Shown: positions 1-64,000 of the stretch, piece after piece
Layout: each line of letters opens with the position of its first letter
How positions within the stretch are numbered: the stretch's first letter is position 1
Assembly: GCA_964187785.1 (NCBI GenBank)
Contig: OZ076409.1
Location: forward strand, 28,150,001 to 28,214,000
Direction of reading: 5' to 3'
Length of the DNA: 64,000 bases
Source of the DNA: Amphiscolops sp. MND2022
Lineage: Eukaryota
The notes under the pieces: model-generated
The model's input: only the letters and a program-made list of their open reading frames with translations
The model's database searches: none
What the model was told of the DNA's origin: nothing
Program-made: the position numbers and the translations under genes

Positions 1-3000
1 AAACAAGGAGAACCGTCATACGTTCCCCTCTCCACCAACCTTGGCCTCAAAATCAAAAGGCGGATGCTATATTTCCCAATGGACTTTGGAGAACTAACAT
101 TAGATGGTCTCGTAGACACTGGGGCCCACTACAGCGCGATACCAGAAGCTGACCTTAGGAAAATACGGCTACTTGCACCCCAATAAATAGTGAAAGAGGG
201 TCCTGCCCCGTCATTCCAAATTATGGTCGCAAATGGAGACCTGGAAACTCCGAAGAGTACAGTAGAACTGAAGTTCGAAGTAGGGGACATAGAGTTCCAC
301 GAAATCTTCATAGTGATGGAAAAGTTATCCAGCCCCATAATTGGACTTATGTTCTTACAAAGAAACCACACAGTCCTAGATATGCGCCAAGGCTTACTTA
401 ACTTTCCCTTCTTCTCGATGCAATTGAAAACAGCTGACCATAAGTACTCCAATGTAATGGAACCTATCCTCAACCCCGAGGATATAACGATTCCGCCAAA
501 TGGACGTACAATCATCCCTATCCAATCTCAAATTTATGCAGAAAACGCTGTCACTGGAATCTTACAACCCAGTGACCTTCTAAACGAAGAAAATGATATA
601 ACATTTTGTGCCGCCATAGTCACACTGGACGAAGGGACTACGAGGATCCATGTCAACAACTTCACAGACCAACCCTTCAAACTCAAAAAAGGGATGCACA
701 TAGCGAATTTCTCAGTGATGACTCCAGAGCAAATGAAACATGTTAGGCCAATAGACCCAGTGTCCACTTGGCACCTACTCAATGAAAATGAAGAAGATGC
801 TATTTATTACATCAGTAGCCTTCTCAAAGCCAACAGGAACAATGACCAATACGAACAATACTGGTTTCCAACACCCGAAAACCCAGGGGACGAAGAGTCC
901 CATACTCCAATACAAAAGAGAATTCTTAGAGAATTACGAAACCTGCAAGAAGCAGAAAAACTAAATCCACAAGACAATGAAGAATCTCGACAAAAATTCC
1001 TCAGTAATTTTGACTGGAAGGACTCAATGCTACAACAACATGAAATCAAACAGATAGAAGCGCTATTAGTCGAATTTCACGACATATTTGCCCGTCATAG
1101 GTTTGACATTGGTATGAATGAGGAGTTCACGGTCAAATTGACCCCGAAGGACGACTCTCCTGCCTACAGCCAGAGCTTACCAACTCCGGTCAATTTGAAA
1201 GAGGACATATTGGTCGAATTAGCGTCACTACACAAATATAGTATTATAACAACATTACCATTCTCAAAGTACGCTAGCCCTATCTTTGCACAAAAGAAGC
1301 CTAATGGGAAACTGCGACTACTGGTAGACCTCCGGAAGATCAACAATCTCATTTCTGACGACTATATCAACAACAACCATCCAGTCAGCACCTTAACGGA
1401 CGCTGCACAACATATGGCCGGAAAGAAACTTTTCTGTAAGCTTGACTGTTCGCAAGCGTACCACTGCCTTCAAATGGCGGACCAACGGTCTATAGAGATG
1501 TTGGCCTTCAACTTTGCCAGCCGAACGTTTGCATATCGAAGATTGGCCCAAGGTCTCAGTAGAGCCTTATCGGCATTCTCCAGTTTTATGAGAGAATATT
1601 TGGACCGTGTCATCAAAGCCGATCAATGTGCCCAATACGTGGATGATATTGGCATCGCGGCCAACGACGCTGAGCATCTCATTAAAAATCTCAGAGCAAC
1701 TTTCGAATGCATCCGAGAGGCTGGATTGAAATTAACGATGCATAAATGCCACTTTGGAGCAACTGAGATTGATTTCTTAGGAAGGACAATCACCCCTGAG
1801 GGCGTCAAGCCCCAGAAGGAACGAGTCATACAATTCCTAGAAAAAACGAAATTCCCAAAATCCAAAAAAGCCTTACAACGTTACCTCGGATTCCTTAATT
1901 ATTATAGAAACTACATACCGAGGTTATCAGAAAAATTAGTCCCTTTCTTTCAACTATTAAAGAAAGACGAAAAGGTCTTAGTCACAACGGAATTGATTGA
2001 ACAATTCAACGAGATCAATAGAGATTTGGACAGATGCACCCAGCTAGCCCTGAGGCAGCCCTTGCCAAATCGACAACTAGTCCTGATGACAGATTCTAGC
2101 TTTACAGCAGCCGGATATGCTATACTTACTGAAGATGATCTAAATCAGAAATTTACCTCAACCAAGAAATCCTATGCGCCTATTGCATATGGTTCAAAAA
2201 CTTTTACTCCTTCACAAATTAAAATGTCAATTTATGCGAAGGAATTTTTAGCCATCTATTACGCCTTCAAAAAATTTGGACATATATTCTGGGGCACACC
2301 TAAGCCGGTGATTATCCTCACAGATAACAAATCGGTCACAAGGTTCTTCCAGACTAAAATAATACCGCCGCCATTATGGAACGCGTGTGACTTTGTCATT
2401 CAGTTCAATTTCACTATAGCGCACATTCCAGGCAAAAACAACACAGCGGCGGACTACCTGTCCCGCATGGAAATGGACCCCACTGAAAAGTTAGTCCTAA
2501 AAATCCGAGCGGACGTTGAAACCCAACCCATTGAAGTTAATGTCCAATCAGCCGGCGTGTCTGAAGTAGAACAAGTGTTCTTTACAGAAGAAGACAATGA
2601 AACAGAAGAACAAATTTGGGAAAGGAAAAGACAATCAAAAGCAGGACTCAAGGTCGATGAGACCGTCATCCAAATCGATACCATATCTGAAAATGTAGTG
2701 GATGAAATTACCAATTTCACCCAGAAACTACGTAGAACCAACCAAATACTACTAGAACAATCCAAAGATCCGATTTTGCTTCATTTAAAAGCAAAAATTC
2801 AAAATGAAGAATACTCTGAAGAAATCCTTCAGCAGGACATTCGGTATAAACATTATTTAAATAACTTAGACCGTATAGTCCTCAAGGACGAAATAGTGAC
2901 CCGACAGTATTACGACGAAACGGGACAAATCAAATACCACCAAATCTTACTGCCAAAGCACCTGTTGAAAGAACTACTGCAAGCAATACATGGCACGGCA

Positions 3001-4611
3001 CATCGACATCCAGGCATCTCTAAAATGCTGCAAGAGATCCGCCAAAAATACTACTACCCTGGCATAGCAAAATACGTTAAAAAATGGGTAGAAGGATGCG
3101 AAACGTGCGCTAGAGACAAAAGAGTCCCAAATAATACAATTACACCAGAATTGTTGAATTTGCCCGAATGGGACCTTGGTCCAGCAGATGCCATGCAGAT
3201 AGACTTATTACCAAACTTACCAACTAGTGGCGGATACCAGACGGTGATGACGGCTATAGATGTATTCTCAAGATACTTATTCGCCTACCCGCTAATTGAG
3301 GCAACAGCCACGAATGTAGCCAAGGTGATAATTGATATCATGACGAAACACTCATATTTACCAACAACTCTCATCACAGACAAAGGGTCCGCATTTACAT
3401 CGACCATCATAGCTGAGATAACTCAAATTTTGGGTATAACACTCAAATGCGCTACTACAAAGCACCCGCAAACAATTGGCAAACTCGAAAGGACCCATGC
3501 CTCACTCAAAACAAATTTGAAAATGGCCTCAGGGGAATATCGACGCCAATGGCATAAATATTTACCATTAGCAGTACTCAACTACAATACCACATACCAC
3601 TCTAGTATTGGATGTGAACCGAGTAAAGTCTTCCACGGCCGGATTCCCTATAACGTCCTAGACCACAAATTGGGAAATAACCCCAATAAAAATTTTCTGC
3701 CAACTACAGAATTTGCGGAGGAAGTACAGCAGAGGACACAAATCCTCATAGATCAAACAAAAAAGAACATAATGCAGTCTTATTTGAAATATAAAGACTA
3801 TTACGACCGAAAGGCAAAGGCTGCCCCACTTAAAGAAAAGGACTACTGTTTTGTTCTACAGCCTAAAGCGGACAGTCAGGCATCAAAAATTCCATTCAAG
3901 GAATACAGGTGGATTGGACCATTCGTCATTCAAAAAGTACTGTCCAACGACAATTATATTGTCCGTCGTCTAAATACAAATAAAACTCAAATACTTCATC
4001 GTATTAGACTAAAGAAATTCGTCCCGAATGCCCCTTTAGAGGACAAGTACGATGGAGAAAAATTACAACCCGACAATGAGATAGTAATCCCGCAAGACGA
4101 TTTGTACACTATCTCATGGGAAGTAGACTTTGAGTACGACTTATTTGAACCGAGGAAGGAAAATTGGACAGACGTGGCCACACGCCGGCCGACGGACGCC
4201 GAGTCCACTAATACGGACAATGACGTTACCGACGAGGAAAGCGCTAGCACTGAAAGCTGCAGCGAGCGCACGACAAGAAATTACGTCACCGAGAACGAAC
4301 GCGCCAGCAATGAAACTTACAATGAGCGCACGACAGAATATGACGTTACCGAGAACGAAATATCCCCGAGAGGGAACAATAGCAGTGACGAACCGTCCCC
4401 GCAGAATGAAACGCCAAATGAGACTGAGAATGAAAATGACGTCACTAATGATTTAAAAGATACGGAAAACGTTTCAAACACAGGCGCAGATATTACCGTG
4501 CCCGGAATATCAGAAACTGGAAATTCAAATGAAAATTCGAGCCCTAGAGGAGGGAAATACAATCTTCGACCTAACCCTACCCCCAACTTTACTGATGAAT
4601 ACAGATACTAG
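1..4611 (+). CDS. pol: Pol polyprotein (protease, dUTPase-like relic, RT, RNase H, integrase, acidic tail); one in-frame TAA at 184-186
   Basis: Protease LVDTGA near 110-125; RT LDCSQAYH and YVDD; RNase H TDSS...KEFLA...TDNK; integrase H-x-H...CETC, QIDLL, ITDKG, LERTH; ORF 190-4611 is open. Confidence 0.95.
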
Positions 4612-4847
4612 TCAGAAAACTTGAATTACCAGTCCCTTTATTTCACTTCCAGCCCTTGAGGACTTTTATTTTTTACTTGGGACTACTCTGACTGATTTTT
4701 CTTACCGATTACTGGAACGATTATATACAAAAAGAGAGACTCAGTGGCGAATAATACAAAGCCACACAAACAAGCAACAAAGAAGAAATTATACAAAACA
4801 GTTTACAGAAACTACAGAGTCTAGAAACAAATGTACTCTTTGTACAT

Positions 4848-7800
4848 TTAAGATTTAGAAGTTCCAGGAGCGTTTATATTGGAGGACTGATTGACGTCTG
4901 ATCCACTCGTGGGCTTGAAGCAAACCTTTCTACTCTTCTCGGGGGTCTGCTTGCGGGATTTACCTCCTTCTTTCGATGAGGAACTGGAGACGCACTCAGG
5001 GTCGGGCCGGACACCTTTACACAGAGCTTTATATACAGCGACCAGAATCTTGTGAAAATTAGCCCTGCCAAAGCTCTCAACGTGAGTCCAGGGATCTCCG
5101 GGGACATTGCTGCTGCTGAACCGCAACTCCAGATCTTTGAATGTACCCAGGGAAGCTTCAGTAGTACAAGCAGCTACTGCGCCCGAAACGTTGGCGAGAT
5201 AAGACTGGGCGGGCATGATTACGTCGAACAGCCGACTGCGGGGTTCACTACAATCGACCCCAGAAAACTTGACGGCTGGGAGCTCTGGCGATTTGGACGT
5301 GAGGCACAAACAGCTCAGCTGGAAGAGGTGGAATAGATGCTTGCGCATCTTCAGCTCTGGCATTCCCATCAAGGTCACAACCATGTCTGTGAAGACCTCT
5401 GGGGTGTTCTTGGCTCCAGAGTTGACTTCCCGAAAGTACTCTAGAAATTCGACGTACTCGTCGCGGATGTCGGCCTCTGAGGAATTCTCCAACCACCCTC
5501 GCAAGCTGAAGGAACGGTGGAGCGCGGAAAAGCAATATGTGGCCTGCTCAAGAGGCAAGTTCAGGAGGGCTACCGGGTCGAAACTGGCTAGACCCCTGAT
5601 GATACCAGCATTGAGGCTAATATCGGCCAAAAAGACTTTCAGCAGGTGGACGAGATAGCTTCGGGCCTTGGTGGCGAACTCGTCCCGGGTGGCTTCAACT
5701 GCGGCTTCTGTCTCTTCTGGAGTCAACTGCTTTTCGCTGTAAATCCTCTTTACTCGCGCAAGGCAACAAGCATCAAGATTCTCTTTCAACTTCAGCCGAC
5801 TCAGGAAATCGCGGTTTGACAACTGCTTCCAATTTTGTCCCTGCATGTCATCCAGGGCCTTCCAGTCCAAAATCTCTGGAACATGCTTGGGAAGCAGGGC
5901 ACGCGCAGCTAACTTGCGGATGAAGGTGTGGAATTCCCGGAAGGTGTAGAATCCACTGTCCCTTCGCTGGGCAAACTGGCTCTCGAAGCTCTTGGTGTCT
6001 GGAATACAAAACATATATGATTACCCTAATTGGTCCATTCTACGGCTACGGACCTAAAGTTGGAAGTCTACTACATCTTGGTCAGGTTTCTTGTAAAAGC
6101 AAACAAAAATAGGACTCTGTGTCCATGTGACAAGACAAAAGAGGTAGATACTAACAATCACGAACGATCCGCGCGAAGAATTCCAGTTTGATGGTGAAAA
6201 AATCATCGCCGATGATCTCCCATTCCAAACTCTGGGGTTTGTGTTTGACACCCTGGTGCACTTGTGGGGGAGCAATCTTAGTGAGATACTGGTGGATGGC
6301 CTTCCAGTTCGCGATCAATTCGGAGCATATGGCGGGCACGGCAGAAATCTCCGGATGACAGGTCGACATAGCCTATAAACAATATCAAAATTAAAATCGA
6401 CCTGTGGTTGGATCTACAGTCGATGTGACGTTGTCCTTACCTTGACGAATTCAGGCATCAGTGCGGCCCAGGGTTGTCCGCTGCAACCGTCTAGAAAGGT
6501 GACCAGAAACTTCAGCTGCGAGAAGAAGCTAATGGCCCCAAACACGCTGCCCCATCGCTCGTGCATCATGCTGGGTAGACTCAGTGCATCGAATCGGAAG
6601 GGGTACTCTATTCCCTTCTGGAAGAGTTGAGAACGCTCAAGCAGAGGGATCAATTCTGCGGGACACCCAGACACACTCACGATTTGAGGCTGGGCGGACA
6701 ACACAGACAAGAGGCGAGAAAGAGCATGCAGGAAGCCTGCAGCAGGTTCCGAGGCTGTGCGATAACGCAGTAGTCGGACAACGTTGAGACAGTCGCCCTT
6801 CCAGAATCGGATTGACACGAAACTGTAGGTGCCTCGTGTCTCAAACTCCAAGGAGTACTGTCCAGTGACGCTGACGTGGTACGCAATGTCCGCGATACCG
6901 CAGAGGAAGATGTGATGGAAGATCGTCTAAAATGAACCAACAGGGATGAAAATATGCTCAGGCTATAATGGCCTGAAGGACCTAGAGGCTTAAAATGGAT
7001 GATACTTACAGTCAGCGTGGTAGAACCCCAATCGTAGGGGGAGAACAGGTTCTGGTGATTGGTCACGGTGCCAATCTGAGCCCACAGCAGCTCGAGGACA
7101 TGGAGGTCTCCGCATCGGGGAGCAAAGAGGGCTACCATGGAGATTTGGACGCACAATCTGATTTCCTCCTGCCCAGCAACAGATCCTAGCCCGGCCATGT
7201 GGTCCTCGTAGAAAGGATAACTACATCCCATCTCGACTAGGGGAACCTGCATGAAGAAGGGCTTCTCACGCTCTAGCTCAAGAGGGGTTAGCACTTGTCC
7301 TTTCTTCCCTCTGACTTCATGGACGATTCGACCAGTCACTGCGTCCTTCTTCTTCAGGTGTTCATATCTCCAGCGCTGGTCCTTGCGGAAATGGGCCTCG
7401 CACTGGAAATGCCGCACAATCTCTCGGGCGCCTTTGGAGAACATGGACACGTTGGTCTTGCATATCTGGCAATAAAACTTGTGTTTATTATGCTCAGGGT
7501 CCAACGGTCCAGTAACAAAAGTCCGAGTCCACTGTATTCCCTTGAAATAGGCCTCCTTCATTATTTTGCCACTTCGGGCAGGAACTCGGCGGCGTTTGCG
7601 AGGAGGACTAACGGCAGAGGTTTGATCCCCTGTCAAGGTAGCTAATGGCTCATAGTCCGTGGAGCAGAACCCAGGACTAGGAACTTGCTGGCTGGTTGTC
7701 GGCCTACTTGCACTGAGGGAATCTTGAGCAGGAGGACTAGGAGGAGGGGCAATGTTGAGTTCTCTCCCGGTTCTTTGAGAATTCACCACGAACTCATCCT

Positions 7801-8827
7801 CAGAACTGAGGGCTCCACTTGTGTACCCTTCGGTACTAGCGTCACTATCCAGTCCAACTAATCCAGGACTGTCTGACTTCTTGCGGAAGCACTTGACTCG
7901 TTGCCGATTAGGACTCTGTTGAACATTCTGTGACCTGATTCCTACTCGGATGGCTGCTTCCAAGATGTTCTTCATCTGATGAAGGGACGAAGTAATGGTC
8001 TCAGAGGACACAGCGCGCAGAATGGAATGTACTTGGCCCTGATTAAAGGCCACTGTGGCATGCCCGACTGGAAGGATACTCGGATTCGTTTCGCTGAAAT
8101 GTTGATCGATGAGGGTCCGAGCAGAAGCAGACAAAGGCCTAGTAGGACTAAGAAGCTTCGGGGACGGAGCATCAGGCAACCCAGCTGTAGTCGACGGTCC
8201 AGCCTCCTTGGGGACTTCAGACTCCACAACGCTCAAACTCTCCATGTTAATCAGGAAAGGAGGTTCTTTAAGGGTCTCTGCGCCAGAACTGTCAAGCAAC
8301 TCTTCGTTGTCACTTGTGTCAGTTTGGAAATAATCTGCCTTAGCGACAGAAAAGCCAGTTTCACTTCGGATGTCAGCTGCAGGGTCGACATCGACTTCAC
8401 TCGACTCCTGATTGGAGGCTTCTCCCACTACCTGAGGAATGGGGTCCGACTCGGGGACTTTCTCAATAGCTGGATGGACAGCCTTATCTACAATAGCAGC
8501 GCTAGTAGGGGGTAAGAAGGAGATGTCAAGACCAAGGCCCTGGCAACCCAAAGTCTGCAATTGACGGTCAATGTAAGCGGAAATGCTTTCATCCGTAGAA
8601 GGGCTTGGGGTCGGAGCAGTCTTATCAGGATTATCTCCTGGCGGCACTAGTTGTATGGACTCAGGGTCTGCAGGGATCGATCGACCAGCTTCTTCGGGAA
8701 TGGCAACTTCTTCTTCAGTCATGGATGCAGTAGCGGTGACAGGAACAATATCATTTCGCTCTTCGGACGTCATGTCTAAACAGAAAGAGATAAACTCAAG
8801 CGGATAACTTCCTGAGAAAGAGTCCAT
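4848..8827 (-). CDS. Antisense 4-exon gene (8827-7010, 6926-6441, 6372-6156, 5998-4848), ~1223 aa; BED-like zinc finger and NLS; probably derived from a hAT-type transposase
   Basis: GT-AG introns of 83, 68 and 157 nt join four minus-strand ORFs into 3672 nt with no stops; the same intron positions occur in element 2; motifs SPPRKRRR and FYCQICK...RHFQCEAH. The start codon is less certain than the exons. Confidence 0.85.
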
Positions 8828-10054
8828 TACCGCATTAAAAATCTTCCGGAAGTAGATATTTCGAACTCAAGTGAACACTTGTGTTATGGGACAGGAAGTA
8901 CGTGAATGAAATGAGAGCCCTGATCAAGCCTCAGATTAATTCAATACTAAAATAGAAACAAAACCTGAAAAGCTACTGACCTGTTTGAATGCAAAGAAGG
9001 ATGTCTTGAGAAGGGAGTGCTGTGTACAGTTAGACTGGTGGTCACTGAATTGAAAGCTGAGCGATCAGTAGAGGAGGAGGACGAAGCTGGACTGTGGCGA
9101 ATACAGCAGCAGTTGTAAGGAGAAGACAAATTCTTCTTTGATGAGGGACAAGAAAGGTTGCTGGAGATGAATTAGCGAAAAGGGACTCAGTGTCGATTGT
9201 CCTAGGATGACCCAAGAAATCCACAAAAGACGTAATCGGAAGAAATTACAAATGACTACTTCAAATGAATACGGAGTAAATACGACTAGAAGACTAAAAG
9301 ACTAGAGATGATTAAATACTGGACGATAATACAAAGAGTAACTGGAAAGAATTTGAAAATAATGAATTGAAAAGAGAATTGGCAATGTGACAAGATGTCA
9401 AAGTTGGAGTTCGTGGCTATACAGTTTGGTGTCAAATTTACAAGATATTTACAATTTACACTATTATGTGGATAGAGTCTGCCAGCGATATCTACATTCT
9501 TTCATTTATCTTATTTCGAAACTTTACCATTTTATAAAATATTTCATGATTTTACCAGGATTTTATTTAATTTCAGGTCATTTTATATTATTCCTTATAT
9601 GGATTTACGACCTTGGGGAGCCATTTTTACTCAAGAGAAATTTTGCTGCATTCCTATTGGTTAATCAGAAACGCTGATGGACGGCGTGGCCGTCTGCCAT
9701 AGCTTCACCCTCTTGAAACTTTTAAGTGATTGTTGAGTGTTAATAAACACTTGAAGCGACGCTCTTAATATGGAAGTGTTGATAGAGTTGATGTAAGTCA
9801 ACAAAGCCTCGGTCGGCATTTTCAAATAAGACTGAGCGGCTAGTTAATAGACTCTAGAAAGAAGGAATTTTGTTATTGAAAATTTAGTCAGCAAGGAAGG
9901 GAGAAACCCCGGGAAACTGAAACGAAAACTCCCGCAAGTCGACAGAAGGGGAAACCGCCATTGTTTCAGTTTCACTTTTGAAAATCAGCAGCTTCTCAAA
10001 ACTCAAGACTTAAAACCTTTTAGTCAACTGTCCAAGATAGCTAAAAAACTGATC

Positions 10055-10896
10055 ATGGATAAATTCCTGGCAACTCACTTCGACTGTGATTCTCCTCAAT
10101 ATTACCCCGAGGACTTTCAGGGGGCAGCGCCCGGAGACGGAATAATATATATATATCATCGGACGACGACATGGAATGTGTCAGCAGCGCATCTGTTGAC
10201 GACCTAGAAAGCCTGTCTGACGACGATGAGATGGCCCTCCTGGCTCAATGCGTGGAGAGACAGATGGAGCTTCCATCGACATCAGAAGCAATTTCCATCC
10301 CTTCCTCTGCCAATAAACAGGAAGTGACACGCGCCGCGACTCCCAGACTAGCGTACGTCCCTGGGCCTATGTTCGACGCTGGCTATTTTGACTTGGGAAT
10401 TGGCAGAGGGCCAATTGCGAGAGACCCGCGACTAAGGAATGATCACCCGATCAATTTGTGTAGCCAGCTAATCCCTATGGTCGACGCGCCTATGTCTCCC
10501 CCAGCCGTCGACAAATATCCGTCAGGCGACTGGAGAATAGCAGCGGAAGCCGCTACTAGTAGCAAACAAGAACATGCCAACGGAATACACTTCAGGGGAC
10601 CAAGTGGCGCAGATAACCCCTACATCTCAGGATGTACGGACTGCCTCGTCTGCGGAAAATCAGTCGAACAGATTCAAGACGAGGCAGTCATCGACTACCT
10701 TCATAAAACAACCATCCAAGGAGAATCGGCCCTCCAATTCAACGCAAGAAGGCTAGCCTTCCTAGAAGGAATGAAGGTGGGATGTTTTATGCTCATTCCA
10801 GGGGGAGTGTCCCAGGCGTCCGCCTGTGATGGAAATCTTTATACAATCAGTCACGACTACAGGAAGGCGCAGCCCAACACCCTCCCACTGAATTAA
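10055..10896 (+). CDS. Sense accessory ORF (unknown function) overlapping PPT and 3' LTR; +2 frameshift in the (AT)n run near 10145-10156
   Basis: Homologous to element 2 ORF 31727-32579 (YPEDFQGAAPG, AQCVE, NxHPI, PMVDxPMSPP, DCxxCGKS, PGGVSQAxACDGN). Confidence 0.8.
10798..10807 (+). other. Polypurine tract of element 1
   Basis: CCAGGGGGAG immediately 5' of the LTR-start TGT; identical in element 2. Confidence 0.8.
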
Positions 10897-12380
10897 GTTT
10901 TACAAGCAAAACTATATTTGTTGCTTTAAAAAGTCATGTAAAACTCTATATATTTCATTTTGTACAAGTTATATTATGTAATTCTATGTATTAATACGAG
11001 TTAATTGGACACCAAGGCGTACAGGTAAAGGAAACGCGTTCAAATGTTTTCTTGCCTGTCGCCTTGGTCCGCAAGTCCGACTAACTCGTCATCCAATCAT
11101 AGCGCAGTGTTATGTAACCTTTACTCGTGCTAGCTTAATAGATTAAAGGACTAGACAGCTATATGCCGCCTGCTAATAAAGCGCCGGGCTGTACCAGTCT
11201 ATTGGACACTGAGTCCGCGCTTTAATTGAGAGTGCTATTCTATCTAGCAGTACTGGTTATGTAATAATTAATCTTTTGATAACTAATAAAAGGCGCTATT
11301 GGTCCTCAAAGGACTGATTTAATATTTTAGACTTAGTTTGATGGTGTTGCTTCATATGTAATTTGCGCAATATATTTAGTTTAGAATATATGTAAAATTA
11401 CTATCTATACATGTAGTAAGCATTTCATACATGTAATATGTATTTCATACATGTAGTACGTTGCTCAGTATGCATGTAAGCAGTTGCTTGTCCTAACGGA
11501 CTCATGGTCCCGCCGCCATATTTGCCGCCAAGAGGGACCTTTGATCTATATGATGTAATGTTGACGTTGCCTGCTATTTATAGATTGTAGCTATATTTAG
11601 AAAGCCCTTAAGGCTATTTTTAGAATATGATCACCATTTTATTGAGTGTCATGCAGATTCAAATATATATAACCGGGACTGGTGGTCCCGGGGACAGAAT
11701 TATTCTGACGATACTTTGATACGTTACTGTTGCATTACTGTTGCGAACTGTTTATTAAAACTACCCGTTCATTTTCACTTTGCAAGCCCGAGATATTAAT
11801 TTAAATTCTTGCCTCTTGCAATAATCTCTTATGCCTTCTACTAGACGTCAAAAGGCCAAAGCTAGGAGATCTAGAGAAATGGACATGCTGTCCGACTATG
11901 ATAACCTAGATGTGATGCTGGGAAATGAAAATAATAATCCCATTGAAAGAGAACTAGCCGAAGTGATAGATCAGTCGTCGGCCCACGGGGACGATGATAC
12001 AAACGTGTACCATGAAAATGAGTTCAGAGATTACTTACATGAAAATGAACCTTTGAGGCAAAACGAAGTCAGACAATCCTTTGAGGCCTTTTCAAGTGAG
12101 TTTAATCTTAGATTGTCTCAAGAAATGGAATCTATGATGTCAATAATGCATAGCCAAATAAATAGAGCTATAACAACAGCTATAGCTGAAAGAGTTATTC
12201 CAGAAATTCAGAATATTGCGAACTCGATGTCCTCTATGGGACACAGGGACACTGAGGCCAGTTCGTCCCCAAATAGTCAGGAGAACAGGGAAAGCGCACC
12301 CGGGCCTAAAATAAAAATTGCAAAGAAAGATTCAAGATCTGTAGGTGACTTAAGAGATACCATGGGTCATGGTTCTTACA
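10808..12380 (+). repeat. 3' LTR of element 1 (1573 bp)
   Basis: TGT...ACA termini; start homologous to TGTCGCAGGC of the other LTRs; TATA-like box near 11663; contains gag-N ORF. Confidence 0.88.
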
Positions 12381-12442
12381 GGCATGTTTTCCAAAAACAT
12401 TATATCTCCACAAATGCATGTGCTGCGAACCTACTTTTATAG
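11831..12442 (+). CDS. Gag N-terminal segment encoded in the LTR, running out into flanking DNA
   Basis: MPSTRRQKAKARRSREMDMLSDY..., homologous to the start of element 2 gag; LTR boundary at 12380. Confidence 0.75.
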   Translation: MPSTRRQKAKARRSREMDMLSDYDNLDVMLGNENNNPIERELAEVIDQSSAHGDDDTNVYHENEFRDYLHENEPLRQNEVRQSFEAFSSEFNLRLSQEMESMMSIMHSQINRAITTAIAERVIPEIQNIANSMSSMGHRDTEASSSPNSQENRESAPGPKIKIAKKDSRSVGDLRDTMGHGSYRHVFQKHYISTNACAANLLL

Positions 12443-13416
12443 TAGGTGATTCTGTGGAGCACCTCTATTATTCAAGTATAAAATTGGAACAGCAAAACAT
12501 TTTTTAAAAAAACGTCAGCAATTTTCCGTACCCACATACGATATATGGGGGACAAAAAATTATAGTGCTACAGACACCAAGTTCAAAGAACCTCCTAGGA
12601 ATCTGACAAGAACGACCTGTCCGTGACAGAAATTATCTGGGATGGAAGCCCTTGCAGATGGGCTCTGATTTCGTTAGAGTGAACCGAATTTAGATTGCAC
12701 CTTACTAATCAATGACTGATGAAAACTCGTCAATCACCATGATTCTGCAGACAGTCACAATTGAAACAATTTACGTTCCGGGCCGTTACCTTGGCAAGTA
12801 AAAGTTTATTTTAAGAATAAGGGCTTTTCCCACTGAGAAAGCAAACCTTCCGACAGAATGGACTTCAAATTGTTCTTACTTGAAGAAAACCAGTTCTATG
12901 GCTTATTTCATGATATGAATGTTAAGAAAAGTATCATGAACGGTGCGAGCATGGTACCATCATGCCACGTGAGGCGTAACAGTTTGGTGAATGTCAGTTT
13001 GGATAAATTTCTAACTTCTTAGACGTAAAATTGATTAAATGATCTTTTTCGTGAAACTTTTCAAAATATTTTCGCCTGTTGTAAAATGAGCGAAAAATTT
13101 TTTGATTTTTCCTACCAATGATTATGCGCTTCACGTCATCATACATATCTTTGTTTTTTTTCCGGGAAGTTGATTGAAAATATCATCTTAGATTGAAACC
13201 AAAAACAATATTTTCACCCGAGAAGAGCTTATATTACTATGGACATGAGTTGACCGTTTAGTTTCTTTTAGATAGTTTCAGAATGTTATTTCAATCTAGG
13301 ATAATTGTCACATGTTTGCGGTTTGTTGTTCAGCGACATCTGTAATTTCGTTCTGCAACTCAAACCACAGCCTCGGAGGTTTCGAAGAGTATTGGAAAGT
13401 GTTTGATCACACTGAC

Positions 13417-16400
13417 ATGGCATATAGAAGAGCAAGAAACGCGGAGCGAGAGAGAACTCTTCATGAATCACTCTCTGACGTCAAAGAGGCATATGAGGCT
13501 AGTCTGTTGGATAGGACGCAAAAGGTTAGCGTTGGTTTTAGACTTAAATGCACTTTGTAGAATAGGTCTTCTGCGTGGAATGTCAGAAAATTAAACAGAA
13601 GTCAGGTGATATTGTTGACCTTCGAAATCTAACGCTAGATTTTAGATGGAAATAGTTCAAATTCATCAGTTACCTATATTCCTCATTAATTTATGCATTT
13701 CTCATGATTTTTATTTTCGCCCTAATTACTTCGGAGCACCTTTAAATTACCAAATTCTCGCAGTTCTACATTAACACTTTAATGTTGGTGATATTGGATA
13801 TGCGTATTAGTTTCCGGTTTTTAGTGAATTTTGTTCTAGAAAAAACTATGAAAACTTCCAGTATGTCCAGAAGACTAACAATCTTCCAGTATGTTCGTTA
13901 TAACTTGTACTGACGGAAATTCGTTCAATATCACCCGTATAACTAGCTCGAGATACGTAAAAAATCACTAAATGATCTCTTTTCCATTTTGAGTTTCTAT
14001 GTTTTGTTTTGCAAAATAGTTGACCCTTGTTGAACATGCTTGAACTTTTTACAAGTACTTTAATGTTGCCAGCGACTTTTATTATGATTTTCTAAATATC
14101 TTACGGAAACTTTAATGCGTTAATATTTCCCTGTTGTTGCCAACTTTTATCAAGCTGCTTTAAAGAATCATCAAAGTTTTGGCGGCAATTTCAAGCCGCG
14201 AAGTTCTTCAAGTTTCAAAATGCATTAGTTCTAATTTTAAATGCAGCTGAGACGTCAACAATTTTGCCGCCATTTTAATGCAAATTAACTTCATTCACAA
14301 TGTAAACAGCAAACTAGCGTCATCTTCAACGTCCTATTTGAGAAGCGGTGATTAAATCAGATGAGTATTTGAGAAATTAATGTGTGAATACAACGTGATC
14401 GTGTCCGTAAAAGAAGTGGGAAACGTTTTCAAATTTAACGGCAGTAGTGGAATATGCAGTGTAATTCTACAAGATTTCCCACCGGAACCTTACTGAATTT
14501 TCTAGGTTTTATAAAAATTACCCTGCAAGCAGGCCGGCAGCATGTAAAAAGTTCTCAACTAGGGGATCTACTTTAATTTTTGAAACTTTCCTCGGAAGCA
14601 ATTATTGTTAACATGGGAATTCCTGGAGAAAACATTTCTTCACGTTGTCAAGATCTGAGAACAAGTACTGCTACAGTGCCTCACGAAATTGTAACGACAC
14701 GAAAACGTCTAAAAATTCGGCGCTATATCTAAGGCTCAAATTGCGCAAACTCAAATTTTTGAAAAAAACTTGAAACTTTCGAATTTTTTTTCGGAAAATG
14801 TCGCATAGTGCCGAAAAATGTAACAGGGGACCATTTTGGATTTATTAACATACATTCTGTTGCAAAATATCAAAAAAACTCGAAGGCGGAACCTTTTGAG
14901 ACATTAATAAAATGGACCCTTCAGTCTCGTCCGATTTTGTAGAGAAAGTAAAAAATAAAAGGGAACCCTTTCCACTAAGTTTGAATTCGCCGGTGTCGCA
15001 GGCACACTGATAACGACCACGGCAACAAACCAATAAATGGTACCCGGAACTCTACCTACATTTTGAGCAAGTACACTGTTGAACTTTAAAAACTCACATT
15101 TAGCAATAATATTTGTTTTCAAACCGTTATATTTTTCAATATGTTGCAGTTGATATTAGTCTGGTAATATTACGATTTGGGATTAGCCAAATCGATTCGT
15201 TTATGTAGATTACTGAGAAGTGAAATTGAAGTGCGAAATTGAATTGATGCAGTAGCAAACAATAAGCAAGTTAATCGCGATAAGGAAACGTGTTCAAGTG
15301 CGGAAACGTCCCTTCTCGGCGATGTGACTTGCTGCGTATTTGTCAACCAATCAGATCGTTCCTTTTGTTGTATAGGTGCTTTTATTCTATAATGGCCGAA
15401 TGAGGCCTTTTGACTTAATGTAGCTTACGTTCATTAGCACTTTGGTCAAATGGCCGGTTCCGTCAATTCATGCATTTTAGTGCTTTGTTGTTTAATTAGA
15501 CTGGTATTTACTCGGAGCTAGTAAATTCATGGTTTTTAACTAAATAGAAGCATTTGTATTAATATGATACCCAAATAATCCCAACCAAGATATAATGGAC
15601 AATTAAGGCCATTTTACCATGTCCCTTTAATGTGCCGTTTATTTTGTGGTTTCGAGCCCATTCCGGCCTTGACATGAAAATATATTCTCACACATATTTG
15701 AGTTGTATTAAAGTCCTACATGCAATAATACATTCCATTCTTGATATGATCAGCAGTAGTCTTGTGTCGGCACGTGCCATCACTTCACTCCGCTGTAAAG
15801 AATGTAAGCGGAGGTATTTGTTGACACTTTGATACAGTTGCCTTAGTCGGTAAATTGTTTGTAGCTGCTGTTTCATCAGATGACATTTAGATGCCATTCC
15901 TTAAATGTCCCCTAATAATATGCAGTTGTCGGGGCATTTTTCCTATGAAGTTGTAAATCATATGATTCCATTTTTCTTAACTAGTCATGTAAAAAAGATG
16001 ATTGTCATTCCCCGAGCAGTATAAATAGTTCCACCTTGCTAGGGAGAGTCATTAAAGTCAGTTGGTCTCGTACTAGTAAAGATACTCAAAATACTCAAAA
16101 TACAGTTACTCTGTTAGTTTTCCGGTTTTAATAATTGAAATAGTCGACCCGCTTCTGTCTTAATGCCTACTACGAGGAAACAAAGGAAAGCGAGAAAGTC
16201 GAGAGGTTTAGAAATGTTATCCGACTTTGAAAATCTTGATATCATATTGGGAGAAAATCATTCCAATAGAACCGAAAGGGACGGAAGTCTTGATACTACT
16301 TCAGTTAGAAGGCATGAGAGCGTTATGAGTAATAACTTAGACGAAGGAGGCGAAAAACCCTACTCTGATCATAGAAATTCAAATGGAAGGTCAAATGCCA

Positions 16401-19400
16401 ATTACGGCCAAAACTCAGCGGACGTGAATTCTCAGGCTGAGATTAACAAGTTGTCGAGTGAGTTAAACTCTAGAATATCTAGAGAAATGAATGAGATGAT
16501 GAGTAGCGTTAGTTCTCAAATCCAAAGGGCCATAAATGAGGCTATAGGTACTCAAGTCTCAAATTCAAAATGTCATGATGGCCGGATTGGGACGTGAGAC
16601 TAGGAGAGGATGGGAAACTTCTGTTGAGAGACCGGAAATTAACTCCCAAATTCAGTTTAATTTCAACGTGAAAAATAATCTTAGAAATGAACAAAGTGAT
16701 GACCACCGCAATAGCGAATTCACTAACCGAAATGTTCATGACAGCCGGACTTGGCCCTTAGCGGTTTCAGGAGTTTCTCTAAAAAGTGGTCTGATCAGTG
16801 TGAGGTCTGTGGTCTGAAGAGAAAAAAGGTCACTGTAAGAGTCGGGCATTTTTCCTTGAAAGGAAAAGGCGCCGACTGAAAAGAAAATAGCAAAACTGAA
16901 CAGTGTGGAATTTTTCTTCGTGTACAATCAATGTTGTTCAAAGTACCGATTCCTTCAATTACCTCTCCCGCGTTGTTGTGGTAACCAATTTATTCATAAC
17001 TTATTTATTTTATTTTCCGCCTTCATAAAGTTATTTGTGTAGAGGAAGGAAAATCACCATCAGTGTTGTGGTTTATTGCCAAAAATCCACATAGTGGAAA
17101 AATCCATTAACTTCTTCAGTTACTTAAGTGAAATAGATAAATTTGTCACGGTGACCCAGTCCATAGGGCGCTCGCCTGCCAATCAGTAGGTTGTGGGTTC
17201 GAACCCGGGCTGGAACCTCATTTTTTTCTGCTTTCCCAGGCAGCACCTCGTCTTTGCCATACTTTTTTGCTTATTTCAGAAAGCTTCGTTTTCGCTCGGG
17301 TTTGCAAGCCTCGTTTTCGCTAAACCTTTTTGCAATATGATTGTTGCAGAAAATTACCCTGTGGTAAGCGGGCATCTTGTTACAGTTCCGTGTGTGCTAG
17401 TACAGAAACAAATTCGTGATTTCATTCACTTCAACTGTTTCAAACTAGTTAGTTTTTCTTTGATCGTCTCGATTTACTAGTTTCCTTCCTGTTCCCACTG
17501 CAGCTAAATCGCAGATTTTGGAGGATGCAGCAGCAGGATTATGCACAAGGCAAAATGCCCATAGGATGCCATAATGGACCTATATAACGGTGATCAATCT
17601 GCGCGAAGAGCGTTTCAAGGGCTTTCTAACGATAATACCAAGTTGTCTTTCAAAATATACCGTTTATGTCAGGAGAAGGTTTATTCGAGACATGTCGTCA
17701 AAAAGAAACGACACAGTTCGTTATGCAGCTCGAGATCTTTCAAGTACACCGGAATTACAATTGAACCCTGGAGTTATTCCGCGAGTTCGGAGAAAAAGAT
17801 GGTTGGAAGCAACATAATGGAAGAGAGGAGTTATTCTGAGCAAGAAAAACAAATAACAAAGTATGAAAATTGCACAAAGGTATGCTAACTGGACACCGGA
17901 AGACTTCAACCGGGTGATTTGGTCGGCTGGAACAAAAGTGAACAGATTTAGTTCAGAGATGCCCTCGCCTCAATATTGGACCACCATGTGCAACGTACAT
18001 TCAAACACAGAAGTTTTAGATTAATGCAATGGAACTGTATGGCATAATGAATCAACCAGGCGTGTAAAAGGAAAAACATGGATAATTGGATTCATTGTGA
18101 GACTTTATCAGATAGTTTAATGGGAACATTGAAACACTACGGATAGGGAACTAATTACATACACTTCAACCGGCTAATGACTCTAAACATACACTTGGGT
18201 TAGCAGAGGACTTGTTCGTGCAAAATAAAATAACAGTTACTGTCGCAGGCTGCCGCCTGCGATGGCAACATCTACACAATTGACCATACGAGGCCAACCG
18301 CCCTACCTGGGACACTCCCATTGTAAACTAAAACTTTCAAACATTTAGTATTTTTTTGAATATGTAATGTTGATTGATGAATTGTTTTATTATTTAAAAT
18401 ACATTTGACAGCAAGCTACACTGACAGGCGGAAAGGAAACGTGTTCAAATGTTTGCCTGTCCAGTATAGCTAGCTAAGCCGTCCATGGTCAATTGGCCAA
18501 TCAGAGTGCAGTTTATAACAGCCATCTTATTACTCATTACGTAACTGCGCTAGTAGCTATTTAGAATGGACCAATACGGCCAATTAGCTTTGCCGGCCTT
18601 AATGTAATTTGATGCTATACTTGAATGATATTCAGTAACTACAAATAGGACGAAAGCGGCTATGTGACATAGCCGTCCCTATTCACTGTATTAATTGTCT
18701 TGGTGCTATACAGTAAATAAGGCCTACCACGGCCGGTTGACACGATGAACACTCAAGTGCTGTATACTGACCACAAGAGATTGGTGTCACAATTGATTAG
18801 TGATGAAAAGACACAAGTAGCCCTCCCCCATGCAATAACAAAACGCATATATTGTTGACATGTAGTGTTGCTTTTCGTATTATACTGGGATCAAATTAGA
18901 AAGCCCCAACGTTTACAGGCCATATAGGGCTTACATGTATGTGCTCAAGTGTAATATTGTTTTGTGAAACTGAAAGGGAACTGAAAGTCCCTTACAGTTA
19001 CTTACCATATGTATTTTACATGAATTATGTTTACATGTAAAAGTGTTGATATATATTACGTTACACATGAGTGTTATTACCTACTCGTCATATGGCCTAA
19101 ACGGGCGTTTTGATCTAACCGCTCACGTAGGCCTACGATGATGTCATGTTGCTATTTATAGTGCTGACGTATCTATTTTTAGTTTGCGTTGCTGTTTTTA
19201 GTATCATGACCATAACAATTTTGCCTGTCATGCCCTCTGGGGTATATATACCCAAGTCGGCCTGACAAAGGTTAATCATAATTTTGCAGTTACCTGATAC
19301 ATCACGCTCATTTTTGATTAACCTGAATATAGAAATACTTGTCCACAGGAACAATGCAAATATTTTCTCCTGGAATAACGTTTTCAATGCCTTCTACGAG

Positions 19401-22400
19401 GAGACAAAAAGCCAAGTCTAGGAAATCCAGTGAATTAGATATGTTGTCCGATTACGGCAACATGGACGTGATGCTAGGTGAGAGAAATTCCCACTCTATA
19501 GAAAGAGAACTTGATAGCTTGATTAACGTCCCTGAGGGACAACGAGACTTTCAGTCCTTTCCGAATAGAGAAAATTGATCTCAAGAAAATGAGATTAGAG
19601 ACATCGATAGTAGAAATGAACTTGTTAGGGAAAGTAGACTGATAGAGTCTATCAATACACTATCTGGGGAAATGAATGCTAGGATGTCACGCGAGATGGA
19701 GGCTATGATGGACCTAATGCAATCACAGATTACCAGGGCCATTAGTTCTGCTATAAGCGAGAGAATTCTTCCGGAAATACAGAATATGGTAGAAAATTTG
19801 CCTTCGGGCCAACATGACGTTGAGCCGGGTACGTCCTTAAATGAGGAAGGAATCAGGAATGCATGGAAGAATACAAATACAAGATTAACAAAGAAGGATT
19901 CAAGGTCCGCTTGTGATCTGAGAGACCACACGGACGTTAGCCCTTACATGGTGACAGGAGCTACCGAACTCCAACAGCCGATTCCTGAATTCCTCACAGG
20001 ACGAATTCACTCTCAGCCAGACCTCCAAAGGCAAGAATCTGCACATGACGCAACTCTGGATACAACTCTGCCAGTAGCGGAGCCCGTTCCGGCAGAACAG
20101 CCATTGGACCCTATCAACCGAATAGCTGATGTCCTGGTAAACCTCCAAAACAAACCACAGTCGATGACAATCAGACCAGTCACGACGAACCCCATGACAT
20201 TCGACGGCAAAACAGAGAAATTTGAATTGTTTGAAGATTTATTTCATACAATGGTAAAGATGCAGCCCGCTATGACGGAACAAATGAAAATAAATCATTT
20301 TCATTCATTGCTCCGAAAAGGAGCCCTGCAGCCTTTCCGAAATATAAAATCCATAAACCGTCAAACATTAGAGGACGTATTGGTCATATTCCGCAGAAAG
20401 TACGTCAAACCTGAGTCCCAGGCCACAGCTAAACACAAATGGCATAGGCTCATCTTCGATCCCAACACAATGAAACTACCCGATTTTCTTGAGGAACTCA
20501 ACCAGGGTGTCGAGAAAGCCTTTGGGGAAAACGCCAAGAGCATGATCGATAGCCTCTTATACGCCAAATTACCCCCGAAACTCAAGAGATCAGTGAAAAT
20601 GGCCCGACTGGAAAACGGGACCTACGAGGAGATTGTGGCACATCTGGAACGAGAACTCGAGTTAAACGCATTAGAAGAATCTGATGACCTACCCATTGCT
20701 ACAATGGCTTCGTCGTCCAACAAATCCCGAAATTTACTATCCAATGGCATTGACACCAACAAAAATAACCAATGCTCATACTGCAAGGCAGAGGACCACT
20801 TCTGGAAAAATTGTCCAAAACTGAAAAAGAAGAAAGAATCAGAGGCCAAAGACGGCAAGAGGCCTCAACGACAAACTTATCCAGAATGCCCCACCTGCAG
20901 CAAAACCAATCATCCAGCAGAGAAATGTTGGCGTGGCGCTGGTGCCCATCTTCGTCCAAACGAAATAGACAAGACTCCTCCAAAGATACGGAGCCCTCTG
21001 AAGACGAAGGCACTCGCACCAAGAACGAAAAATCCACAACGTCCTCATCAGGCCAATCGAATTCCAAAAAGCCTGAATCAAAAAACTAATTTTGCCACGA
21101 CTCCAACTCTCTGATCAAATGTCGATACGACAATATGTCGTATCAGACCCAGCTAATATCGCCTACAAGCAATCACAAAAGGACACACAGGGACCCCATC
21201 GACTGTCTGGCAGCAGCAGATGGCGGAAGCCTGTACTCAAACCCAATACATTATTCACAGTGACCACCCATATCTATATCGACGTAATAACCTCACTAAA
21301 GACTCAGAAACCCAATTCCGACCCTTACAAATTGTCGAAGACTACAACCCCAATACTATGACCCTGAGTACGGCAAAGACCCGTACTGGGATGATGATAT
21401 ATACGATAGGCACAATTTACAATTTCGGAATGATGACTACCCGCCAACAGATGATGAGGATGACCCTGACATTGTGGACACCATACTGTCCCGGGCACTC
21501 ATCGAACCGTGGCAACCAAATTTTGATGCAATCAAAGATCAGCCGCATGCAGAAGAGACACAGGCCACACCTGGCCTCCTCGACGAGACAGCCTTCATAC
21601 ATGTCCTTGTAACTAAAGAGGGAGAACCAGCATACATACCCTTATCCACAAACCTCGGACTCAAATACAAAAAACGGATGCTATATTTCCCGATGGACTT
21701 TGGGGAACTAACCATAGACGGCCTCATAGACACTGGAGCGCACTCCAGCGCAATACCGGAAGCAGACCTCAGGAAAATACGCCTACTGGCGCCCCAATCC
21801 ATAGTCAAAGAGGGACCTGCCCCGACGTTTCAAATTATGGTCGCAAACGGACAATTGGAAACCCCAAAGAGCACTGTTGAACTCAGGTTCGAAGTCGGAG
21901 ATATTGAATTCCACGAAATATTTATAGTAATGGAAAAACTGACTGGCCCTATCATAGGACTAATGTTCCTCCAGAGGAATCATACAGTACTGGACATGCG
22001 ACAAGGCATTCTCAATTTCCCATATTTCTCGATGCAACTCAAAACGGCTGACCATAAATACTCCAACGTACTGGAACCAATACTTAACCCAGACGCTATC
22101 ACAATACCACCCAATGACCGTACTTTGGTAGAGATCAAATCCCAAATATACAATGAAAACACGGTCACAGGAGTGTTGCAACCCAGTGATCTCCTCCATG
22201 AAGAAGGCGACATCAGATTCTGTGCCGCAATAGTCGCATTGACTAGTGGAAACGTCAACGTTCATATCACCAATTTCACAGACCAACCGTACAAGCTTAA
22301 AAAGGGGCTACACATAGCAAACTTTTCCGTACTAACACCGGAATAGATGAAACACGTCAAACCAATTGACCCTGGTGTCCACCCTGGTGACCCTGGCATC

Positions 22401-25400
22401 TCCTCAATGAAAACGAAGAGGATGCGATCTACTATGTCAGTAGTCTACTCAAGGCTAACCGGAACAATGACCAATATGAGCAGTACTGTTTCCCAACGCC
22501 AGAAAACCCAGGGAACGAAGATTCCCATACTCCCATCCAACGACGAATTCTTCAAGAATTACGAAACCTCCAAGAAGCTGAACAATTGAATCCTCAGAAT
22601 GATGATGAGTCACTCCGCAAATTCCTTGGCAATTTCGACTGGAAAGACTCCATGCTGCAACAACATGAAATCAAAAAGATCGAATCGCTTCTAGTCGAAT
22701 ACCATGACATATTCGCACGACACAGATTTGACATCGGAGTGAATGAAGAATTCACGGTCAAACTGACCCCTAAGGACGATTCGCCCGCTTACAACCGAAG
22801 TCTTCCAACTCCAGTCAATTCAGAAGAGGACATACTTGTCGAACTGGCCCTCTTACACAAATATGGCATAATAACTACCCTGCCCTTTTCGAAATACCCC
22901 AGTCCCATATTCGCACAGAAAAAGCCGAATGGGAAGCTAAGACTACTAGTCGACCTGAGAAAAATTAATAACCTCATTTCGGATGACTACATAAACAACA
23001 ATCATCCGGTTAGCACTCTAACAGACGCTGCACAACATATGGCAGGAAAGAAACTGTTCTGTAAACTTGACTGTTCACAGGCATACCACTGCCTACCAAT
23101 GGCGGACCAAGGGTCCGTTGAGATGCTTGCGTTCAATTTTGCAAGCCGCACATTTGCGTATAGACGACTTGCTCAGGGCCTTAGCAGAGCATTATCAGCC
23201 TTTTCAAGTTTCATGAGGGAATACCTGGATAAAGTTATCAAAGCTGATCAATGTGCCCAATATGTGGACGACATCGGCATAGCCGCCAACGACGCGGATC
23301 ATCTCATCAAAAATTTGAAAGCCACCTTTGAGTGTATCAGACATGCGGGCCTTAAACTAACAAGGCACAAATGTCACTTTGGGGCAACGGAAATCGATTT
23401 TTTGGGAAGAACAATTACCCCGGAAGGTGTCAAACCACAAAAGGAGCGAATAACAAACTTCCTAGGAAAAACCAAATTCCCCAAGTCTAAAAAAGCTCTG
23501 CAAAGATATCTTGGTTTCCTCAATTATTACAAGAACTATATCCCAAGACTATCTGAAAAATTAGCCCCTTTCTTCCAACTTCTCAAAAAAGACGAAAAAG
23601 TCCTAGTGACTACAGAACTAATACAACAGTTCAATGAAATCAACCGGGTTGTCAACAAATGTAGCCAATTGGATCTGAAGCAACCTTTGCCAAACAAGCA
23701 ACTGGTCCTGATGACAGACGCTAGTTTCACAGCGGCCGGCTACGCCATACTTACCGAGGACGACCCAAACCAGAAATATTCATCTGTCAAAAAATCATAC
23801 GCTCCAATTGCATATGGCTCAAAAACTTTTACGCCATCGCAACTCAAAATGTCCATATACGCCAAGGAATTCTTAGCGATTTATTACGCATTCAAAGAAT
23901 TTGAACATATTTTCTGGGGAGCCCCTAAACCGATTACTATCCTCACGGACAACAAATCGGTCACGAGATTCTTCCAGACGAAGATAATCCCTCCAACACT
24001 CTGGAATGCATGTGACTATGTAATACAATTCAACTTTGTCATAGCACATATACCAGGAAAAACAACACAGCAGCCGACTACTTATCTCGCATGGAAATGG
24101 ACCCCAGAGAGAAACTAATCCTTAAAATCCGCGAAGACATAGAGACTAAGCCCATCGAGGTCAATGTCCAATCGGCAGGCGTTGCTGAAGAGGAACAGGT
24201 TTTCTTCACGGTGCAAGATGATGAGACAGAAGCTCAAATTTGGGAACGTAAAAAACAAAGCCGAACTAACCCAATCGACCAAGAAGGCGTAATTCAAATT
24301 GACGCAATATCTGAAAATTTAGTAGTTGAAATTACGAACTTTACCCAAAAATTACGCAGAACGAATCAAATCTTACTTGAACAATCCAAGGACCCTATAC
24401 TGCGCCAACTCAAAGCCAAAATTCAGACGAAGACTACTCTAAAGAGCTACTCCAGCAAGATATCCGATACAAACACTACCTCAACAACTTGGACCGAATA
24501 GTCCTTAAAGACGAAATAGTCACACGACAATATTATGATGAAACTGGACAAGTCAAGTATCACCAGGTTCTCTTACCAAAACACCTTTTGACAGAATTCT
24601 TACAGGCCTTATCCGGAACGGCGCACAAACACCCTGGCATATCGAAAATGTTACAAGAAATCCGACAGAAATACTACTACCCCGGTATAGCAAAACATGT
24701 AAAAAAATGGGTAGAAGGATGTGTAACTTGCGCAAAAGATAAACGGGTTCCAAACAACACGATAACACGTGAATTGCTTAACTTGCCAGAATGGGACCTT
24801 GGACCAGAGGGCGCAATGCAAATCGATTTACTCCCAAACTTACCAACAAGCGGGGGTTACCAAACAGTGATGACAGCAACAGATGTCTTTTCAAGATATC
24901 TGTTTGCCTACCCGCTAGTTGAGGCAACAGCCTCTAACACGGCAAAGGTCTTAATAGACATCATGACAAAGCACTCATATTTGCCAACTACGATCATCAC
25001 CGACAAAATTTTACATGCTTTTACATCAAAAATTATTGCAGAGATAACGCGAATCTTGGGAATAACCCTAAAATGTGCGACGACTAAACATCCACAAACA
25101 ATTGGCAAACTCGAGAGAACTCACGCCTCATTGAAGACAAACTTGAAAATGGCCTCAGGGGAAAATCGCCGTCAATGGCACAAATATTTGCCACTAGCAG
25201 TGCTCAATTATAACACAACTTATCATTCCAGCATCGGTTGTGAACCGAGCAAGGTCTTTCACGGAAGAGTTCCCTATAATGTTCTTGATCATAAACTTGG
25301 AAACAATCCTAATAAGGATTTCCTCCCGACGACAGAATTTGCTGAAGAATTACAACAGAGAACGAAAGTTCTCATTGACAAAACGAAGCATAACATTATG

Positions 25401-28400
25401 CAGTCCTACTTGAAATACAAGGAGTACTATGACCGAAAAGCCAAGGCAGCTCCTCTCAGCGAACAAGATTTTTGTTTTATCCTACAGCCTAAAGCGGATA
25501 ATCAAGGATCAAAAATACCATTTAGAGAATATCGCTGGATCGGTCCTTATCGAATTGAAAAGGTATTACCTAACGACAATTACATTGTCCGCCGGTTAAA
25601 TACGAATAAAACACAGATATTACACCGAATCCGCCTGAAAAAATTTGTTCCAAACACGTCTTTAGAGGACAAATATGCCAAAGAGAAATTGCAACCAGAT
25701 GATGAAATAATCATACCGCAAGATGATTTATACACCATCTCATGGGAAGCAGATTTTGACTACCATGTCTTCGAGCCGAGACGAGACGATAATACGGACG
25801 AAGAATCGCAAACACCAGACAGCGATGCTGGTGTCACGACTAGTGATTACGTCATTTATGACAACGCTGATGACAACGCGGTAAGGCCGGGGACGGCCAC
25901 CAGCCGAGACGGCACAATCACACGAGACGCAAATGACGTCACGGAATTGAATGAACGAACCAAAAAGAATGAAAATGAAGCGGGACCGAGTACGGCCGCT
26001 AGCTGAGACGCACCTATAGTGCATGACGAACATGACGTTAACGAGAATGCTGCGCGAGATGAACAAAGCAGCGAAACAGGAATGCCGAGAACGGCCACTA
26101 GCCGAAATAGCCACAATGGTGGCAACACACCACCTAGTTCAGGAAAGAACGCGAATGACGTCACAAATGAATTAGAAGGCGAGAAAAACTCTCTTGATGA
26201 GGGGGATGATATTACCGTGCCCGGAATATCGAATGAAAAAACAAATGAAAAAACTGATGAAAACTCTAGCCCTAGAGGGGGGAAATACAACCTTCGACCT
26301 AATCCCAACCCCAACTATACTGATGAATACAGATACTAGTCAGAAATGTTAAATTGTGTCCCTCTTTATTTTATTGCCCGAGATGGCATGTTTTTTCACT
26401 GGGACCTTTCTTACTTTAAAACAGACTAACTGCATAAATATACAAACAGAAAACTACTACGAAACAAATATACAAATTGAAAGTGTAAAATAACAAATGT
26501 TCTCTATGTACATTTAGTCTTTAGATGAGCCTTGACGCAGCTCCTTCACCGTCTTGGAAATCTCGCTAGGAGGGATGTCGCCGAAATAAGCCAATTCCTG
26601 GGCTTTACCAGCACAGCAGAGCTGGAAACAGAGGATGAACGAGACGTAGTGGCAACCACAGCAGTTGGAACTCCTTTCAGATTTTTGTAAGCCGTAGTTA
26701 ACGTTTTGAGGAAATGGGCTCGACCAAGAACGTCCACATGAGACCAGGGATCTCCGGCAAACTGGCATGAAATAAACTGGTCAGACAATTCTTTGTATGC
26801 AGCCAAAGCGGACTCAGTAGTGCAAACGGCTATCGCATCAGGGCAGTTGGCCAGATAAGACTGTGTAGGTAGAATCACAGCGGAAAGACGACAATTCGAA
26901 CTAGATGTATCTTCATCCTGGAATTTGACAGCTGGAAGGTCATGATGGTCCTCAGTGATGCAGAGACAACAGAGCCTTTATAGACGAGTAAGCACTGCGT
27001 AGGTAGTCCACAAACTCGAAATATTCATCTCGGCACTCGCTCTTAGAAGCTTCGTCTACCCAGCCTCGAACTCGCAAACTATCGTACAGGGAATCGAAAC
27101 AGAAAGTAACCTGGCTGAGCGGCAGAGAGAGCAATACGTGAGGGTCGAAACAACCCATCCCGTGCACAATGTTGGCGGTGAAATGCACGTTGCGCAACAG
27201 AGCCTCCAGTAAGGACACAATGTAACCTCGGGTCTCAATTCCAAAATTCTCCCTCTCTTTGGCAATGAGGGCATCAAGACTTTGTTGGCCTGGCTTTTTA
27301 TCATCTTGATGTCGTTTTATTTTGGCTCGACAAGCTTGGTCCAAGTCGGTCTCCAATTTCAACCGGCTCAGGAAATCACGGCTGGATAACTGTTTCAAGT
27401 CATCGGGGCACAATTGAAGGAGCTTAGTCCATTCGGCATCATCAGGAGTACAAGAATCGCCCTGTGACACAAGCGACGAATAAAGCGGCAGTTAGGAAGA
27501 AGCACATTTGGGTGCATGAGTTCTGGTAGGGAGATGGCTTCAAATCGGAATGGATATTGAATCCCATTCTTGAAAAGACCGCTGGTCTCAAGGGCGCGAA
27601 AGACCATTTCCGTAGACAAACAAAGTTGCATCTCGTCGTCCTGCCAGGCTGCGTTCAAAACACTTTGTATCTAAATAAAATACAGACTCAAAACGTGAAA
27701 ATGAAGCTCCATAGCAAAAGCGTGCTAAATATGACCTAGTGGCCGAGCGCGGCAATTGGAAAAAGATGGAAATTAGAACTAGACAAACATAGGAAAGGAA
27801 CTAACAATCTCGGACCAAACAGGAGAGGAACTCAAGCTTGACGGTGAAGAAGTCGTCTTGGATTATCACCCATTCTAGACTCTGTGGCTGAAAAGGGAGA
27901 TTACGCTTTCAAAGGAGTAAGATGCATGTTATACTGGCTTAAGACAACACTGGGAAATTGGGACCATCTTACACCGAAGCGGAATGAAAGGTTAAAGATA
28001 TACAAACCTTGTTCTTGACACCTTGCAAGACTTGTGTTGGGGCCGTCTTCGTCATGAAGTCAAGGACGTTCTTCCAGTGTTTGATGAGTTCAGTACACAG
28101 AGCTGGGATTTTCTTCAACTGAATGTCGCATGCAGCCGAAGCCTACAAAGTGGGGACGAAATAACATGGAAAGATCTGAGTTACGTTTACCACAAAAGGA
28201 AAACTCAACTACAAAACTGCTGACGAGGAAATAAAAACCAAAACGGTGGATCAAAAATAGATGAAAACCTTGCAAAGCTCCGGACACTGTAGGGCCCATG
28301 GCTGGCTCTGGCACCCGCGCAGAAAGACAACCAGATACTTGAGTTGTGTGAACATGTCGATTCGGCCGAAGACATGCTTAGTTTGAAGCACATTTGGGTG

Positions 28401-31400
28401 CATGAGTTCTGGTAGGGAGATGGCTTCAAATCGGAATGGATATTGAATCCCATTCTTGAAAAGACCGCTGGTCTCAAGGGCGCGAAAGACCATAGAGGAA
28501 CAGCCAGAAACACTGACCAAGCTGGGTTTGGAGGAAGTGGAAGACAATACGTGCGAGATGGCAGACAAATAACAATCTGGATAAGCCTCCCCTTGGTGGT
28601 GGCGATAAAGTTCAACTCTTGCCAGTGTGTCATTCTTCCAAAACCGGATCGATAGGCAACGGTAAACGCCCTGGGTGGTAAACTCAAGCGAATACAAACC
28701 ACTGGAGAAAACATGTCCTGAGATGTCGGAAAGTCCGCGCATGAAGATGTGGTGGAAGATGTTCTGAAAAAGAGAATATGGGCTCAATCGTAGTAATTTC
28801 ACAACGAATCACCATCAGGATTCTAGGAAAAGAAATACTTACGGTAAGTGTAGCGGACCCCCCGTCGAAAGAAGAAAACAGGGCCTGATGGTTGGTGAAT
28901 TGTCCGACTCTAGTCCAGAGACTTTGGAGTAGTGAGAAATTTCCGTCCTTGGGAATGAAGGTGCCAATCAGGGAAATTAGAGTGCTAGTCCTTAAGTCAT
29001 CAGGGTTAGTGATACCCCCAATGCTGGCCATATAATCTTCAAAAAACGGAAACCGATCTCCTGCTTCGATCAGAGGGACATCCATGAATAACGGTTTCTC
29101 TTTCTCTAATTCGACGGGAGTAAGCACCCAGTCGTCTTTGCCTCTGACTTGGTGAGTCACATTGCCGGTGATTTCGTCGGTTTCCTGCAAGTGTACATAC
29201 CTCCACTTCTGGTCCTTCCTCAAATGGCCCTCTGTCCTGTAGTGTCGCAAAATCTCCCTAGCGCCCTTGGAATATATTGACACGTTCGTTTTGCACAGCA
29301 TACAATAAAATTTGAATTTGTTGTGTACGGGATCGAGAGGCCCAGACACGAAAGTCCGAGTCCACTGGATGCCTTTAAAGTAAGCGTCTTTCATGACTTT
29401 TCCTGGCTTACTAAGCAGTTTCCTTCTTTTCCGCGGAGGACTGGGAGTAGCTACATCGGATCCTCGTGGCCGTCTAAGGACGGATAATGGCTGGTGGTCA
29501 GTGCTGCTGTATCCACTTCCGATAGTGGGAGTCGTGACCTCAGCGCGAGACGTGCTGGGAGTGAACCTAAAAGGCGTTTCAGGAAGTTTTGTTCTTGATC
29601 CAGTCTCACTTACCCCATCTATCCCAGATATGGACCCCACTTGATACGGGTCCTCGTCAAAATTGAACGCCCCGCTCGTATAGCCGTCACTGGTATTTCT
29701 TCCGAAACTGCCTTCATCACCTGAACTGCTAGAAGGCCGACGAGCTGGTGTAGGGCAACGCCGAGGCATACTTCTCTTCTTGTCTTGTGAAGTCCCACTA
29801 GTGGCATGTAGCAAGAGAGATTTCATCATGTGATAAGAAGATATCACAGACTCATCGGCAACAGTGCGAAGGATGGCGTGGACCTGATCCTCATTAAAGG
29901 CAATGGTCGTATGACCGGCTGGCAATTGGACGGGGGTGGCCTCTGCGAAATACTTCATAATGACCGATCTTCCTTTGACTGATAGTTGCCTATCGGAATT
30001 GGCAACCCTAGCGCGATATTGCTCCTGCTCTGTGTCGCTGTGGCCAGACTCGGCCCGGAATTCTCCCTCGAACTCGGAGAAAGCAGAAGGATCCCACGCC
30101 ATGGAGGACGTAATGGGAGGAAATGCATCTAGGCCAGAACTATCTAAAAGTTCTTCAGCATCGCTAGTGTCTCCATAAAGGGGAGCAGCTCCAGATTGCG
30201 AAGTCGACTCGGGCTCATTGGCAGGTCCAGTTTTCTCCTCGCTCACGTCCTGACTAACGACGATTGGGTCAGAGACAGAAACTTTCAAAAGTTCAGGGAA
30301 GATTGTCGACGTAACTGTGGCAGGCATAGGTATCGGTATGTCACTGATCTCAGATTCACGTGTTGGGAATTCCATACATGTGGCGATTCTTTCAATAAAG
30401 GCAGAGACGCTCTCCTCTGTAGACGGACTAGAAAAGGACGTTTGGGACAAAGGCCGGACAGGGTCAACTTGTGCTGCGTTACCTTGCTGCTCTACTTCAG
30501 TAGATCCGTTTCCATCACCACCGGGAACAGTGGATTTTGGCATTTCCTTCTCAGAAGACATATCTAAACAGAAGGATATAAAGTTTTGCGGATAACTTCC
30601 TGAATATGAGTCCATGAACAACTGCAATTAAAACCTTCCGGAAGTGAAAAGAAAATATTCCAAATGCTAAACTTGTTTAGTGAAAATGGACAGGAAGTCA
30701 ATGAACGAGAGGAAAAGCCCTGATCAAGCTTATTTCCGTTCAAAAATTGAAAAGACCAAATAGCTTACCTGCGGATGATGGACGTATAAGGACTGAAGGC
30801 AGTTGCTCACAAATGCAAGAGTATGTGTTGCACCAGTATGCTCGGAATAGCAATGAAGGACCGATGAGGCCAGATGAATTGCAGGAGTGAAAACGTGGAA
30901 GATGAATTGGAGAAGATTCCAAGAAGGAAAGTGACGGTAGTGGCGTCGGGACAGAAGCGTAAATAGCGACGGAAAGAAAATAAACTGTTCGCTGATGAAC
31001 TGATTTAAAATGATGAAGACTAAAAGACTGACTAAAGACCAAGTAAACAATGGATAAATACGAATATGGAAATGTAACAATTAATGAATTGGAAGAAGAT
31101 GAAAGTGATTGCAAGAGCAAAGTTGGAGTTCGTGGCAAACTGGATTTGATGTCAAATATTTTTACAATTATGAGAAATATTTTGTGGATGGAATCGGCCA
31201 GAGAAATCCACATTAGTTATATTTCGAAACATGCAATTTCATTATTTTATTATCCTGGTTATTTCAATAATTTATTATTTCCTTATTTGGATTATTATTT
31301 TAATTCCGCTATTTTGAAATGAAGGCGGTAAAGACGATTGCTATTGGCTGTCGCGGCGATGCGCCGCGCGTGGCCTTAAAACTTCATCACCCTCTCTTGA

Positions 31401-34400
31401 AATTCTCAAGTGGATATCAAGTGGAGATAAACACTCAGCGGTGTCATTGATGGCTCTTCGCCGCGTCGGGCAAACGACTGAAGTGATGATGTAAACAAGG
31501 CGGCTTGTTGGAACCATCAAAGGATGTTTAGGAGAATTTATTAGTGAAACGATCACCGGGAGAGATGAGACCCCGGGAAAAAATCATGAGACTTGAAAAT
31601 CTTTCAGACGAAGTCAGCAAGGAAAAGTTATCATTCTCTCTTCTGAAGCTTTCAATAACAGTTGGTTAGCGGAACTTGAAAATTCCAAAACTCATTCCAA
31701 TTCTTATAAAAATTGCTAAGAATTTCATGAATGCAAGATTCATGGCCGCCCTATACCCTGAAGACTTCCAAGGCGCAGCGCCCGGCGGTGTAGACATAAT
31801 CTGCCTATCCAGTGACGAAGAGGAGGAAATGGGCGACCAGAGCTTGAATTCAGTGCTAGACCTTCAATTGTCATCAGAACGATGAAGAGATGGATGACGA
31901 AATCATGATAATGGCCCAATGTGTCGAGGCGCAACTATCATCTCCTATCCCAATACCTGGTTCTTCAATAGCTCTGCGAATTAGAGATGAAGCCCCCCAA
32001 CATAACTTGCCAAGATATGGGACCTCTGGGACGAGCTTTGCAGTGAGGCCTACTCTCGACCAATCCTTCTTCTCACTAGGGAAGGGAAATGGCCCGATAC
32101 GGCGAGATGACCGCGTGCGCAACAATCACCCTATCAAGTTGTGTAGGGAAATCATTCCAATGGTAGATACACCTATGTCGCCCCCACCTGAAGAGAGAGG
32201 ACCAATTTACGATTCCTATTCGGTGGACGGTCAGAGCAAACTCTCCCGACAGTCCTTGGACACGGTTGCAAACCATTTCCAAGGAATGGAAATTGAGACG
32301 AACAGCCCAATGGGGAATTACTCAGACTGTGTGATATGTGGAAAATCTACCTTACAAATTCAGAGCGAAGCAGTCACGGATTATTTGCGCAAGACGGCCA
32401 TTTTGGGAGAATCGGCAGATCAGCTAGAGGCACGCAAAAGAGCTTTTATGGAAGGAATGCAGGTGGGCACTTTCCTATTACTACCAGGGGGAGTGTCGCA
32501 GGCTGCCGCCTGCGATGGCAACATCTACACAATTGACCATACGAGGCCAACCGCCCTACCTGGGACACTCCCATTGTAAACTAAAACTTTCAAACATTTA
32601 GTATTATTTTGAATATGTAATGTTGATTGATGAATTGTTTTATTATTTAAAATACATTTGACAGCAAGCTACACTGACAGGCAGAAAGGAAACGTGTTCA
32701 AATGTTTGCCTGTCCAGTATAGCTAGCTAAGCCGTCCATGGTCAATTGGCCAATCAGAGTGCAGTTTATAACAGCCACCTTATTACTCATTACGTAACTG
32801 CGCTAGTAGCTATTTAGAATGGACCAATACGGCCAATTAGCTTTGCCGGCCTTAATGTAATTTGATGCTATACTTGAATGATATTCAGTAACTACAAATA
32901 GGACGAAAGCGGCTATGTGACATAGCCGTCCCTATTCACTGTATTAATTGTCTTGGTGCTATACAGTAAATAAGGCCTACCACGGCCGGTTGACACGATG
33001 AACACTCAAGTGCTGTATACTGACCACATGAGATTGGTGTCACAATTGATTAGTGATGAAAAGACACAAGTAGCCCTCCCCCATGCAATAACAAAACGCA
33101 TATATTGTTGACATGTAGTGTTGCTTTTCGTATTATACTGGGATCAAATTAGAAAGCCCCAACGTTTACAGGCCGTATAGGGCTTACATGTATGTGCTCA
33201 AGTGTAATATTGTTTTGTGAAACTGAAAGGGAACTGGAAGTCCCTTACAGTTACTTACCATATGTATTTTACATGAATTATGTTTACATGTAAAAGTGTT
33301 GATATATATTACGTTACACACGAGTGTTATTACCTACTCGTCATATGGCCTAAACGGGCGCTTTGATCTAACCGCTCAAGTATGCCTACGATGATGTCAT
33401 GCTGCTATTTATAGTGCTGACGTATCTATTTTTAGTTTGCGTTGCTATTTTTAGTATCATGACCATAACAATTTTGCCTGTCATGCCCTCTGGTGTATAT
33501 ATACCCAAGTCGGCCTGACAAAGGTTAATCATAATTTTGCAGTTACCTGATACATCACGCTCATTTTTGATTAACCTGAAAATAGAAATACTTGTCCACA
33601 GGAACAATTCAAATATTTTCTCCTGGAATAACATTTTCAATGCCTTCTACGAGGAGACAAAAAGCCAAGTCTAGGAAATCCAGAGAATTAGATATGTTGT
33701 CCGATTACGGCAACATGGACGTGATGCTAGGTGAGAGAAATTCCAACTCTATAGAAAGAGAACTTGATAGCTTGATTAACGTCCCTGAGGGACAACGGGA
33801 CTTTCAGTCCTTTCCGAATAGAGAAAATTCATCTCAAGAAAATGAGATTAGAGACATCGATAGTAGAAATGAACCTGTTAGGGAAAGTAGACTGATAGAA
33901 TCTATCAATACACTATCTGGGGAAATGAATGCTAGGATGTCACGCGAGATGGAGTCTATGATGGACCTAATGCAATCACAGATTACCAGGGCCATTAGTT
34001 CTGCTATAAGCGAGAGAATTATTCCGGAAATACAGAATATGGTAGAAAATTTGCCTTTGGGCCAACATGACGTTGAGCCGGGTACGTCCTTAAATGAGGA
34101 AGGAATCAGGAATGCATGGAAGAATACAAATACAAGATTAACAAAGAAGGATTCAAGGTCCGCTTGTGATCTGAGAGACCACACGGACGTTAGCCCTTAC
34201 AGTTACCAACCGGCTTTCACAATCACCGGAAATGATCCAACATAAAACGACGCCCGCTAAGCACCGGGATATTTTCCGCTAAAAAAACGCATCAACGCAT
34301 CAGCCCGGGTTCGACCCGCGATCTCGTGTGGAGATGTGCTAATGAAAATGGGAAATTGGTCAAGTAACTAAATAGTCAAATAACTATATAAAATAGTCAA

Positions 34401-37204
34401 GTAGTTAAAATAGTCAAGTCATGGAAAGTGGAAATTTGGCAGAATTTTTTAAAAAAAACGCATCACAGATCATGATTTTCCTACCCCATTATATGTGGGC
34501 GGAAAATAACAAGCAAGCATGAAATCTGACTATCAGCAACCTCTTCGTAGCATTGCTGATCGGGTGCAAGTCTGGAAAGTTGGTACACGACAAAATCTTG
34601 ATGAAAGTATCCCAGAGTGAATAAACGCTGTTTTGGAGGCACGTGGCGCTTATACTGAATACTAATACTCTGTTCCTGTATCTATTCAATGTTTTCTTGC
34701 CACATAAACAGTCTTTGTCGGAATCGTTTTTAAGAACACAACCACACAGAAAATTGAAACAAAGTAAATTTTAGTAGATTGATTGGGAGTACAAATAAGA
34801 ACCTAAAAACATAAATCCCACTGGATTCCAATAATTCAACGTGTCCCATAAACATATCTAGCGGTTAATTAGTTTAAAGGCTATAGCCTTGTAAATAAAA
34901 AATATCTTTTGTTTTCTAATTTTATTGTTACAATTTCGAGAGGCACTATCAGGCTTTTTTCTCAGTAACGTTCCCAGTATTTAATTTTCTTCCACCTTTC
35001 TCCGTTAAGACTCGTCAGTCCAAATGTGACGTCATCAACTTGGCTGATCTTAAAATACTGATGCGCAGTTTGGGCCAGCCAATCAACGTAGAGCGACTGA
35101 AAGAGGCTCTGAATGTGTCAATGGACAAAGATGTAAGACATAGAATAGACGTGGACTTCCTGAGGTTCATAAAACAGCTGGAGCATCTAATTGAAGATCC
35201 GGAATCAGATGTCGACATACGGAACGCTTTCGCAACTCTAGAGGAGCTTTTGAGATCACATGAAGGCTAGTTGCATCAAGAAAAAGTTGGCCACATTCAT
35301 TTTCTAAGAAATATTGTTACCAGCTTCTTTGAGCTATTTTCTAAAGCATCGCAAACATAACAATTCTGCCTTGTATTTATTCAAAGACGCGGATTTTGAT
35401 TTTTTTGTAGGAGTGCACTCATAAATTTTTAGTCTCTTAAAAATTTATTGAACTTTAGAGCCTTTTTGATGTGGTGGAAATGGCTTTTCCAATTTCTCAA
35501 CTTACCTTTAATTCAGCTTATTAAAGCAAGATTCCCTTTAAAACTAACTGTTTTTCTTCTCAATTTTTTGGAACAGCAGAGAGCATTGTCATCTTGTTGA
35601 GACAGATTACTAAAAACAGTTAGTATAATTTATTCACGAAGATGAATAGATAAAGCACTTTTCAAGTTGCGCAATCTCTGTCATCAAATTCACCATGTTC
35701 GCAATTAGGCACAGTTAGCTGGTCATGATTTCAAAAGACATATAAGGCGTCCGTTTTTCTCAACACAGTGACCGATTGTTGCTGCTTCACCTTTTGTTAA
35801 ATTCTACACCATGTAAAAAAATCTCTGGGGATTTCAACAGGTTTTTCAAGCACGTTCGAGGTCTGAAAAGCGAGCGTTCGATCAATTTATTTCTAATGAC
35901 AGGTAATTAAATTACTTTTTCTGTGTTCAATTTTTTTCTATACTGTACACATGTTCGAGTTCCGGGAGAACATGCTCTCAGAGACAACCATGTCATTTCC
36001 AATTTGACAATATATTTGAATTAAATGATAATTTCCCGAATCCAGATAAAAAACTTTGTTTTGCAAAGTTAGTGTCTGATATCAAATGGATTATACAAAT
36101 ATATCCGGAAACGAAATTAAAAGCAGTTAGCTGTAAACATTACCAATGAACATCCTAAAATACCGTGCTCTGTAATTTCGAATGTAATTGTCAGCTCGTA
36201 ATTGCCGTATGTAACTACCATATTTGAATTACTCCAAGTGTTAAACCAAGGAGTTCATTATAATTTAGCAAACTTTTGGTTATAATTAAGCAAGATCGTC
36301 ATTCTCTTTTGCTCGTTATCATTTTTAGTTTCCTAATGCCAATCAAAAATACAAAAATACAAAAAAATCTAAGCCACGATCGTGCTACAATTATACCAAT
36401 TCTACTTTAAATGAAGAGCATTCCAATTTAGTTGAATACCGAAGCGGCGTTGACAGCCAATTAAAAACGACTTAAAACAAAAGCTATTCAATTCCAAAAT
36501 AAGTGAAGCAAATTATATTTCAAGTGAATTTAGTGAAGAATTAACTAACTTTCGGAAGCCAAATCAGCTAACTCAATCTCAATTTGAGATGAATAGAGAA
36601 TCATTTTAAATGAATATTGCAGAATGAGATGAAGTTTTCTTCCTCGCTGCTATCTAAACGTGTATATTCTCAGCGATTGATTCATTTAAAACTGGAATTT
36701 AATTCAAATGAACTGAAATTGTATTGCCTCGTTTTCCTCCGTTCACAGCCAGAGCTAACTTAGAGTGATATTGTTTCAGTCAATGTGGAAATATAAAGAG
36801 ACGCTATGGTTAAGATACGACTCAATTTTATTGGTCAATTCACTTGATGCGTAAACATGCTTCATTTAAAGTAAAATTGGTGTATTAGTACGAATCGTAG
36901 CATTATTGCCACTATAGACCGCAGTGTTTATGAAGACCAACCTTGGGAATTCAAAAATATATTTACTACAGAATTTTTGTGTCAAACCCAGTGATAATTT
37001 AACTTGTACGTAATTTTCGTTTTAGGATGCATTTACTTGGAAGATATGCAGAGTGTTGCTCACAAATTCTCAGACTACATTTCACCCGAAGAAGTAGAAG
37101 AGATGTTTGATGACCTCAATTTCTCAAAGACCTCTTGTTTGAATGTTGACGACTTTCTCTACACTCTCAAAACTGTCAACAAAACTCTGTTTTTGAAACG
37201 ATAA
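13417..37204 (+). CDS. Calmodulin/centrin-like EF-hand host gene; exons 13417-13524 (start uncertain), 35010-35265, 37026-37204; ~180 aa
   Basis: DVKEAYE..., LKILMRSLGQ, DVDIRNAF, ISPEEVEEMFDD...LNVDDF align with calmodulin helices; exon phases match (0, then 1); the second intron needs a GC donor (AG|GCTAGT at 35266). Confidence 0.7.
14994..16743 (+). mobile_element. Solo LTR A (1750 bp) of the same Gypsy family, TSD GCCGG
   Basis: TGTCGCAGGC...CATGACA; GCCGG at 14989-14993 and 16744-16748; TATAAATA at 16020; frameshifted gag-N ORF from 16163. Confidence 0.92.
17145..17215 (+). repeat. tRNA-derived (SINE-head-like) fragment
   Basis: A-box-like TGACCCAGTCC and B-box GGTTCGAACCC (17196-17206); acceptor stem does not close. 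Confidence 0.45.
17540..18150 (+). pseudogene. Degraded Tc1/mariner transposase, 5' part
   Basis: WTPEDFNRVIWS.GTKVNRFSSE near 17890-17960 resembles Tc1 WTxEDWxxVIWSDESKFNxFGSD; many stops and frameshifts. Confidence 0.6.
18241..19948 (+). repeat. 5' LTR of element 2
   Basis: Direct repeat of 32494-34201, about 25 substitutions counted by eye (~98.5% identity); TG...CA. Confidence 0.97.
19387..21089 (+). pseudogene. gag: gag of element 2, starting inside the 5' LTR; TCA>TGA nonsense at 19576-19578 and a frameshift near 20960
   Basis: 19387 and 19672 share a frame; 3' LTR copy has TCA at the stop position; capsid-like TFDGKTEKFELFE; two CCHC knuckles CSYCKAEDHFWKNC and CPTCSKTNHPAEKC. Confidence 0.88.
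19949..19962 (+). other. Primer binding site (tRNA not assigned)
   Basis: TGGTGACAGGAGCT directly after the LTR-terminal CA; TGG is complementary to tRNA CCA. Confidence 0.75.
21092..26339 (+). pseudogene. pol: pol of element 2, broken by several frameshifts and stops
   Basis: ORF fragments 21474-22346, 22586-24118, 24091-24501, 24489-26006 and 26019-26339 are highly similar to element 1 Pol (LIDTGA, YVDD, integrase DDE, YNLRP tail). Confidence 0.95.
26514..30615 (-). pseudogene. Antisense 5-exon homolog of the element 1 zinc-finger gene (30615-28843, 28763-28269, 28142-28008, 27887-27806, 27670-26514); last exon disrupted
   Basis: Shared motifs (FKGIQWTRTFVxGPLDP, FYCxxCKTNVS, PQSLEW, LSxRDFLSRLKL, GDPWxHV); GT-AG introns; 109-bp insertion and frameshifts in the last exon. 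Confidence 0.85.
31727..32579 (+). CDS. Sense accessory ORF of element 2 (+1 frameshift near 31877), ending inside the 3' LTR
   Basis: ORF pieces 31676-31885 and 31890-32579 are homologous to element 1 10055-10896; PPT 32484-32493 lies in the PGG(V) codons. Confidence 0.8.
32494..34201 (+). repeat. 3' LTR of element 2, with intact gag-N ORF from 33640
   Basis: Direct repeat of 18241-19948; preceded by CCAGGGGGAG. Confidence 0.97.
34202..34475 (-). mobile_element. Short non-autonomous element (possibly Helitron-like) split by element 2; other part at ~18200-18240
   Basis: Minus strand starts TC after A at ~34475 and ends CTAA at ~18200; short internal repeats (AAATAGTCAA); interrupts the Tc1 relic. 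Confidence 0.3.
34486..34665 (+). pseudogene. Degraded Tc1 transposase C-terminus
   Basis: ESIPE*INAVLEARGAYTEY* matches the Tc1 C-terminal SMPxRxxAVIxAKGGxTKY*. Confidence 0.65.
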
Positions 37205-39208
37205 CAAAACATCTTACATCATCAGCGGAGAACTTTTTGTTGACATTTAGAATATGGGTTGAGAGATTTAAAATAAATAATTGATAAAGAAAGACGTATT
37301 TTTTCATGAACACAAACAAGTGAAATGATTTCAAAATCCTATCCAAAACATTCAGAAACGATAACGAAAAACTTGTACGCTCAAAATGGAGAGCCGCAGC
37401 TTTCAAACGTGCTATATGCATTATGTACTCATGAAGAGCTGCTAACAATACCTTTACGTCTAATAAACCAGTTATGTATTGAGAAACAACCTTTTTAGCA
37501 CTTTGAATGTTCTTGTTGCCAAAAACGTTTTTGACAGAAACGTATATCAGCCAAAACGTAGCAACACAGACTCTTGTCAAGGTCTGGTCTACAAAACAAT
37601 TGAACAAACATGGTCTTTCCACTCTTTTAAAAAGTTCCCACTCTTTATCCGTTTAGAGTTTTTCGGGTTGTTATTTTGACATGGGGACAGTTGAAACGAA
37701 ATCTGCGAAAGAACTTCAATTATAAAACATGGTCGCTTGCAGCTCGAAGCCTCGTCAAAAACATCAAAGTGTATGGCAATGCTTATAAGATATGTAGGTT
37801 TTAATTTGCTAAGTTTGTCTTGGGCGGAAAATGCCCCGTGCCTCATGGAATCTAGAGTAATTGCGTCTAAGCTTCAACGTTTCAAGATAGTGATTGAGCA
37901 TGATATGGCTTCAGACGTTATTCCCGCTTTGCATCCAGGCATTATTTCTCAAACTTTTTCCGGCTCTCTTTGACCTGCAGCGAAGTGACCAGGAATTCAG
38001 CTTACGTCACATGCCCGCTAGCATGATTCCGCTCGGTAGTTTTCCAATAAAACTCTTCGTCGCTTCTTCGTGAGGTTTGGCAATCACACATCTGGTCACA
38101 TTGGAATCCTGTTACCTACTTAAGTCCTTGGGAGAGAAATTATTTTGAGGAATAATCAAAATCAATCAAAAGAATGTAACAGTTATTGTTTTGACAGTCA
38201 TGAAAACCACTATTTCTTGTGTTTTCAAAATTTGTAGCATAAATAGTCGCATTTGTTACAATTTGAAAATCAGCAATTTCGCCAAGTTACCTAAAAAGGC
38301 AGTTTTGTCTCGTCTAAAAAGTACCATTGTTGCATATATTAGCAGTTTTTGATAAACCGCAAATTTCAATGCATTTTCTTGAATGCTTTTAAATCAATGC
38401 GAGTCTCCTAGGGAGAGCTCTTATTAAATGTTTTAATTCCTTTTGAAATTCATTGTTTACTCGGCGCGTTTACATATGTATTACTCGTTCAATCAGTCTT
38501 AATGTTGATAAATATGCTTTAACAAAACACCTTGTCGTTAAGTAATTCGCTTCCATTAAAAGGGTCATTTTTCCAAAAGGGGCCGCATTGTCCAAAATTG
38601 TTTAAACGAGTTATGTGATACGAATGAAAATTCTTCGACTCTTGAATCAAACTATTTTGCGTTTGTATTAACTCAATTAATACAGTATTTTGATTCCGAA
38701 CATTATAAATTACCTTACAACTTATTGAATATCCGGGTTCAAAGTTTGTGTTTTGGGCGCAAAAAATGAAGCAATGGTTAACGCTTTATCTGTGTTTATG
38801 GTCTTTTGCAACGGTTAGATGAGTTCTTATTTCTGTTTCCGAAGGTATTTTTGTAAGAAAAACCTTCGTTTTGAAAAATGGTAAACAAGAAACTTGAAAA
38901 CGATGCTTGTCAAAAAGTTCCTGGCTTGTTTTCGAAGCCATGGTATTGAAGTCGTCTTCGAAGAAGCTCTGTAGCAAAACTTGATAGTTTCACAATCTTA
39001 AGCAAGGGAGACGAAGATCTTCAAAGCGATTTGATTGATTTTTTTTTGTTTCGACCTACAAGAAATTGAGGTGTGACGTTCGTCACAATTGATTTAGGCG
39101 ATGTGTCTCTGGAGTGAACGGGGGATGGGACCAATCAGTATCATCGACTTGCATCTAGATAAAGGCAAGTAATCAATACCGAATTCTAATTATATTAATT
39201 ATTGTATT

Positions 39209-40905
39209 TGTCGTGAGTACTATCTGCATTTTCGTCATTGAGATGATTACGGGAAGGCTCACTCCTTGAACTACACCTGATTTTCTGACTAGGATTATCT
39301 TCGGAGTTACGTTCTGGTCTCTCGGCCGAGACGTTCCATCCTTTTTGTGTCATTTGTCCTGAACCGGCCTTGAGGGCGTTTTGGAATTGAGGCAAAACTT
39401 AAATACTGATTGCATCATTAATAGCCCTGTGAACTTGAGCGTTGACACTGCTCATAACCTCGCCCATGTCTTTTGAGATCCACAAGTTAAGTTCATCTGA
39501 TAACCTATTAAATTCAGCGCTAGAGTCAGTACCAGCTGAATTATCGCCGTAATTGGCACTGTTACCTAATCTATTTTCCCCAGGGTTGGGATATCTATCT
39601 TCCTCATTACCTTCCAACGCATTGTAATTCGGACTATCAGGTCTCCTAATAGAGCCACTAAATTCACTTTCACCCCTTTTTAGGTGATTGTTGCCCAACA
39701 TAATATCTAGATTTTCTATGTCAGACAGCATTTCTACTCCTCTAGACTTTCTTGCTTTCTTCTGTTTTCTGGTAATAGGCATCAAGAAGTCCTGTTGTAA
39801 TATTTTATTAGGAAATCAGGTTTGAGTTTCTGAAGCGTGTGAATATCAGTGAGTCAAACAAAATTGTGTCCCTCTCAAAGAAACTGTGAGTATATATACC
39901 CCTGAGAGGGTGACATTCACATTTTTTACATTGCTAATTATACGAACATAACATACTAATTCCATTACAAATTCCAGAAAAGGGACATAACTAGGGTGAA
40001 TGTCCGCTATCATTACGACACTTTTAGCGGTATCAACATTATCAAAGTACTTCAGGAATTTGTCCTATTAGAGTTAAGGAGGAATGATTATCTAACTATA
40101 AATGGCAACAAATATCCAAGTCAACAACAACACAATGGTATTACAAATATGCATCAACACTTCTAGACAAGCGCTCAAGTACGTAAACAATCATGTCCGG
40201 TTAAATGTTGTATCAATTTTCATGTTTTCAATCTTCATGATGAAGTGGCCAAAATGGGACATACGTCCAAAGCTAGGCATATCTTTCATAACATTTGGTC
40301 CAATTACTGACATATAGAACATAGCATCCCCAAACAACAGCTCATTACTTGACAGTACATTTTAATACCAATACATGAAAGAGAGCAATTCAGGTACTAT
40401 CTTGGTTAGCCTGTATTATTAACAGTAATGTAGTACTCTGCAATTGATCAAAAATCTAAGTGGCCGGAATCGGCCATTTGACTGGTGTTCCAATACTCGT
40501 TAGCTTTGCTCGGTCAATTAGCCGTAGACGGCTCGTATAAATGATACTTCAAATCAGGACTGCAAGCACTGCATTGTGAATGGTTGAATTACCTTGGCAA
40601 ATAACGTTGCCGAGAAAGGACGTTTTCGCACTTGAACCCGTTTCCTTTCCGCTGCTTAGTACTCTTGCTTCAGCATATTTGTTAACATTACAAATCTTTA
40701 CAACAAATTGATCATTCATCAACGGTTAACAGAATAATAAAATAACTATAACAACAGAGTTTGCAAAAAACTTTGCTAGTATATTGATTGGGTAAAAGTT
40801 TTCATTAGTTTGTGTTCTAATAAATGGGAAGGGTTCCGGGCGCTATTTGCTGACCGTGTGCAGTTGTAGTTATTCTTGTACTATCACAGGCGGCAGCCTG
40901 CGACA
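39209..40905 (-). mobile_element. Solo LTR B (1697 bp), TSD GTATT
   Basis: Minus strand TGTCGCAGGCTGCCGCC...CACGACA; GTATT at 39204-39208 and 40906-40910; frameshifted gag-N ORF (MPITRKQKKARKSR). Confidence 0.92.
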
Positions 40906-42177
40906 GTATTATATAAAATATTATACATTGCCTTGTATACTTCTTTTATCATAAGGTATTCTCATAGTTGGACAAAAAATTCCAACTGTCAAAAAGCACT
41001 TCAATTCTTAACCTTGGAAAAAATTTATGGTGATGTTAAGGGAATGCAATAAAAGTCGTATTGAAATAGAGTAAATTAATATGAATGGTTAGAAAGAAAC
41101 AGTGGGTTAAGAAAAGTAGGCAGGACAATGACGCAATTCACAATGGCGAATGTATTCTACGTCGTTACAAGAATTCTTCGTCGATACAAATTCGATTGCT
41201 AACAAAATCCAGCAAAGCATTTCTGGTACCAAACTTGGAAATTAATGATCTTTTTCTGAGAAGATTCCATGAACATAGGATACTTTCGGAATTGTCGTAA
41301 ACAGCCAAACAGTCGGAAACATGGTGTTGAGAGAAATGTTGTCCGGGAGAAGTGCATGATTTTGTCGGGGCTTTATGAAATAAAACGCGACTTTTATAGT
41401 GACTTTTCTTTGTTTTTTTTTCAATCCGGCCAAAGTGACCACTTATGCCGAATGCCAAATAATCCAAAATTCTACTAGAAGTCTACAGAATGGAAAAATA
41501 GTCGAGAAGGTCTCCCATTCCTATTTCACATACTTTTGCACCAAACCCCTTTTGAACCGAACAATTAGGCTTTCTACCTTATCTGCAATTTGATCACCCA
41601 GTTGCAAAACACGTTATTTAGCAAAATGCTGAGTATCCAACTGTTTTGTTGTTGAACTGTGTGGATTTCAGTTCACACGTGAGGTTTCAAAACCTCGCAA
41701 CCCAGATGCCGAAAATGTTTTACGTTAAGGGAAAATTCAATTCCCAAAAGACACCGGTTTCAGGATTGGCCCCTTTTCGTCTCCCGAAATTGGTAAATTC
41801 CCCGATACCATGTCCCGGAAGCAAGCTATTGTACCATAATGGCAGCCACAACTGATGGTGGACTTGAAGCTGTGCACTGGCAGTTAGTTTTATGTCACTG
41901 GGATCTGACTGCCTGTTGTTTTCATTTCACTTTCGTTATTGTTATATTTCAATGCTGCGTCTGCTCAAGTTTCTAATTTGAAAAGATTCAAAAGTTTGTT
42001 TTAAATTGGGGGTTACGTTGTCAAATATTCGAGAAACATTTCTGACAAAGAATCTCAGTCTCTCCTGAGTATCGTACTAAATAGCCTATTGTTTCAACGT
42101 GAGACCAAAATTGAAACAAATTTGTCAAAAAATAGATTGTTTTTTCTTTATTTGGTGGGGTGTTTTGGGGCCCGTTT

Positions 42178-43070
42178 GTAACATGAAATTGCAGTTATCT
42201 CTTCACAAGAGTGTACTGGATAATTGGTTTCTTCGTCGCTGAATATTTCGTTTAATTTATTTCACGGAATTTCAAAAAAAGTTTACGAAAGTTGCATTAA
42301 AACCTCAACAGTCAGAAAACTTTGGAGTTTTGAGCATATTTGGGGTAATATTGTGTCACTTCTCCATAACAAACTTCAGGTATCTCTTCAGGATAGCGTA
42401 ATTGGTAACTACTTTTTCTGTCGTTGAACTCCAACCCAGGAACTCTATCTGTTACAGTTTTTCAACACTTGGATTGAAAAGGACGACCTTTTGAAAACAG
42501 TGAGTTTTTCGAAGTTTTGACGTCAACCTGTTGTCCGTTTTTCCCACAGGCGGCTAATTTCGCATCACTGAAACAAATTGCGCAGCTAATTTTTCCGTAG
42601 CTGAGCTTTTTGAACAGTTTTTCCTAAACTTTTCAAACAAGTCACAAAATTCGAAAAGAAATGTCAAAAAATTGTAAGGTGCTATTTGAGGCAATGTTGC
42701 TGCAAGAAACTGCAAATATCTCTTCCACAATACATAATGGATATCAATTAAGGTTGTTGTTGAATGTTGTCACTATTTTAACCACCGAAATGTCTCGGAA
42801 AAATGTCAAAATTTAGAAAAAATGGGGTGTTCGACTGTTTTGGCACCTTTTTAGGTACTTCGCCTGCAAAAAACTGCAAATTATCCTTTCAAAAACGTAC
42901 TGCATAGCTAGTTATTTTCTTTGGAGCTTTCGGAAACTTCTTACCCACGAAGTTTATCTTATCGCGCATAAAATGTCCTCGAAAAACAAAAATTGGAAAA
43001 AATTGTTTTTTTTCTATGCTACTTTGTGGTTGTTTTGAGGCACTTTTGTAAAAACGAATTGCATATATCT
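42178..43070. repeat. Diverged interspersed repeat; second copy at ~45683-46410 resuming at 47396
   Basis: Collinear similarity, e.g. GTAACAxGAAAxTxCAGTTATC...ACTGGATAA and CATAGCTAGTTATTT. Confidence 0.6.
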
Positions 43071-43374
43071 CTTCTAAAAGGTCTGCCGGACAACAAGAAT
43101 ACTTTTTCAACAACGTACCCTACGAAATCTGTCGAGAAATTGGGAACAATTGCATGAAAACGGTAAAAATTGTTCGAAACTCAGAATTTTTTGTCTGTTG
43201 TGGAATCATTTTGGGTCATTCGATGGTCGTTGGTGTCAACTAAAAATTCCCAAAATCTCCACACTTACAATTAGTATGAAACTAAGTTTATATCACTTGA
43301 ATTGTATGTGTGAATCCCTTCAAAATGGGTACATATTTGGAACATGGTAAGTTAAATATTTTCCTTTCCCATAT

Positions 43375-45229
43375 TGTCGTAAGCGCGTAAGTTAGAATGA
43401 CTACCGTTTTGATAGTCAAGACGTTGCTCACCTTCATTGTTTCTCTTAGCTTTCTCACCGTAAGTTTCTTCGGGATTCATTTCCGGTCTCTCGGATGCAA
43501 CGTTCCATCTGTTCTGTGTAATTTGACCAGACCCTGCGTTTAGGGCAGTCTGGATCTGAAGCAATATTTGGCTACTAATTGCATCACTAATTGCCCTTTG
43601 GATTGGGTTGTTCACACTGCTCATCATTTCATCTAATTCTCTAGACAACCTTGAGTTTAACTCGCTTGACAGTTTATTGATCTCTGCACTGGAATTACCT
43701 TCCGATGAATTTTGGCCATAATTGGCATTGGTACTGGCATCAGCGTCCCTTGAGTCTAATTGCCTATTTTCGCCGTTATTTTCAAACTCGTCCTCAATGG
43801 TACTTTCTTGTCTTCTAGCGCAATTATTATTAGGGCTTTCATCTCTTTCACTCCTGTTGAAGTGGTTATCTCCAAGCATGATGTCTAGATTTTCTATATC
43901 TGAAAGCATCTCAATTCCTCTAGATTTCCTAGCTTTCTTCTGTTTTCTAGCAGTAGGCATCAAGACTAAACCGGGTTGAATAATGAAATATTTTAAACCG
44001 GAAAACCAACAGAGAACTGTTTGTAGAGAAAAGGTATTTTTACTAGTCGTATCAAATCTGAATTGTGTCCCACTCAGGCAAAGCACCGGTATTTATACCC
44101 CTGAGTGGATGACTCTCACATTTTCTACATCTTTCTAGTTAAGATTAATATCACAAGGTATGTTACTCACATGACATTTTCCCAATATTTTACATATCCT
44201 GGGAATTTAACAGGCAACATTAATGTAACTCACATGACATTTTCCCAATATTTACATAACCTGGGAATTTAACAGGCAACATTAACAGGAAAGGTATTCA
44301 ACTCATACCGCAACTTCTAACAACTTATTTAACAAAGCATCATCATTAGGGTGTCAACAAATGTTAGTATTCATCAATGGAATTCAATGCATTCAAATTT
44401 ATAGGACGGTGTTGGCACGTGCCGCCACGCGAGTTGAGCTGAGTTTGCTGAATAACAAAAATACAATAATACATGCAAAGTCTTAAGAGACGCTTCAGTA
44501 CAATATTATTTACTATAATAACGCAAAACACAACATTCTCATAATAATGCCGGAGTTGGCCAGATCCAAATTATTTAAGTGAGGACTGGAAGAAAGGGGT
44601 AAAAGGCCTTACTCGTCCATTAATGAAGCACCAGTCTTATTTAGTTATTAGAACAGCACAAGAGTGATTACTTAGTACTGAAAGTTTAACTACAGTAACA
44701 CGGGGTAATTTCTGTTACAATTAATATAACAACATCATATTTATTTGATATGGCCGCAACCGGCCATTTGACCAAAGCGTAGATTAAAATAATTGCATTG
44801 AGTCCATCGGCCTTATTCGGCCGTCACTACATGAAATCCGTACAAGTACTGCAAAATGAAGCAATTTGATTGGTTGGAAAACTGAGCTCAAGTGACGTCT
44901 CTGGAATTAGAGTTGCGTTCACTTGAACTTGTTTCCTTATACTGCATGCGTTTGCTTGTATTCTAATTCATCTTGTACTACAATTTTAACTGCATTGATA
45001 TTGTTACACAATAACTCACTTGGAAATTTCGATTAAGGGTTTTAACAGACTAATCAAAATAATGATAAAATCAGCAAAATGTTCAATGGTACTACATTAT
45101 TAGGAAGAATATTGGAGCAATAGTTTTGAGAGTTTTAGTTTTAAAATATGGGCAACGTGCCCGGTGCCGTCTCCTGACCTGTAGAGGTGGTGGTGATCCT
45201 TGTGCCATCAGAGGCGGCAGCCTGCGACA
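43375..45229 (-). mobile_element. Solo LTR C (1855 bp), TSD CATAT, with intact gag-N ORF from 43960
   Basis: CATAT at 43370-43374 and 45230-45234; TGTCGCAGGC start; MPTARKQKKARKSR ORF open across the LTR end. Confidence 0.92.
44161..44285. repeat. Tandem duplication (63 + 62 bp) inside solo LTR C
   Basis: ACTCACATGACATTTTCCCAATATT...GGGAATTTAACAGGCAACATTAA twice. Confidence 0.9.
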
Positions 45230-46409
45230 CATATATAATATGTGGGAAAAATCTGGCTAGAGTGCATATCGGTCATTGTGAAGTGAGTGCTCTCGGAAAC
45301 AGAAATTGAGTCTCTCGGTTTGATCATTCATTGACAGAAATCTTGCGAATTCTGCACATTTTATTATCGCGTTTAGAGTAATTTCAGAGTTTTTCTCAAA
45401 GACCTAATGCTAACTACTCCAAAAACGCATATCAAATACTGATTATTGCTTTTAAAACTTTGTAGAACTTTCTAAGTTTTCTACCTCATCTACACATTGA
45501 AGCTCTTTTCTGTTACCCCACCACCATTTTTTTGGAAAATTAGTGAAAATCTTATAACACATTGTCTTGGATACAAACCAGAAAGCTTCAGTTTTAAATT
45601 CATTCTCAGGGTGATATGCAACTAATTTGTCAAAAATCAGCGTTTGTTTCACTTTGATTTTTTGTGTAATTTGAGGCACGCTGGTAACACGAAACTACAG
45701 TTATCTTTTCACAAAAGTATACTGGATAACTAATTTTTTCGTCTTTGGACTTTTCGTTTAATTTTATTCACGCAATTTCAAAACTTTTTTTTCTTACAAA
45801 AACTGCGTTAAGACCTCCTCAACAGTCAGGATGTTTTGTTGTTTTGGATTTTTTGGGGTAATATTGGGTCATTCTCTAATACAAACAGTCACGTATCTCT
45901 TCAGTAAAGCGCAATTGATGCCTACTCTTCTGTCGTTGAACACTTTCAAACTTGTAACACAGGAACTCTTTTAACAGTTTTTCAAAAATTGAATTGAAAA
46001 AGACTAACTTTTGAAAAGTTTGAGTATTTCAAATATTTTCGAGTCATTCAGATGTTCTTTTTCCCCACAGACGGCCAATTTAAACCATATACCGTCGTTG
46101 TTCAGTTGCTGAAAATTTTGAATAGCCTATTTCACGAAACGTTTCAAATATGTGACAAAAATTGGGGAAAATGTTCGGAAATTTTTTAAGTATTTGGTAA
46201 TTTCGACTACTTTGGTGTCAATTGAGGCCTTTTTCATACAAGAAACTGCAAATGTCCCCCAAAATACACATGGAAGAAAGGGTTGTTGAACGTTTTTACT
46301 ACTATAACCCACTATATATCTTAGAGAAACGTCAAAAAGATGAAAAAAAGAGTTTTTGAGTTTTTTGGACATTTTAAGGTACTTTTCTCCCGAAAACGGC
46401 AAATTTCTC

Positions 46410-47395
46410 TTAAAACTTAAAACTCTCTCTTTTACCCTTCAAAATCATGAATTATTCAGAATAAAAAACTGACCGGCCTAACCAGTCGTCAAACATTTAA
46501 CAATTTACATGCAAGTCAGTATAGTTCATATTTCCCAATCATATGGCATCAATTTGTACATTTAGTAGTTATATTACCATCATTAAAAAAGTATTGGAAA
46601 CCACAATAACAACTATGACTATCAGTCGTCATTTGTATTCAAAGCATTGTTTCGTATATTCTGAAAATGAATTCCGCCATTTGTAAAATTGTTGTAACCA
46701 TGGTTACAGCTGCGATCACTGAAGGTCATTAACACATGCAGTGAGGATCAAGTACCAACCATTTGTACTAATGTTTAACAGGTGCGAAAGATATATACGT
46801 GCATACACATGTGATGATTAATGGCGACTACAGCAAGCAGTGGCACTTAGAATCATTGTGCAATAAATAGCACCTTGAACAATGAACAATCACAATGCAG
46901 TAACCAGTCATGCGCAATCAAAATTGATTTTTCCAGAGAACTACAGGTAAACCTAAGTAAGACTTTAGTTGCCGACACGACCAGACGTTACAGTCATACA
47001 GTTGTAAACTTTATTTGAAACTACATTTCATCTGCATACTCAATCCTTGATATACACCTTCTTTCAAGATTCAACTCTTGAACCAAAACAAGTGTCTTTA
47101 TGGTGATCACCAGTTCTCAAGCTCAAGTAATAATCGGACCTAACGAATCAATATGGAAGAGTACAGTGATAACTATAGTGACATTTGCCTGTCTGAACTC
47201 AATTCGAGAAACCGTATAACCGGAATTAACGACGAACCAAATTTAGATCATGAAACGGTTCGGATTGAACAGTGTTTCAACATGAAGAACCAGATTGGAG
47301 AATTAACGAGTTTGGTTAGGAAAAGATTTTCCCTAGTATTAACGAAGAGAATGACAGAAACGCCCAACGTTCTAAGACGACTAGTCATTCTGACA
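46410..47395 (+). mobile_element. Probable truncated LTR-like insertion of another family
   Basis: Interrupts the second copy of the 42178 repeat; ends ...TCTGACA; carries a degenerate coiled-coil ORF (47153-47404) at its 3' end. Confidence 0.4.
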
Positions 47396-47959
47396 CATAG
47401 CTAGTTATTTCGCCGGGAGCTTTTAGAACCTTCTTACATACGAAGATATGCTACAATGTTATGTTATAATAATGTTGTTATGCGCAAAAAATGTCTCCGA
47501 AATTAAACAAATGGAAAGTTTTGACTTTCTGCTGCGTCGGGGTTGTTTTTAGGCACTTCTTGTAACAAAGAACAGAGAGTAGATGCTTCTTCTATTGCAA
47601 AAACTGCTAACTATTGCAAAGACCGCATATCAAACGAGGATTTATTCGAAGTTTTCCTAGAACAGTTTCCAATGCTAACTGTGCTTATCGAAGAGTATTC
47701 TATCGTAATGTAGAGCATCTTCTCTAAGCTCAGTAGACCAAAAATAAGCAGGCGTGCTGTTCTTCAGTAAAGACTTTGGGATGAGAGAGAATTTGAATTC
47801 ATTGAACTGAATCAATTCTTCATAGCATTTGAAGTCGATAGTTGACCTGGTTTTTCGAAGTTGTTTTCGATTTTTAGTAGTCGGAAAAAATTTCGACTAC
47901 TTATGCAATCGTGTTGTTGTTTTTCTCCCGACCTTTCATGAAAATTTCAAAGTTTTCAA

Positions 47960-48300
47960 AAACTGTCCATACGATTTCCATGAAATAATTTTGCACAGTC
48001 ATTCTACACCCAAAGGGGCCCCTGCCTGTGCAATGGCATCAAAGTCTTGTGACTAGAATGTGAGAAAAATAGCCAAAATTAGCCAAACTTAGCCCAAAAA
48101 TGGCCTAAAAACAGCCATTTTTCGACTTTTTTCGATTTTCTCAAAAATTGTCCATACGATTCGCACGAATTTTTCTCCAGTCATTCTACACCATATTAGA
48201 GTCCTTTGTGTGCAATTTCATCAAATTCGCATGACTGGATTTAGAGCGAGTCAGAATGAAAAAGACCTAAGCCGACGCTTTACCGCATATGCGGCTCTGG
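47960..48300. repeat. Small repeat element with an internal direct repeat
   Basis: TGTCCATACGATT...CAGTCATTCTACACC at ~47964 and ~48150; palindrome CCGCATATGCGG near 48285. Confidence 0.45.
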
Positions 48301-49367
48301 TTGTTAGGTGTTGCTAACAACGCAATTGAAATCGAATTTAACTGCTCTCGAACTTTTTTATGAGTTCAAATTGAGTTTAATTATACTGTATTCTGATATA
48401 ACATATTATAAGAGGGAAATTACGCCTAATCCGATTTATTGATATGATAAGAGAAACGGGTATTGCCCATTTTGGAATTATATTTGTCAAATATATATGC
48501 TTGTTTGGATGAACTGGTTTCTTCGACCGCAAAAATGTTTCGTTAGTATAAAAACTTCGATGCTTTCTTTTCGAAGAACTGAGGCTGGATTGTTTTTCGA
48601 GGCATTCAGGTGATTATTCGAAAACAATTGCAGTGGCACTGCACCTCGTTAGGGTTTTGATTGAGCAGTTTCACCTCTTTCTTCGTATATTGTTATGTTC
48701 AGCTGTTTTAACCAGCCCTTCCTCATGACTGGTTGCATTTGCCATTCAGCTATGATGACTGAGATTGTGATAGTCCGATCAACCGTTTGTTTGCCCAGTA
48801 AGTTAAGTTCAATTTTTTTACTTTGTAATTCTTCGTCTGCTGACAGTTGGAGAGATATCATCCGAAAATTGGATATTATGATGATTGAAGATTGTCTGTA
48901 TATGATAAATCTTTTTCTTCGTTTTTCAGTTTCTTTTTTTGTCGAGTAAAAAGTTTTTTTTCTGGGTTAAAGTTGTTAATCGGTTCAAAGACTTGTATGT
49001 CTGCATGATTTTTTCGGAGCATCCAGGGTGTGTTTTTGACAATAATTTCTACCGTTCTCGACTTTCATAATTTTTTGCTTGTGCCTTTTTTCTGCGAGTA
49101 TTGCAGATCACATTTCTGACAGCATTTAAACTCTAGTCGCCAGATTTCGATATGCAAATTCTACGATCCGGTTTGTTGTATTTTTTCGGTTCAGTTTAAT
49201 TTTTTTGGGTTGTTGTTTAAAATATTGAATTTAAATGAATATTTCTGGTACTGTTGTATTGTATCTTGAAAATTTCCTTATCCAATAATCGCTTCCCTGA
49301 CTCATCTGTGCTTTCCTCTCAGGTTTGTCAATTCAATCCACAGAACAATGTCCGATTGTGTTGGGTG

Positions 49368-49369
<2 letters not shown>

Positions 49370-49446
<77 letters not shown>
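49370..49446. repeat. (CT)n microsatellite
   Basis: Perfect CT dinucleotide run. Confidence 0.99.
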
Positions 49447-49447
<1 letters not shown>

Positions 49448-49929
49448 ACAAATAGCGTTTCTTTAAAAAATCTAATTTTCTTTTTCAAAACATGATTCGT
49501 ATCAGTTCTTTTTGTAGCCTCAGGGTCATGGCATGTTTTGCTTTATGATCAATTTCCAGTATCAGAGCTTTTTGATCTTTGCTATGCTGGTGTTAACAGA
49601 ATTCTGTTAGTGTTTTTGTCTCTTCTAGAGAGGCTATCGAGGTTGATACCCCAATTTATAAGGCGAATCTGAGCCACGATAGTTTAGCGCCTTCCGTTGA
49701 TGAGTCGGTTTCTGTTTTACTGTATTGTGATATTGTTCTTTGTCCTGTCTCTTTCCACATTTTGTGTTGACTACAAATTCGACTGCAAAGATATGGTTAG
49801 TAACATGAAATTGTTTATAGGCACTGTGGTATCGTTAAAACTAATGCTAGTATTTTTTAAAAAAGTTCATCTAAGTTTAGGATTTCAAAACGTATTTGCA
49901 AGACGAACCGTATATATCATATGTATTGT

Positions 49930-50509
49930 GAGTAATTCACAATTTCCGCTCTTTACTCAGTATATCAGTCGTAATCGTTCCTTTGTGCTACTTGCCGACG
50001 ATACCTCTCTGTAAAACGACGAATCTAAAGCAAAAGACAAAATTTGCAACTATCAAAAGATCGTTCGAAGCTGTTCACTGTCAATGGATTGACCATTAAT
50101 ACCGACAAATGTGAGTCATTAAGGTTTGGACCTAGTGAACTTTTTCCATATGTATATAAGATCCGTGGCGGTATCCCGCATAATGTCTTATCTCATTATG
50201 CTAATGCTCAATCAGTAATTACGTATGATCTCATCAACTATAGATCTACCAACAAAAAGAAACCTTGAACATGTCGATAATAAAGCACAAGAAGAATTTA
50301 CTGAATAATTTTCTACCGACGAAAATGGGACAGATTAGAAGTCGTTTAGACGAGATAGAGAAAAAGTTTTAAAGTCTGCGAAATGTCCATTTCCGAAGTG
50401 TTGAAAGAAATCTTTAATTGACTACGATTCGAGTCTCCCATTGTATACGTTGATATAACTTTGGCCGGTCATGATTACAATGTTCGAAGAAAACAAAGAA
50501 ATCTGCTAC
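49930..50509 (+). pseudogene. Degraded non-LTR (LINE) RT C-terminal fragment, target of element 3
   Basis: LLADDTSL and NGLTINTDKCESLRF resemble LINE RT (F/Y)ADDT and NxLxLNxxKT motifs. Confidence 0.55.
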
Positions 50510-50778
50510 TGTACTGACCTACATTAATAACCAATAGTATTTAGATGTTTATAGAATGTTCTAGAATGTACATTTATTTGTTATTAAATGAATGTAAATC
50601 TCTACTCCCTCAGAGAGAGAAAACTAATAATCAGTATTCAGTTGACTTCCTTTTCGTTCTGCTTCTAACACCTCGAACTAGTTGTAATAAAGTAAGCTAG
50701 CTAGCCTGTCTCTTAGCCGCTTTTAGTAGTTGTGAATAATACCATCCAAAGAAGTAACCAACCATTAAAAGCAGCACA
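50510..50778 (+). repeat. Putative 5' LTR of element 3 (269 bp)
   Basis: TGTACTG...CAGCACA imperfect inverted termini; AATAAA at 50686; TGGTGCGAC (PBS-like) at 50782; partner LTR not visible. Confidence 0.65.
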
Positions 50779-51016
50779 ATTTGGTGCGACTTGTAAAATC
50801 TCTTGCTTTTTCTCCTGGATGATTTCTCTTCTCTCAACAATCATACAAATACCACTCTCCATATTTGAAATTCTCTGGAATTGCAGTGAAATCTTTCTAG
50901 AATTTCTTGAAAGTTTAGTCTGTGACTTTCTGAATTTCATCAATAAATACATCATTGTTCGAAACAGAATTTCTCCACTACAACAATCAATTTAAATATA
51001 ACAAATTTTCTTCACT

Positions 51017-51350
51017 ACCGGTTTATCACGTTTTCTAACACGTTGACACGGTTCTTCTTCCTGTTCTTCTTGCCATACCGGTTTATCACGTTTTCCAATA
51101 CGTTGAAACGGTTTCATTTCGGACTGATTTATCCATTGTGACACAGTTCTGTTTTTCTTCTTTTTCAGACTGATTTATCCAAAGTGACACAGTTCTGTTC
51201 TCTATACTGATTTATCACAGCTAATCCGGAAGCTTGTTGAAACAGTTCTTTGATGTTTGTCTTGTTTATCAAGGTTTTCTAACACCTTTGACACAGCAAC
51301 ATTTGTCTGGTTTATCAAGGTTTTCTAACACCTTTGACACAGCAACTTTC
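51017..51350 (+). repeat. Array of seven related hairpin-forming units in the element 3 leader
   Basis: Consensus C(C/T)G-N-TTTATC-[variable stem-loop]-TGA(C/A)AC(A/G)G. Confidence 0.8.
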
Positions 51351-52355
51351 TTCAATCCTGCTATCTTGAACGTCAGGTGGACTCCTGGTGTAATAGTTGA
51401 TTGAGTGCATGTCCAACTCCGCTCATATATAAGCACATACGTCTCAAGATCAACTTCGTGTTGGCAGAAAACCTCGATTTTCTACTTTTACGTTTCGGAT
51501 CCATTTTTCTACAAAAATAGTTTTCAGAAATAGACACTGAATACAAAAAAAGCAACCAAGTCTATCTATAAAAAACAATCAAGCACTATTCAATTTCTTT
51601 TCCAATTGTCGACATCCAATACAAATAATTTCACAAAACATAAACAATACAAATAACTTCAAAACCTAAACACAACAAAAATAACAACACAACATACACT
51701 TAACCTTATATCTAGTACTTCCAATAATAATAATTTTAACATAATCCTACAAAACAATTATTTTAACAAAATACTACATACGATTCTCACAACTCCTTTG
51801 CTTTAAAACTTAAAATAAGGCATGTAAAGAACACAAACACAGTAAAGTTAGTTTTCTACTTTCAGGCACCCACAATTCCTATCCCCTCCCGTAAGACTTA
51901 GACAATCAGACAGCCTCACCAGCTTACTCTGATTCTAAGACTGACTAAAAACCTTAGTTAAGTGTAAACGTCTTTAAGGAGAATCGAGAGGACACCGAAC
52001 TACGTTCGAATCTTCAAAATTCTCAGAAAGTAAAAGTAAAAGTAAAAGGAACAAAGATCAAACTTTGATCTTGATCAGTATTTATCAGACTTTGGATAGT
52101 GGACGTTGATTGTTCAGAGTTCCACTCCCTTAGTCTTAAAACACACAACCCACTTAAAATTAAAACAATTTTAGTTTTTCTGGATGTGTCAGTAACCTTA
52201 TGTTAGACACCTTAACTGATCCAGACTTAAAATAACATTTAGTTTCTGTTAGCAATCTTTTGAGGTTGAATACAGATTCTACTGCATCCGCTTCTTTTTC
52301 TCTATCCAAAACTATTAACTCCCCAAATAACATCAAATTATAATACAAATTATAT

Positions 52356-55300
52356 GAACCCTAACATATACAACCAAGCAATTTATCCTTTCAACTTTTA
52401 CATTCCGCCAATTAGCTCCCTTCAAAACCCTACAGCAAACGATTTTGAAAGATTAATTGAACGATATCAACAATATTTTTTCTTTATCATAAATCAACAA
52501 CGACATTACCCACGAGCTCCAACTTAGAAAATCTCTATAAAAATCAATTTCAACGTTCTAACCTTCACATTATAACATGTGGGATAAGGTTACACAGTAG
52601 TACTCATTACAACATACACGTTTTGTGATTTATAGTTTGTGTTCTTCTTGGAAAAATACTTACGGTGATAAGAGACAAACTTTAGAAAAATGTCCACAAC
52701 AACAACCTATCTACCTTTTCAAACTCCCATCATTAAAAATGCAAAAGTCGTAAAATTAGAACTAAACCCATTTCTACAAAACATCATTTCACGTTATACA
52801 CAACCACTCCCATTTGAAAATGAACCCCACACAATTGAAACAATCCCTCTTATTAGAGAACATTTGGACACATACCTTTTCTATATTAGATACAAAGTTT
52901 TAACAATCACCGAAGAATACCCAACTTTTCAAATCTCCTATCTTCAACAAAGACTTAATTCATCTCATATATACAGAAGAACAATAAACCCAATAAACCT
53001 TCAAGTTCCTATTAAACAAGTTTTTCATGCTTTCCTAAATAATGTAAAAGACCACAATCTAGCACATGAAATTCCAAAATTTAGTCCAAATGCACTCGAC
53101 GACCGTCAACGATACATAAACAATTTCGACGTAGAAATTATTGAAAGATTAGTTAATCCTGAAGACAATCCCCATCATTGGTTACAAGCTGATATATTAC
53201 GAATTCAAAATTTCATCTACCATTATTTCAAAGACTTAACATTAAATGACCAAACAATTCCTCAGATCAAAGTAATATCGCTATTTCTCAGAAAATACTT
53301 CAAATTTAATTATCAACTATTATGGTCACAACAAGATCAATCTGTTTTTACAGCATTTCCAAATCATTTTACATTAGAAGAATGTTTACCATTCATCATC
53401 AGTGAACAAAATGAACATCCTTACTTTCATAAACCACAATCAATTACAAAACAAACTTTAGATTACATACGTTTTGATCCTCTATTAATTACAGAAAATG
53501 AGCTATTTGCAGACAATAGACCTTATAACTATGAACAACATTCTCAAGTTCAACAAAATTTACGTTTCAACACCAACAATTCTACTGAAGATGATAATAC
53601 CGATCAGGAAAATACAACCCAACAACAAAATCAAAATGAAACCTATAACGATAATGAAATTACTACCCAAGAATCTACAATTTCAACAAATAATCCATCA
53701 CAAACAGGGACATCAACATCAGTACATACTCAATTTTTTAGAGTTCCCACTAGAGTTGTAAATCAAAGACAAAAGACACATAGTCCTCAATCTCACTTAG
53801 ATACATCTCCAAACCGTAATATAACTTTCAACCTTCCATACACGGATGACACACACGACGAAACCCATGACACATTACAGGATGATATTCTGACTACATC
53901 TAGTGCTCAGAATACTTCCGTTAATGTTGCATCTCCAACAAGAACTATTCCTGATTCTACAAGATACATAACTCGACCTAGATATGATCCTCCATCAATT
54001 CCCTCCGCTTTTCGCTCAAACAGATCGACCTCTTCAAACAACAATTGTAATGATAATCCTCAAACTTCCAATCAATATTACGATCCATTTAATTATAACT
54101 TTTATCCTTCATCAAATACAATTACCAATACAAATATCAACCAAAATCACTCTCAAATTAATACAACTTCAACAACACAAAATCCCTTCATACAATTATC
54201 ACATACCAATACTTCACAGAATATATATTCTCAAAATCAAGGAACCTCGTATCCTTCCACTTCTTATTCTAATATCACACAGGCTTCTCAAAGAAGACTT
54301 CATAACCCTCCACTTACACATATACCAACTGATCCTCTGTATCAAATGCATCCAAATCCAAATCCTAACCCTAATCCAAATCCATTACCACCAAATACAA
54401 TCCAACATATACCTCCTCAACTCACACAACAATTAGCTCCTCCACCCCAATATTTACAAATGCCACAAGATACCTTTATAAACATGTCCGCTTCAATACC
54501 AGAACCTATGAAACCTTTTGATGGTTTAGACCATTCTTATACCCAAGAAGAATATCTACAACAAGTCGAAGCTAGATTTACCTTCGCCATAGGTGAAGAA
54601 CCTCAAAATAATCCTATAAAATACAAATCTTGGCATAACAGACACATGGCTTACATACAATGTTCATTACCAGGAACAGCTCTCGATTGGTACACTAACC
54701 TCCATATATCACATAAACAACAATGGAATTCTTTTGTACAATTATTCAAAAAACAATTTTCATCTCAAAAAACTGCTTACTACGCTCAAGTAGAAGCTAT
54801 GTCACTCATGAAAAAAGATAATGAAACAGTTCGCCACTTCGCCCTTAGAGTACAACAATTAGTTAAAAAGGGATGGTGTAATGAAAATGCAGCTACCATG
54901 AATCTAAAAAATAATGAAATCTTTACAAAAGGGTTACCAAAGAAGTTAAAAGATTTTGCCCATAAACGACAAGTTAAACATGTATCAACATTACTTGAAC
55001 CTTCAATACCATTTCACACACTTGTTAGACATGTCGATTCTGAAGATATTGCTAATGAAAAAATTAGAACTAACGACTTAGCTCTAGAAATAAACAAAGT
55101 ATCGCTTGAAGTTGATACTAACAGAAAGGAATTTGAACATGAAGATCATATAATGGTTACTCAATCTGGAGATCCAAATAACAAAAGCAAACCAGCCTAT
55201 AGAAAATATTGTTCCTATTGTCACAAAAAGAATCATAGTATTTCAAATTGTTATCAAAAACAACGTGATGACGAACACCAGAAATACAATAACCAAAGAT

Positions 55301-55677
55301 CACGAACTCCTCAACAATCCTTTGTACAATATTTTCGCAGTAAACCTAATAATCCTCAAGAAAATCGAAATGACAATACAAATCCTTACTCCTCAGATAA
55401 TGATCGCAACAAATATAATCAACATTACTATAATGACAGATATAGAAAACATGATAGATATCGTAGCAATAGTAGAGAATATTCACACAACAATTATCGA
55501 TCAAATTCTCGACAAAGATATTATAATCGATCTCGAAGCCCATATAGATCTCGATTTGATAATTATTATCAAAGAAGGACTCCATCTAGATCTCCAAATA
55601 GATCTCCATATAGAAATAACTCAAATTACAGGTTTAACTCTCGCTCAAGATACAGATCTCGTTCTCAATCACAATGA
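52356..55677 (+). pseudogene. gag: gag of element 3 (5' part frameshifted; open 52690-55677)
   Basis: PFDG...EEYL capsid-like segment, CSYCHKKNHSISNC knuckle, RS/RSP-rich tail. Confidence 0.82.
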
Positions 55678-58600
55678 AACTCCTTCAAACGATATAATTA
55701 TCCATATAGATCTCCATCAAGACCTAGAGATTTTAGATCAAGATCTAGAACACCCTCAAGAAACAGACAACAAAACAGAATAAATCAAGTAGACGTTAAA
55801 TCTACAAAAGAAAATGAGAGTACAAAATTTGAAATCCACACCTGTCAAATAACGGAAATAGCTAATACAATCACTCCTTTTAGTTGGTTTTATCAACTAT
55901 ATGTTCACGCTTCTGAAACAAATGATAATATATTACCTTCAAAATTAGAAATCTTATTCCTCTTAGATACTGGAGCATCCATATCTGTTTTGAATTTACC
56001 AACATTTCATGTAATTTCCAAACAATTAAACATCAATGTTCCAACTAACCTCCAAAACAAAAGAGCCAAAACTCTTACAGTTGCAAACCAAACTGAAGTA
56101 CCAATAATACATTATATTTCGATGACCTGTTTCACTGAAGTAAATCACCAAACACGATCCTTCAATATCGATTTCGCCGTAGCAAATATCAAATACAACA
56201 TTCTTGGAACACCCTTTTTCAAAAAACACATCCAAAATTTTGATTTTCAACAAAATATTATGACGTACATAAAACAACATCCAAAACTTCCAACAAAAAC
56301 GACATTTTCCACATTTACAGAAAAGGATTACCCATATATTTCTTACATCTATACTATTAAATGTAAGGAACCAATTCACTTTAAACCAAGGTCAGGAAAA
56401 ATCATACATTTCCCAATCAAAAACTATTCAAATCTACATTTTTGAACTTGAAGATAATATAAAATTCTATCCAACAAACCCATATACATACTTCTTACAA
56501 AAAGTCAAAAATATCTTTCATTTCTTAGATATGATAGTCAATGAAAAAAGCAAAGACTCTTTTGCAGCCATAATTCAAAACTTTACATCTTACCCAGCTA
56601 CATTACCACGAGGAATCATTGGATACATAGAAATACCTATTACTCAAACAACTCCTCCTCACTACAGAGTTAACGATGTAAATTCACTTATTCACTCTGT
56701 AATACATGCGTATCATCCTGATACTACAACTCCGATTAAACAAAATCCATATGCAGATATGAACTTATGTACAAGGGTAACACCACAATCCCTATTAGAA
56801 ATTAACAAGATAGAAATCAACGACAAAACACTTCAACTTCCTATACCTTCTGTTACTGGAAACCTTCGACCCTCAGATAAAATTCGAAAAGATTTCCCTC
56901 CATTACCCTATTCTACAGAAAACCAACAATTCATAAAGAAGTTTAATTTTGAATACTCAGATTTAACCGATACAGAATATGTAAACCTCTGCAATATTTT
57001 GATTGATAATCAACATTGTTACGCCAAACATAAGAACGACGTAGGAAAGATTTCTACTCCCTTTCGAATTAGAATAAAAGATAATTGTAAACTTCACACA
57101 AAGACCTTCTAAAGTGTCTATTCACTATAGAGATAGACTAAATAAACTTTTACTAGAACTCGAAAAATACAATATAATAAAACAAACTGGTTCAACAACA
57201 GATGAAAAAAATACAATTGGAACAACATTTTTAAACCCTTTAATTATTATCCCAAAAGGAGACGCAATAAAAGTTGTTTTAGACGCAAGACATCTAAACT
57301 CAAACACCAACCAAGAACTTGAATCTTGGCCTATTGAACCTTTAGCTCCTCAATTAGCTAGAGCCAATAAAAAATACAAATCAACTATTGATCTAATGTA
57401 TGCATATGCTCATACACCATTAGACGAAGAAACAATTAAACTTACAGGATTTTCATCCGGTGACAAATAATACGCCTTTATCCGTGGATTTTATGGATTA
57501 AAAGGACTTCCAAACTTTTTCACAAAACAAATGTCAACTTTCTTTAGATCACTTATAGACAAACGTTCTGCGTTAGTTTATATCGATGATATTTTATTAC
57601 TCGCAAACGAAAAACAAGGAATGTTTGAACTTATAAAAGAATTACATACAATAGCATCTCGAGAAAATCTCAAACTTGCACCTGAAAAATCATTCTACAT
57701 GTTACTCAAAGTAAAATTCCTTGGACATGAAATTGGTAACAACACAATTAAACCAATTCCATCCAAAATTGAAGCTATTAAAAGAATTCCATCACCAAAA
57801 GAAAAGAAAGATGTTATGCAATTTCTCGGCAGTGATAACTTTTATTCAAAGTTCATTGAAAAACTTCATATAAACCTTAATCCATTGTATACATTACTAC
57901 ATGATGATGTTAAATTTCAATGGACACCTGAATTAGAAAAAATATTTCAAAATGTTAAAAATGCAATGACAGCAAACACTGAATTAACAATACCCAATAC
58001 CACGCATCCATTTTTCATAACCGTAGACGCTTCGTTAGTAGGTTTAGGCGCAGTCTTATTCCAAATGAACGAAGAAAATAAGATGAAAGTAATCTCTTAT
58101 AATTCTAGAATTCTTAACACACAAGAACAAAAACTTTCAACTTTAGATAGAGAACTTCTTGCAATAGTTTACGCATTGCAAATATATGAATTTTTGATCA
58201 TTGGATCTCCTCATCCTATATACCTCTTCACAGATAACAAACCTTTACTACATTGTTTCGCAAAGAAAGGAAATCTTAGTCCTAGATTCTATAGAGCACA
58301 AATGCAACTAACCAAATTCTCCAAACTAAAAATCATTCATACCCCTGGAAAAAATTTAACTGTTGCAGATATGCTTTCACGAACCTTTACAAAAGAACAG
58401 TTACAAGTACACCAATTACGACACAAACAATTACCACCTCAAATAGATTTCTCTATCATGAAAGACAATCAACTCAAACCAGTACATTATTTATTAAAAC
58501 TTGAAGAAATAAAATATAATCAAAAGATTGATTGCCATCCTATCCTTGCTGACTACGGAGACGACCAATTCTCTATCCGTATAAATAACAAAGGAGAAGA

Positions 58601-60729
58601 TATACACATAAAGCCTTTAGATTCCTTCTCTTTTCAATCTATTGTTCCATTCGAAGCAAAATATAAAAAGCCTACAAAAAATCAAGCAAAATCTCTTTTA
58701 CAACAATCGACAATTCTTAATGATACTGACATTCTCAGTGATGAAGATGAAATAACTCAATCAAATAATATCCAACAACAAAACTCAGACATAGTAAAAG
58801 AACACACCCTTGCTATACAATATCCTACCAAATCCGACTATTGTAAACAACAAGTTCCATTTTTTGACCAATCCTTTTTCAAATACAAAAAATATTTTAA
58901 TTACTTCTTCCTACCAGAAGATACACAAATAACCATTGAAACAATAAAAGCTCAACAAAACCAAGACACTGCTTTACAAAAGGTTTACCAAAGGATACTT
59001 AATAATGAAAGACCCTTACAAATAGACCCAACAATTGCAGCTAATTCGTTCTTATTAGAATATTACAAAATCTTCAACCAATTATATAATAATCATGATA
59101 CAAAAATTATCCACATAGATTATCCTAATCTTCACGATTCCAACCCGAATCAAAGAGACAACATATGTCTACCATTCAAACTTTTCCACGCAGCTTTTAA
59201 CAAACTTCATGCTCATGGACATTCAGGAATAAAAATATCCATCAAAGCTTTTAACCAATTTTACTTCATACCGTATTTGAATAAATGGATGTCAATATTC
59301 ATCCATGATTGTATTGAATGTCAACAAAATAAACATATTAACCAAAAATTACAAACTGCATCCATACAAACCTTCTCAGAAAATGCTTCATATTTTAATT
59401 ACCGAATATCAATGGATACAAAAGGACCTATAAACCCACCATCAAATCAAAATTCATACATTCATGTTATAGTAGACGCTTTTAGTCACTTTGTAGTAAC
59501 AGTACCTATAAAACAAAATAATGCTCAAAACGCTGTTAACTCATTACTACATCATTGGATAACAAAATTAGGACCTCCTGTATATCTAGTTACCGACCGT
59601 GGAACAGAATACATTAATTCTGAATTTGCAAATCTTTGTACCACAATGGGAATTAGACATTCACCAAGAACTCCTTATGCACCATGGACAAATGGTCTAG
59701 TTGAAAATCAAAATAGAAATCTTGGAACTCATCTCAGACTTTTCTTACATAACACTCCAGAAAACTGGTCTACTCAAGTTCATATGTATGCTTATGCACA
59801 TAATTCACAACCACTTTCTGAATTAAATTTTATCTCCATATGAAATAGTATTCCATACTATACTCAGAATTCCAATCAACTTTGAACTCAATCTCCAAAG
59901 AGATACATATAGAAATTGTACTTCCCAATATTGTCAAGAATTACCACTTCATACACACTATGACAGATCAAATCTAAACCCCTTCTTCCATAAAATTTTA
60001 TCTAAACCGATCCCACAATGGATCTTAGCTACTGAAACTGCTATGATACAGATATACCATACAGTATATGAAAACACAAAAAGAAAGATTAATTCCTATG
60101 CTTATTTTAACAAAACATACCACAATCCAAGACTCTTAGATATTGGTACATTTGTACTAAAAAGAAATTTTCTCCATGTTCATTTTTCCGACAAATTAAA
60201 ACCTCTCAGAAGTGGACCATTCAAAATTATTAACAAAATCTCTGACATAACCTATGAAATTGTTAATCAAGATGGTTATACATCTCATATACATAGAAAT
60301 CATTTAATTCCTTATCATCCAAATGAACCAGTTATTTTTCCTTTCCTACAACAATATAACCCTCATTTATTTAATGACTGTCACTCAAATATAAACGATC
60401 AAATAATTGACTCTGATGAAGACAAATTTACTGACGAAGAACAATTTCCTTCCACAACATCTAATAAAGAAACGGATATACCATTCACGATTGACTTACA
60501 ACCAGAATCATTCAGCCAATATTCTTCATTTCCATATAAACAAAAAGAACAAATTCCTCAAAATACCTACCTAGATAACCAATCAGATATTCATGACTAT
60601 GATAATTTTTTTAACCCCCGAAGACACTCCTATAATAATAGATACAATTTCCGCCCACAACCAAGAAAAGACTACCGACTTTTCCTTGGTGAAAACGATA
60701 TCATTTCACTTTCTCAAAAATCCTGCTGA
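55678..60729 (+). pseudogene. pol: pol of element 3, in frame with gag, with frameshifts and stops
   Basis: LLDTGAS at ~55960; YIDD; TVDAS...RELLA...TDNK; HAHGH...CIEC; SMDTKG, VTDRG, LVENQN. Confidence 0.92.
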
Positions 60730-61002
60730 AATACGGAATACAGAAAGAAACACACAAAGAAAATTTGAAAGAAAAGCGAAAGTTAGAAGCTTAATGTGAA
60801 ACTGAATGAAAAATATTTCACAAATGATAATAAACGAAAGAAATTGATATGAAATTATAACTACTTTATAAACTGAAACAAACTACCTTAACACAAAGAT
60901 TTCAAAATTGATAGACATATTCACTCGCCATCATCAACCACAAATAACTCTTCTTCTAGTTCAACACGTTCACTCCAAAGATTACCTGAATATACAGCAT
61001 AT

Positions 61003-62361
61003 TTGAACTCAGATACAGACATACTGGATTCCTCATCCTCAAATCCCAGTCCACCCGCTCCATATACTCCTGATAGAGTACCAACAACACCCACCAATAC
61101 ACCTATAACCCAAACTCAAACACTAATAATAACAACTCAATCACAACCTATCTCACGAAATCTAACATTTGTAGAAACAAATTCACCACTTTCTGACTCT
61201 AATGATGAAACACTTACAATACCAAATTTACAAGATAATTCAAATATTTTAAATAGACCTCCTCTTCCACCGATTACTACCACTCGTTCCCTTCATATCC
61301 CTGATCCTAGCTCAGTTCTACAATACATAAAGTCTTGTCCACATAAAGTACCAACCGCAACGAAAACAAAAAGAAAAACTCCTTTACCTACATTACCACA
61401 GAACCTTGATTTACCATCATCAAGTAATACTCCAATAACATTTTTACCAGAACCTTCATTGAAATCACCAGCAAAGAAAACACATCAACACCCAACTCCT
61501 TCACCATCTGAACTAAGTTCATTCACGTTTTCTCAAATATATCCCAAGCTTGAATTAGAACGTGTACATTCAACCACCACCTCTTCTTTAACAGATTTAT
61601 ATCATAAAGATAAAGATTCTGACTCAACTGCTAGTACTAGAGTACCAAGACATAATTATAACCTTCGATCTCAACAACAAAGAAATTCTCAAGAATTACA
61701 ATCTTTAACTAGTTCAAGTACAAACTCAAGACTACTTAGACAGCACGCCCAACCCAGATTAGACACTTCTTCTCTTTCCTCATCTCAACCCACTATACCA
61801 TCTTCTCTATCACTACCTTTTCAAATCACATCAGGATTTGAAACAGCTTCTCTTCTCTCTGAAGACCCAGTAACTATATCAGATAGCGCAGCTAATTTTT
61901 CACGAGTTTACTCACCTAGTTCTATAGCATCAAACTCTTCTGTACAATTACTTGAATATTTTTTAGAAGATTTCTCAAGACCTCCAACACCAAACCCTCA
62001 CGAATATCCCATTCGTGTTAATTCAAAAATTGTTCGTACACTTAACGAAGATCCTCGATACACCGTCTTACCGGCAAGATTTATAAACAACAGTTCACTC
62101 TCAACTCAAAGAAAACAAAGAGAATTACGAAGATTACAAGAACCACAACTCACATTAAAATTTGAAGTAGAAGTCACATTCAACTCGTTAGGACCTCATC
62201 CATTCTCTCTTTCAACAAGAGTAGCACACAAAACAACCCCATCACCATTCATAGTCACATCCATTTCTTACCTTTGTGACGCAGATTTACCTGAGATTAG
62301 AACAGGACATATAAACTTTTTAAATCCCTACTCCGGACTCAATTATAGAACAATATTTTAA
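61003..62361 (+). CDS. Ser/Thr/Pro-rich ORF of unknown function between pol and env (frame open from ~60892, no clear ATG)
   Basis: 450+ open codons; low-complexity N-terminal part with a more globular C-terminus. Confidence 0.55.
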   Translation: MNSDTDILDSSSSNPSPPAPYTPDRVPTTPTNTPITQTQTLIITTQSQPISRNLTFVETNSPLSDSNDETLTIPNLQDNSNILNRPPLPPITTTRSLHIPDPSSVLQYIKSCPHKVPTATKTKRKTPLPTLPQNLDLPSSSNTPITFLPEPSLKSPAKKTHQHPTPSPSELSSFTFSQIYPKLELERVHSTTTSSLTDLYHKDKDSDSTASTRVPRHNYNLRSQQQRNSQELQSLTSSSTNSRLLRQHAQPRLDTSSLSSSQPTIPSSLSLPFQITSGFETASLLSEDPVTISDSAANFSRVYSPSSIASNSSVQLLEYFLEDFSRPPTPNPHEYPIRVNSKIVRTLNEDPRYTVLPARFINNSSLSTQRKQRELRRLQEPQLTLKFEVEVTFNSLGPHPFSLSTRVAHKTTPSPFIVTSISYLCDADLPEIRTGHINFLNPYSGLNYRTIF

Positions 62362-62393
62362 TTACAGAACAAAATTTTAACTAAATTTTTACC

Positions 62394-64000
62394 ATGAATC
62401 AAATCACCTTTACCCTATATTTAATATACATAATACAAATTGTTAAATACACATATATAATACACATAGTTCACTCTTTAGTTCACCCTTCAACTGTTCC
62501 TAAAGTTGACACCACCAATTCTGAAAATCATATTTCAGACCAAGACCCTAACATTTTAAATTTGATGGTATCCCATTATGATTGTGCAAAACAAAACAAG
62601 TTAAGACAATTCAGTTTATTAAATGTAGAACAATGTAAACAAGCACCTTCAGATATACAACACACAAAAACCCAAGCAACAGTTTATGTTAGAGCAAAAG
62701 CTAAAAGAACAAAAGGCTTTAAATGCGAAGCATATATAAAGACTGAGAAAGTCTGGTGTTCACAAACATTCACATCTAGTAGACGATATGATCGTTTACA
62801 ATGGGGACAGAACACATTAGAACTTCCAAAAATATTGGACCCTATTGAGTGCAAAAATATGATCAGATATCTAAACGCGACTGATAGCGAAGAACTAAAC
62901 AACTACAATATACAAAGCTCTTTCTCATTGTTCGACGATAGTAACTATCAAAACACAATTGAACGAATTCAGACACCATTTAGAGTAAAAAAGCTAATTA
63001 CATGGCATATTGGAACCTTCGTATTCGATGAAAATTATCCCGACTGGATAGTTAATGTTACACAAAATACATACTCCAGATGTCGGTCAGACCGAGAACA
63101 TTTAATTACCCGACAAAGTTGGAAACTTAGAATTGTTAACACCGCAATAGATTATGACGATAAAAACAATCAATTAATACATGACGGACACATATTACCA
63201 TGCTACCATTCAGACGGATTTTGTAAACCAACGACCAAAACTCCTTATACATTAACATGGTGTGATGAAAAATTTTGCCTCATATTTCAACTTCAAGAAT
63301 TCATTGGTAGAATGACACGAATCAAGGATAGATACTGGATAGAAACCGATACCTTTATTGAAACTTCAAACATCACACAAAAACTTCAAACCGAAGGAAT
63401 ACAAGGAACAAGATATCCCAATGTGAAAACACCACAATCAAAAGTAAGCAATCCAAGCCTTTCTCGATTTGAAATATACCCAATTGCACAAACCTTCTGT
63501 GGAAAACCTGAACCATTATTCTCAACATAATATGAAGACATCTTTGTTACATACTTAGATGGTTTTGATATGAACACAGGATTACCAAAACCACACTCAA
63601 TAATTGACCAAACAATTAGTGGAAATATAAAATATGATGATTCAAATAAAAGGTATATATTCCCTGCATTGAATATATGAAACAATTTCGCCACTTTAGA
63701 TTATGATGCCCATATTAATACAAAAATTGATTTCACAATAAATCATGTATTTAAATCCATGACAGTACAAGAATTAAACACCCTTCAAACAATATGTGAA
63801 CTGGAAAGAACTCAATTGTTAACGATCTTAGCTATGTCAGTTAAAAATCCTCAATTAGCCGGTTTCCTTTTAACTGCAAATCGTAGTAACTTTCTCTAGG
63901 TTGAAGGAGCTACAGCATGGCTGTATGATTGCCCTCATTTTATATCACCATTATACAAGGCAGACAAATGCTTTGATAGAATTCCTATACACTACAGAGA
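62394..64000 (+). pseudogene. env: env-like glycoprotein (class III, chuvirus G / gB-like); in-frame stops at 63528, 63678 and 63897
   Basis: Hydrophobic N-terminus; HYDC...FSLLNVEQC; DAHINTKIDF...ICELER...LAGFLL...EG...YDC...CFDRIPI pattern. Confidence 0.75.

Follow-up and report, generated by a model that had tools for sequence, protein, structure and literature searches.

An antisense five-exon gene of candidate DNA-transposase origin and a second accessory ORF in a Gypsy retrotransposon lineage of Amphiscolops sp.

LTR retrotransposons with accessory ORFs on the antisense strand have been described chiefly in plants, and the available portions of PMC7264820 and PMC11963269 state that the origin and function of these ORFs are unknown. 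The closest analogue of the elements described here is the plant Retand/Tat group of Gypsy elements (Grande gene23, RIRE2 and Retand), whose antisense ORFs carry a TRP28 domain and are, according to the same portions, of unknown origin and not similar to other transposable elements (PMC11963269, PMC7264820); the word "intron" is absent from the accessible text of PMC11963269. In contrast, the antisense ORF of the present family, found in every one of 30 copies, has five exons encoding a finger and an RNase H-like core without TRP28, and is accompanied by a second, sense gene that crosses the polypurine tract (PPT) and U3.

Several other systems are worth comparing: 1) The bdelloid rotifer elements Juno, Vesta and TelKA are also animal and Gypsy-type; they have a dUTPase between PR and RT and carry extra ORFs that occur in other types of element as well, but the ORF3 of these elements is env-like, GDSL or DEDDy; the available part of PMC5408684 contains neither "transposase" nor "intron", and no antisense coding gene was seen there. 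2) Cer1 of C. elegans is an animal Gypsy element whose spliced accessory protein, CERV, is nuclear; CERV differs in being encoded in sense, sharing exons with gag and acting in genomic RNA export; "antisense" does not occur in the part of PMC10309623 consulted. 3) The plant mobile domain is common to Gypsy elements and DNA transposons (MULE) and has been speculated to counter silencing, but the accessible part of PMC5418596 presents it as accessory and not as what is left of a transposase, and from plants only. 4) The hAT transposases (Hermes, 8edg/4d1q/2bw3) and the dead or domesticated GTF2IRD2 and FAM200 show the order of domains that is predicted here (a finger, then an RNase H-like core, then a helical region), whereas the antisense protein has no DDE, no CxxH and no PF05699 match and has a long low-complexity N-terminus; its gene is carried by a retrotransposon, that of a hAT transposase by the host or between TIRs. 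5) HTLV-1 HBZ, a short bZIP protein transcribed from a 3' LTR promoter, and the myristoylated HIV Nef are alike in position only (an antisense gene, and an ORF overlapping PPT and U3, respectively); no homology to either was found, and the family of element 2 has no env.

The first-pass annotation proposed that this layout may be undescribed. Our literature search returned no description; Repbase, Dfam, GyDB and paper supplements may hold one. What appears to be new is the antisense protein, in which a BED-like finger is predicted together with an NLS and with an RNase H-like domain that lacks catalytic residues. In this animal family the antisense gene has a candidate origin (a DNA transposase) and has kept its introns, young copies are numerous and alleles have been swapped naturally, so that the origin, selection and binding targets of antisense ORFs become testable.

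Organization of the two elements

The window, i.e. the whole stretch of 64,000 nucleotides analysed, holds two elements in which gag-pol, an antisense multi-exon gene, a spacer and a sense ORF running through the PPT into the LTR follow in the order originally read (Table 1). Their TG...CA LTRs, short target site duplications (TSDs), PR-RT-RH-IN order, tRNA primer binding site (PBS) and PPT place them in Ty3/Gypsy (Metaviridae). The 1708-bp LTRs and GTTAC TSD reported for element 2 were both found, the LTRs being identical in 1683/1708 columns with TG...CA termini; element 1 has the TSD GGCAT and LTRs 97.2% identical. Between the elements the LTRs barely align, as had been noted (only 197 nt at 67% and 160 nt at 72%). 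TSDs of 5 bp were legible in at least 9 of 16 mapped elements.

Table 1. Features of elements 1 and 2 (window positions; L011 lies to the left)
Feature	Position	Strand	Remarks
Element 1 5' LTR	L011:6943-8557		outside window
Element 1 pol	1..4611	+	element begins in L011
Element 1 antisense gene	4848..8827	-	exons 8827-7010, 6926-6441, 6372-6156, 5998-4848
Element 1 sense ORF	10055..10896	+	frameshifted in AT repeat near 10150
Element 1 3' LTR	10808..12380	+	
Element 2, Ty3/Gypsy	18241-34201	+	LTRs, TSD, PBS, pol domain order
TSD GTTAC	18236..18240, 34202-34206	.	both flanks of element 2
5' LTR, 1708 bp	18241..19948	+	begins with hairpin; contains first ~560 nt of gag
Terminal hairpin	18241-18264		10-bp stem at LTR start
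gag	19387..21114	+	ATG inside LTR; CCHC knuckles; stop near 19577
PBS TGGTGACAGGAG	19949..19960	+	directly 3' of 5' LTR, within gag frame; complementary to tRNA-Leu(CAG)
AAAAAAC	21080..21086	+	gag end; putative frameshift site
pol	21157..26339	+	fragmented; Pfam, ORFs
PR	~21711-21977	+	Pfam
dUTPase-like domain	~22092-22322	+	Pfam
RT	~22919-23416	+	Pfam
RNase H	~23615-24004	+	Pfam
Integrase	~24621-25640	+	Pfam
Antisense exon E	26514..27670	-	all-helical region; broken
Antisense exon D, 82 nt	27806..27887	-	
Antisense exon C, 135 nt	28008..28142	-	
Antisense exon B	28269..28763	-	predicted RNase H-like fold, Hermes ranking first structurally; Asp and CxxH of the catalytic site not kept
Antisense exon A	28843..30615	-	ATG 30615; S/P/E/D/T-rich N-terminal part, NLS-like RKRR, C-x2-C...H-x5-H finger
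Spacer	30616..31726	.	between divergent genes; putative two-way promoter region; frequent crossover zone
CTTCCGGAAG	30635		spacer
CTATTGG	31341		spacer
Sense ORF	31727..32579	+	crosses PPT and first 86 nt of 3' LTR; frameshifted near 31880
PPT AGGGGGAG	32486..32493	+	doubles as sense-ORF coding sequence
3' LTR, 1708 bp	32494..34201	+	

The LTR hardly varies over its first 24 nt, U3 being variable, and the hairpin at its start tolerates G-T pairs at pairs 2, 5 and 8. Of six loci considered for the PBS match to host tRNA-Leu(CAG), one was called as a tRNA, and the PPT is purine-rich in all subfamilies but D. Each LTR of element 2 contains the gag ATG (19387 and 33640). This copy is damaged, with gag, pol, antisense gene and sense ORF all broken; in exon E the damage consists of a 109-nt duplication (27499-27607 = 28385-28493) and another frameshift. 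Intact gag in other copies encodes 570–581 aa, and pol lies in the -1 frame relative to gag in the three of three copies with a computed frame relation, with AAAAAAC as the candidate frameshift site. A dUTPase-like insert, absent from the first-pass annotation, is located between PR and RT, its Pfam match being over the cut-off in element 1 (E 3e-5) and under it in element 2 (E 3e-4). No named homologue was present among the 120 RT matches listed out of 345, and the RT tree consists of copies from this genome.

Conservation and exchange of the two extra genes

The antisense gene comprises five exons with a predicted product of ~1200 aa, and its 3' end adjoins the pol stop in convergent orientation. 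Since it does not overlap pol and has its own splice sites, an artefact of the opposite strand of pol was ruled out. Canonical GT/AG was found at 272 of 280 mapped splice sites, and exons C and D are constant in length (135 and 82 nt) as against introns of 62–173 nt. Intron 3 is precisely absent from element 1 (E1; predicted product, 1223 aa), F9, F10 and L001-L010; introns 2 and 4 are exactly lost from F7, and intron 4 from the database proteins P0089 and P0140, the cases for introns 2 and 4 thus being one genomic copy plus, for intron 4, two database proteins. Such exact absences fit recombination with spliced antisense mRNA, suggesting that a second mRNA made by the element can find its way back into it.

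Both extra genes, in the same order, were found in 30/30 copies selected by integrase alone, and the same order was seen in 16/16 elements mapped across subfamilies, which had been selected by the antisense gene. Median dN/dS values were 0.21, 0.21 and 0.06 by dS bin for the antisense gene and 0.14–0.17 over three bins for the sense ORF, with synonymous sites saturated in 107/120 antisense and 102/136 sense pairs (pN ~0.34–0.36) and one close sense-ORF pair as an exception (0.87). These ratios, mostly 0.06–0.2 and about 0.15, respectively, are well under 1 and indicate that both genes are under purifying selection. The proposal that both are cargo of the element, which would have suffered had they been missing from most full-length copies or had dN/dS been near 1, is upheld. 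The family is abundant (7,781 candidates at first look, which is not a copy number).

In a sister clade (60% RT-RH identity) the antisense gene and its introns are kept at the same position, the LTR start differs, and no sense ORF was detectable. Among copies, the antisense gene and the sense ORF reassort independently. A single obligate two-gene module was rejected because of this reassortment and the sister clade; the regulatory role suggested earlier is a possible one.

The two start codons are 1.11 kb apart in element 2 (30615-31727) and 1.23 kb in element 1 (8827-10055), and this spacer is a putative two-way promoter region. In uninterrupted copies the sense ORF encodes 254–290 aa with PxSPP, CxxCG and AACDG motifs and a motif resembling a SUMO-interaction motif (SIM-like, IICLSSDEEE), the latter in 11/11 full-length ORFs. 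Gly2 is absent from all 11, no signal peptide or transmembrane segment was found in 12/12 (maximum 19-residue hydropathy, 0.9–1.4), which excludes an env identity, and Pfam and PDB searches returned no family and no solved relative. By its sequence, the product resembles neither Nef nor Env. The parallels with complex retroviruses drawn in the first-pass annotation are accordingly positional only, the other partner being a ~1200-aa, five-exon protein with a finger and an RNase H-like fold.

Candidate origin and role of the antisense protein

The C, C, H and H of the finger are invariant in 21/21 antisense proteins; in Pfam the finger matched zf-C2H2_ZN292 below cut-off in 15/21 and zf-BED in 1/21 at E 0.86. 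An NLS-like run is present in 16/20. The exon B model (pLDDT 59) has an RNase H-like topology, and in a fold search of 48,161 chains Hermes came top at Z 5.7 (weak, the guide value being Z 8; rmsd 3.9), less than 1 Z ahead of unrelated RNase H-like folds, with the P-element and ISCth4 transposases among the rows listed. Four Hermes entries took the top places in a second structural comparison; Foldseek gave no exon B match at E 0.001 or better. In a forced alignment with 7 own-genome hATs (9 rows shown), the first and second Asp and the CxxH positions were not kept, and no near-invariant Glu was found in exon E, so the protein appears to lack the catalytic residues of a hAT transposase (DDE, CxxH).

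Pfam and PDB sequence searches with the antisense protein and a DUF4371 search returned nothing significant, PF05699 and the insertion domain had no Pfam match in 31 family members, and TRP28 (PF04195) and bZIP gave no match. With an antisense HMM, hAT ORFs from this genome did not score above reversed controls, and the hhalign probability against hAT was under 1%. No longer homologue was found, the two listed homologues that were tested (P0077 and P0178) map to this genome, metagenome contigs held no relatives, and no inverted repeat of at least 40 nt flanks the gene. The exon E model (pLDDT 82) had no informative fold match in the pdb, pdb_via_wide or viral sets, Hermes included; its Atlas features led to GTF2IRD2/FAM200 and Dimer_Tnp_hAT clusters at 0.85–0.87 (under 0.9, a lead only), and Atlas returned no match for exon B. 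The protein is most likely a dead DDE transposase and not an HBZ-like bZIP; we regard descent from a DDE transposase as quite probable and descent from a hAT transposase as fairly likely.

The best explanation of the whole, to which we give a little under an even chance, is a captured DDE transposase that is now a nuclear helper of its own element. A large and recently active Gypsy lineage would long ago have captured an intron-containing DNA-transposase gene (DDE, most likely hAT), which came to sit head-to-head with pol. Being antisense, its introns would not be spliced from the genomic RNA and so would persist through retrotransposition. Nuclease activity would have been lost, with NLS, zinc finger and fold retained, and transcription driven by an internal spacer promoter would yield a nuclear DNA-binding protein aiding its own element's expression or escape from silencing. 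That the protein binds DNA is rather likely; a pro-expression or anti-silencing role is possible but somewhat doubtful. Because the modules reassort, the binding site is probably conserved across subfamilies and not in the variable U3. Against this explanation count the negative hAT sequence tests, the lack of a fold match for exon E and the fact that none of the 30 copies is cassette-less, which fits a cis role better, since a free trans helper should let deletions spread. The sense ORF may have been gained later, as a separate nuclear adaptor toward SUMO-marked chromatin factors via its SIM-like motif. A wider proposal, more doubtful still, has a class I element domesticating a transposase of class II: in an animal Gypsy superlineage, a hAT transposase with introns but no catalytic activity would be kept as the element's own sequence-specific chromatin factor, paired with a SUMO-binding counter-silencing protein, and allelic versions of both would be exchanged as interchangeable cassettes as the elements and host silencing compete in an arms race. 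Domestication of transposases by hosts is well known; if the proposal is true, domestication by another transposon class extends that picture.

It is unlikely that the dead transposase acts instead in integration, binding LTR ends (the terminal hairpin) or chromatin and bringing the pre-integration complex, mostly of its own element, to the nucleus or to chosen sites. The fingers of hAT transposases bind element ends, the LTR start is nearly fixed as against U3, an NLS is present, and a cassette in 30/30 copies is expected of a cis-preferring function. However, the G-T pairs of the hairpin suit a single-strand structure over a double-stranded site, it is not evident how a protein translated on its own would enter the particle, and the LTR start is not shared by the sister clade.

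Rather unlikely is an origin outside the transposases. The antisense protein would then be a zinc-finger protein, either novel or from the host, whose RNase H-like or actin-like domain is unrelated, and it would act on RNA (export, as with Rev or CERV) or on chromatin. The uniformly negative hAT sequence tests, kinase/actin-like and ribosomal folds less than 1 Z from Hermes, the lack of a fold match for exon E and the precedent of CERV as a nuclear accessory protein of an animal Gypsy (available part of PMC10309623) are consistent with it, but the order of finger, RNase H-like core and helical region is that of hAT, and Hermes, which had been predicted ahead of the fold search, came first in it and had more residues aligned (119) than any other row listed.

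We consider it improbable that the antisense RNA or protein is a brake that limits expression of the element and so controls copy number, in the manner of HBZ against Tax. A convergent antisense transcript would end beside the pol stop, a SIM-bearing partner could recruit repressors, and control by antisense dsRNA is discussed in the accessible portion of PMC7264820; an RNA-only role, however, leaves a dN/dS of 0.06–0.2 over ~1200 codons unexplained, and the lineage is very abundant.

That the gene belongs to a hAT transposon that is active or was nested recently, or is captured DNA evolving neutrally, has a negligible chance of being correct and is refuted in substance. Although this genome has many hATs (PF05699 gave 2,215 candidates at first look), the catalytic Asp and CxxH positions are not kept, purifying selection is strong, and position and introns agree even between clades with an RT-RH identity of 60%.

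Structure and distribution of the family

Elements 1 and 2, the two related Ty3/Gypsy copies in the window, have the layout claimed for them in the first-pass annotation, with an antisense gene (exons A to E) following gag-pol and, beyond a spacer, a small sense ORF crossing the PPT into the 3' LTR. Element 1 begins left of the window, with its 5' LTR and a GGCAT duplication; its LTR aligns with that of element 2 in two short patches only, and gag, pol and both accessory genes of element 2 are broken. The start of gag inside the LTR places the PBS within gag. The tRNA 3' end complementary to the PBS has 956 matches in the genome, versus 0 for the control, and one of six of these loci was identified by ARAGORN as a tRNA, namely tRNA-Leu(CAG). 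Such tRNA-Leu-like 3' ends form a dense tandem array (contig C8:35587000-35637000 and beyond, ~240-300 bp spacing). Pfam places the pol domains in Gypsy order (PR, a dUTPase-like stretch, RT, RNase H, integrase), and in 3/3 copies where this was computed, AAAAAAC precedes pol, which is in the -1 frame.

In the 1.07-Gb host genome, where the window lies at C1:28150001-28214000, first looks turned up candidates in numbers that are not copy numbers: 7,781 with the antisense finger region, 14,859 with integrase and 7,727 with a distant last exon. From 150 listed integrase matches, roughly every fifth was taken, ignoring cargo. Rather than being absent from most copies, both accessory genes, with all parts in constant order, were present in 30/30, uninterrupted in 20 (sense ORF) and 13 (spliced antisense frame); being the closest matches, these copies are probably younger. 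Sixteen elements of distant subfamilies (RT-RH 83-98% to element 1), selected via the antisense gene, show the identical layout, with LTR pairs 97.2-99.9% identical where both were located. Two elements (L112-L113 and L116-L117) have large pol deletions and retain both accessory genes and both LTRs. The D subfamily (L042, L045, L047) has no purine-rich tract ahead of the 3' LTR (ACACCCGCAG); despite this, its LTR pairs are 97.5-99.9% identical. Across the LTR starts of 13 elements, 7 of the 10 pairs of the U3-start hairpin are invariant (one being T-G), with G-T wobble and one two-sided change elsewhere; the sister clade (RT-RH ~60% identical) has a different hairpin there.

The two-gene layout is real, family-wide and under selection (see below). 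The antisense ORFs of plant Retand/Grande elements work alike, but their TRP28 is not in the present element (PMC11963269, PMC7264820); they are described as lacking similarity to other TEs and as of unknown origin and function (PMC7264820). A dUTPase between PR and RT is already known from bdelloid and basidiomycete elements (PMC5408684), a PMD is common to Gypsy and MULE (PMC5418596), and CERV, an accessory protein of an animal Gypsy element, is sense-stranded (PMC10309623). The layout was not found in the portions available of PMC2774666, PMC13524379 and PMC9911081. The parallels drawn earlier with HTLV-1 HBZ and HIV Nef hold for position and for nothing beyond it. The element is a Ty3/Gypsy variant with a layout not described in the main texts of the open-access literature searched.

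Features in the window
Feature	Position	Strand	Remarks
Related-subfamily LTR pieces	16139-16597	+	gag start in LTR, terminal hairpin
	39399-39815	-	same
	40905	-	same
	43352-44092	-	same
Element 2	18241-34201		1708-bp LTRs (1683/1708 identical), TG...CA ends, GTTAC duplication
U3-start hairpin	18241-18264		inside sense ORF
gag start, element 2	19387		within LTR
Calmodulin-like short frame	34920-35270		by eye; possibly host exon or pseudogene
Duplicated ~800-bp segment	42112-42882, 45617-46405		internal ~185-nt repeats
Third Gypsy element	52672-63530		unrelated (RT-RH ~25% to element 1), strong C skew
Its Cys-rich frame	62385-63530		follows a 489-aa low-complexity frame 3' of integrase; hydrophobic N-terminus, env-like look

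Selection and exon structure

In pairwise comparisons, which are not independent, dN/dS of both genes lies mostly far below 1: binned medians for the antisense gene were 0.21, 0.21 and 0.06 (12 unsaturated pairs), and the sense ORF gave 0.14-0.17 in 33 pairs and 0.87 in one very close pair, with 0.02-0.27 for integrase. Synonymous sites were saturated in 107/120 antisense pairs (median pN 0.34) and 102/136 sense pairs.

The sense ORF (254-290 aa) has invariant SPP and CxxCG motifs, a C-D-G at the LTR edge and, in 11/11 full-length copies, a hydrophobic-then-acidic motif which we take to be SIM-like; it has neither a Gly2 nor a TM segment, and Pfam and PDB searches gave no match. Since its last 28 codons lie inside the LTR over the conserved hairpin, conservation of this part may be partly nucleic-acid-driven.

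Exon boundaries of element 1, transferred by peptide alignment to 35 other copies, have GT or AG at 272 of 280 mapped antisense splice positions. Exon C has a length of 135 nt and exon D of 82 nt; exon B measures 486 or 495 nt in almost every copy, and introns span 62-173 nt. The frame is open over 1198-1270 aa in 16/36 copies, and over up to 1365 aa in four further. Intron 3 is exactly missing from one lineage (element 1, F9, F10, L001-L010) and introns 2 and 4 from copy F7; two of the 110 database proteins inspected lack intron 4 as well. The D, F and element 2 lineages retain intron 3, and the sister clade too has intron 2, which makes loss the more economical interpretation. These exact losses are best explained by recombination with spliced antisense mRNA, and would be an indirect sign that the gene is expressed. 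Introns would outlast reverse transcription owing to their antisense orientation.

Origin of the antisense protein

The N-terminal part is of low complexity (43-48% S/P/E/D/T), followed in 16/20 proteins by an NLS-like run, and the C-x2-C...H-x5-H finger of exon A is invariant (21/21). The predicted model of exon B (pLDDT 59), with an RNase H-like order of helix, three strands, helix and strand, best matched Hermes among 48,161 chains (Z 5.7, rmsd 3.9, 119 aligned), ahead of kinase/actin-like and ribosomal folds (Z 4.9-4.5) and P-element transposase (4.2); in a second fold search the top four entries were all Hermes. Exon E lies near GTF2IRD2/FAM200 and Dimer_Tnp_hAT clusters in Atlas (0.85-0.87, a lead only). 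On the other side, sequence-profile tests of hAT ancestry were all negative, and the model of exon E, a confident one (pLDDT 82), had no fold match; the profile tests with the host's own hATs were weak because, by our reading of their motifs, these are mostly Ac-type with one Tip-type. Descent from a DDE transposase is probable and, somewhat less firmly, from a hAT. A non-transposase origin, partly overlapping the other alternatives, seems improbable. An active transposase was rejected, as a forced alignment showed neither the two catalytic Asp positions nor CxxH to be conserved. The likelier story is that the retrotransposon retained a dead DNA transposase.

Possible role and modularity

The most likely role of the antisense protein, tentatively, is that of a nuclear DNA-binding helper of element expression. 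An internal promoter in the spacer would fit the divergent layout and shared motifs; CTTCCGGAAG is common to 5 of 8 spacers. A part in integration or nuclear import, with which the lack of cassette-less copies among the 30 agrees, is rather unlikely, a brake on the element slightly more so, and neutral or active cargo scarcely credible.

In the 30 copies the integrase, the antisense gene, the sense ORF together with U3, and U5-gag behave as freely reassorting blocks: L015 and L024 agree at 99% in integrase, 62-66% in the antisense gene and 96% in the sense ORF, L015 and L025 at 94%, 97% and 71%. In the sister clade, which uses the same Leu PBS, profile searches found an antisense homologue in 4/5 elements (E 1e-5 to 1e-6), the fifth being disrupted; this homologue is highly diverged and has additional exons at its N-terminal end; GT/AG was present at three homologous splice sites in 4/4. 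The sense ORF was not detected in these five elements, and the antisense gene is therefore probably the older. Given this clade and the free reassortment, the variable U3 is unlikely to be the antisense protein's target. One sister-clade element (L146-L147) carries an insertion whose long frames resemble, by eye, a tyrosine-recombinase or other DNA element.

Follow-up and report, generated by a model that had tools for sequence, protein, structure and literature searches.

Exact presence and absence of a predicted intron in the antisense gene of two Ty3/Gypsy retrotransposons, with loss favoured over gain

Antisense accessory genes are known from the Gypsy elements of plants and fungi. An antisense reading frame located between pol and the 3' LTR, termed aORF-3R, has been described in several elements, including maize Grande (gene23), rice RIRE2, Silene Retand (ORF4), bean PvRetro13 and Botrytis Boty (brtn) (PMC7264820), and brtn is also named in a separate publication (PMC8365987). 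Retand ORF4 has a transposase-28 domain, and the review describing these genes calls for a search for antisense spliced transcripts; in the accessible text of that review the whole word "intron" is absent (PMC7264820). Exact loss or gain of an intron inside the antisense gene of an LTR element was not found in the literature searched, most of it outside subscription journals.

The exact loss of introns is a familiar phenomenon in nuclear genes, where one intron-loss event occurs per millions of years. In Penelope-like elements, introns lie in the sense of the reverse transcriptase (RT) gene. The mechanism of exact loss is still argued, with cDNA recombination set against microhomology repair, and classical RT-mediated loss predicts both the joint loss of adjacent introns and a 3' bias (PMC3698931). 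In LTR-mediated retroposition, the RT of an LTR element switches onto a co-packaged mRNA and back again (PMC5131818). Penelope-like elements have been found to keep spliceosomal introns (PMC6431247, PMC4209133).

The window considered here, a stretch of 64,000 nucleotides from Amphiscolops sp. MND2022, holds two Ty3/Gypsy elements, E1 and E2, the features of which are collected in Table 1. The LTRs of E2 differ by 25 mismatches in 1708 nt (98.5% identity) and the element is surrounded by a 5-bp target-site duplication, GTTAC; a PBS-like TGGTGACAGGAGC occurs at 19949, the purine tract CCAGGGGGAG stands directly before 32494, and pol is frameshifted. For E1, of which the 5' part including the 5' LTR falls outside the window, a domain search of pol returned the Ty3/Gypsy order of RT (RVT_1, 370-535), RNase H (RT_RNaseH, 627-725) and integrase (rve, 999-1094). 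With these LTRs, the duplication and a Gypsy pol, the intron difference described below does lie inside LTR retrotransposons; an earlier note on this DNA had placed it between two retrotransposon copies. The pol genes share 76% nucleotide identity and the last exons of the antisense gene 40-50% amino acid identity; E1 and E2 are evidently diverged subfamilies and no recent copies of each other.

Table 1. Features of the two elements in the window (positions are those of the window; introns and exons are predicted)
Feature	Position	Strand	Description
E1 pol	187..4611	+	dUTPase-like, RT, RNase H, integrase; 5' side cut off by window start
E1 last exon	4848..5998	-	1151 nt, open up to stop
E1 intron at E2 intron-4 position	5999..6155	-	157 nt
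E1 exon 3, uninterrupted	6156..6372	-	217 nt; intron-less junction between 6238 and 6237
E1 intron 2	6373..6440	-	68 nt
E1 exon 2	6441..6926	-	486 nt
E1 intron 1	6927..7009	-	83 nt
E1 antisense exon 1	7010..8827	-	1818 nt
E1 3' LTR	10808..12380	+	putative ends, modelled on those of E2: TG following a purine tract, and TTACA at the other end
E2, full-length Ty3/Gypsy LTR retrotransposon	18241..34201	+	LTRs, target duplication, PBS-like site, purine tract, gag, pol
E2 LTRs, TG..CA	18241-19948 and 32494-34201		1708 nt each
E2 last exon	26514..27670	-	broken: insertion, frameshifts, missing stretch
Insertion within E2 last exon	27499..27607	-	109-nt exact copy of exon-2 sequence 28385-28493, same orientation
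E2 intron 4	27671..27805	-	135 nt, phase 1; site empty in P0249, P0267, P0330, P0386
E2 exon 3b	27806..27887	-	82 nt, starts PQSLEW
E2 intron 3	27888..28007	-	120 nt, GT-AG, phase 0; absent in E1
E2 exon 3a	28008..28142	-	135 nt, C-terminal end GVKNK
E2 intron 2	28143..28268	-	126 nt, phase 0
E2 exon 2	28269..28763	-	495 nt; homologous region predicted to be an RNase H-like domain
E2 intron 1	28764..28842	-	79 nt, phase 0
E2 antisense exon 1	28843..30615	-	ATG at 30615; low-complexity N-terminus, basic patch, C2H2-like zinc finger

Both elements carry a minus-strand gene between pol and the 3' LTR, which is the position of aORF-3R. Once its three predicted introns are removed, the E1 gene reads as 1223 codons with zero stops, and the first four exons of E2 join into 828 codons, also with zero stops, followed by the broken last exon. 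A non-coding block situated about 500 nt upstream of the antisense ATG (9357-9522 in E1, 31079-31230 in E2) is 70% conserved. Comparison with the relatives described below supports the gene model, and the gene is probably spliced. Introns 1, 2 and 4 are shared, occupying the same codon positions in the same phases (0, 0 and 1), with E1/E2 lengths of 83/79, 68/126 and 157/135 nt. When 21 intron pairs were compared with shuffled sequences, one reached p=0.02; none of the three homologous E1/E2 pairs fell below p=0.28, and no shared sequence could be detected in them. Shuffles and lengths therefore both agree with the earlier description of these three introns as matching in place and differing in sequence and length.

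At intron 3 the two elements part. Read on the minus strand, positions 28007 to 27888 of E2 begin with GTTTGT and end with CCCTTTTCAG, in phase 0, between the codons AAC AAG (..GVKNK) and CCA CAG (PQSLEW), and would bring two in-frame stops into the protein if retained. The same site in E1 reads CAC AAA CCC CAG without a break (GVKHK-PQSLEW). Coordinates, codons and stops thus confirm the 120-nt GT-AG phase-0 insert that had been reported in E2 opposite a contiguous E1. The claim that the flanking exons add up to the uninterrupted exon of E1 is also exact: 135+82 equals 217 nt (28142..28008 and 27887..27806 against 6372..6156) with no indel, and ungapped identity at offset 0 amounts to 74/135 nt in exon 3a and 58/82 nt in exon 3b, against maxima of 40 and 25 matches at the 18 other offsets from -9 to +9. 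An imprecise indel was looked for by alignment, and the junction proved to be exact instead. Across exon 3 as a whole, 41 of 72 amino acids are identical and the first, second and third codon positions agree in 43, 60 and 28 of 72 codons, so that on either side of the intron-3 site second positions are conserved and third positions have diverged.

Intron states were also read in relatives, by means of unspliced protein ORF calls from ENA contigs and not of DNA; usable DNA of relatives was not found among viral contigs, metagenome contigs or prokaryote genomes. Such calls are biased, an intron-less exon that starts with ATG being far likelier to be called. The exon-3 search returned 14 clusters, 13 of them contiguous and 79-97% identical to E1, but as ATG-starting intron-less exons are called preferentially, the intron-3 counts are not frequencies. 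P0133 has a 38-codon in-frame insert at the intron-3 codon, running V...FQ and unlike the sequence of E2. Last-exon relatives numbered 419, and among the 150 listed, four reach exon 3. One of them, the distant P0256, is contiguous at the intron-3 site (GIRDR-PHSLEW). P0263 stops matching after GVKDA, continues with Val-Ser, and returns to exon 3b in a shifted frame some 104 nt on; this exon 3b scored 33.6 bits, where the 99th percentile for 370 proteins was 13.9 and P0263 itself was outside the scoring matrix. The ORF of P0249 starts with Met-Gln right before exon 3b, and the Gln is compatible with a CAG acceptor, which is suggestive only of an intron 3 in that copy. P0330 has a Lys before exon 3b and was left unscored for intron 3 as ambiguous, and P0059 gives no intron-3 state, its ORF entering exon 3a out of frame and ending at the junction. 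No imprecise junction occurs among the intron-less ones read, in 15 clusters or elements at intron 3 and in four at intron 4. Spliced and longer homologues of the last exon were sought in a weak search, with no success. Two candidate relatives, L001 and L002, were dropped as chance matches in another frame of bacterial genes, whose products look by eye like a subunit of respiratory complex I and like an ATPase.

These comparisons strongly support the reading of 27888..28007 as a spliceosomal intron, as the earlier note had proposed. The stretch has canonical ends, a pyrimidine tract and an AG acceptor, and its excision restores the frame; a random insert of the same composition would have both the GT start and the AG end with a chance of about 0.003. 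Since E2 is decayed and bears other lesions, the 109-nt insertion among them, the segment might instead be an insertion that disabled an already dead element, or an error of assembly. This is highly improbable given the splice signals, the stop-free joined exons and the codon-position pattern on both sides of the insert; furthermore, P0133 and P0263 also have an interruption at this codon, with GT/AG-compatible ends and a sequence unrelated to that of E2.

Introns 1 and 2 were read in the same way. Exon 1 has 146 related clusters, some with more than 100 members, of which 120 were listed (49-100% identity to E1). The intron-1 donor is reached by 107 of these 120, and in 106 of the 107 protein conservation ends at the predicted donor and the ORF continues with Val (GTN, mostly Val-Ser), which also speaks for real introns in this gene; a direct fusion of exon 1 to exon 2 was seen in 0/107. 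Seven ORFs read through intron 1 with unrelated inserts of 26-38 codons running from Val to Gln. Intron 2 is kept in all seven readable cases, namely E1, E2 and five read-through ORFs.

The direction of the change at intron 3 was approached with trees of the last exon. A strongly supported clade unites E1, E2 and P0263 and leaves P0256 outside, and within it E1 and P0263 form a lineage excluding E2 with supports of 98/80 (LG+G4, 40 rows), 87/80 (C20 mixture model, 28 chosen of 41 rows) and 97/72 (48 rows). P0310 was excluded from the 40-row and 48-row trees, and in the latter P0386 and P0394 stand in for their cluster mates P0264 and P0235. The C20 bootstraps joined E1 to P0263 in 870 of 1000 replicates, E2 to P0263 in 59 and E1 to E2 in 45, the deciding E1+P0263 branch being short (0.02-0.05). 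On these trees the empty site of E1 is nested between two occupied lineages, which would mean a loss. Intron 3 was quite probably lost in the E1 lineage, and loss is favoured over gain. A clade uniting the two intron-3-less lineages, E1 and P0256, is rejected (p-AU 9.7e-5), and the trees suggest that intron 3 was lost independently in the E1 clade and in P0256. The exon-3 tree leaves the placement of P0133 unresolved, and the exon-1 tree is a quick search only.

The opposite direction would call for a single insertion into an AG proto-splice site, made in a common ancestor of E2, P0263 and P0133, leaving E1 and P0256 in the ancestral state. P0256 does lie outside the E1/E2/P0263 clade without intron 3, AAG|C comes close to a proto-splice site, the Lys of P0330 is what an intron-less copy would have, and the AU test does not reject (p-AU 0.167) the tree joining E2 to P0263, on which one gain suffices once P0249 is set aside. 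Nonetheless, such a gain is unlikely, as the best trees nest E1 among intron-bearing lineages, the E2+P0263 grouping is rare among the bootstraps, and P0249, outside the clade, has the suggestive Gln at which its ORF starts. No intron donor is visible either: the 64-kb window holds no second copy of E2 intron 3 (best E 1.4), the intron has no terminal repeats (the longest inverted repeat, 8 nt, is internal), and it bears no likeness to the other six introns of E1 and E2, although an old gain would look the same. The earlier note had offered both loss and gain and proposed that intron states be mapped on a phylogeny; mapped with protein ORF calls, they tip the choice towards the former, while the one-gain tree stands at the p-AU value just given.

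A second intron varies in the same manner. In P0249, P0267, P0330 and P0386/P0390, exon 3b runs straight on into the last exon, without a single residue gained or dropped. Intron 4 is present in 19 of 23 scored rows and absent in four, with P0334, P0286 and P0299 unscored as ambiguous; three changes are required, and a single clade of the four intron-4-less rows is rejected (p-AU 1e-8). P0249 and P0267 are placed within intron-4-bearing clades, while P0330 and P0386 fall near an uncertain root, where absence could be ancestral. The trees thus suggest that intron 4 was lost independently in P0249 and P0267, and perhaps in P0330 and P0386. Of the four records lacking intron 4, only P0330 (89 kb) is clearly genomic; the contigs of the other three measure 1.7-5.2 kb and are possibly RNA-derived, though their ORFs begin within exon 3b or shortly ahead of it, a start that complete splicing of a transcript would not demand.

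Every readable loss is single. E1 keeps both neighbours of intron 3, P0256 keeps intron 4, and a joint loss of adjacent introns was not seen. Along the gene, the 5'-most intron and intron 2 are kept in the cases given above while introns 3 and 4 vary, in samples of differing breadth; the 3' bias is weak, since the intron-1 census (49-100% identity to E1) is narrower than that of intron 4. The retention of intron 1 agrees with the 3' bias that RT-mediated loss predicts.

Single, non-adjacent losses would also suit a process without mRNA, in which RT or DNA repair jumped from the AG at the end of exon 3a to the AG at the end of the intron and selection purged imprecise deletions. The junction of E2 (AAG|GT...CAG|) does offer 2 nt of homology, introns of flies and worms are lost at higher rates where microhomology is present (PMC3698931), and LTR elements are known to make template switches that depend on microsimilarity (PMC5131818). 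The 109-nt templated insertion of E2 shows that such jumps occur in this element. Junction microhomology at introns 1 to 4 is 0, 3, 2 and 0 nt, values taken from E1 and E2 only and not from the ancestors that lost introns. However, the variable introns are 3 (2 nt) and 4 (0 nt): intron 2, with the highest homology, is kept, and intron 4, with none in E1/E2, is the most variable and exactly absent in four lineages. This argues against homology-driven deletion as a general cause, leaving it conceivable for intron 3. In addition, in-frame imprecise deletions should outnumber exact ones, and 0 were seen at 15 intron-3 and four intron-4 junctions. Microhomology is therefore an unlikely explanation of the loss.

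Exact loss with intact exons is found at the DNA level in E1/E2 and at the protein level in relatives, and exactness at two introns in several lineages calls for a template or guide. We lean slightly towards the view that the E1 lineage lost intron 3 exactly with the element's own spliced antisense mRNA as template, in one of several recurrent, single and exact losses. E2 is bracketed by nearly identical LTRs and a target duplication with all four introns in place, so the introns evidently pass through the RNA intermediate; they would survive it because the antisense splice signals sit opposite the genomic RNA strand. In each round of reverse transcription the introns would thus ride along unspliced and would be removed only from the antisense transcript. 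Occasionally, the spliced antisense transcript or its cDNA may supply an exon-exon junction over a short tract, with crossovers inside the 135-nt and 82-nt exons; the tract would have to be short, since E1 keeps the neighbouring introns 135 and 82 nt away. The intron-less product would then found a subfamily. As the antisense transcript has the polarity of minus-strand DNA, the likeliest moment would be a brief switch of template in plus-strand synthesis, or else the conversion, by its cDNA, of an integrated copy that spread afterwards. The transcript might also act as a splint on the genomic RNA. Once spliced, the antisense mRNA would carry the exact junction, and it would come from the very element that supplies the RT.

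The antisense protein opens with a long N-terminus of low complexity, followed by a basic patch and a C2H2-like finger; exon 2 encodes a predicted RNase H-like domain, and the last exon is helical. Weak matches to the C2H2 family PF25420 occur in 31 of 37 members, with a best E of 1.4e-4 and, where the cut-off is shown, scores beneath it; there was no hit to zf-BED and none to a hAT Pfam family. The exon-2 region is predicted to fold as helix, three strands, helix and strand (pLDDT 60-80), with a best Z of 7.2 to RNase H-like folds and no significant score. In Foldseek, chains of Hermes (PDB 8edg, 4d1q and 2bw3) ranked 3, 4 and 7 for this model (E 0.014-0.021, 109-122 residues aligned), with alignments reaching further upstream than other top rows; at Z 5.2-5.6, Hermes is tied with many RNase H-like folds. 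The model of the last exon (pLDDT 79.6) matched no solved fold (best Z 5.9), a missing match which shows nothing about novelty, and a PDB sequence search with A2, A3 and A4 gave nothing below E 0.4. The layout of finger, helices and predicted RNase H-like core recalls that of hAT transposases. Their C-terminal dimerisation domain (PF05699) was not listed for any of 50 members, and fold searches were likewise without a match. The putative position of the first Asp of the DDE triad holds E, T or A in different members, which would mean inactivity. That the protein is a captured, probably inactive transposase is a lead only.

A bolder proposal is possible but rather doubtful. The element would edit itself during replication: its spliced antisense mRNA would pair with genomic RNA or nascent DNA within the particle, serving as splint or plus-strand template, and RT would skip one looped-out intron; the gene would derive from a hAT-like transposase that was captured, is probably inactive, and has been retained for regulation or targeting. 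If self-editing is true, the family would constitute a natural many-copy record of RT-mediated intron loss. Here a four-intron gene sits inside an RT-encoding element with well over 100 diverged clusters and at least two introns varying exactly between lineages, so that what the models predict on 3' bias, adjacency, homology and expression can be tallied over independent events of a single gene. Among the antisense accessory genes of Gypsy elements, the locus also supplies a member that is large, predicted to be spliced and possibly derived from a transposase.

Among the known systems, aORF-3R genes resemble this gene in position, orientation and family-wide presence, whereas its size of about 1220 codons, its 3-4 predicted introns and the exact intron differences between subfamilies set it apart. 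With hAT transposases it would share a C2H2-like finger, helices and a predicted RNase H-like core, but no score is significant and no hAT Pfam family matched. Classical RT-mediated intron loss is similar in its exact removal, intact exons and hint of 3' bias; in contrast, the gene here lies inside the RT-encoding element itself and is copied via opposite-strand RNA, and its losses are single and not adjacent. Microhomology-mediated loss (PMC3698931) has exact single losses in common with this gene, and intron 3 has the 2-nt AG homology, although across introns 1 to 4 the extent of homology is no guide to which of them are lost. Penelope-like elements are not LTR elements, and here the antisense orientation would explain why introns are retained. 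Finally, LTR-mediated retroposition involves a foreign mRNA and minus-strand synthesis (PMC5131818), whereas the mechanism preferred here would draw on antisense mRNA of the element itself, which could be used only in plus-strand synthesis or as a splint.

Intron 4 of the antisense gene, the minus-strand accessory gene of the Ty3/Gypsy element E2 and its diverged relative E1, is exactly absent from the protein ORF records of distant relatives (P0249, P0267, P0330, P0386 and P0390). Some of these records come from other assemblies, where they sit on short contigs, and one of their clusters includes the JGI member P0385, and the gene family therefore reaches past one assembly. The last exon of the gene in E2 holds an inserted, 100% identical copy of exon-2 sequence, about 890 nt from its counterpart in window coordinates. 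This is either a recent templated insertion, made by repair or by a reverse transcriptase that jumped and then returned, or the assembly slipped here.

Between this divergent gene and a sense ORF, a non-coding block has been conserved at 70% between E1 and E2 and is a candidate bidirectional promoter. The sense ORF is itself conserved and carries a CxxC motif, with no Pfam match; its conserved coding part (PGGVSQA) contains both the purine tract and the LTR start. A gag-like ORF (MPSTRRQKAK...) seems to start inside the LTR and to run on past the end of the LTR through the PBS (…SPY-MVTGA); its first ~200 codons would accordingly be present in 3' and solo LTRs. Three further LTR-like remnants with this leader are 65-69% alike.

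Features located in the window
Feature	Position	Strand or orientation	Remarks
dUTPase-like domain	E1 pol 187-4611, residues 97-179		PF00692, E 3e-5
Conserved sense ORF, 240-270 codons	31860-32579; 10090-10896	+	Between antisense gene and 3' LTR
109-nt exon-2 copy, E2	27499-27607 (inserted, last exon); 28385-28493 (exon 2)	Same orientation	
Non-coding block	9357-9522 (E1); 31079-31230 (E2)		Between divergent antisense gene and sense ORF
Apparent LTR-borne gag-like ORF start	19367-19948; 33586-34201; 11825-12380		
LTR-like remnants	16072-16649; 39298-39815; 43352-44092		Same gag-leader ORF, MPTTRKQKKARKSRG type
Third Gypsy-type element	52672-64000		AT-rich, different
Its last sense ORF	62385-63530		Hydrophobic stretch at start, Cys-containing

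The third Gypsy-type element comprises gag and a broken pol followed by downstream sense ORFs, the last of which looks env-like by eye and has no Pfam match. In the E1 pol, a dUTPase-like domain precedes the reverse transcriptase, an arrangement also described, in PMC6431247, for Burro, fungal and rotifer elements.

Follow-up and report, generated by a model that had tools for sequence, protein, structure and literature searches.

In HIV and SIV, the accessory reading frame nef lies across the polypurine tract (PPT) and ends in U3. Extra open reading frames (ORFs) are already known from LTR elements (PMC5408684, PMC13547354). The Ty3/gypsy element Cer1 of C. elegans encodes CERV, described in the available part of its report as a 517-aa protein of H, M and G domains that is encoded in the 5′ half by spliced exons shared with gag; CERV multimerises and has four clustered cysteines and an invariant Ser-Pro needed for export of genomic RNA (gRNA) (PMC10309623). 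Also known are anti-silencing proteins of plant DNA transposons and the counter-defence of herpesviruses based on SUMO-interacting motifs (SIMs): the SIM of ICP0, IVISDS, common to Daxx and IE2, counters intrinsic silencing (PMC3174244). As far as the consulted part of one further source goes, Piwi silencing itself works via SUMO and SIM-bearing effectors, the Drosophila protein Su(var)2-10 assembling a scaffold of SUMO that is read by SIM-bearing silencing effectors (PMC8490990).

Here we analyse an ORF, ORF-X, that occurs in two related elements of a 64-kb stretch of DNA (the window). ORF-X proves to be a genuine accessory gene under selection, placed at the 3′ end of Ty3/gypsy LTR retrotransposons.

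Results

Host elements and their layout

Nested Ty3/gypsy LTR elements populate the window (Table 1), identified as such by the PR-RT-RH-IN order of pol and by TG...CA LTRs, a target-site duplication (TSD), a primer-binding site (PBS) and a PPT. Element 2 is complete (18241-34201), with an LTR pair 98.5% identical, a 5-bp TSD (GTTAC) and a PBS (TGG) at 19949. Its gag/pol domain order is taken from the unbroken pol of element 1 (76% DNA identity between the two over pol), in which Pfam places dUTPase, RVT_1, RNase H and integrase in that order within 187-4608, with a DTG protease motif upstream. Downstream of pol, both elements carry first a spliced antisense gene, then a divergent gap about 1.1 kb long, and finally ORF-X in sense orientation.

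Table 1 Coordinates of the features described in the window
Feature	Position	Strand	Remarks
pol, element 1	187..4611	+	related family
Spliced antisense gene, element 1	4848..8827	-	donors 7009 and 6440
ORF-X with upstream KIAKK, element 1	10034..10896	+	ATG 10055; break near 10143-10156
3′ LTR, element 1	10808..12380	+	~1573 bp
5′ LTR, element 2	18241..19948	+	1708 bp; TSD GTTAC on both flanks
gag and pol, element 2	19579..26006	+	PR, dUTPase-like, RT, RNase H, IN; interrupted by several frame changes
Spliced antisense gene, element 2	26660..30615	-	GTAAGT donor 28842
Divergent intergenic region	30616..31708		ATTGG 31343, TYAAGTG 31406, pyrimidine tract ending CAG 31661
In-frame K-I-A-K-[KN]-x-x-x-x-[RK]-[FY] before AUG	31709..31741; 10034-10066	+	putative basic N-terminus
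ORF-X, element 2	31727..32579	+	frame-broken near 31878-31882
SIM-like motif 1	31796..31828	+	IICL-SS-DEEEE, CK2-type serines
SIM-like motif 2	31853..31895	+	VLDLQLSS and acidic run across break; clade-restricted
HPIxxC...DTPxSPP block	32127..32186	+	conserved Cys, near-invariant Ser-Pro
Folded core	32319..32468	+	CxxCG knuckle and two helices ending RAFxxGMxxG; modelled dimer interface
Polypurine tract, element 2	32486..32493	+	Pro-Gly-Gly-Val in ORF-X frame
3′ LTR, element 2	32494..34201	+	1708 bp; short hairpin at start also encodes SQAAACD

The 5′ LTR of element 2 opens with the last 28 ORF-X codons and closes with the first ~190 codons of gag. The start of gag thus lies well inside the LTR and reads through the PBS (19390-19948, 33640-34201 and 11830-12380), with the consequence that each 1.6-1.7-kb LTR holds both the end of ORF-X and the beginning of gag. 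A dUTPase-like domain sits between protease and RT (element 1 pol residues 97-179, Pfam E 3e-5), as it does in rotifer LTR elements.

The antisense protein of element 2 combines an acidic N-terminus, an NLS-like stretch (PPRKRRK), a C2H2-like finger and a hAT-transposase-like remainder; the finger reads CxxC...H and its Pfam C2H2 match is weak. Spliceosomal GTAAGT donors, which mark the DNA as eukaryotic, occupy matching places in both elements (7009 and 28842), and the two antisense proteins are 38-50% identical over their main aligned blocks. In the Atlas, the element 1 protein reached 0.83-0.84 to Dimer_Tnp_hAT and GTF2IRD2-like clusters, a lead that lies below firm evidence. The antisense product is possibly a captured, non-cutting DNA-binding protein. 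By eye, the Asp expected in its catalytic-site-like segments seems to be missing. The element 2 gene also holds an exact 109-bp duplication (27499-27607 and 28385-28493).

Other repeats lie around these elements. Solo-LTR-like remnants represent three further subfamilies, at 14994-16650 (+), 39300-40905 (-) and 43350-45229 (-), and the tail of ORF-X (SQAAA...PGTLPI) is retained in the two minus-strand remnants and absent at 14994. An unrelated, C/A-skewed Ty3/gypsy element with gag, RT, RNase H and IN occupies 52672-63530 (+); beyond these genes lie an ORF rich in Ser, Pro and Thr (60892-62361) and another that contains Cys and starts hydrophobic (62385-63530), with no Pfam match, a candidate envelope gene. 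Two repeat copies, 42112-42882 and 45617-46405, are 69% identical and contain internal units of ~190 bp.

ORF-X is intact in natural homologues and under selection

In element 2, ORF-X begins at ATG 31727, and a second ATG (31742) corresponds to the start of natural homologues. Its N-terminus reads VDIICLSSDEEEE...VLDLQLSS up to the frame break, past which the frame 31860-32579 continues via DCVICGKS and SQAAACDG to a TAA at 32577-32579, 86 nt into U3. The break in element 1 sits inside a TA microsatellite, and its stop codon (10894-10896) lies 89 nt into U3, the LTR starting at 10808. The preliminary description had proposed one frameshift per copy and a repaired read-through; this read-through is real, because unbroken natural homologues exist for both elements, P0129 being 84% identical to the part of the element 2 ORF-X after the break and P0001 94% identical to ORF-X of element 1. 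The coordinates of both elements likewise agree with the proposal that the ORF crosses the PPT and ends 86-89 nt into U3. The same terminal peptide recurs in database homologues, and the DNA of the metagenome locus L001 has the same PPT and LTR start.

Unbroken homologues of ORF-X are common, measure 277-279 aa and fall in clusters of 70, 128, 138 and 39 members; full-length proteins make up 11/15, 13/15, 13/15 and 7/15 of the members listed in four large clusters. A single-sequence search returned 60 matches among 1545 candidates, a profile search 163 among 2525, and an exhaustive one 421 representatives at E<=0.001, the best 150 of which were viewed. The homologue set comprised 323 proteins, of which 200 had the C-terminal domain, 112 were full length and 32 remained below 70% identity; these counts refer to proteins and clusters, not host species, and the database homologues carry no genomic context. 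The 42 pattern matches in viral contigs included no relative, DNA pattern scans of genome and viral contig collections gave no matches, and a phage tblastn gave none either. Whole divergent ORF-X proteins (P0144, P0149, P0152-P0155, P0157 and P0164) lie on contigs of only 1.1-2.3 kb, which would suit assembled subgenomic transcripts.

Codon tests were performed on three DNA copies (element 1, element 2 and L001), among which synonymous change has reached saturation (overall pS 0.73-0.86). In two conserved blocks before the PPT, pS was 0.74-0.90 versus a pN of 0.22-0.32, in 3/3 pairs. The SQAAACDG block, which overlaps the PPT and the LTR-end hairpin, had a lower pS (0.43-0.74), and therefore this block is partly held at the DNA level. 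The reading frame is maintained over ~270 codons in lineages less than 50% identical.

The N-terminus carries a conserved SIM-like motif

A hydrophobic core followed by Ser and an acidic run is the phospho-SIM consensus. In the parallel form, the core psi-psi-X-psi precedes acidic or CK2-phosphorylated residues, and position 4, then position 2, are the most selective, according to the part of the source consulted (PMC12751080). Judged by its residues, motif 1 of ORF-X fits this published pattern. Its strict form (aliphatic core, Ser, acidic run), a regex composed after the motif had been seen, occurred in 23/32 non-redundant homologues versus 0.18 expected from shuffles and in 95/112 full-length homologues; the motif is conserved across lineages 28-50% identical. 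When homologues were anchored on the serines only, 31/32 could be placed, and core positions 2 and 4 were both V/I/L in 24/31; position 3 was Tyr in 19/31 and position 1 variable. The Ser-Ser-Asp after the core (kept in 29, 29 and 28 of 32) is better conserved than the core itself. A loose ELM-style SIM regex matched 17/32 homologues versus 16.5 expected from shuffles, a result explained partly by its rejection of Tyr or Cys at core position 3.

The serines and acidic residues that follow the core are of CK2 type and lie in a region modelled as disordered (residues 1-54, pLDDT <50). The first 70 residues contain 18-19 acidic and 1-2 basic residues, and a helix is predicted after the acidic run. 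We consider SUMO binding by motif 1 rather probable. In a 5-member clade (support 99/98) the Ile at position 2 is lost and S-Y-x-S-[SL]-D retained, so that a partner could read phospho-Ser and Tyr rather than the SIM core. A reading of SDSDIEVI as a new SIM that makes up for motif 1 in the clade that lost it was weakened, as this segment aligns with the acidic start of the helix, which all lineages have.

Motif 2 was found in 8/32 homologues, all inside a 13-row clade that contains both families of the window, and the tandem arrangement is therefore not general. Of the tandem SIM-like motifs that had been described at the outset, motif 1 is conserved and motif 2 is confined to one clade. The N-terminal motifs read as originally described, except that in element 1 the core IIYI is present only across the frame break.

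Conserved cysteines and a predicted dimer

The C-terminal part of ORF-X follows the order CxxCG, two helices, AFxxGxxxG and SQAAACDG. Cysteines of HPIxxC, CxxC and ACDG are conserved in 30, 32, 30 and 32 of the 32 non-redundant homologues, one His in 26/32 and the Ser-Pro of [DE][TS]PxSP in 31/32. The preliminary description was right in reporting a CxxC and a further conserved Cys, but the conserved cysteines number four rather than three. The four probably bind zinc.

A model of the fragment 32049-32576 (112 sequences) placed residues 91-140, the knuckle and two helices, at pLDDT 86-97 per 10-residue block; the model of the whole protein was of low quality (mean pLDDT 49.5). Two copies modelled with zinc scored 0.38 versus 0.13 for the best control, on a scale calibrated without zinc in which the dimer mark was reached by 21/30 solved pairs and 0/23 single chains from microbes, and by 17/29 solved pairs and 0/30 single chains from eukaryotes (7/16 in animals; 1/7 without a solved relative). 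Across the dimer runs at least 42% of contacts agreed, with a modest pLDDT of at least 52. The modelled interface maps to A132, F133, G136 and G140, which are 82-94% conserved, and the models thus support an ORF-X homodimer formed via the AFxxGxxxG helix.

Similarity searches gave ORF-X no Pfam family, PDB-sequence or fold match (for Pfam, among the matches listed, the best 25 of 38 weak families). Foldseek returned 0 PDB and 0 BFVD matches at E<=0.001. In the VIA fold search the best Z was 5.3 over 45 residues, corresponding to generic helical hairpins, from which neither a new nor a known fold follows, and the ESM Atlas held no usable match for the C-terminal domain. A phosphatase match among PDB sequences (E 0.51) and weak treble-clef Pfam rows were dismissed as chance.

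Candidate signals for ORF-X expression

The divergent region upstream of ORF-X carries ATTGG and TYAAGTG, the latter presumably an NK-2-type site, in 3/3 DNA copies (9656/9722 in element 1, 31343/31406 in element 2 and 8/93 in L001), ~300-420 nt upstream of ORF-X; TYAAGTG alone is frequent, with 26 occurrences in the window. In all three copies the CAG of a pyrimidine tract lies 48-60 nt upstream of the Ile codon of KIAK, and no AUG occurs between this tract and the ORF-X coding start. ATTGG, TYAAGTG and the pyrimidine tract are candidates for an internal promoter and a splice acceptor.

K-I-A-K-[KN] precedes the AUG in frame in 3/3 DNA copies (at 425-463 in L001) with third-position changes only, and [RK]-[FY] follows after similar spacing. 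The KIAK stretch is also in frame in 11 database homologues with an earlier gene-call start, a sample partly interdependent and skewed towards open frames; in one homologue it is off-frame. All three DNA copies show A at -3 and G at +4 around its Ile codon (AUU or AUA), and the simplest reading would be initiation at this near-cognate codon, which would add a basic N-terminus. No AG stands in a common phase directly ahead of KIAKK, and a shared in-frame splice acceptor there was therefore rejected.

Discussion

A working model of ORF-X function

We propose that ORF-X acts in the nucleus as a dimer, binds chromatin factors that carry SUMO and promotes expression of its element, and we put the probability of this full chain up to counter-silencing, which the preliminary description had suggested, at roughly 0.4. 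ORF-X would be made from its own subgenomic mRNA, which would arise either at an internal promoter or by splicing to an acceptor ~50-60 nt ahead of the coding start. The C-terminal CxxC-helix-helix domain, zinc-bound by four cysteines, would homodimerise, and the dimer would present two SIMs (four in the window clade), parallel and CK2-phosphorylated, on disordered acidic arms able to bind SUMOylated chromatin factors multivalently. Since SIM-bearing effectors read the Su(var)2-10 SUMO scaffold, the two to four SIMs of a dimer could enable it to compete with such silencing effectors or displace them at the element, allowing more transcription, and the antisense zinc-finger protein might be its DNA-binding partner. 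The SIM of ICP0 is close in sequence to motif 1. Counted against the proposal, SIMs are loose motifs, and a SIM could equally recruit silencing or localise the protein.

An extended form of the proposal is more doubtful. It holds that an animal LTR retrotransposon lineage carries a dedicated counter-silencing cassette of two genes that share a divergent internal promoter, in which a captured, spliced, hAT-transposase-derived zinc-finger protein would locate the element and a novel zinc-bound dimer with multivalent phospho-SIMs and a non-AUG start would jam SUMO-dependent (piRNA/SETDB1-type) heterochromatin formation.

Other explanations draw on the same features. The acidity of the first 70 residues and the predicted helix after the acidic run would also suit an acidic transactivator or co-activator in a Tax- or Tas-like role, paired with the antisense zinc-finger protein, whose gene lies head-to-head with ORF-X and encodes an NLS-like stretch and a finger. 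The amphipathic helix would then be the activation surface and motif 1 would bind a non-SUMO phospho-acidic reader (e.g. SPOC or a PH domain), which is compatible with the better preservation of Ser-Ser-Asp than of the core. However, core positions 2 and 4 follow the SIM rules, and to our knowledge activation domains seldom hold one fixed residue order over such distances, which makes the constant I-x-I-S-S-D unusual for one; despite the likeness of the L-S-D-like second motif to SPOC ligands in the consulted part of one study (PMC9834408), we find a transactivator somewhat unlikely. The SPOC domain of RBM15 recognises acidic motifs with phospho-Ser as well as EB2, an export factor of EBV (same source and part), and ORF-X could instead be a Rev- or CERV-like post-transcriptional factor, a Cys4 oligomer with a proline-directed phospho-switch that brings about nuclear exit of unspliced genomic RNA, its acidic motif recruiting an export or splicing adaptor. 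The Cys4 and Ser-Pro anatomy fits a CERV-like RNA-export factor equally well: four conserved cysteines, Ser-Pro in 31/32, a modelled dimer and a candidate splice acceptor are all there. Yet the size of CERV (517 aa), its gag-shared exons and its G-like domain have no counterpart in ORF-X, whose last 88 residues hold 7 K/R and which has no Arg-rich tract for RNA binding, and on balance this role appears unlikely.

The SIM might also be real and serve another end, either self-limitation through SUMO-dependent repression and copy-number control or the steering of the integration complex to SUMO-rich chromatin. SIM-bearing proteins of the Piwi pathway are silencing effectors, at least in the consulted part of that report (PMC8490990), and the window itself is a cluster of LTR elements. 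The lineage, however, is abundant and diverse, which fits a benefit to spread, and no link of ORF-X to integrase or Gag was seen; both ends seem improbable to us. The most sceptical explanation would ascribe the conservation to DNA signals (PPT, LTR-end hairpin, promoter) instead of to a protein. It can point to the SQAAACDG codons, which overlap PPT and hairpin and have a pS of 0.43-0.74, but it runs against the saturated synonymous sites, the low pN before the PPT and the frame kept over ~270 codons in lineages <50% identical, and we regard it as largely refuted.

Comparison with known systems

ORF-X is an unannotated accessory protein family with a putative SIM that is credible on its residue pattern. 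We found no description of the family in the literature searched, a coverage that excludes Repbase, and no account of an LTR retrotransposon that encodes an accessory protein with a SIM, in a search thin for subscription journals. In its accessible part the acoel genome paper (PMC9911081) does not describe the elements of the window; repeat libraries in supplementary files of the literature might list the family; the consulted parts of PMC4276917 and PMC13269885 contain nothing specific to ORF-X.

The likeness to Nef noted in the preliminary description holds for position, across the PPT and into U3, and not for kinship. ORF-X resembles Nef further in having a disordered N-terminal arm with an acidic cluster ahead of a folded core. 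In contrast to Nef, 0/112 full-length homologues start Met-Gly (no myristoylation Gly2), ORF-X has no sequence match among PDB sequences or the Pfam matches listed, and its host is a Ty3/gypsy element without env. The fold searches gave no significant match to anything, which speaks neither for nor against a Nef-like core. ORF-X as Env was rejected: the N-terminus is acidic, the best 19-residue hydropathy is 1.0-1.5 in 4/4 homologues, and there is no signal peptide or TM anchor.

Like CERV, as far as its report was consulted (PMC10309623), ORF-X is a putative Ty3/gypsy regulatory protein with four conserved Cys, a near-invariant Ser-Pro and predicted multimerisation; unlike CERV it has ~270-280 aa, is mostly disordered and lies 3′, the two being set apart by description, not by direct sequence comparison. 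SUMO occurs 0 times in the available text of that paper. With ICP0 and VZV ORF61 (PMC3174244, PMC3161977, both in part) ORF-X shares a phospho-SIM-like motif of the IVISDS type beside acidic and Ser residues and a Cys-rich domain, but where these have a RING E3 domain its Cys are those of one CxxC knuckle plus two more at a distance. The Pfam matches listed include no RING, and the four Cys lie in three separate blocks, so that the mechanism of a SUMO-targeted ubiquitin ligase (STUbL) of the RNF4 or ICP0 type does not apply.

VANC of plant VANDAL DNA transposons is likewise an accessory protein with a predicted helix-based oligomer and a comparable proposed role; it differs in belonging to plant DNA transposons, in its MAIN-derived fold and in sequence-specific DNA binding, and the consulted part of its report notes no SIM (PMC13547354). 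The dUTPase-bearing LTR elements of bdelloid rotifers are also invertebrate, with PR-dUTPase-RT-RH-IN and a non-env third ORF, but among the ORF3 types in the available part of the report (env, DEDDy, GDSL, coiled-coil and TM) none matches ORF-X, and no antisense gene is seen there (PMC5408684). Should SUMO binding and de-repression prove true, ORF-X would be the means by which a transposon directly counters the SUMO step in the silencing of animal transposons, and it would offer a small reagent for probing that step. Even if not, it is a selected, unannotated regulatory gene family, and with it a Ty3/gypsy lineage gains a layout like that of complex retroviruses.
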